DNA from: a virus
Lineage: Duplodnaviria > Heunggongvirae > Uroviricota > Caudoviricetes
DNA: 28,103 nucleotides
Virus record (IMG/VR): IMGVR_UViG_2529292905_000015
Reading direction: 5' to 3' (one strand)
Numbering within the stretch: position 1 is the stretch's first letter; each line of letters begins with the position of its first letter. Below, in pieces: positions 1 through 28,103 of this stretch. A model generated the notes under the pieces. The model did not search any database. It was not told where the DNA came from and saw only the letters and a list, made by a program, of their open reading frames with translations. Made by a program: the position numbers and the translations under genes.

Positions 1-1032
1 TTATTTGATTTCAATTTTGTCCCACTCCCTGCCTCTGTCATCACGATACTGTGATGCCATGGTGTCCGACTTATGCCCGAGAAGATGTTGAGCAAACTTA
101 TCGCTTATCTGCTTCTCATAGAGTCTTGCAGACAAACTGCGCAACTCGTGAAAGGTAGGCGGATCCCCTTCGAAGGAAAGACCTGATGCTTTTCGTGCGC
201 GCATAAAATACCTTGATACTGTGCCGGATGAAAGCGGTTCACGACGAGTAGATGCAATTATGGTTTCTCCGCCAAGAATCTCTTTGCATTTATCAAGTGT
301 TTCCTTCATTGATATCCCGAGAGCATCAACATGCAATGTTGTAGGGATGGCAATTTTTACGCCTGTTTTGCTTTGTTCGACATAAAGATATCCATCTACG
401 ATATCAGACCACTTCATTTCGCATAAATCACCAACTCGCTGCCCGGTAACAACAGCCAGTTCCATTGCAAGTCTGAGCCAACATGGTGATGATTCTGCTG
501 CTTGATAAATTTTCAGGTATTCGTCAGCCGTAAGTCTTGATCTCCTTACCTCTGATTTTGCTGCGCGAGTGGCAGCGACCGGGTTTGTTGTTATATGGCC
601 TTCAGCTATTGCCTCTCGGAATGCATCGCTCAGTGTTGATCTGATTAACTTGGCTGACGCCGCCTTGCCCTCGTCTATGTATCCATTGAGCATTGCCGCA
701 ATTTCTTTTGTGGTGATGTCTTCAAGTGGAGCATCAGGCAGCCCCCTCCTTATTGCTTTAATTTTGCTCATGTAATTTATGAGTGTCTTCTGCTTGATTC
801 CTCTGCTGGCGAGGATTTTTTCGTAGCGATCAAGCCATGAATGTAACGTAACAGAATTATCACTGTTGATTCTCGCTGTCAGAGGCTTGTGTTTGTGTCC
901 TGAAAATAACTCAATATTGGCCTGTATTGCTTCAGTGATTGCTATCCTCCTGTCTCGGCCTAAACCAAACTCTTTACCCGTCCTTGGGTCCCTGTAGCAG
1001 TAATATCCATTGTTTCTTATATAAAGGTTAGG
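1..1032 (-). pseudogene. int: Lambda-type tyrosine integrase (Int), truncated at its 5' end by IS629; lacks about the first 12 codons. The ORF-track extension to 1125 runs into the IS and begins on a TTG.
   Basis: Translation is near-identical to remembered lambda Int from PNLYIRNNGYYCYRDPRTGKEF through the C-terminal REWDKIEIK; stop codon at 1-3 on the minus strand; the IS629 terminal repeat starts at 1033 immediately after the PNLY codons. Confidence 0.85.
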
Positions 1033-1086
1033 TGAACCGCCCCGGGAATCCTGGAGACTAAACTCCCTGAGAAAGAGGTAAACAGG

Positions 1087-1413
1087 ATGACTAAAAATAC
1101 ACGTTTTTCCCCCGAGGTCCGTCAACGGGCAGTTCGTATGGTTCTGGAAAGTCAGGGCGAATATGACTCACAATGGGCGGCAATTTGTTCCATTGCCCCA
1201 AAGATTGGCTGTACGCCAGAGACTCTGCGTGTGTGGGTTCGTCAGCATGAGCGGGATACCGGGAGTGGTGATGGTGGATTCACCACCGCTGAACGTCAGC
1301 GTCTGAAAGAGCTGGAACGTGAAAATCGTGAACTGCGCCGCAGTAACGATATCCTTCGCCAGGCTTCCGCTTATTTTGCGAAGGCGGAGTTCGACCGCCT
1401 CTGGAAAAAATAA
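1087..1413 (+). CDS. IS629 transposase OrfA (helix-turn-helix DNA-binding subunit)
   Basis: 108 aa, [30 protein letters not shown]..., matches remembered IS629/IS1203 OrfA; ends in an A-run followed by TAATG that overlaps the OrfB start. Confidence 0.9.
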
Positions 1414-2300
1414 TGCCACTGCTGGATAAGCTGCGTGAGCAGTACGGGGTCGGACCGGTATGCAGTGAACTGCATATTGCCCCGTCAACGTATTACCACT
1501 GTCAGCAACAGCGACATCATCCTGATAAACGCAGTGCCCGTGCGCAGCGCGATGACTGGCTGAAGAGAGAGATACAGCGCGTATACGATGAAAATCATCA
1601 GGTGTACGGTGTGCGTAAAGTCTGGCGCCAGTTGTTACGCGAAGGTATCAGGGTGGCCAGATGTACAGTGGCGCGCCTCATGGCGGTTATGGGACTTGCC
1701 GGTGTTCTCCGGGGTAAAAAGGTCCGTACTACCGTCAGCCGGAAAGCCGTTTCCGCAGGCGACCGCGTAAACCGTCAGTTCGTGGCAGAACGTCCTGACC
1801 AGCTGTGGGTGGCTGATTTTACTTACGTCAGCACATGGCAGGGCTTCGTCTATGTGGCGTTCATCATTGATGTGTTTGCCGGATGCATCGTGGGGTGGCG
1901 AGTCTCATCGTCTATGGAAACGACATTCGTGCTGGATGCACTGGAGCAGGCGTTGTGGGCCCGTCGGCCGTCCGGCACAGTCCATCACAGTGATAAAGGT
2001 TCTCAGTATGTATCACTGGCCTATACGGAGCGACTAAAAGAAGCAAAACTGCTGGCATCAACAGGGAGTACAGGTGACTCGTATGACAACGCGATGGCGG
2101 AGAGCATCAATGGTCTTTACAAAGCGGAGGTAATACACCGTAAGAGCTGGAAAAACCGTGCAGAAGTGGAACTGGCCACACTCACGTGGGTGGACTGGTA
2201 TAACAATCGACGATTGCTGGGAAGGCTGGGTCATATCCCTCCGGCAGAAGCAGAAAAAGCTTATTATGCTTCCATCAGAAACGATGATCTGGCAGCCTGA
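1413..2300 (+). CDS. IS629 transposase OrfB (DDE catalytic subunit), in the -1 frame relative to OrfA; normally made as an OrfAB fusion by frameshifting
   Basis: 295 aa with an integrase-core DDE-type sequence (…WVADFTYV…HSDKGSQY…YDNAMAES…); the frame relationship to OrfA is typical of IS3-family elements. Confidence 0.9.
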   Translation: MPLLDKLREQYGVGPVCSELHIAPSTYYHCQQQRHHPDKRSARAQRDDWLKREIQRVYDENHQVYGVRKVWRQLLREGIRVARCTVARLMAVMGLAGVLRGKKVRTTVSRKAVSAGDRVNRQFVAERPDQLWVADFTYVSTWQGFVYVAFIIDVFAGCIVGWRVSSSMETTFVLDALEQALWARRPSGTVHHSDKGSQYVSLAYTERLKEAKLLASTGSTGDSYDNAMAESINGLYKAEVIHRKSWKNRAEVELATLTWVDWYNNRRLLGRLGHIPPAEAEKAYYASIRNDDLAA

Positions 2301-2370
2301 GTTCACAGATAAAACACTCTCCAGGAAAACCGGGGCGGTTCAGCCTTTTTATTTGGGGGAGAGGGAAGTC

Positions 2371-2811
2371 ATGAAAAAACTAACCTTTGAAATTCGATCT
2401 CCAGCACATCAGCAAAACGCTATTCACGCAGTACAGCAAATCCTTCCAGACCCAACCAAACCAATCGTAGTAACCATTCAGGAACGCAACCGCAGCTTAG
2501 ACCAAAACAGGAAGCTATGGGCCTGCTTAGGTGACGTCTCTCGTCAGGTTGAATGGCATGGTCGCTGGCTGGATGCAGAAAGCTGGAAGTGTGTGTTTAC
2601 CGCAGCATTAAAGCAGCAGGATGTTGTTCCTAACCTTGCCGGGAATGGCTTTGTGGTAATAGGCCAGTCAACCAGCAGGATGCGTGTAAGCGAATTTGCG
2701 GAGCTATTAGAGCTTATACAGGCATTCGGTACAGAGCGTGGCGTTAAGTGGTCAGACGAAGCGCGACTGGCTCTCGAATGGAAAGCGCGATGGGGAGACA
2801 GGGCGGCATGA
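2371..2811 (+). CDS. ninB: NinB (Orf family recombination protein)
   Basis: [56 protein letters not shown]... is near-identical to lambda NinB; ATG at 2371 preceded by GGGAGAGGGAAG; stop overlaps the next start (ATGA). Confidence 0.9.
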
Positions 2812-2990
2812 GACGACAGCGACGAAGTTTCACCGACATCATCTGCGAAAACTGCAAATACCTTCCAACGAAACGCTCCAGAAATAAACGCAAGCCAATC
2901 CCAAAAGAATCTGACGTAAAAACCTTCAACTACACGGCTCACCTGTGGGATATCCGGTGGCTAAGACATTGTGCGAGGAAAACAAGGTGA
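2808..2990 (+). CDS. ninE: NinE-like small protein (60 aa)
   Basis: [51 protein letters not shown] matches remembered lambda NinE; start overlaps the ninB stop. Confidence 0.75.
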
Positions 2991-3157
2991 TTGACCAAAA
3001 TCGAAGTTACGAACAAGAAAGCGTCGAGCGAGCTTTAACGTGCGCTAACTGCGGTCAGAAGCTGCATGTGCTGGAAGTTCACGTGTGTGAGCACTGCTGC
3101 GCAGAGCTGATGAGCGATTCGAATAGCTCGATGCACGAGGAAGAAGATGATGGCTAA
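2945..3157 (+). CDS. ninF: NinF-like small Cys-rich protein; start uncertain (GTG at 2945 or GTG near 2987)
   Basis: C-terminal part [45 protein letters not shown] matches remembered lambda NinF; the first codon of the track ORF is GTG. Confidence 0.7.
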
Positions 3158-3770
3158 ACCAGCGCGAAGACGATGTAAAAACGATGAATGTCGGGAATGG
3201 TTTCACCCTGCATTCGCTAATCAGTGGTGGTGCTCTCCAGAGTGTGGAACCAAGATAGCACTCGAACGACGAAGCAAAGAACGCGAAAAAGCGGAAAAGG
3301 CAGAAAAGGCAGCAGAGAAGAAACGACGACGAGAGGAGCAGAAACAGAAAGATAAACTTAAGATTCAAAAACTCGCCTTAAAGCCCCGCAATTACTGGAT
3401 TAAACAAGCCCAACAAGCCGTAAACGCCTTCATCAGAGAAAGAGACCGCGACTTACCATGTATCTCGTGCGGAACGCTCACGTCTGCTCAGTGGGATGCC
3501 GGACATTACCGGACAACTGCTGCGGCACCTCAACTCCGATTTGATGAACGCAATATTCACAAGCAATGCGTGGTGTGCAACCAGCACAAAAGCGGAAATC
3601 TCGTTCCGTATCGCGTCGAACTGATTAGCCGCATCGGGCAGGAAGCAGTAGAGGAAATCGAATCAAACCATAACCGCTATCGCTGGACTGTCGAAGAGTG
3701 CAGGGCCATCAAGGCGGAGTATCAACAGAAACTTAAAAAACTGCGAAACAGCAGAAGTGAGGTTGCATGA
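3147..3770 (+). CDS. ninG: NinG (Rap-like recombination protein)
   Basis: [42 protein letters not shown]... near-identical to lambda NinG; start overlaps the ninF end. Confidence 0.9.
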
Positions 3771-4432
3771 ATATCTACGAAAGAATTGATGGCAGCAAAT
3801 ACCGAAATATTTGGGTAGTTGGCGATCTGCACGGATGCTACACGAACCTGATGAAAAAACTGGAGACGATAGGATTCGACACCAAAAAAGACCTGCTTAT
3901 CTCGGTGGGCGATTTGGTTGATCGCGGTACAGAGAACGTAGAATGCCTGGAATTAATCACATTCCCCTGGTTCAGAGCTGTACGTGGAAACCATGAGCAA
4001 ATGATGATTGATGGCTTATCAGAGCGTGGAAACGTCAATCACTGGCTGCTTAATGGCGGTGGCTGGTTCTTTAATCTCGATTACGACAAAGAAATTCTGG
4101 CTAAAGCTCTTGCCCATAAAGCAGATGAACTTCCGTTAATCATCGAACTGGTGAGTAAAGGAAAAAAATATGTCATCTGCCACGCCGATTATCCTTGTGA
4201 TAAATACGAGTTTGGAAAGCCAGTTGATCATCAGCAGGTAATCTGGAACCGCGAACGAATCAGCAACTCACAAGACGGGATCGTGAAAGAAATCAAAGGC
4301 GCGGACACGTTCATCTTTGGTCATACGCCAGCAGTGAAACCACTCAAATTTGCCAACCAGATGTATATCGATACTGGCGCAGTGTTCTGCGGAAACCTCA
4401 CATTGATTCAGGTACAGGGAGAAGGCGCATGA
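3767..4432 (+). CDS. ninI: NinI-type serine/threonine protein phosphatase (PPP family)
   Basis: GDLHGCY and GNHE metallophosphatase motifs; near-identical to remembered lambda NinI (221 aa); ATGA overlap with ninG; GAGG Shine-Dalgarno upstream. ninC, ninD and ninH are absent. Confidence 0.9.
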
Positions 4433-4560
4433 GACTCGAAAGCGTAGCTAAATTTCATTCGCCAAAAAGCCCGATGATGAGCGACTCACTACTGGCCACA
4501 GTTTATTGGTTTTCGTAACTGAGTCATTTTATTATTTTATTGCAACTTTTAATCTTTTAT

Positions 4561-4610
4561 AGTGCGAAATAAATGGAGCTGGCATTCATTTCGCACTTTA
4601 TGTTTTTGTT
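4561..4610 (+). terminator. Putative intrinsic terminator: perfect 10-bp inverted repeat (AGTGCGAAAT / ATTTCGCACT) with a 17-nt loop, followed by TTATGTTTTTGTT
   Basis: Read directly from the sequence; lies between ninI and the convergent minus-strand cargo gene. The T-rich tail is on the plus strand only. Confidence 0.45.
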
Positions 4611-4643
4611 GGACTTATGTTATTTTGATTGAATTCAATTCAG

Positions 4644-5603
4644 TTAAAAAAAGAAGGTGATTGCTCCATTTATAAATGAATAGTCATCCCCTGTCTTGAA
4701 TTCTGATGTTACTTTATTAAATGCTAGTGTGAAGGCTACAGGTGCATACCCAATTGTTGCGCCAACTTGATATTCATCAACAGTTTTGTTTAGCGATACT
4801 GTTGTTTGTTTCGTCTGTATTGTTTTTCCTTCGAGAGTATAGTTGCGATTGACATCTCGTCTTTCCATACCTGCAAAAATCTTGTATTTGAATCCGCTTG
4901 TATCGGACATATGCATTAAACCACGGGGAGCCAGCAGACCAAAGCCATTATCCGAATTGAAGGTTTTATCATTACCAATGGCAATGGTTGCGCCATATGC
5001 TACATATTGAAATAAGTTTCCAGTAACAGCAGAAACTTCAGGGTATAATCCAACATTAGCACCTAAAATATCCATACTTGGTGTCATGGATAGCATCCCT
5101 TTTACAGTATAACCGTAGCGATTCTCTATTTGATCATCCCATGCATGATATTTTTCTGCCCCAATAATCTCATGAGCTTTATTTTGTACTTTCTGACCGC
5201 CTGCGTCGGGGCCAACAACACCTATGTCAGTACCTAATCGATAGCGAATCCAGTCATTCGCAAGGGAGTTCCATTCAATACCAGTGTGAGTGTATGCACT
5301 AAAAGCTCTGTCTCCAGTTACAGCTGTGTTGTGTCTTTTATTACTGCCTGATGGAGAGTAAATATCTTGCGCAATATGGAGAGATAATTGGCTCGAGTCT
5401 GAGATATCGTGGCTATATCCCAGAAATAAGCCTTGTGAGTAATCATCTCTGTTTTCATGTTTATTGCCATAAATATCATTAAGTATTGGTTGAAACTTCC
5501 CTGCATCATCATTTGCTAATGATAATGCAAGGCTGTTCGCGATAGCTGAACACGTGGTAAATGACAGAGCAATAAAGACGCCAGCGATGACACTTTTTTT
5601 CAT
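4644..5603 (-). CDS. Outer-membrane beta-barrel protein, cargo gene; tentatively LpxR-like lipid A 3'-O-deacylase
   Basis: 319 aa; N-terminal signal peptide MKKSVIAGVFIALSFTTCSA; alternating amphipathic segments; C-terminal aromatic FFF typical of a beta-barrel signature; AT-rich with atypical codon usage; antisense to the flanking phage genes. Size and position recall the prophage-borne LpxR of EHEC, but this is from memory, not a sequence match. Confidence 0.7.
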   Translation of the reverse strand: MKKSVIAGVFIALSFTTCSAIANSLALSLANDDAGKFQPILNDIYGNKHENRDDYSQGLFLGYSHDISDSSQLSLHIAQDIYSPSGSNKRHNTAVTGDRAFSAYTHTGIEWNSLANDWIRYRLGTDIGVVGPDAGGQKVQNKAHEIIGAEKYHAWDDQIENRYGYTVKGMLSMTPSMDILGANVGLYPEVSAVTGNLFQYVAYGATIAIGNDKTFNSDNGFGLLAPRGLMHMSDTSGFKYKIFAGMERRDVNRNYTLEGKTIQTKQTTVSLNKTVDEYQVGATIGYAPVAFTLAFNKVTSEFKTGDDYSFINGAITFFF

Positions 5604-5993
5604 ATGTTATTGTCTTCCTTTTTTTGAATGGTGCGCGTATTTTACATACATGAGTTTGTAATACAAGGTGCGTAATCAATATGATGTTTTATAATTGCGT
5701 GAGACAATTGATTTATTCGTTTTTTATTGCGGTTTTTATTATCTTTTAATGTAACGGTGTTTTTATTAAGTGTGTTTGCGTGGTGTTTTATGTTTTTTAT
5801 AATTTTTATTTTATTAAATTTAAATGCATTAGTAATGGCTATTCTATATAGCAATATAAGAACTGTTACAAAAAAAGGGGGGGCAATTACAGGTAGTTAT
5901 GGATGATGAGTGAAACAGATATTGGAGAACCGGGGAATGAATGATGTCTGAGTCTTATATATCAGAACTCCTTCGCTGTCGCTGGGGGCTCCT
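5604..5993. promoter_or_regulatory. Strongly AT-rich divergent intergenic region with phased T-tracts (GTTTTTATT repeats); probable promoter region for the cargo gene and Q, and a plausible curved-DNA / H-NS target
   Basis: Repeated T5-6 tracts spaced roughly 10-12 bp apart between about 5690 and 5820; sits between divergent genes. H-NS binding is inferred from composition only. Confidence 0.4.
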
Positions 5994-6767
5994 GTGCTTA
6001 TGTCGTTTCCCCGATTCGGTTTTGAACGATTACCGAATGTTGAAGAATTATGCCAAAATATAGAAAGGATTTACTGCATGAATACCCAATATTTACAGTA
6101 TGTTCGTGAGCAACTTATGGCAGCTACTGCTGACTTGAACGGAGCAACGAAAGGCCAGCTCGAAGCCTGGCAGGAGCATGCACAATTTGATACTGGTACA
6201 TACAAACGAAAGAAGCCGCGCATTCTGGATGTGGTAACTGGCAAGATGATTACGCTGGATAATACGCCGACTTCCGGTAAGCAGTCGTACGCAAAAGGTT
6301 CATCCATTGCTTTGGTCAGCCCGGTTGAATTCTCAACCTCTTCATGGCGCCGCGCGGTTTTGTCTCTCGATGAACATCAGAAAGCATGGTTGCTTTGGTG
6401 TTACAGCGAAAGCGTTCGATGGGGGCATCAGGTCACCATAACGCAATGGGCATGGAGCGAGTTTAAAGATTTGTTAAGTAACAGAAAAATTGCAGGTAAG
6501 ACACTGGATCGCCTGAAGACGTTAATCTGGCTGGCTGCACAGGATGTGAAGAGCGAACTTGCAGGGCGTGAGGCCTATGAATACCAGACACTGGCATCAT
6601 TGGTGGGAGTGACAACAAAAAACTGGTCCGAGACATTTACTGAACGCTGGGTTGCAATGAAGCACATTTTTCTACAGCTTGATAGTGATGCTTTATTGCT
6701 TGTGACGAGAACACGTTCAAAACAAAAGGCAGCATTTTTACAGCAAAATATTGCAAAACTGGATTAA
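5994..6767 (+). CDS. Late-gene antiterminator Q, long form; probable true start at ATG 6078 (MNTQYLQYVREQL...)
   Basis: Sits between the nin region and the PR'-tR' unit and lysis genes; resembles the roughly 250-aa Q proteins of E. coli cryptic prophages (from memory); the track ORF begins on GTG at 5994; ATG 6078 has an AGGA motif about 8 nt upstream. Confidence 0.6.
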   Translation: MLMSFPRFGFERLPNVEELCQNIERIYCMNTQYLQYVREQLMAATADLNGATKGQLEAWQEHAQFDTGTYKRKKPRILDVVTGKMITLDNTPTSGKQSYAKGSSIALVSPVEFSTSSWRRAVLSLDEHQKAWLLWCYSESVRWGHQVTITQWAWSEFKDLLSNRKIAGKTLDRLKTLIWLAAQDVKSELAGREAYEYQTLASLVGVTTKNWSETFTERWVAMKHIFLQLDSDALLLVTRTRSKQKAAFLQQNIAKLD

Positions 6768-6779
6768 AAGCCATATACT
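6751..6779 (+). promoter_or_regulatory. PR'-like late promoter: -35 TTGCAA (6751-6756), 17-bp spacer, -10 TATACT (6774-6779); the Q-utilisation site is expected to overlap
   Basis: Sigma-70 consensus-like hexamers with ideal spacing, immediately after the Q stop and about 35 nt upstream of a strong terminator; a -10-like TATGTT lies in the initially transcribed region, as at lambdoid pause sites. Confidence 0.5.
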
Positions 6780-6814
6780 TCATGCAAATTTGGTATGTTG
6801 TAAAAAATGTATAA

Positions 6815-6839
6815 ACCCGCTGCCGAGTGGGTTTTTTTT
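6815..6839 (+). terminator. tR'-like intrinsic terminator: 7-bp stem ACCCGCU / AGUGGGU (one G-U pair), GCCG loop, then eight T
   Basis: Hairpin plus T8 read directly from the sequence, about 35 nt downstream of the PR'-like -10. Confidence 0.7.
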
Positions 6840-6936
6840 ATGCCCTGAGTTGTACTTGTACGGTAAACATGCTGGCTGCTATGTAATAGAGTTTTTTTAG
6901 CCTGTAACCTCTTGACGGCATTGAATTGCTTTTGTT

Positions 6937-7695
6937 ATGAGTTGTAAGCCAATGTTATCATCTTGTATTGGGGTGGTTATGAAGGATGGTGCGCTGCTCA
7001 GGAGTTCTTCACTTTTTATTGCCTACATGGGATGCCTTGGATGGGGGAGTGCTTATTTCTATGGATGGGGTACTTCTTTTTACTACGGCTTCCCATGGTG
7101 GATTGTAGGTGCAGGTGTTGATGATGTTGCCAGAAGTTTATTTTTTGCAGTTATCGTCATTGCTATATTTCTTATCGGTTGGGGTATTGGTGTTGTATTC
7201 TTTTTCGCAGTGAAAAGAAAACATTCTATGCAAGAGCTAAATGTATTTCGCCTTTATTTTGCTGTGGAATTATTGTTTGTGCCGGCAATTATTGAGTTTT
7301 CTATATTGAGACAGAAGATTCAGGTACCTCTTTTGCTACTGTCAGCAGCGATTGCGCTGGCGGTTACAATTTCGATAAGATCTTATGGGCGATTTTTATC
7401 GGTATCATGCTTCTATGATAAGCCATTTATAAAAAAACATTTTTTTGAGATTGTGATGATTGCTTTTGTGGCATATTTCTGGCTTTTTTCATTTCTGACA
7501 GGATATTACAAACCACAGTTTAAGAAAGAATATGAAATGATTAATTATAATGATGGTTGGTATTATGTTCTTGCTCGTTATGATAATTGTCTGGTTTTGT
7601 CTACTTCTTTCAATGCAGGTAGTAAAAGGTTTGTCATTTATCAATCAGCACAAGATAAGAATCTTCAGGTTGATATTGTAAGGACCAGAATTTAA
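6937..7695 (+). CDS. Polytopic inner-membrane protein of unknown function (moron between Q and the lysis cassette); start ambiguous (ATG 6937, 6952 or 6979)
   Basis: About 5 predicted hydrophobic helices, an aromatic/Gly-rich N-terminal segment (GWGSAYFYGWGTSFYYGFPWW) and a roughly 60-aa hydrophilic C-terminal tail; AT-rich; possible own promoter TTGACG (6912-6917) with TATGAG about 18 bp downstream. Confidence 0.65.
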   Translation: MSCKPMLSSCIGVVMKDGALLRSSSLFIAYMGCLGWGSAYFYGWGTSFYYGFPWWIVGAGVDDVARSLFFAVIVIAIFLIGWGIGVVFFFAVKRKHSMQELNVFRLYFAVELLFVPAIIEFSILRQKIQVPLLLLSAAIALAVTISIRSYGRFLSVSCFYDKPFIKKHFFEIVMIAFVAYFWLFSFLTGYYKPQFKKEYEMINYNDGWYYVLARYDNCLVLSTSFNAGSKRFVIYQSAQDKNLQVDIVRTRI

Positions 7696-8125
7696 TTGGC
7701 TGCATAAATAATATTTTAAGTTGCAAGTTGGCTATTCGTAGGAATAGAACCTTAGGCATGCTGAATGCGTTTCCTGAACATTGTTTTATAAACTGTGTCT
7801 GCTTGCTGTTGTGATCCTGCTTTTAGTGATGGTGATGATGGATTTCACCAGCAGGATAATGTTGGTACTGACTGATGGCGCTCTGGTCTGCGGCATTGTG
7901 GTATTGCTGTGGCCGATGATGAAAGAACAGAATGAATAATTCTTGACTTTTTTGTTTACTGTTTATTAAAAAATCAACCGCATGGTGAATCCTCCTTGGA
8001 GGGGCTAAATGATCGAGTTTTAAGGGCACGTAGCGAGTTCTGTTTGATCATTGCAGAACTTAGCGGGAGGCGCCATGCGTACATCACTAATGTTATTTCC
8101 TTCTATCATTTTCCTTGTGAGTTCT

Positions 8126-8152
8126 GGCTGCGCATGGCGCGGCCTTTTTTTT
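8126..8152 (+). terminator. Strong intrinsic terminator: GGCUGCGC-AUG-GCGCGGCC hairpin followed by eight T
   Basis: 8-bp GC-rich stem with one G-U pair and a T8 tract, read directly; lies downstream of the moron and upstream of the lysis cassette. Confidence 0.7.
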
Positions 8153-8328
8153 ATGACCTGCCACTGGCAGATGGTCATCCTGTGATTTGATTCCGGTTCC
8201 GGCTTTTTAACTCTGTTCCTGTACACGGGAGAAATTCTATGTCGATTAATCGTTATGATATTGGTTACAAGAAGTACCACGTATTGTGTTGAGATAGAAA
8301 GCATGGTGCCAGAGGTAAATGCAGCAGC

Positions 8329-8380
8329 ATAATAAAAAAGAGCCAGCGCAGAAGAGAACGGGTAAAAGAGTCTGCGCTGG
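8329..8380 (-). terminator. Minus-strand terminator-like element: perfect 10-bp inverted repeat (CCAGCGCAGA / TCTGCGCTGG) with an 18-nt loop, followed on the minus strand by CTCTTTTTTATT
   Basis: Read directly; the U-rich tail exists only on the minus strand; a consensus-like minus-strand promoter lies about 55-110 bp upstream of it (see findings). Confidence 0.5.
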
Positions 8381-8560
8381 CGTGGGGATATTCCCCGTGG
8401 AGAAATGATATGTAACACACATCGGGAACCTTTCTATATAAACATTATCATTATTGTCAATCATAACAGTCAGGTATTATGACGTTTATGCATCAGGGCC
8501 ATCAGGAATTAACTGGTGGCTTTTTATTGTTGTCAGCTTCCGGATAACGGGAGACGGGGT

Positions 8561-8776
8561 ATGTACCAGATGGAAAAAATAACAACAGGTGTGTCATACA
8601 CCACGTCAGCGGTGGGGACGGGATACTGGCTACTGCAGTTGCTGGACAAAGTCTCCCCATCCCAGTGGGTGGCAATAGGCGTATTGGGTAGCTTGGTGTT
8701 TGGCTTGCTGACGTATCTGACAAACCTTTATTTCAAGATTAAAGAAGATAAGCGTAAGGCTGCGAGAGGTGAATAA
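8561..8776 (+). CDS. S: Class II holin, phage 21 S-type pinholin, with a dual-start motif (MYQMEK)
   Basis: [66 protein letters not shown] closely resembles remembered S21; two transmembrane segments; stop overlaps the endolysin start. Confidence 0.85.
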
Positions 8777-9273
8777 TGTCGCCATCATTACGCAAGGCTG
8801 TTGCTGCTGCTATTGGTGGTGGGGCTGTTGCCATAGCGTCTGTGCTCATCACTGGTCCGAGTGGTGACGATGGCCTGGAAGGTGTCAGCTACATACCATA
8901 CGAAGATATCGTTGGCGTATGGACTGTATGTCACGGACACACCGGAAAAGACATCATGCCCGGTAAAACGTATACCGAAGCAGAATGCAAAGCCCTCCTG
9001 AATAAAGACCTTGCCACGGTCGCCAGACAAATTAACCCGTACATCAAAGTCGATATACCGGAAACAACGCGCGGCGCTCTTTACTCGTTCGTTTACAACG
9101 TGGGCGCTGGTAATTTCAGAACATCGACGCTTCTTCGCAAAATAAACCAGGGTGATATCAAAGGCGCATGTGATCAGCTACGGCGCTGGACATACGCTGG
9201 CGGTAAGCAATGGAAAGGGCTGATGACTCGCCGCGAGATTGAGCGTGAAGTCTGTTTGTGGGGGCAACAATGA
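8776..9273 (+). CDS. R: SAR (signal-anchor-release) endolysin, lysozyme-type, phage 21 R-like
   Basis: N-terminal Gly/Ala-rich weakly hydrophobic segment ([20 protein letters not shown]) followed by a lysozyme-like domain; immediately follows the pinholin. Confidence 0.85.
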
Positions 9274-9737
9274 GCAGAGTAACCGCGATTATCTCCGCTC
9301 TGGTTATCTGCATCATCGTCTGCCTGTCATGGGCGGTTAATCATTACCGTGATAACGCCATCGCCTATAAAGAACAGCGTGATAAAAAAGTCAGTGAGCT
9401 GAAGCAGGCGACCGCCACCATTACTGACATGCAGCAGCGCCAGCGTGCTGCTGATGCACTCGATGCTAAATACACGAAGGAGTTAGCTGATGCGAAAGCT
9501 AAAAATGATGCTCTTCGGCGCAAGCTTGATAATGGTGGTCGGGTGTTCGTCAAAGGAAAATGCCCTGTGCCATCCTCAGACGAAACCTCCAGCGCCTCCG
9601 GCATGGGCAATGATGCCACCGTCGAACTCTCTCCAGTTGCTGGACGAAACGTTCTCGGTATCCGGGACGGAATTATCCGCGACCAAACAGCACTGAGAAC
9701 GCTTCAGGAATACATCAGGACGCAATGCCTTCGATGA
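9270..9737 (+). CDS. Rz: Rz i-spanin (inner-membrane spanin subunit)
   Basis: N-terminal transmembrane segment ([20 protein letters not shown]) then a coiled-coil-like charged periplasmic domain; ATGA overlap with the endolysin stop; contains the embedded Rz1 frame. Confidence 0.8.
9490..9696 (+). CDS. Rz1: Rz1 o-spanin (outer-membrane lipoprotein), embedded in the +1 frame of Rz
   Basis: Lipobox ...IMVVGCSS and a proline-rich mature region ([13 protein letters not shown]); N-terminus MRKLKMML resembles lambda Rz1; lies entirely within Rz. Confidence 0.75.
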
Positions 9738-9910
9738 TAGCGATAATTTTACTCATCATCCTTCACATCTGGCTCTGTAGACAGGGTGGTGCTCACTTCT
9801 GGAGTGAATCATGGTTAAACATCTCATTGCTGATGCTTGATATTGAGCATCTGGCGCGCGGTAAGGGGCTGCGTTGAGATAAGAGCCAGTCATTAAAAAT
9901 ACCTGGATTT

Positions 9911-9936
9911 AGCCTCGCATTCGCGGGGCTTTTTTA
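9911..9936 (+). terminator. Intrinsic terminator-like hairpin AGCCUCGC-AUUC-GCGGGGCU followed by T5
   Basis: Read directly, about 170 bp downstream of Rz. Confidence 0.5.
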
Positions 9937-10354
9937 TTGCCATTACAAAAGCCACTCCCTACAGAGTGGCTTTGATAATGGCTTATACCCTACACGGGAT
10001 AACTTAACTGATATCCCTTTTAACGGATAAAGGTATTCAAGCCTGACACATCATGCGCTGTATCGTCGCTGTATTCCCGCATTAACCATGACCGTAGCCC
10101 GACGGGGAACTCCTTCTGCGCGAGTGTGCGGGAATAATCAAAAACGATGCACACCGGGTTTTTACCGCGCTAATGATTCGCGGGTTTGTCCCTCATGCTC
10201 GCCAGTCCTGTGCGGGGGTGGAAGAAACAGGACACTCACACAGATTCTTGTGGGTCGATGCTATTCCTTTCTGGATTATCCCGATGCCATTCATGCAAAG
10301 GCTGTATCAGACGTTCGTCATGGCTTTCAGGCTGACGGCTCCTCCCGGTGGGGT

Positions 10355-10551
10355 GGCCTGCCACGGGGCGGGAGCGTCGCGGAAAAAGGCTAGTTTTTGC
10401 ATTTTTATCGGCCACCATCATCTTTGCATCTTATTGATTATTAATGGTTATTTGTTTTTTGTATGTCGAATTGAGTGTTTTTTGTTCGACATCGAACGCG
10501 TTTTCTTAAAGTTGTTCGCACGATGCATGTTTAAAGCTCTCCGGAGGAAAT
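10355..10551. other. Probable cos region (cosN-like GGGGCGGGAGCGTCGCGG at 10365-10382, then an AT-rich cosB-like segment with short palindromes)
   Basis: GC-rich motif resembling the remembered lambda left end GGGCGGCGACCTCGCGGG; it lies about 187 bp upstream of the terminase small subunit start (lambda cosN to Nu1 is about 190 bp); downstream palindromes TGTCGAA...TTCGACA and TTCGACATCGAA. Confidence 0.45.
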
Positions 10552-11043
10552 ATGGATCATGAGTTGAAAAACCTGGTGCTGAATATTAATCAACTGGCGG
10601 CTTTATCTGGTCTGCACCGCCAGACTGTCGTGGCAAGACTGAAAAACATTCGTCCCGCTGGTGGACATGACAAACTCAAGCTATACCGGTTGACCGATAT
10701 TCTGACTGAATTTATGGGGTTACCACCGCCGGTTGCTGAGGGCGAAATGGATCCACATGAACGCAAAGCCTGGTATCAGTCTGAACGTGAGCGTCTTAAG
10801 TTCGAACAGGAAACGGCACAACTCATTCCGGCCAGTGATGTCAGACGGGAGTTTGCCATCTGGGCAAAAGCGGTCGTGCAGGTGCTGGAGACATTACCGG
10901 ATATTCTGGAACGTGACTGTGGTCTGCAGCCTGCCGCTGTGAGCCGTGTTCAGTCCATTATTGATGATCTGCGCGATCAGATAGCCCTGCGGGTGACCGA
11001 AGCAGGTGCGGATGATGAGGAGGAATTACAGCAGGAGGAGTAA
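10552..11043 (+). CDS. Terminase small subunit (Nu1-like function)
   Basis: 163 aa with a predicted N-terminal helix-turn-helix (LNINQLAALSGLHRQTVVARLKN) and an acidic C-terminus; GGAGGAAA Shine-Dalgarno; TAATG overlap with the large subunit; positioned directly after cos. Confidence 0.7.
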   Translation: MDHELKNLVLNINQLAALSGLHRQTVVARLKNIRPAGGHDKLKLYRLTDILTEFMGLPPPVAEGEMDPHERKAWYQSERERLKFEQETAQLIPASDVRREFAIWAKAVVQVLETLPDILERDCGLQPAAVSRVQSIIDDLRDQIALRVTEAGADDEEELQQEE

Positions 11044-13145
11044 TGCTGAATCAGGAAACCGCAAAGGCAGCACGAACCGATTCAGGTTATATCCTTCGCG
11101 CACCGAGACGAATGCGGGTTGCTGATGCCGTTGCTCAGTATATGCGGGTGCCCATGGGGGCCGGGAACTCAGTCCCGTGGGATCCGCTGGTGGCACCGTA
11201 TGTTATTGAGCCGATGAACTGCCTGGCCTCGCGTGAATACGACGCAGTGATATTTGTTGGCCCGGCACGAACCGGCAAGACTATCGGCCTGATTGACGGC
11301 TGGGTGATTTACAACGTGATTTGCGATCCTGCGGATATGCTGATCATTCAGATGACGGAGGAAAAAGCCCGCGAACACTCCAAAAAACGACTCGCCAGAA
11401 CGTTTCGCGTCAGCCCGGAAGTGGTCAGTCGCCTGAGTCCGAACAAAAATGACAACAACGTTTATGACAGAACATTCCTTGCTGGCAACTACCTGAAAAT
11501 CGGCTGGCCGTCAGTCAATATCATGTCCTCATCAGATTATAAATGCGTGGCGCTGACGGATTATGACCGTTTTCCGGAAGATATTGATGGCGAGGGGGAT
11601 GCCTTCTCTCTTGCCTCAAAACGTACCACCACATTTATGTCCAGTGGTATGACGCTGGTGGAGAGTTCCCCCGGCAGGGATGTGAAGGATGTGAAATGGC
11701 GACGGACTTCACCGCATGAGGCTCCACCAACCACGGGGATACTGTCGCTCTATAACCGTGGCGATCGCCGTCGCCGGTACTGGCCCTGTCCACACTGTGG
11801 TGAGTATTTTCAGCCCTGCGGCGATGTGGTTGCTGGTTTCCGTGATATTGCCGATCCCGTGCTGGCAAGTGAGGCGGCTTATATTCAGTGTCCTTCCTGT
11901 TCAGGACGGATTATGCCTGAACAAAAACGTGAGCTGAACGGACGTGGGGTCTGGTTGCGGGATGGTGAATCCATCAATGCGGATGGTAGTCGTTATGGTG
12001 ATCCCCGACGCTCACGTATTGCGTCATTCTGGATGGAGGGTCCGGCAGCTGCTTACCAGACACTCTCGCAACTCGTTTACAAACTGCTTACTGCAGAACA
12101 GGAATACGAGACAACCGGAAGTGAAGAAACACTCAAGACGGTTATCAATACCGACTGGGGATTACCTTATCTTCCCCGCGCCAGCATGGAGCAACGAAAA
12201 AGTGAACTGCTTGAGCAGCGGGCAGAGCCAGTTCCTTCCAGCAGTGTGCCGGATGGCGTTAATTTCCTTGTGGCGACAGTGGATGTGCAGGCGGGACGTC
12301 ATCGCCGTTTTGTGGTTCAGGTAACGGGCTATGGCAGCCGTGGCGAACGCTGGATTATTGATCGTTACAACATCACGCAGTCATTGCGCGGTGACAGCGA
12401 CGGTGAGAGCCAGCGAATTGATCCGGCCAGCTATCCGGAAGACTGGGATGTCCTGCTGACGGATGTTTTTCATAAAAGCTGGCCGCTGGCCTCCGATCCT
12501 TCTCAACAAATGCGACTGATGGCAATGGCGGTGGACTCCGGCGGTGAAGACGGGGTCACTGATAATGCCTATAAATTCTGGCGTCGTTGCCGTCGTGATG
12601 GCCTTGGTAAACGTATTTACCTGTTTAAGGGCGACAGCATCCGGCGCGCAAAACTGATCACCCGTACATTCCCTGATAACACCGGACGAACGGGCCGACG
12701 GGCGCAGGCCGCAGGTGATGTGCCGCTCTGGCTTCTTCAGACGGATGCACTGAAAGACCGGGTGAATAACGCGTTATGGCGTGACTCTCCAGGTCCCGGC
12801 TATGTGCATTTCCCTGACTGGCTGGGGAGCTGGTTTTACGACGAACTGACGTATGAAGAGCGGAGTAGTGACGGGAAATGGAGTAAGCCGGGTCGCGGTG
12901 CCAACGAAGCTTTTGACCTGATGGTGTATGCCGAGGCTCTGGTCATTCTGCATGGATACGAAAAGATCCGCTGGCCGGATGCACCGGGGTGGGCGAGCCG
13001 GGAAACCTGGCTGGAGAGTGTCCCGGACAGTACCGAACCGTCACCCTCACCGGAACCGGTATCCACGCCTGTTAAAAAACAAAAACGGAAGAAAACAGTA
13101 ACTGACGATGTTAACCCCTGGCTGACTTCCGGAGGATGGTTATGA
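11043..13145 (+). CDS. Terminase large subunit, lambda gpA family
   Basis: 700 aa; Walker A-like motif (VGPARTGKT); overall organisation resembling lambda gpA; follows the small subunit. Confidence 0.9.
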   Translation: MLNQETAKAARTDSGYILRAPRRMRVADAVAQYMRVPMGAGNSVPWDPLVAPYVIEPMNCLASREYDAVIFVGPARTGKTIGLIDGWVIYNVICDPADMLIIQMTEEKAREHSKKRLARTFRVSPEVVSRLSPNKNDNNVYDRTFLAGNYLKIGWPSVNIMSSSDYKCVALTDYDRFPEDIDGEGDAFSLASKRTTTFMSSGMTLVESSPGRDVKDVKWRRTSPHEAPPTTGILSLYNRGDRRRRYWPCPHCGEYFQPCGDVVAGFRDIADPVLASEAAYIQCPSCSGRIMPEQKRELNGRGVWLRDGESINADGSRYGDPRRSRIASFWMEGPAAAYQTLSQLVYKLLTAEQEYETTGSEETLKTVINTDWGLPYLPRASMEQRKSELLEQRAEPVPSSSVPDGVNFLVATVDVQAGRHRRFVVQVTGYGSRGERWIIDRYNITQSLRGDSDGESQRIDPASYPEDWDVLLTDVFHKSWPLASDPSQQMRLMAMAVDSGGEDGVTDNAYKFWRRCRRDGLGKRIYLFKGDSIRRAKLITRTFPDNTGRTGRRAQAAGDVPLWLLQTDALKDRVNNALWRDSPGPGYVHFPDWLGSWFYDELTYEERSSDGKWSKPGRGANEAFDLMVYAEALVILHGYEKIRWPDAPGWASRETWLESVPDSTEPSPSPEPVSTPVKKQKRKKTVTDDVNPWLTSGGWL

Positions 13146-13354
13146 ACCAGAATGATATCGAAGCCATGATTCAGCGTTATACGGAAGCTGAAATGGCGGT
13201 GCTGGACGGAAAATCCGTCACCTTTAATGGTCAGCAGATGACCATGGAAAACTTATCTGAGATCCGGCAGGGACGGCAGGAGTGGGAGCGCCGCCTTGCG
13301 GCTCTGATTACACGACGACGGGGGCATCCCGGGTACCGGCTGGCGAGGTTCTGA
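13142..13354 (+). CDS. Head-tail joining protein, gpW-like
   Basis: About 70 aa with a gpW-like pattern (…DGKSVTFNGQQMTMENLSEI…RRRGHPGY) comparable to the lambda W C-terminus RRRGPAGFYV; GGAGGA Shine-Dalgarno before ATG 13142. Confidence 0.7.
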   Translation: MNQNDIEAMIQRYTEAEMAVLDGKSVTFNGQQMTMENLSEIRQGRQEWERRLAALITRRRGHPGYRLARF

Positions 13355-14862
13355 TGGCAATTCTTGATGATGTGATTGGCGTTTTTTCACCAGGATGGAA
13401 AGCGGCAAGGCTGCGTTCCCGTGCGGTGATCCAGGCTTATGAGGCCGTAAAAACGACGCGGACACACAAAGCCCGGCGGGAAAACCGAACTGCCGGCCAG
13501 TTAAGCCAGTACGGGGCCGTGTCGTTACGTGAGCAGGCCCGTTACCTTGATAACAACCACGATCTGGTTATTGGTGTATTTGACAAGCTGGAAGAACGGG
13601 TGGTGGGGAAAAACGGGATTATTGTCGAGCCACATCCGGTATTACGCAATGGGGCCATTGCCCGTGATCTGGCAGCGGAGATACGCACCCGATGGAGTGA
13701 ATGGTCTGTCAGTCCGGAAGTCACCGGGCAGTTTACCCGTCCGATGCTGGAACGTCTGATGCTGCGTACCTGGCTGCGCGATGGTGAGGTGTTTGCCCAG
13801 ATGGTTTCCGGGCGCATAAACAGCCTGACGCCTTCTGCCGGTGTTCATTTCTGGCTGGAGGCGCTCGAGCCAGACTTTATTCCCATGACCAGTGATGAGA
13901 GCAACAGGCTGAATCAGGGCGTGTTTGTTGATGACTGGGGGCGTCCCGAAAAATATCTGGTGTATAAAAGCCGTCCCGTATCCGGACGGCAGATGGAAAC
14001 CAAAGAAGTGGATGCAGAGCGAATGCTGCATCTTAAATTTGTTCGCCGTCTGCACCAGATGCGCGGGACGTCTTTGTTGTCCGGTGTGCTGATCCGCCTC
14101 AGTGCCCTGAAAGAGTATGAGGATTCTGAGCTGACTGCAGCAAGGATCGCCGCTGCTCTGGGGATGTACATCCGGAAAGGCGATGGGCAGAGCTATGAAC
14201 CGGATGGTAATGGCAGCAAGGATAAGGAACGCGAGCTTACCATTCAGCCAGGCATTATTTACGACGATCTGAAACCCGGCGAAGAAATCGGAATGGTGAA
14301 GTCGGATCGCCCCAATCCTAACCTTGAAACTTTTCGTAATGGTCAGTTGCGTGCCGTGGCGGCGGGCAGTCGTCTGAGTTTTTCCAGTACAGCGCGCAAC
14401 TATAACGGCACTTACAGCGCCCAGCGTCAGGAGCTGGTTGAATCCACTGATGGCTACCTGATCCTGCAGGACTGGTTTATTGGTGCCGTCACCCGCCCGA
14501 TGTATCGTGCCTGGCTGAAACAGGCTGTGGCATCCGGTGTTATCAGGCTACCCCGCGATCTTGACCGTTCTTCACTGTATACCGCGGTGTATTCCGGACC
14601 GGTGATGCCGTGGATTGACCCTGTTAAGGAGGCTGAGGCCTGGAAAATTCAGATTCGTGGTGGAGCAGCGACAGAATCAGACTGGGTACGTGCAGGTGGT
14701 CGTAATCCGGATGATGTCAAACGTCGGCGCAAGGCCGAAATTGATGAAAACCGCAAGCTGGATCTGGTATTTGATACCGATCCGGCCAGTGATAAAGGAG
14801 GCAGCAGTGCCGCAACGAAACGACAGGAGCCGCAGCACACCGACGACCAGTCCGAAGAATAA
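13354..14862 (+). CDS. Portal protein (not the lambda gpB type)
   Basis: 502 aa; located between gpW and the prohead protease; ATG overlaps the W stop; size and acidic C-terminus are typical of portal proteins. The track ORF starts upstream at 13282. Confidence 0.75.
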   Translation: MAILDDVIGVFSPGWKAARLRSRAVIQAYEAVKTTRTHKARRENRTAGQLSQYGAVSLREQARYLDNNHDLVIGVFDKLEERVVGKNGIIVEPHPVLRNGAIARDLAAEIRTRWSEWSVSPEVTGQFTRPMLERLMLRTWLRDGEVFAQMVSGRINSLTPSAGVHFWLEALEPDFIPMTSDESNRLNQGVFVDDWGRPEKYLVYKSRPVSGRQMETKEVDAERMLHLKFVRRLHQMRGTSLLSGVLIRLSALKEYEDSELTAARIAAALGMYIRKGDGQSYEPDGNGSKDKERELTIQPGIIYDDLKPGEEIGMVKSDRPNPNLETFRNGQLRAVAAGSRLSFSSTARNYNGTYSAQRQELVESTDGYLILQDWFIGAVTRPMYRAWLKQAVASGVIRLPRDLDRSSLYTAVYSGPVMPWIDPVKEAEAWKIQIRGGAATESDWVRAGGRNPDDVKRRRKAEIDENRKLDLVFDTDPASDKGGSSAATKRQEPQHTDDQSEE

Positions 14863-14875
14863 TTCCTGGTTCAGG

Positions 14876-15808
14876 ATGCAGGCTGGTCACCAGAGTGACG
14901 CGGATATTTATATTTATGACGAGATTGGTTTCTGGGGTGTTACAGCGAAGCAGTTTATCAGTGATCTGAATGCACTGGGCGATATCACCCACATTAATCT
15001 CCATATCAATTCACCGGGTGGCGATGTCTTTGAAGGCATCGCCATTTTTAATGCACTGAAAACACATGGTGCGTCCATTACCGTTTATGTCGACGGTGTG
15101 GCGGCGTCAATGGCGTCGGTCATTGCGATGGTGGGAAAACCGGTCATTATGCCGGAAAACTCCTTCATGATGATTCATAAACCATTTGGCTTTACGGGCG
15201 GTGATGCGGAGGACATGCGCACCTATGCCGACCTGCTCGATAAAGTTGAGGCGGTTCTGTTACCCGCTTATGCACAGAAAACCGGGAAAGCCACCGATGA
15301 AATTGCTGCCATGCTGGCGGATGAGACCTGGATGTCCGGTGCCGAATGTCTGGCACATGGATTTGCTGATCAGGTGACGCCAGCCGTTAAGGCAATGGCA
15401 TGTATTCAGTCAAAACGTACAGAGGAATTTAAAAAGATGCCGGAATCCATTCGAAACATGATTACTCCGCCACGCAACAGTGCTCCACGCGTACAGGATG
15501 ATGGACCTGCAGCCTCCCGGACGCCAGTGCAGGCAGCAGCACCTGTGGTGGATGAAAACAGTATCCGTGCGCAGGTACTGGCAGAGCAAAAAGCGCGTGT
15601 AAACGGTATTAATGATCTGTTTGCCATGTTTGGCGGGCGTTATCAGACGCTGCAGGCTCAGTGTCTTGCCGATCCTGAATGTTCGCTGGAGCAGGCCCGC
15701 GAAAAGCTGTTGAACGAGATGGGGCGCGAGTCCACGCCATCTAATAAAAATACCCCGGCTCATATTTATGCCGGAAACGGTAATTTTGTGGGGGATGGGA
15801 TCCGCTAG
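14876..15808 (+). CDS. Prohead maturation protease, ClpP/S49-like (possibly with a C-terminal scaffold region)
   Basis: ClpP-fold-like core with GVAASMASVIAMVG and …MIHKP…; follows the portal. The track ORF begins earlier at 14615 but overlaps the portal; ATG 14876 lies just after the portal stop. Confidence 0.75.
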   Translation: MQAGHQSDADIYIYDEIGFWGVTAKQFISDLNALGDITHINLHINSPGGDVFEGIAIFNALKTHGASITVYVDGVAASMASVIAMVGKPVIMPENSFMMIHKPFGFTGGDAEDMRTYADLLDKVEAVLLPAYAQKTGKATDEIAAMLADETWMSGAECLAHGFADQVTPAVKAMACIQSKRTEEFKKMPESIRNMITPPRNSAPRVQDDGPAASRTPVQAAAPVVDENSIRAQVLAEQKARVNGINDLFAMFGGRYQTLQAQCLADPECSLEQAREKLLNEMGRESTPSNKNTPAHIYAGNGNFVGDGIR

Positions 15809-15814
15809 GCGCTG

Positions 15815-16834
15815 ATGGCGCGTGCCGGATTTGAAAAAACCGAACGTGATAATGTCTACAACGGGATGACCCTGCGTGAATATGCCCGTATGTCACTGAC
15901 TGAACGGGGTATTGGGGTTTCCAGTTATAACCCGATGCAGATGGTCGGTGCGGCGTTCACACACAGTACGTCTGACTTCGGTAATATTCTGCTGGATGTT
16001 GCGAACAAAGCCATTCTGCAGGGCTGGGAAGATGCCCCTGAAACCTATGAACAGTGGACGCGGAAAGGTCAGTTGTCTGATTTTAAAATTGCCCATCGTG
16101 TGGGTATGGGGGGCTTCAGTGCTCTGCGTCAGGTGCGTGAAGGGGCGGAATATAAATACGTCACCACCGGAGATAAACAGGCCACTATTGCACTGGCGAC
16201 CTATGGCGAGCTGTTCAGTATCACCCGTCAGGCCATTATCAATGATGATCTGAATATGCTGACCGATGTCCCGATGAAACTGGGCCGTGCGGCGAAATCC
16301 ACTATTGCCGATCTGGTTTATGCCATTCTGACGTCTAACCCGAAAATCTCCACAGATAATGTAAGTCTGTTCGATAAAGCGAAACATGCAAACGTACTGG
16401 AGAGCGCTGCAATGGACGTGGCATCGCTGGATAAAGCCCGCCAGTTGATGCGCGTTCAGAAAGAGGGGGAGCGTCATCTGAATATTCGTCCTGCGTTCGT
16501 ACTGGTACCGACGGCGATGGAGTCTGTTGCTAACCAGGTCATTCGCTCCTCAAGTGTCAAGGGGGCTGACATTAACGCCGGTATTATTAACCCGGTGAAA
16601 GATTTTGCGACCGTTATTGCAGAGCCTCGTCTTGATGATAACAGCCAGACCACCTTCTACCTGGCTGCGTCAAAAGGCTCCGATACGATTGAAGTGGCTT
16701 ATCTCAACGGTGTGGATACGCCATATATTGATCAGATGGAGGGCTTCAGTGTGGATGGCGTGACAACGAAAGTGCGTATTGACGCCGGTGTCGCGCCAGT
16801 TGATCACCGCGGTCTGGTGAAATGTACGGCGTAA
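15815..16834 (+). CDS. Major capsid protein (HK97-fold type, non-lambda gpE)
   Basis: 339 aa directly after the protease, followed by a terminator hairpin; start codon uncertain (an alternative is ATG 15866). Confidence 0.75.
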   Translation: MARAGFEKTERDNVYNGMTLREYARMSLTERGIGVSSYNPMQMVGAAFTHSTSDFGNILLDVANKAILQGWEDAPETYEQWTRKGQLSDFKIAHRVGMGGFSALRQVREGAEYKYVTTGDKQATIALATYGELFSITRQAIINDDLNMLTDVPMKLGRAAKSTIADLVYAILTSNPKISTDNVSLFDKAKHANVLESAAMDVASLDKARQLMRVQKEGERHLNIRPAFVLVPTAMESVANQVIRSSSVKGADINAGIINPVKDFATVIAEPRLDDNSQTTFYLAASKGSDTIEVAYLNGVDTPYIDQMEGFSVDGVTTKVRIDAGVAPVDHRGLVKCTA

Positions 16835-16857
16835 ACGTCGCAGACAACAACTCTGAT

Positions 16858-16877
16858 GGCCCGTAAGGGCTTTTTTT
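16858..16877 (+). terminator. Terminator-like hairpin GGCCC-GTAA-GGGCT followed by T7, downstream of the capsid gene
   Basis: Read directly from the sequence. Confidence 0.5.
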
Positions 16878-16920
16878 GTACCTGAAATCAGCCCCTGAAC
16901 GGGGCTGTGCGGAGACAGTT

Positions 16921-17244
16921 ATGGCAAAGAATTTTGTAGAAGAAGGAAAAACGGTGGCGATTGTTGCCAGTGCAGCCATCAGCAGCGGAGATCTGGTGCA
17001 GGTGGGCGATGTTTTTGCGGTGGCGCTGACCGATATTCCACAGGGTGAAACAGGCGACGGCATGACCGAAGGTGTGTTTATGCTGCCTAAGCTGAAAACG
17101 GATGACATGAAAACGGGTAAGAAGGTTTATCTGAAGTCAGGAAAAGTTCAGCTGACTAACAGCGGCTCTGATCCGCTGGTCGGGGTTGTCTGGGCAGATG
17201 CCGGAACCAGTGCAGAAGAAGTGCCGGTAAAACTCAATGTCTGA
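16921..17244 (+). CDS. Small head protein, possibly a head decoration/cement protein (DUF2190-like)
   Basis: 107 aa immediately after the major capsid gene; assignment is from position and a vague family resemblance only. Confidence 0.5.
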   Translation: MAKNFVEEGKTVAIVASAAISSGDLVQVGDVFAVALTDIPQGETGDGMTEGVFMLPKLKTDDMKTGKKVYLKSGKVQLTNSGSDPLVGVVWADAGTSAEEVPVKLNV

Positions 17245-17512
17245 TCCCTTTTCCCGGCTGGCAGCGCGTATGGATGCTATCACGGTCAGAAAGATGGGAA
17301 AGACAGCCTCGATTAATGATGTCGATATGACTGTGATCCCGGGAGAAACACTGGCAGAGCTGAATGCTCTGTCCGGACCTGCGGTCTCTCTGGTGGTGTT
17401 TTCTTCGGGATACCGCCCACGGCGCGGGGATCGCGTTGTTTATGACGGACAACAATGGACGGTCACACGGCATGAACGCTTTAACGGTAAGCCAATGATC
17501 TTTATTGAGTAA
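17237..17512 (+). CDS. Head-tail connector, gpFII-like
   Basis: 91 aa; …YRPRRGDRVVYDGQQWTV… resembles the RRGD-containing C-terminal region of lambda FII; immediately precedes gpZ. Confidence 0.55.
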   Translation: MSDPFSRLAARMDAITVRKMGKTASINDVDMTVIPGETLAELNALSGPAVSLVVFSSGYRPRRGDRVVYDGQQWTVTRHERFNGKPMIFIE

Positions 17513-17523
17513 AGAGGTGTGGG

Positions 17524-18102
17524 ATGAAGGGGCTTGAGAATGCCATCCGCAATCTGAACAGCCTTGATACCCGTATGGTGCCACAGGCCAGCGCATGGGC
17601 GATAAACCGTGTGGCACAGAAAGCGGTCTCGGTTGCCACCCGGCAGGTTGCCGGGAATACCGTTGCGGGAGATAACCAGGTGAAAGGGATCCCCCTGAAA
17701 CTGGTTCGTCAGCGTGTCCGGGTGTTTAAAGCCAGTCCGTCAGGAAAAATGACGGCCAGGATCCGCGTTAACCGGGGCAATCTGCCCGCCATTAAGCTGG
17801 GGACAGCCCGGGTCAGACTGGCCCAGCGTGGTGGAAAACTGCAGTACCGTGGCAGTGTGCTGAAGGTGGGTAAATATCTTTTCCGGGATGCGTTTATTCA
17901 GCAACTGGCGAATGGTCGCTGGCATGTGATGCGGCGTATTGATGGCAAAAATCGTTACCCCATTGATGTGGTGAAAATCCCGCTGTCCGGACCGCTGACA
18001 CAGGCATTTGAAGATGCCCGCGACCGCATCATTGCTGCGGAAATGCCGAAACAGCTGGGGTATGCACTGAAACAACAACTGAGGTTATGGCTGACCCGAT
18101 GA
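17524..18102 (+). CDS. Z: Tail completion protein gpZ
   Basis: 192 aa; NGRWHVMRRIDGKNRYPIDVVKIPL matches lambda gpZ NGRWHVMQRVAGKNRYPIDVVKIPM; AGAGGTG Shine-Dalgarno. Confidence 0.85.
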   Translation: MKGLENAIRNLNSLDTRMVPQASAWAINRVAQKAVSVATRQVAGNTVAGDNQVKGIPLKLVRQRVRVFKASPSGKMTARIRVNRGNLPAIKLGTARVRLAQRGGKLQYRGSVLKVGKYLFRDAFIQQLANGRWHVMRRIDGKNRYPIDVVKIPLSGPLTQAFEDARDRIIAAEMPKQLGYALKQQLRLWLTR

Positions 18103-18500
18103 ACCGACATACACAAATCCGCCAGGTCGTACTGGCACGCCTTCGGGAACAGTGTGGAGACAGCGCCACGTTTTTTGACGGGCTTCCGGCATTTGTTGAT
18201 GCGCAGGAACTGCCTGCCGTGGCGGTGTGGCTGAGTGATGCTCAGTACACCGGAAAAATGACGGATGAAGATGACTGGCAGGCTGTTCTGCATATTGCTG
18301 TCTTCATCCGGGCACAGGCACCGGATTCAGAGCTGGATATGTGGATGGAGAGCACCATTTTCCCGGCCCTGAATGATGTATCGGCACTTTCCGGACTCAT
18401 CGACACCCTGATCCCACTCGGTTTTAACTATCAACGTGATAATGAGATGGCCACCTGGGCGATGGCGGAAATCACGTACCAGATCACGTACACGAATTAA
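18099..18500 (+). CDS. U: Tail terminator protein gpU
   Basis: …ATFFDGLPAFVDAQELPAVAVWLSDAQYTG…LHIAVFIRAQAPDSELDMWMES… parallels lambda gpU; ATGA overlap with Z. The track start is 18087. Confidence 0.85.
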   Translation: MNRHTQIRQVVLARLREQCGDSATFFDGLPAFVDAQELPAVAVWLSDAQYTGKMTDEDDWQAVLHIAVFIRAQAPDSELDMWMESTIFPALNDVSALSGLIDTLIPLGFNYQRDNEMATWAMAEITYQITYTN

Positions 18501-18510
18501 GGAGGTGGTA

Positions 18511-19254
18511 ATGACCACGCCAAATCCACTGGCAAAGACGAAAGGTGCGGGGACGACGTTCTGGATGTATACCGGCAACGGCGATGCGTTTGCGAACCCT
18601 TTGTCGGACACTGACTGGCTGCGTCTTGCGATGGTGAAGGATCTGCAACCTGGCGAAATGACCGCTGATGCAGAAGATGACACTTATCTCGATGATGAAG
18701 ATGCAGACTGGAAAACGACAACCCAGGGGCAGAAATCCGTTGGTGATACTTCGGCGACGCTGGCCTGGCGTCCGGGTGACAGCGGGCAGAAAAAACTGGT
18801 TCAGTTGTTCGACTCCGGTGAAGTCTGCGCGTTTCGTATCAAATATCCCAACGGCACTGTTGATGTTTTCCGCGGCTGGCTGAGCTCACTGGGTAAAACC
18901 ATTGCCTCAAAAGACGTGATGACCCGCACAGTGAAAATCAGCGGTGTGGGGCGTCCATATCTGGCAGAGGAGGGCACTGAAACTGTGGGCGTTACCGGGC
19001 TGACGGTGGCACCGGCATCCGCCAGTGTCAATGTGGGAGCAACCACCACGCTGACCTTTACAGTAAAACCTGACGGAGCCAGTGACAAAGCGATCAGTGT
19101 GCATTCGACAGATCCACAGACAGCCACTGTGACCCTGAACGGACTTGTGGCCACGGTGAAAGGCGTGAAGCAGGGCAGCGTCAGCATTGTGGGCATGACC
19201 GCTGACGGGAATTTTGTGGCTGTGGCTGCGGTGACTGTCAGCGCTGCAGGTTAA
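18511..19254 (+). CDS. V: Major tail protein gpV with a C-terminal Ig-like (Big_2-type) domain
   Basis: AAGGAGGT Shine-Dalgarno before ATG 18511; N-terminal domain followed by a Thr/Val-rich Ig-like C-terminal region (…TVAPASASVNVGATTTLTFTVKPDGA…); followed by a strong terminator. Confidence 0.85.
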   Translation: MTTPNPLAKTKGAGTTFWMYTGNGDAFANPLSDTDWLRLAMVKDLQPGEMTADAEDDTYLDDEDADWKTTTQGQKSVGDTSATLAWRPGDSGQKKLVQLFDSGEVCAFRIKYPNGTVDVFRGWLSSLGKTIASKDVMTRTVKISGVGRPYLAEEGTETVGVTGLTVAPASASVNVGATTTLTFTVKPDGASDKAISVHSTDPQTATVTLNGLVATVKGVKQGSVSIVGMTADGNFVAVAAVTVSAAG

Positions 19255-19274
19255 CAGGACGATACTCATCATTT

Positions 19275-19298
19275 GCCCCGGTTATCCGGGGCTTTTTT
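19275..19298 (+). terminator. Intrinsic terminator GCCCCGG-TTAT-CCGGGGC followed by T6, directly after the major tail gene
   Basis: Perfect 7-bp GC stem and T6, read directly. Confidence 0.65.
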
Positions 19299-19311
19299 GC
19301 AGGTGGAGAAC

Positions 19312-19701
19312 ATGATGTTTCTGAAACAGGGCACGTTTAATTATGAAAAGCAGTCCGTGGTGCTCAGTGAGCTGTCCGGGCTGCAGAGAATTGAATATCT
19401 GGCGTTTGTTCAGCAGCGAACGGCAAAGTTTGATGCCGAAGAGGGAGAACTGCCGGAGGCTGAACGACAGATTGCTTTTCTGCGGATGGGGATGGATATC
19501 AATGCCTGGCTGGTTTCCCGCTCACTGTGGAATGCGGAACAGTCTCAGGATGTTGAGACGCTTTGCGCATCCGTTATTACAACATGGTCGTATGATGCCC
19601 TGAGAGCGGGGGCGGAGATGGTTCTGTCGCTGAGCGGTATGGGAGCCATTGAGAATGCCGGGGATTTGGAGCATGAGGTGCTGACGCCGGAAAAGTCCTG
19701 A
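19312..19701 (+). CDS. G: Tail assembly chaperone gpG
   Basis: MMFLKQGTFNYEKQSVVLSELSGLQRIEYLAF… parallels lambda gpG MFLKTESFEHNGVTVTLSELSALQRIEHLAL; AGGTGGAG Shine-Dalgarno. Confidence 0.8.
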   Translation: MMFLKQGTFNYEKQSVVLSELSGLQRIEYLAFVQQRTAKFDAEEGELPEAERQIAFLRMGMDINAWLVSRSLWNAEQSQDVETLCASVITTWSYDALRAGAEMVLSLSGMGAIENAGDLEHEVLTPEKS

Positions 19702-20039
19702 CGCGGGAAATGCAGTTTGTCATGCGGCTTGCCCGGGAGTTCCGGCGGGCAGACTGGCGGCGGATGCTGTCGGAAATGTCGGCCACTGAGCTTGGTGAGT
19801 GGGGCGATTATTTCCGGATGCAGAGCTTCAGTGATGTGTGGATGGATGCGCAGTTTGCCTCGCTGAAGGCATTGATCGTGAGAATGGTGTCCGGTAGCAG
19901 TGATGCTGCGGTGGCTGATTTCAGCCTTTTACCGGAAGAGAACGGGATACCGGAGCGAACGGACGAAGAACTGATGCATCTTGGGGAAGGTATTTCCGGA
20001 GGTGTGCGTTATGGACCAGATAGCCAACCTGGTCATTGA
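19677..20039 (+). CDS. T: gpT portion of the G-T tail assembly chaperone, expected to be expressed only as a -1 frameshift fusion from G
   Basis: The frame is open from 19677, -1 relative to G and overlapping its last codons; G/T frameshifting is conserved in lambda-like tail modules; candidate slip region GGAAAAG at 19689-19695. Confidence 0.65.
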   Translation, partial: GADAGKVLTREMQFVMRLAREFRRADWRRMLSEMSATELGEWGDYFRMQSFSDVWMDAQFASLKALIVRMVSGSSDAAVADFSLLPEENGIPERTDEELMHLGEGISGGVRYGPDSQPGH

Positions 20040-21963
20040 TTTGGGGATTGATGCGGCAGAGTTTAAAAATGAAATTCCCCGTATCAAAAACCTTCTGAAT
20101 GGTGCAGCCAGCGATGCAGAACGGTCTTCTGCCCGTATGCAGCGTTTTATGGAGCGTCAGACTCAGGCCGCCCGGCAGACAATGCAGGCGGCTTCTTCGG
20201 CTGCAACAGCCGCATCCGTCCATGCGCAGACGGTGGAGAAGAGCGCACAGGCTCATGAACGCATGGCCCGCGAGGTGGAGCAAACCCGCCAGCGTATGGA
20301 GGCACTGAGCCAGAAAATGCGCGAGGAACAGGCGCAGGCCATGGCTCTGGCGGAGGCTCAGGATAAAGCGGCTGCTGCGTTTTATCGTCAGATTGACAGT
20401 GTGAAACAGGCCGGTGCGGGGCTGCAGGAATTACAGCGTATTCAGCAACAGATCCGACAGGCCAGAAACAGTGGCGGGATTGGTCAGCAGGATTATCTGG
20501 CGCTGATTTCTGAGGTTACGGCGAAAACCCGTGTTCTTACACAGGCTGAGGAAGAGGCTACCCGACAGAAAGTGGCGTTTATCCGTCAGCTTAAAGAGCA
20601 GGCAACCCGCCAGAATCTTTCTTCTTCTGAGTTGCTTCGTGCTAAGGCTGCCCAGCTGGGGGTAAGCAGTGCTGCAGAAGTGTATATCCGCAAAATGGAG
20701 CAGGCAGGAAAAGCCACGCATTCGCTGGGTCTGAAAAGTGCAGCAGCCCGTCAGGAGATAGGCGTTCTGATAGGTGAACTGGCCCGCGGTAATTTAGGTG
20801 CGCTGAGGGGATCCGGAATAACGCTGGCTAACCGTGCCGGGTGGATAGACACACTGATGTCACCGAAAGGCATGATGCCAGGAGCGGTTATTGGCGGTAT
20901 TGCCGCGGCTGTCTATGGTCTGGGTAAAGCCTGGTATGACGGTCAGAAGGAGGGGGAAGAATTTAACCGCCAGCTGTCGCTGACGGGGCATTATGCCGGA
21001 GTCACTGCCGGGCAGCTGTGGACGCTCAGTCGTGCTATTTCCGGGAATGGTATCACGCAACATGCTGCAGCCGGTGCGCTGGCTCAGGTGGTGGGGAGTG
21101 GTGCATTTCGTGGAAACGATATCGGTATGGTGGCGAGAGCTGCCGCACAGATGGAGCGATCGGTTGGCCAGTCGGTCAGCGATACCATAAATCAGTTTAA
21201 GCGGCTGAAGGATGATCCTGTAAATGCCGCGAAGGCTCTGGACAATGAGCTGCATTTTCTTACTGCCACTCAGCTTGAGCAGATACGCGTCCTTGGGGAG
21301 CAGGGGCGGTCCAGTGATGCTGCACGGATAGCCATGTCTGCACTGGCAGAGGAAACCGGTCGGCGTACTGCGGATATTGATAATAACCTCAATGCGCTTG
21401 GCAGTACGCTGAAGTATCTGTCTGATTTGTGGAGTCGTTTCTGGGATGCGGCCATGAATATTGGTCGTGAAGACTCGCTGGATGAACAGATTGCCGCTTT
21501 ACAGGAGAAAGTGTCGCGGGCGAAAAGACTCCCCTGGACGGCATCATCTTCTCAGGTTGAATACGATCAGCAGCGTCTTAACGATCTTCAGGAGAAAAAA
21601 CGCCAGAAGGATTTGCAGGATGCAAAAGAGCAGGCAGAGCGGAATTATCAGGAGCAACAGAAACGCCGTAATGCTGAAAATGCTGCACTGAACCGGATGA
21701 ATGAAACGGAAGCAGCACGACATCAGCGTGAAATAGCGCGTATTAATGCCATGCAGTACGCCGATCAGGCTGTCAGGGATGCGGCGATACAACGTGAAAA
21801 TGAACGTTACGAGAAAGCCCTGGCATCCGGTAAGAAAAAACACGCGAACCCCGTAATGATGAGGCCACCCGGTTATTGCTGCAGTACAGTCAGCAACAGG
21901 CACAGGTGGAAGGACAGATTGCTGCTGCCAGACAGTCAGCAGGCATTGCCACGGAAAGGATGA
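20011..21963 (+). CDS. H: Tail tape measure protein gpH, N-terminal fragment (frame interrupted near 21835; remainder in the next feature)
   Basis: Coiled-coil-rich, Ala/Gln/Arg-rich sequence typical of tape measure proteins; GGAGGTG Shine-Dalgarno before ATG 20011; overlaps the T end as in lambda. After the A6 tract this frame reads only about 40 further codons (…ANPVMMRPPGYCCSTVSNRHRW…) before its stop. Confidence 0.8.
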   Translation: MDQIANLVIDLGIDAAEFKNEIPRIKNLLNGAASDAERSSARMQRFMERQTQAARQTMQAASSAATAASVHAQTVEKSAQAHERMAREVEQTRQRMEALSQKMREEQAQAMALAEAQDKAAAAFYRQIDSVKQAGAGLQELQRIQQQIRQARNSGGIGQQDYLALISEVTAKTRVLTQAEEEATRQKVAFIRQLKEQATRQNLSSSELLRAKAAQLGVSSAAEVYIRKMEQAGKATHSLGLKSAAARQEIGVLIGELARGNLGALRGSGITLANRAGWIDTLMSPKGMMPGAVIGGIAAAVYGLGKAWYDGQKEGEEFNRQLSLTGHYAGVTAGQLWTLSRAISGNGITQHAAAGALAQVVGSGAFRGNDIGMVARAAAQMERSVGQSVSDTINQFKRLKDDPVNAAKALDNELHFLTATQLEQIRVLGEQGRSSDAARIAMSALAEETGRRTADIDNNLNALGSTLKYLSDLWSRFWDAAMNIGREDSLDEQIAALQEKVSRAKRLPWTASSSQVEYDQQRLNDLQEKKRQKDLQDAKEQAERNYQEQQKRRNAENAALNRMNETEAARHQREIARINAMQYADQAVRDAAIQRENERYEKALASGKKKHANPVMMRPPGYCCSTVSNRHRWKDRLLLPDSQQALPRKG

Positions 21964-23075
21964 CAGAAGCGCATAAACAGCTTCTGGCTCTGCAGCAGCG
22001 CATCAGCGACCTGGACGGGAAAAAACTGACGGCAGATGAAAAGAGTGTGCTGGCCCGTAAAGATGAACTGATTCAGGCACTGACGCTGCTGGATGTAAAA
22101 CAGCAGGAGCTTCAGAAACAGACGGCACTCAACGAGCTGAAGAAAAAAACAATTCAGCTGACCAGTCAACTGGCTGAAGAAGAGCGCGCTCAGCGTCAGC
22201 AACATGACCTGGATATCGCCACGGTGGGTATGGGTGATCAGCAGCGACAGCGATATCAGGTACAACTGAGTCTTCGCCAGAAATACCAGCAACAGCTGGA
22301 GCAGTTGAGGCGGGATAGTGAGCAGAAAGGGACATATAACACGGATGACTACAGAAAGGCCGAGCAGGCGCTGACGGAGAGCCTGAACCGACAACTGAAT
22401 GAGAATCGCCGTTACTGGCAACAGCTTGAAGTTGTACAGGGTAACTGGAAAAACGGAGTCCTGCGTGCATTTCAGGATTTTACCGTGGATGCAGATAATA
22501 CGGCAGAAACAGCAGAACAGGTGTTCTCGTCAGCCTTCAGCAACATGGGAAATGGCCTGGCAACTTTTGTCACTACCGGCAAACTCAATTTCAAATCCTT
22601 CACCTCTTCTGTGCTGTCAGATATGGCGAAAATCCTGGCGCAGGCAACCATGATGAAATCGATAAAAGGGATTGGCAGTGTACTGGGATTTGATCTCAGC
22701 AGCCTTTCCCTGAATGCCAATGGGGGGATTTATCAGTCTGCTGATTTGAGTCGTTACAGTGGCACGGTGGTTAACCGTCCGACGTTTTTTGCTTTTGCAA
22801 AAGGCGCGGGTGTGATGGGGGAAGCGGGACCTGAAGCCATTCTGCCATTGCGTCGTGGTGCTGACGGTAAGCTGGGGGTTGTGGCGGATATTGGGGGTTC
22901 AGGTATGGCGATGTTTTCCCCGCAGTACAACATCGAGATCAATAACGATGGCACGAACGGGCAGATAGGTCCGGCTGCCCTGAAGGCGGTTTATGACCTC
23001 GGGAAAAAAGCGGCAGCGGACTTTATGCAACAGCAGGCCCGTGATGGTGGTCGGTTAAGTGGAGCATATCGGTAA
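21876..23075 (+). CDS. H: Tail tape measure protein gpH, C-terminal fragment (this frame is open from 21834)
   Basis: C-terminus …NIEINNDGTNGQIGPAALKAVYDLGKKAAADFMQQQARDGGRLSGAYR closely matches the lambda gpH C-terminus (…NNDGTNGQIGPAALKAVYDMARKGARDE…); stop overlaps the gpM start (TAATG). Confidence 0.8.
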   Translation: MLQYSQQQAQVEGQIAAARQSAGIATERMTEAHKQLLALQQRISDLDGKKLTADEKSVLARKDELIQALTLLDVKQQELQKQTALNELKKKTIQLTSQLAEEERAQRQQHDLDIATVGMGDQQRQRYQVQLSLRQKYQQQLEQLRRDSEQKGTYNTDDYRKAEQALTESLNRQLNENRRYWQQLEVVQGNWKNGVLRAFQDFTVDADNTAETAEQVFSSAFSNMGNGLATFVTTGKLNFKSFTSSVLSDMAKILAQATMMKSIKGIGSVLGFDLSSLSLNANGGIYQSADLSRYSGTVVNRPTFFAFAKGAGVMGEAGPEAILPLRRGADGKLGVVADIGGSGMAMFSPQYNIEINNDGTNGQIGPAALKAVYDLGKKAAADFMQQQARDGGRLSGAYR

Positions 23076-23404
23076 TGGAGACGTTTCACTGGAAAGTGCG
23101 CCCGGATATGAATGTGGTATCAGAGCCGAAAGTGGTGACAGTGAAGCTGGGCGATGGTTATGAACAGCGTCGTGCGGCGGGACTGAATAACCAGTTGTCG
23201 ACTTACAGCGTGACGATACGTGTTCGTAAATGTGAACACCCATCTTTAAAAGCCTTTCTGGAACGGCACGGTGGCGTCCGTGCATTTCAGTGGACGCCAC
23301 CTTATGACTGGAAACCGATCAGGGTGGTTTGTCGTAAATGGTCGGCAAGCGTGGGGGCGCTGTGGGTAACCATAACGGCAGATTTTGAACAGGTCGTGGC
23401 ATAG
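23075..23404 (+). CDS. M: Minor tail protein gpM
   Basis: 109 aa, same length and position as lambda gpM; METFHWKVRPDMNVVSEPKV…. Confidence 0.9.
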   Translation: METFHWKVRPDMNVVSEPKVVTVKLGDGYEQRRAAGLNNQLSTYSVTIRVRKCEHPSLKAFLERHGGVRAFQWTPPYDWKPIRVVCRKWSASVGALWVTITADFEQVVA

Positions 23405-23413
23405 GAGGCTCTG

Positions 23414-24112
23414 ATGCAGGATATTCCACAGGAAACACATCATGAGACGACACGCCTCACTCAGTCAGCCCAGGCGGTGCTCTGGGAAATCGATCTGACA
23501 GAGGTCGGTGGTGAACGTTATTTTTTCTGTAATGAGCAGAACGAAAAAGGTGAGCCGGTTACCTGGCAGGGGCGGCAGTATCAGGCATACCCCATTCAGG
23601 GGACGGGATTTGAACTGAACGGCAAGGGCAGTGCTGCCCGTCCGACACTGACGGTTTCTAACCTGCACGGCATGGTCACGGGGATGGCGGAAGACCTGCA
23701 GAGTCTGGTCGGCGGAACGGTGGTCCGGCGTAAGGTTTACGCCCGTTTTCTGGATGCGGTGAACTTCGTCAACGGAAACAGCGACGCCGATCCGGAGCAG
23801 GAGGTGATCAGCCGCTGGCGCATCGAGCAGTGCAGCGAACTGAGTGCGGTGAGTGCCTCCTTTGTACTGTCCACGCCAACGGAAACGGATGGCGCTGTTT
23901 TTCCGGGACGTATCATGCTGGCCAACACCTGCACCTGGACCTATCGCGGTGATGAGTGCGGTTATCACGGTCCGGCAGTCGCGGATGAATATGACCAGCC
24001 GACGTCCGATATCACGAAGGATAAATGCAGCAAATGCCTGAGTGGCTGTAAGTTTCGCAATAACCTCGGCAACTTTGGCGGCTTCCTTTCCATTAACAAA
24101 CTTTCACAGTGA
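23414..24112 (+). CDS. L: Minor tail protein gpL
   Basis: 232 aa, same length as lambda gpL, with a C-terminal Cys cluster (CTWTYRGDECGYHG…CSKCLSGC); AGGAGG Shine-Dalgarno. Confidence 0.9.
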   Translation: MQDIPQETHHETTRLTQSAQAVLWEIDLTEVGGERYFFCNEQNEKGEPVTWQGRQYQAYPIQGTGFELNGKGSAARPTLTVSNLHGMVTGMAEDLQSLVGGTVVRRKVYARFLDAVNFVNGNSDADPEQEVISRWRIEQCSELSAVSASFVLSTPTETDGAVFPGRIMLANTCTWTYRGDECGYHGPAVADEYDQPTSDITKDKCSKCLSGCKFRNNLGNFGGFLSINKLSQ

Positions 24113-24861
24113 ATCCCATGACAGAGACAGAATCAGCGATTCTGGCGCACGCCCGGCGATGTGCGCCAGCGGAGTCGTGCGGCTTCGTGGTGAGAACGCC
24201 GGAAGGGGAAAGATATTTTCCCTGCGTGAATATCTCCGGTGAGCCGGAGGCGTATTTCCGGATGTCGCCGGAGTACTGGCTGCGGGCAGAGATGCAGGGT
24301 GAGATTGTGGCGCTGGTCCACAGCCACCCCGGTGGTCTGCCCTGGCTGAGTGAGGCCGACCGGCGGCTGCAGGTGCAGAGTGATTTGCCGTGGTGGCTGG
24401 TCTGCCGGGGAGTGATTCATAAGTTCCGCTGTGTGCCGCATCTTACCGGGCGGCGCTTTGAGCACGGGGTGACGGACTGTTACACGCTGTTCCGGGATGC
24501 TTACCATCTGGCGGGGATTGAGATGCCGGATTTTCATCGCGAGGATGACTGGTGGCGTAACGGTCAGAATCTCTATCTGGATAATCTGGAGGCCACAGGG
24601 CTGTATCAGGTGCCGTTGTCAGCGGCGCAGCCGGGCGATGTACTGCTGTGCTGTTTTGGTTCATCGGTGCCGAATCATGCCGCCATTTACTGTGGTGACG
24701 GCGAGCTGCTGCACCATATTCCTGAACAACTGAGCAAACGAGAGAGGTATACCGACAAATGGCAGCGACGCACACACTCCCTCTGGCGTCACCGGGCATG
24801 GCACGCATCTGCCTTTACGGGGATTTACAACGATTTGGCCGCCGCATCGACCTTCGTGTAA
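24109..24861 (+). CDS. K: Tail assembly protein gpK (JAB/MPN plus NlpC/P60-like); start is GTG 24109 or ATG 24118
   Basis: HSHP metalloprotease-type motif (…VALVHSHPGG…) and a Cys/His-containing C-terminal domain; follows gpL with an overlapping stop/start. Confidence 0.85.
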   Translation: MNPMTETESAILAHARRCAPAESCGFVVRTPEGERYFPCVNISGEPEAYFRMSPEYWLRAEMQGEIVALVHSHPGGLPWLSEADRRLQVQSDLPWWLVCRGVIHKFRCVPHLTGRRFEHGVTDCYTLFRDAYHLAGIEMPDFHREDDWWRNGQNLYLDNLEATGLYQVPLSAAQPGDVLLCCFGSSVPNHAAIYCGDGELLHHIPEQLSKRERYTDKWQRRTHSLWRHRAWHASAFTGIYNDLAAASTFV

Positions 24862-25406
24862 AAACGGGGGCCGAAGCCATCCGGGCGCTGGCCATGCAGA
24901 TCCCGGCGTTTCGTCAGAAGCTGAGCGACGGCTGGTATCAGGTACGGATTGCCGGGCGTGATACAGGTGAAAATGAATTATCATCCCGTCTTAATGAGCC
25001 GCTGGCAAATGGTGCAGTGATCCACATCGTGCCGCGCCTGGCGGGTGCCAAAAGTGGCGGTGTGTTTCAGGCAGTGCTGGGTGCGGCGCTGATTGCGGTG
25101 GCATGGTGGAACCCTGTGGGCTGGCTGGGGGCCGCGGCTGTATCGGGTATGTATGCAGCAGGGGCCAGTATGATCCTGGGTGGTGTGGCGCAGATGCTGG
25201 CACCGAAAGCCAGAACTCCCCGTACACAGACAACGGATAACGGTAAGCAGAACACCTATTTCTCCTCACTGGATAATATGGTTGCCCAGGGCAATGTTCT
25301 GCCTGTTCTGTACGGTGAAATGCGCGTGGGGTCACGTGTTGTCTCTCAGGAGATCAGCACGGCAGACGAGGGGGACGGTGGTCAGGTTGTGGTGATTGGT
25401 CGTTGA
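24759..25406 (+). CDS. I: Tail assembly protein gpI
   Basis: C-terminal …NGKQNTYFSSLDNMVAQGNVLPVLYGEMRVGSRVVSQEISTADEGDGGQVVVIGR matches remembered lambda gpI; overlaps the end of K. Confidence 0.8.
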   Translation: MAATHTLPLASPGMARICLYGDLQRFGRRIDLRVKTGAEAIRALAMQIPAFRQKLSDGWYQVRIAGRDTGENELSSRLNEPLANGAVIHIVPRLAGAKSGGVFQAVLGAALIAVAWWNPVGWLGAAAVSGMYAAGASMILGGVAQMLAPKARTPRTQTTDNGKQNTYFSSLDNMVAQGNVLPVLYGEMRVGSRVVSQEISTADEGDGGQVVVIGR

Positions 25407-25424
25407 TGAAAAACGTTTTATGTG

Positions 25425-25452
25425 AAACCGCCTCAGGGCGGTTTTGTCGTTT
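25425..25452 (+). terminator. Hairpin AAACCGCC-TCAG-GGCGGTTT followed by a T-rich tract (TTTTGTCGTTT) between I and J; possible attenuator
   Basis: Perfect 8-bp stem read directly; the tail is only moderately U-rich. Confidence 0.4.
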
Positions 25453-25463
25453 CTGGAGCGTGA

Positions 25464-28103
<2,640 letters not shown>

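What the first reader, a model, noticed from the sequence alone, without database searches (positions are those of the whole stretch)
19677..19701. G-T tail chaperone frameshift window is only about 24 nt and lacks the canonical GGGAAAG heptamer
The T frame opens at 19677 (just after a TGA in that frame) and the G stop is at 19699-19701, so a -1 shift must occur within CTGACGCCGGAAAAGTCC. The best candidate is GGAAAAG (19689-19695) rather than the lambda G GGA AAG motif. Either frameshifting uses a variant slippery site, or its efficiency differs from lambda.
Basis: partly seen in the sequence, partly recalled or inferred. Interest (0 to 1): 0.4.

Follow-up and report, generated by a model that had tools for sequence, protein, structure and literature searches.

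The report
Variant slippery site in phage tail chaperone
This E. coli lambda-like prophage almost certainly makes its G-T tail-assembly fusion protein by a -1 ribosomal slip on GGAAAAG rather than lambda's GGGAAAG, and this non-textbook site is conserved and was the commonest one in the lambda-type tail chaperone genes sampled here.

Summary
G (19312-19701) ends at TGA 19699-19701. The -1 (T) frame opens at 19677, after TGA 19674-19676. The 25-nt overlap holds no GGGAAAG and a single in-phase shift candidate, G_GAA_AAG (19689-19695).

The window is a lambdoid prophage, about 99% identical to phages Ayreon, mEp460 and cdtI. This G/T module occurs in 1,847 of 5,426 complete E. coli genomes.

I compared 355 related loci, which fall into 34 sequence clusters. 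At the homologous position:
- 22 clusters have G_GAA_AAG.
- 7 have G_GGA_AAG.
- 2 have A_AAA_AAG.
- 3 have rare variants.

The evidence that this heptamer is the shift site:
- The base before GAA is G in 23 of 24 GAA-type clusters. It is a synonymous third-codon position and the most conserved of 22 such sites.
- In some relatives the -1 frame opens only 3 nt before the heptamer.
- T-frame protein conservation starts right after the heptamer, and there is no conserved start codon.

Best explanation: tandem -1 slippage, tRNA-Lys AAG to AAA and tRNA-Glu GAA to GGA with a middle G·U pair, giving a 242-aa GT protein.

I found no conserved downstream structure. An SD-like GAGGTG lies 8 nt upstream, but its role is unproven. 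Efficiency is unknown. This is a non-canonical variant of a known mechanism, of moderate interest.

The parts
18511..19254 (+). Major tail tube protein gene (lambda V homologue with a C-terminal Ig-like domain), directly upstream of G
   Evidence: Pfam Phage_TTP_12 6e-67 and Big_2 2e-11. ATG at 18511 is preceded by AAGGAGG. Relatives annotate a 744-nt major tail protein CDS here.
19275..19298 (+). Intrinsic-terminator-like hairpin plus T-run between V and G
   Evidence: 7 G-C pairs, GCCCCGG-TTAT-CCGGGGC followed by TTTTTT. Annotated as a terminator in phages Ayreon and mEp460.
19312..19701 (+). G, the tail assembly chaperone (zero frame), 129 aa, ending ...EVLTPEKS*
   Evidence: Translation. 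Pfam Phage_TAC_2 3.2e-39. Annotated as G, gpG or tail chaperone in relatives.
19674..19676 (+). TGA in the -1 frame, the upstream limit of the shift window
   Evidence: Conserved throughout the window's own clade, where the -1 frame always opens 12 nt before the heptamer.
19675..19680 (+). SD-like GAGGTG, 8 nt upstream of the heptamer; a possible but unproven stimulator
   Evidence: Predicted duplex with the 16S 3' end is -9.2 kcal/mol, at the 5th percentile of in-gene control positions. GAGG is present in all 142 loci of the clade. Across the family the enrichment is not position-specific.
19689..19695 (+). Proposed shift site G_GAA_AAG (P-site codon GAA, A-site codon AAG)
   Evidence: Only in-phase slip candidate in the overlap. 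Conserved at the homologous position in 22 of 34 clusters. Heptamer position 1 is the most conserved synonymous site of 22. The window narrows to 16 nt in L154.
19699..19701 (+). G stop codon (TGA), one codon after the heptamer; the downstream limit of the shift window
19695..20039 (+). T segment (-1 frame), translated only after the shift: 114 aa, VLTREMQFVMRLAREFRR...GPDSQPGH*. Predicted GT fusion is 242 aa with junction ...LTPEK|VLTRE...
   Evidence: Translations. Pfam Phage_tail_T 5e-15. T-frame conservation starts at the first codon after the heptamer, and no start codon is conserved.
20011..23075 (+). Tape measure gene (lambda H homologue), overlapping the end of T. Here it is interrupted by a 1-nt deletion in an A-run (21835-21840).
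   Evidence: Pfam TMP_2, TMP_4 and Tape_meas_lam_C on the two pieces. Alignment to the intact 3,066-nt gene of E. coli O157 Z910 shows a single gap.

Best explanation
The element is the G/GT tail-assembly-chaperone recoding site of a lambda-like siphophage.

Most ribosomes read G to its stop at 19699 and make the 129-aa chaperone. A minority slip back one base on G_GAA_AAG (19689-19695) and continue in the T frame, making a 242-aa G-T fusion with junction ...LTPEK|VLTRE....

How the slip most likely works:
- GAA sits in the P site and AAG in the A site.
- tRNA-Lys re-pairs perfectly from AAG to AAA.
- tRNA-Glu (anticodon mnm5s2U-U-C) re-pairs from GAA to GGA. It keeps the first and third pairs and forms a G·U pair in the middle.
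- This is therefore a near-cognate version of lambda's G_GGA_AAG, one G-to-A transition away from it.

No RNA structure appears to be needed, as in lambda.

Shown here: the geometry, the homology, the conservation of the heptamer and of its synonymous positions, and the start of T-frame coding constraint right after it.

Inferred: that the slip happens, that both tRNAs re-pair, and that the efficiency is low, at a few percent or less.
For: **Geometry**
- The -1 frame is open only from 19677, and G stops at 19699.
- G_GAA_AAG is the only re-pairable site in between.

**Homology and synteny**
- The order is V, then G (Phage_TAC_2), then -1-frame T (Phage_tail_T), then tape measure.

**Conserved island**
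- The window, Gifsy-1, Gifsy-2 and Fels-1 share ACR CCG GAA AAG YCC TGA.
- The preceding ~25 codons of G are unalignable among them.

**Family-wide sample**
- 355 loci gave 157 unique junctions and 34 clusters.
- At the site homologous to lambda's experimentally mapped heptamer: G_GAA_AAG 22 clusters, G_GGA_AAG 7, A_AAA_AAG 2, rare variants 3.

**Position 1 tracks the P-site codon**
- It is G before GAA and GGA, and A before AAA (26 of 27 clusters).
- It is G in 23 of 24 GAA-type clusters, in codons CCG, GCG, ACG, GTG and CTG.
- It is synonymous in the zero frame and untranslated in the -1 frame.
- In 21 control four-fold-degenerate columns, the commonest third base averages 0.52 (range 0.33-0.83), against 0.89 at this position.

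**Codon choice within the heptamer**
- GAA is never GAG, and the A-site Lys codon is AAG, not AAA, in all but one GAA-type cluster (L207).
- This is despite E. coli usage of 0.69/0.31 for GAA/GAG and 0.76/0.24 for AAA/AAG (PMC3296357).

**Comparative mapping**
- The -1 frame opens 3 nt before the heptamer in L134, L136 and L154.
- In L154 the whole permitted window is 16 nt, A GCG GAA AAG CGC TAG.

**T-frame coding signal**
- The T-frame peptide is conserved from the first codon after the heptamer: [VA][LF]xxELxF[VA][ML][KR]LAREF.
- The only Met before LAREF is absent in 11 of 27 clusters.

**Plausibility from the literature**
- A single A·U to G·U change in the P site costs about 5 kJ/mol and still allows substantial slippage (PMC6787027).
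- G:U-assisted GAA to GGA re-pairing has been proposed for other phage chaperone sites (PMC10885494).
- Lambda needs only about 4% frameshifting (PMC3296357; PMC5009743).
Against: - No experiment on this sequence in its context was found.
- In a reconstituted E. coli system, AUG GAA AAG gave mainly zero-frame product. [quoted passage not shown]
- Bare A_AAG without a stimulator is close to background in vivo, 0.147% against 0.112% (PMC4066793).
- No downstream structure was found that could compensate.
- Rare relatives with A_GAA_AAG (L155), G_GCA_AAG (L169) and G_GCA_AAA (L215) show that full P-site re-pairing is not obligatory.
- The clusters are not phylogenetically independent.
- Sampling was steered by the query order, so the 22:7:2 ratio is not an unbiased frequency.
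- This particular prophage has a broken tape measure gene, so the site may not currently serve a viable phage.
Confidence: 0.8

Rival explanations
1. Single-tRNA slippage: only tRNA-Lys slips on A_AAG, and the P-site tRNA-Glu does not re-pair. The site would then belong with the NNA_AAG hexanucleotide sites such as IS1222 and B. subtilis cdd.
For: - A_AAG is the only feature shared by nearly all family variants; two rare variants have A_AAA instead.
- Variants whose P-site codon cannot re-pair well exist: G_GCA_AAG in L169, A_GAA_AAG in L155 and G_GCA_AAA in L215.
- A_AAG precedents are listed in PMC5009743.
Against: - Heptamer position 1 is G in 23 of 24 GAA-type clusters and A before AAA, although it is a synonymous third position. 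A pure A-site slip gives no reason for this.
- Under the hexanucleotide model, efficiency rises with the wobble propensity of the P-site tRNA. My own knowledge is that tRNA-Glu, with mnm5s2U34, is a restricted reader, so GAA would be a poor choice. Yet it is the commonest P-site codon.
- A_AAG alone is close to background without a strong stimulator, and none was found.
Confidence: 0.2
2. dnaX-like stimulated frameshifting: the weak heptamer depends on the upstream SD-like GAGGTG (19675-19680) pairing with 16S rRNA to reach a useful level.
For: - GAGGTG gives a predicted -9.2 kcal/mol duplex, at the 5th percentile of in-gene controls.
- It lies 8 nt before the heptamer, inside the 6-17 nt range used for SD stimulators (PMC4066793).
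- GAGG is present in all 142 loci of the clade.
- GAA-type clusters have stronger upstream anti-SD complementarity than canonical ones: mean -4.5 against -2.0 kcal/mol, Mann-Whitney p = 0.014, and 11 of 24 against 0 of 9 at or below -5.5.
Against: - Many GAA-type clusters have no such element, for example L158, L128 and L135.
- The positional profile shows equally strong peaks at irrelevant spacings of 21-22 and 39-40 nt. The signal therefore looks like a by-product of the GAG/GAA-rich acidic tail of G.
- The canonical group is small and dominated by close lambda relatives.
Confidence: 0.25
3. No frameshift: T is translated on its own from ATG 19710, as GenBank and RefSeq records annotate it.
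For: - Relatives annotate a separate T CDS starting at the equivalent ATG.
- A weak GGGA lies 3 nt before that ATG.
Against: - That ATG is CTG or CTT in Gifsy-1, Fels-1 and Gifsy-2.
- No start codon between the heptamer and LAREF is conserved. The only Met there is present in 16 of 27 clusters.
- The residues before that Met (E, L and an invariant F) are conserved as protein.
- The -1 overlap with a conserved slip site is maintained in all 355 loci.
- Lambda's T is made only as a GT fusion (PMC5009743).
Confidence: 0.04
4. Relic: in this particular prophage the tail module is decaying, since the tape measure gene is frameshifted. The site would then be inherited sequence with no present function.
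For: - The tape measure gene has a 1-nt deletion. The A-run is A6 here, against A7 in at least 120 IMG/VR contigs and in O157 Z910.
Against: - The G/T junction is base-for-base identical to that of plaque-forming phages such as Ayreon, and to most of the 142 clade loci.
- The single-base difference in a homopolymer may be a sequencing error.
- This rival concerns present use, not what the site is.
Confidence: 0.15

Closest known systems
Phage lambda G/GT programmed -1 frameshift at G_GGA_AAG (Levin, Hendrix and Casjens 1993; Xu, Hendrix and Duda 2004, 2013, 2014, as cited in PMC5009743)
   Same: - Same gene order: V, G, T, H.
- Same protein families (Phage_TAC_2, Phage_tail_T).
- Same -1 direction and the same A-site codon, AAG.
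- Shift site at the homologous codon pair.
- The T-frame peptide after the site aligns (VLTRE... against VFDGE...).
- No evident downstream structure.
   Different: - The P-site codon is GAA (Glu), not GGA (Gly). The heptamer breaks the X_XXY_YYZ rule, and P-site re-pairing needs a middle-position G·U.
- The zero-frame stop is 1 codon after the heptamer, against 5 in lambda.
- The permitted window is 25 nt, against 64 nt in lambda.
A_AAA_AAG heptamer, as in E. coli dnaX and in some lambda-family G/T genes sampled here (L180 and L163 clusters)
   Same: - -1 slip with tRNA-Lys on AAG in the A site.
- An SD-like element sits at a dnaX-like distance in the window.
   Different: - dnaX uses two tRNA-Lys that re-pair perfectly, plus a downstream hairpin, and reaches about 50%.
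- Here no hairpin was found, and the SD-like element is not conserved across the family.
NNA_AAG hexanucleotide / A_AAG tetranucleotide sites (IS1222 G_CGA_AAG and B. subtilis cdd A_CGA_AAG; PMC5009743)
   Same: - The A_AAG core.
- The P-site codon is not of the XXY type.
   Different: - In those sites the P-site tRNA is thought not to re-pair.
- Here the base before the P-site codon is conserved as G, which points to first-position re-pairing of tRNA-Glu on GGA.
Hypothetical 'twofour' (XXYYYY) and G:U-assisted motifs, read from annotated actinophage chaperone frameshifts by the PRFect authors (PMC10885494)
   Same: - GGAAAA fits an XXYYYY pattern.
- That paper notes GAA to GGA re-pairing through G:U.
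   Different: - Those motifs were hand-picked from unverified annotations in other phage groups, without phase or conservation tests.
- GGAAAAG itself is not mentioned there.
G GAA AAG model mRNA of Peng et al. 2019 (PMC6924986)
   Same: Identical heptamer, read by the same E. coli tRNAs.
   Different: There it was a synthetic low-slippage control placed right after the start codon. Here it is a naturally conserved site at the end of a 128-codon ORF.
Dianthovirus G_GAU_UUU shift site (red clover necrotic mosaic virus). Recalled from memory, not checked here.
   Same: A natural -1 heptamer of the form G_GAN_NNN, whose P-site tRNA must accept a second-position mismatch.
   Different: It is a eukaryotic plant virus, it depends on a downstream structure, and it uses different tRNAs.

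Membership tests
Lambda-type G/GT tail assembly chaperone with programmed -1 frameshift | Two overlapping ORFs located between the major tail protein gene and the tape measure gene | tested here: met
   V 18511-19254, G 19312-19701, T frame 19677-20039, H from 20011. Relatives have the same order.
Lambda-type G/GT tail assembly chaperone with programmed -1 frameshift | The upstream ORF is a homologue of lambda G | tested here: met
   Pfam PF06894 Phage_TAC_2, E = 3.2e-39. 34% identity to lambda G in the alignment.
Lambda-type G/GT tail assembly chaperone with programmed -1 frameshift | The downstream ORF is in the -1 frame, is homologous to lambda T, and lacks a conserved initiation site of its own | tested here: met
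   PF06223 Phage_tail_T, E = 5e-15. -1 relation confirmed. No conserved start, and coding conservation begins right after the heptamer.
Lambda-type G/GT tail assembly chaperone with programmed -1 frameshift | A canonical X_XXY_YYZ slippery heptamer in the overlap | tested here: not met
   The overlap contains G_GAA_AAG. Positions 1-3 are G, G, A, not identical. No GGGAAAG lies near G/T.
Lambda-type G/GT tail assembly chaperone with programmed -1 frameshift | A GT fusion protein is made at a low ratio to G and is needed for tail assembly | not testable with these tools
   Supported only indirectly, by the conservation pattern and by the existence of isolated phages with the same junction.
A_AAG / NNA_AAG single-tRNA -1 shift sites | Zero-frame AAG preceded by A, so that tRNA-Lys can re-pair on AAA | tested here: met
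   GAA AAG at 19690-19695. An A_AAG core is present in 353 of 355 loci; the other two have A_AAA.
A_AAG / NNA_AAG single-tRNA -1 shift sites | The P-site tRNA does not re-pair, so bases upstream of the P-site codon are unconstrained | tested here: not met
   The base before GAA is G in 23 of 24 GAA-type clusters and covaries with the first base of the P-site codon.
dnaX-type stimulated -1 frameshift | An SD-like sequence 6-17 nt upstream of the heptamer | tested here: inconclusive
   Present in the window: GAGGTG, -9.2 kcal/mol, 8 nt upstream. Enriched in GAA-type clusters (p = 0.014), but not position-specific.
dnaX-type stimulated -1 frameshift | A stable hairpin or pseudoknot starting 5-9 nt downstream of the heptamer | tested here: not met
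   The minimum-free-energy fold of 19696-19790 has a z-score of -0.89. The consensus fold has a positive covariation term (+1.47 kcal/mol) and broken pairs. No Rfam match.

The most novel reading that the evidence does not exclude
G_GAA_AAG may be more than a tolerated degenerate copy of lambda's site. It could be a separately tuned class of bacterial -1 shift site, the predominant one in lambda-family tail chaperone genes.

In this class both slipping tRNAs (Glu and Lys) carry mnm5s2U34, and the P-site tRNA re-pairs through a second-position G·U. If so, it would set a different G:GT ratio from lambda. It would also tie that ratio more tightly to the host's tRNA 2-thiolation state (the Tus/MnmA/IscS network shown to control lambda's ratio), in some lineages with help from an upstream SD-like sequence.
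Probability: 0.3. Interest if true: 0.55.

Novelty: new variant of a known kind. Interest (0 to 1): 0.4.

Why it matters
**Textbook rule.** The G-T frameshift of lambda is the textbook bacterial example of tandem slippage on X_XXY_YYZ. This analysis indicates that many lambda-type phages use a heptamer that breaks that rule. They include a prophage module present in about a third of complete E. coli genomes, and the Salmonella phages Gifsy-1, Gifsy-2 and Fels-1. The only paper found that uses this heptamer employed it as a low-slippage control.

**Annotation.** Motif-based frameshift finders that demand XXXYYYZ will miss this site. GenBank and RefSeq records split G and T into two genes, with T starting at a non-conserved ATG.

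**Mechanism.** The family gives a natural series for measuring how P-site re-pairing sets frameshift efficiency and the chaperone ratio: G_GGA, G_GAA, A_AAA, G_GCA and A_GAA before AAG. It also allows a test of whether the ratio depends on tRNA thiolation.

**Scale.** This does not reveal a new kind of system.

Tried and rejected
**Downstream stimulatory RNA structure**
- A single-sequence fold of 19696-19790 is no better than shuffles (z = -0.89).
- The consensus fold of six diverged relatives shows no supporting covariation.
- That fold pairs CGCCGGAA (19685-19692) with TTCCGGCG (19740-19747), but the pairing is broken in Fels-1 and Citrobacter. The 3' arm is the conserved REFRR coding motif.

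**Rfam**
- A permissive E-value search of 19200-20100 found only a meaningless E = 0.81 hit to a human lncRNA family.

**SD-like stimulator as a family feature**
- The first test was not significant (p = 0.135).
- The enlarged set gave p = 0.014.
- The positional profile showed similar peaks at irrelevant spacings, so I do not claim it.

**Other slip sites in the overlap**
- None of GTG, CTG, ACG, CCG or TCC can re-pair one base back (read).

**Transcriptional slippage**
- The run is only four A's. Known cases need much longer runs (A more than 7, T more than 8; PMC3711429). I rejected this on that basis.

**Literature**
- Searches for GGAAAAG or 'G GAA AAG' with frameshift, phage or tail found no description of this heptamer as a phage shift site.
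- Xu et al. 2004 and Licznar et al. 2003 are not held. I could not check whether their tables list it.
- One search failed on a term that was too short, and another found nothing.

**First viral scan**

Full report
**Observation**

- G runs from ATG 19312 (a second ATG is at 19315) to TGA 19699-19701.
- The -1 frame carries TGA at 19674-19676. It is then open from 19677 to TGA 20037-20039.
- The overlap is GGTGCTGACGCCGGAAAAGTCCTGA, 25 nt including the stop codon.
- The zero-frame codons are GTG CTG ACG CCG GAA AAG TCC TGA, so GGAAAAG (19689-19695) is in phase as G_GAA_AAG.
- No GGGAAAG lies anywhere near.
- The 7-mer itself is not rare in the window, with 7 copies against 3.7 expected. Its significance comes from its phase and place, not its presence.
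- No other codon in the overlap can re-pair one base back.

**What the region is**

The upstream ORF matches Pfam Phage_TAC_2 (lambda G) at 3e-39, and the -1 ORF matches Phage_tail_T at 5e-15. They are flanked by a lambda-V-type tail tube gene with an Ig-like domain and by a tape measure gene.

The DNA is 97-99.7% identical to phages Ayreon, mEp460, cdtI, Tritos, HannyBb and others. The same module occurs in 1,847 of 5,426 complete E. coli genomes.

None of the GenBank or RefSeq records joins G and T. T is annotated as a separate gene from an internal ATG. The Gifsy-1 and Gifsy-2 records do say in words that T is made by frameshifting from G.

**Comparison with relatives**

Eighty-three near-identical IMG/VR and GenBank copies carry the identical junction, which says little on its own.

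Gifsy-1, Gifsy-2 and Fels-1 are more informative. They have 56%, 56% and 54% protein identity in G, and Gifsy-1 and Fels-1 have about 70% and 67% DNA identity over G-T. They share ACR CCG GAA AAG YCC TGA with the window, although the ~25 codons before it cannot be aligned among them. Lambda has GCG GGA AAG at the homologous spot.

I widened the sample with alignment-based scans of species-representative genomes, viral contigs and metagenomes. That gave 355 loci, 157 distinct junction contexts and 34 clusters at 85% identity over the last 115 residues of G. At the homologous codon pair:

| Heptamer | Clusters |
|---|---|
| G_GAA_AAG | 22 |
| G_GGA_AAG | 7 |
| A_AAA_AAG | 2 |
| A_GAA_AAG | 1 |
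| G_GAA_AAA followed directly by TAG | 1 |
| G_GCA_AAA followed directly by TAG | 1 |

One further locus inside a G_GAA_AAG cluster has G_GCA_AAG.

The ratio is not an unbiased census, because each scan kept the 80 loci closest to the first query sequence. However, the species-representative genome scan kept everything it found and gave about six G_GAA_AAG lineages to three G_GGA_AAG lineages.

**Evidence that the heptamer is the shift site**

1. *Comparative mapping.* In L134, L136 and L154 the -1 frame opens only 3 nt before the heptamer. In the window type the zero-frame stop follows one codon after it. In L154 both limits apply, and the whole permitted window is 16 nt, A GCG GAA AAG CGC TAG.
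2. *Start of T-frame coding.* The T-frame peptide is conserved from the very first codon after the heptamer, [VA][LF]xxELxF[VA][ML][KR]LAREF. T-frame sequence before the heptamer is not conserved. The only Met before LAREF is missing in 11 of 27 clusters. The ATG at 19710 that annotators use is CTG or CTT in Gifsy-1, Fels-1 and Gifsy-2.
3. *Synonymous-site conservation.* GAA is never GAG, and the A-site Lys codon is AAG, not AAA, in all but one cluster, despite E. coli usage of 0.69/0.31 and 0.76/0.24. The final G is also the first base of a conserved Val or Ala codon in the T frame, so that position is not independent evidence.
4. *Heptamer position 1.* The base before the P-site codon is the third base of a Pro, Ala, Thr, Val or Leu codon, and it is not translated in the -1 frame. 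It is G in 23 of 24 GAA-type clusters, G before GGA and A before AAA. Among 22 four-fold-degenerate columns of the G alignment, this is the most conserved third position. It scores 0.89, against a mean of 0.52 and a range of 0.33-0.83 for the others, and two of its three exceptions are the A_AAA_AAG clusters.

**Mechanism**

The pattern fits tandem slippage.
- A-site tRNA-Lys moves from AAG to AAA, a better pair.
- P-site tRNA-Glu moves from GAA to GGA. It keeps G:C at the first position, which explains the conserved G. It keeps A:U34 at the third position and accepts G·U in the middle.
- The site is one G-to-A transition from lambda's. Near-twin tails such as Serratia ...TPGKS* (CCG GGA AAG TCT TAG) and Gifsy-1 ...TPEKS* (CCG GAA AAG TCC TGA) show both states in otherwise similar contexts.

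The literature makes this plausible.
- A single A·U to G·U change in the P site costs about 5 kJ/mol and still allows high slippage in the dnaX context (PMC6787027).
- The PRFect authors noted GAA to GGA re-pairing through G:U and listed a hypothetical XXYYYY motif class (PMC10885494).
- Lambda needs only about 4% shifting, a 30:1 ratio of G to GT.

Other data argue against high efficiency.
- Peng et al. used exactly G GAA AAG as their less slippery mRNA and saw mainly zero-frame product.
- Bare A_AAG is near background without a strong stimulator.

I therefore infer a low efficiency, perhaps below lambda's, but this is untested.

The rare variants A_GAA_AAG, G_GCA_AAG and G_GCA_AAA show that full P-site re-pairing is preferred rather than obligatory. 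This keeps the A-site-only model alive as a minority view.

**Stimulators**

*Downstream.* The fold of 19696-19790 is unremarkable (z = -0.89). The consensus fold of six diverged relatives has a positive covariation term (+1.47 kcal/mol) and broken pairs. Rfam has nothing.

*Upstream.* The window has GAGGTG at 19675-19680, 8 nt before the heptamer.
- It has a predicted -9.2 kcal/mol duplex with the 16S 3' end, at the 5th percentile of in-gene positions.
- It lies within the 6-17 nt range used for such stimulators.
- GAGG is present in all 142 clade members.
- GAA-type clusters have stronger upstream complementarity than canonical ones (p = 0.014).
- However, the positional profile has equal peaks at 21-22 and 39-40 nt, and several clusters lack any match.

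I treat this as a possible local helper, not a family feature.

**Rivals**
- Independent initiation of T is contradicted by the lack of a conserved start and by coding conservation upstream of the only candidate Met.
- I rejected transcriptional slippage on four A's, because known cases need much longer runs.
- The prophage in the window may be defective, because its tape measure gene has lost one A from an A7 run. That concerns present use, not the nature of the site.

**Comparison with what is known, and novelty**

The system is a member of the lambda G/GT family on every tested feature except the canonical heptamer. In mechanism it lies between the classic X_XXY_YYZ sites and the NNA_AAG sites.

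I found no paper in the held library that describes G_GAA_AAG as a natural shift site. Xu et al. 2004 and Licznar et al. 2003 could not be read, so earlier mention cannot be excluded.

I rate it a new variant of a known kind and of moderate interest. It matters for annotation and motif-based prediction. It also offers a natural allelic series for studying P-site re-pairing.

A further point follows from Maynard et al. [quoted passage not shown] On G_GAA_AAG both slipping tRNAs carry that modification. The ratio in these phages might therefore be more sensitive to host tRNA thiolation. This is a speculation that a simple reporter experiment can test.

Noticed in passing
window 21835-21840 (within the tape measure gene, 20011-23075): The tape measure gene is split into a 650-codon piece and a 399-codon ORF by loss of one A from a homopolymer. 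The window has GGTAAG-AAAAAA-CACG (A6). E. coli O157 Z910 and at least 120 IMG/VR contigs have A7, and only 2 IMG/VR contigs share A6. This is either a real inactivating mutation in a decaying prophage or a homopolymer sequencing error.
   Followed up: partly
window 19275-19298: A strong terminator-like hairpin (7 G-C pairs plus T6) lies between the major tail gene V and G. Phages Ayreon and mEp460 annotate it as a terminator. It could lower G/T/H transcription relative to V.
   Followed up: partly
window 19710-20039 and its equivalents in GenBank and RefSeq records (L001-L003, L205): Public annotations, including RefSeq's, list T as a free-standing CDS starting at a non-conserved ATG. They do not join it to G. 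The module is present in 1,847 complete E. coli genomes, and the GT protein was missing from the 12 E. coli records listed and the three phage records inspected.
   Followed up: partly
window 19685-19692 and 19740-19747: CGCCGGAA, which covers the 5' half of the heptamer, is perfectly complementary to TTCCGGCG about 50 nt downstream. The pairing is broken in Fels-1 and a Citrobacter prophage. The 3' arm encodes the conserved REFRR motif, so the match is probably coincidental.
   Followed up: partly
L155 (about 1386-1392), L169, L207, L215: Rare natural variants occur at the homologous shift site: A_GAA_AAG, G_GCA_AAG, and two lineages with G_GAA_AAA or G_GCA_AAA followed immediately by TAG. 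They form a natural mutational series for the P-site and A-site codons.
   Followed up: no
L106-L118, L120-L124 (GTDB genome contigs): Lambda-identical G sequences appear on short, roughly 1x-coverage contigs in assemblies of unrelated organisms, including Kitasatospora, Shewanella, Pseudomonas, Bradyrhizobium, Enterococcus and Leeuwenhoekiella. This looks like lambda DNA contamination or spike-in rather than real prophages.
   Followed up: no
family-wide: heptamer to G stop distance: The zero-frame stop lies either exactly 1 codon or exactly 5 codons after the heptamer (0 in the two AAA-TAG lineages). Both architectures occur with G_GAA_AAG and with G_GGA_AAG. The 5-codon tails end in a conserved ...S/P-x-A/V-S* motif. 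This two-state arrangement is unexplained.
   Followed up: no

Follow-up and report, generated by a model that had tools for sequence, protein, structure and literature searches.

The stretch of DNA analysed here (hereafter, the window) is 28,103 nucleotides long and corresponds to the final 28103 nt of AIFU01000004.1, a contig of a draft genome from the DEC collection (GCA_000249575.2, 2011-12). The prophage in this window is the O55:H7 form of Sakai Sp3/CP-933K, from E. coli, and occupies the site between ybhC and ybhB; Sakai Sp3 (CP-933K) itself carries nleB2, nleC, nleH, and nleD. The features that bear on the analysis are as follows.

1..1125, minus strand: integrase gene, directly beside an IS3-family element
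1087..1413 (orfA) and 1413..2300 (orfB), within window positions 1-2342: IS3-family element, adjoining the integrase gene
5619..5625: T7 tract, T8 in 12 of the 12 relatives compared; intergenic, 16 nt upstream of the lpxR start
6832..6839: T8 tract, T9 in the closest kin and 7, 8, or 9 bases long across closed genomes
14807..16834: ClpP-like prohead protease/major capsid fusion gene, with TAG at 15806-15808 (codon 334)
19315..19701, plus strand: tail assembly chaperone gene G, directly upstream of the tape measure gene (PF06894/PF06223 for G and T)
19710..20039, plus strand: tail assembly chaperone gene T, likewise directly upstream of the tape measure gene
20011..23075, plus strand: whole tape measure gene, lambda gpH-like, the equivalent of Sakai ECs_0837, with a 1-nt deficit in the window assembly
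20011..21963, plus strand: N-terminal fragment ORF, 610 authentic codons and a 40-codon out-of-frame tail (PF06791)
21831..21833, plus strand: TAA that, on reading the sequence, shuts the C-terminal frame upstream, so that this frame is open from 21834
21834..23075, plus strand: C-terminal tape measure frame (PF24622, PF09718); the deposited CDS starts from the ATG at 21960 and encodes 371 aa
21835..21840, plus strand: A6 tract, made up of two AAA codons in frame behind AAG; relatives have A7
23075..23404, plus strand: gpM-like minor tail gene, downstream of the tape measure gene (PF05939/PF05100 for M and L)
23414..24112, plus strand: gpL minor tail gene, also downstream of the tape measure gene

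The tape measure gene lies between the G/T chaperone genes and the M/L minor tail genes, which is the expected lambda-like order. An uninterrupted ORF of about 1000 aa, as expected of a gpH-like tape measure protein, is absent from the window and present in its relatives. The N-terminal frame, listed as an ORF at 19981..21963 with the true ATG at 20011, reads ASGKKKHANPVMMRPPGYCC and ends with a stop codon at 21961-21963, 40 codons past the A run; it was deposited as a separate 650-aa CDS (EHV43050.1 / EHV50771.1). Around the A6 run at 21835-21840, the local reading is TCC GGT AAG AAA AAA CAC GCG AAC. From 21834, the C-terminal frame, which reads EKTREPRNDEATRLLLQYSQQQAQVEGQ (EKTREPRNDEATRLLLQYSQQQ), remains open as far as 23075. 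In Pfam searches, the N-terminal part matches TMP_2 (PF06791, 2.9e-49), and the C-terminal part matches both TMP_4 (PF24622, 3.3e-17) and Tape_meas_lam_C (PF09718, 1.3e-22).

When one A is added to the window, a single 1021-aa ORF results whose product matches WP_000371991.1, the protein of closed O55:H7 genomes, in full and Sakai ECs_0837 at all but 2 aa; the homologous CDS, of 3066 nt and 1021 aa, is intact in Sakai and in the closed O55:H7 genomes. Thus, the preliminary description of this DNA located the A6 tract, the TAA at 21831-21833, the tail of about 40 codons and the C-terminal frame correctly, and its expectation that a change of one nucleotide would yield an ORF of about 1020 aa is borne out. 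As judged from the sequence, the two-ORF layout is no chance pattern of ORFs: a single base separates it from an intact gene that is identical in all other respects.

Two further observations concern the surroundings of this gene. The T frame is in the -1 position relative to G (window 19680-19712), as expected for the G/GT chaperone frameshift, and in the same interval before the G stop codon there is no GGGAAAG heptamer, only GAA AAG, that is, an A_AAG tetramer. As in Sakai Sp3, lpxR (4644..5603, minus strand) is an insert, flanked by a truncated antiterminator remnant on one side and by a second Q gene, this one intact, on the other.

Other lesions of the prophage

Comparison with closed DEC5A shows that, in the window, the whole stretch from int to ren/ninB is replaced by an IS3-family element, with the loss of the early genes xis, exo/bet/gam, cIII, the repressor gene, cII, O, and P. 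The element beside int is presumably IS629-like. In the protease/capsid fusion gene, codon 334 is CAG in Sakai and DEC5B and TAG in the window. This nonsense codon is common to most closed O55:H7 genomes, where it is annotated as an 'internal stop', and because it is shared in this manner, it is inherited and real, unlike the A6 tract. The earlier characterization of the prophage as decaying therefore holds, given the IS-associated loss of the early region and the TAG inside the protease/capsid gene.

This setting bears directly on one explanation of the split, namely, a genuine A7>A6 deletion that arose by replication slippage and inactivated the tape measure gene of a defective, effector-carrying prophage in the course of neutral decay. 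The product of such a deletion would be a 650-aa fragment, tails would not be assembled, and the gene would be an ordinary pseudogene. Because the prophage has lost its early region and carries TAG in the protease/capsid gene, selection to keep H intact is absent, and a real frameshift there would be neutral in a prophage that is already defective.

At least 24 contigs have the 371-aa C-terminal ORF called on its own. Some of the contigs sharing this ORF show a tape measure gene that is internally deleted or rearranged, which represents other routes of decay: one contig fuses gpG, at about window position 19569, to the tape measure sequence at about 21891, and another is missing the region around 21653-21929.

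Differences from the nearest kin are confined to homopolymer runs

A few SNPs (3391A, 13496G, 15290G, 19603A, and others) set the window apart from the closed O55:H7 genomes, as does the lack of a single base at each of two positions, 5619 and 21835; all of these are private to the window. Two of the private alleles, both non-synonymous, gpG 19603A and NinG 3391A, were used to pick the nearest kin; no contig longer than 1 Mb was found among the carriers of either allele. The gpG allele is present in GCA_012773115.1, GCA_012531395.1, GCA_003333865.1, and the Logan assemblies ERR271261 and SRR10357295, all of which encode an intact 1021-aa tape measure protein; in four of these (GCA_012773115.1, GCA_012531395.1, ERR271261, and SRR10357295), the extra A is the sole difference from the window over 5.6-15.3 kb. 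The carriers of the NinG allele (GCA_002190835.1, GCA_012531395.1, GCA_012773115.1, and Logan SRR3884820) are identical to the window over 3.9-6.4 kb, save for the T-runs at 5619 (T8 vs T7) and 6832 (T9 vs T8).

Taken over positions 2345-8704 and 9315-24641 (21.7 kb), the kin and the window differ by 0 substitutions and 3 one-base contractions, and in each of these the window is the shorter: T8>T7 at 5619, T9>T8 at 6832, and A7>A6 at 21835. Every difference falls within a run that is at least 7 bases long in the kin, and the frequency of contraction climbs with run length, from 0 of 32 6-mers and 1 of 11 7-mers to 1 of 2 8-mers and the single 9-mer in the 21.7 kb. In the 7.9 kb of chromosomal flank on the same contig, there are 0 indels relative to the closed genomes, but with just two 7-mers this flank says nothing about the error rate. 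A comparison of tract length among related strains, proposed in the preliminary description as a check on the split, thus gave A7 in the closest kin and in the closed O55:H7 relatives alike.

Substitutions at zero together with three contractions make a spectrum that is unexpected for near-identical clones and expected for under-calling; with every difference between the draft and its closest relatives lying in a long single-base run, a sequencing error is the most likely source of the split. For a genuine deletion, a spectrum of 0 substitutions vs 3 homopolymer contractions over 21.7 kb is an unlikely outcome of real divergence. Nevertheless, homopolymers of 7 or more bases are known indel hotspots, AAAAAAA is depleted in E. 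coli genes (Sharma et al.), and one of the three runs, the T-run at 6832, does vary among closed genomes (7/8/9).

Distribution of the A6 tract

The exact 650-aa truncated product is on record in four contigs, namely, AIFU01000004.1, AIFS01000017.1, and the Logan contigs SRR094170 and SRR094152. AIFS01000017.1 belongs to the DEC5C draft (GCA_000249535.2), from the same project as AIFU. The SRR094170 contig is identical to the window, A6 included, and the SRR094152 contig has two of the SNPs that separate the DEC5C draft from the window. The DEC5C draft has the same A6 and, over 14.2 kb, 9 SNPs relative to the window; over 14.1 kb, it is identical to closed RM12579, TB182A, and DEC5D, except at the A run, where the closed genomes have A7. 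Its further differences from these closed genomes are 3 SNPs in the final 110 nt of the contig, where repeats have probably collapsed. AIFQ and AIFT, two more drafts of the project, have A7 and, over 14.1 and 13.6 kb, show no difference from closed DEC5A and DEC5D, respectively. On the O55:H7 background, then, the variant follows the project and not the phylogeny, being found only in AIFU, AIFS, and the two matching re-assemblies of SRA runs; none of the nine closed O55:H7 genomes has A6, and those compared show A7 or an intact 1021-aa gene.

Near their ends, the DEC drafts switch to divergent (paralogous prophage) tail-gene sequence, from positions 14147 and 13578 of the respective draft sequences, or show clustered SNPs, which points to collapsed repeats or chimeric joins involving the several lambdoid prophages that these strains carry.

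Because A6 occurs on two O55:H7 backgrounds that have A7 twins, a real origin would require the same mutation to have arisen twice, independently, in two strains of a single project that are not sisters. This requirement, along with A7 in the nine closed O55:H7 genomes (the tract or the intact gene, in those compared) and in at least four kin assemblies, weighs against a genuine deletion. The error reading has a requirement of its own, namely, that of the three 7-mers in the tail region, the same one was stochastically miscalled twice. Given that AIFQ and AIFT carry A7, any error at the A-run site would be stochastic and not systematic; a systematic platform error at this exact site is ruled out by the same two drafts.

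Beyond the O55:H7 background, A6 is a rare allele, at about 0.1% or less. The best matches to positions 21400-22300 in complete E. coli genomes are all one base longer than the window. An identical A7 72-mer was found in 381 complete-genome records vs a single record with the identical A6 71-mer, that of the ETEC isolate L3_E36, in which the gene is annotated as 'frameshifted'. All 18 isolated phages that possess this stretch, including Ayreon, mEp460, cdtI, phi458, and Tritos, have A7 (72 bases). The complete genome of strain A2 contains A6 on an O157-type background, with one SNP in the 71-mer; its neighbouring T, L, and K genes are flagged as frameshifted too, a likely sign of indel errors in the A2 assembly. 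On other backgrounds, A6 was detected in three ENA assemblies, which represent one lineage, and in Logan SRR30896051 and SRR495243. Across the gene, these carriers are 27-51 nt from the window and 19-51 nt from one another. Each of the three A6 backgrounds tested has complete-genome relatives that are identical over 1.2 kb but have A7. The candidate explanation of A6 as a single inherited allele is ruled out by the distances of 19-51 nt between carriers and by the A7 twins of the three tested backgrounds.

These occurrences speak for the genuine-deletion reading and against under-calling: A6 is found again on at least four other backgrounds, beside A7 complete-genome relatives identical over 1.2 kb, and one A6 lineage is present in three separate ENA assemblies, which, from contig names suggestive of MEGAHIT or SPAdes, are probably short-read data. 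Thus, real A6 alleles probably exist, and A7>A6 slippage very probably does occur in nature at low frequency.

Origin of the split and comparison with known systems

In our assessment, the tape measure gene is most likely split because one base of A7 was under-called in the draft AIFU01000004.1. Under this explanation, the bacterium itself would carry A7, and with it the ordinary lambda-type tape measure gene (1021 aa) found in the O55:H7 form of Sp3/CP-933K, and one A would have been dropped from the run of seven at the level of reads, breaking the frame in the draft. As the cause, we infer a homopolymer error in the reads, probably those of 454 pyrosequencing. Logan SRR094170, apparently assembled from the same reads, also has A6, which places the deficit in the majority of the reads and argues against a slip of the assembler. 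The same centre sequenced other E. coli genomes with 454 Titanium 3-kb paired-end reads and the Celera assembler (PMC3491183, 2012). The AIFU contig continues through the multicopy IS3-family element, whereas all kin contigs break at 2314-2345; this read-through and the paralogue switching of AIFQ and AIFT after about 14 kb are circumstantial evidence that fits an overlap-type assembly with longer reads and mate pairs.

The preliminary description had listed three alternatives, a homopolymer error, a genuine inactivating mutation, and a slippage-prone, phase-variable site. The first is favoured by the contractions relative to the kin and by the A6 of the second draft on another background. The second fits the decayed prophage, but the evidence from the kin and from the second draft counts against it, so that a genuine deletion is less likely than error and, in our assessment, rather unlikely overall.

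The third alternative implies a functional site, where DNA slippage in the A run would toggle tail production or where a -1 ribosomal or transcriptional slip would yield a little full-length protein; this we regard as very improbable. Going by the codons, exactly the wild-type 1021-aa protein would result if tRNA-Lys slipped by -1 on the second AAA codon, and there is an A_AAA tetramer within the tract. However, the in-frame context, G_AAA_AAA_C, lacks an X_XXY_YYZ heptamer, and Z_ZZN tetramers without a stimulator give 0.147% vs a background of 0.112%, A_AA.A being the weakest among six pseudoknot-responsive tetramers (PMC4066793). No stimulatory structure was found in the 100 nt downstream (MFE of -25.5 vs a shuffle mean of -27.5 kcal/mol, z = +0.59). 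In lambda-like phages, the frameshift among the tail genes is expected between G and T, upstream of H and not inside it. Furthermore, the two-frame layout is not conserved, the relatives and all the isolated phages having one ORF with A7, and variation of tract length is infrequent among relatives (exact A6 in 1 vs exact A7 in 381 complete genomes). A programmed frameshift was considered and rejected, there being no heptamer, no downstream structure, and no conserved split; with A7 nearly universal and neither an in-frame slippery heptamer nor a downstream structure at the site, the proposal of a phase-variable site is likewise not supported.

A related scenario, to which we also assign a very low probability, is that A6 is real and recurs because the tape measure gene in question, a widespread lambdoid one, has a slippage hotspot in its A7 tract, with the A6 prophages being leaky. 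If so, rare -1 slippage would restore the wild-type protein, and the tract would act as a crude on/off or dimmer switch for tails.

With under-calling as the favoured explanation, the deposited 650-aa and 371-aa tape measure proteins most likely do not exist, which calls for caution in annotation: split CDSs of this kind spread to protein databases and raise the counts of prophage pseudogenes. Were the frameshift real, it would add one more lesion, and nothing known of effector-carrying prophages of the Sp3/CP-933K type would be altered. The finding is ordinary under the error and the genuine-deletion readings alike.

The site can be compared with four known systems. Programmed -1 sites (dnaX, A_AAA_AAG; IS3/IS1; lambda G/GT) resemble it in having an A-run over lysine codons and a -1 slip that joins two frames, but the window lacks their in-frame heptamer, stimulator, and conserved split. 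The tape measure gene of Sp3/CP-933K shares with the window the ybhC-ybhB locus (the lambda attB region) and the gene order G-T-H-M-L-K-I-J, and differs in being one ORF with A7, in contrast to the two ORFs with A6 in the window. The pool of defective O157/O55 prophages, like the window, carries several lesions, Sakai having a broken portal gene, int, and bet; the lesions of this pool are, however, shared by descent among closed genomes, whereas A6, on the O55:H7 background, is limited to just two drafts, both from one project. Draft homopolymer miscalls, such as 454 under-calls and those in unpolished long-read assemblies, resemble the window in that one-base contractions, more frequent with run length, are its sole differences from the nearest kin, and strain A2 likewise shows A6 amid several neighbouring genes flagged as frameshifted; a point of contrast is that the A-run was called correctly in two sister drafts from the project.
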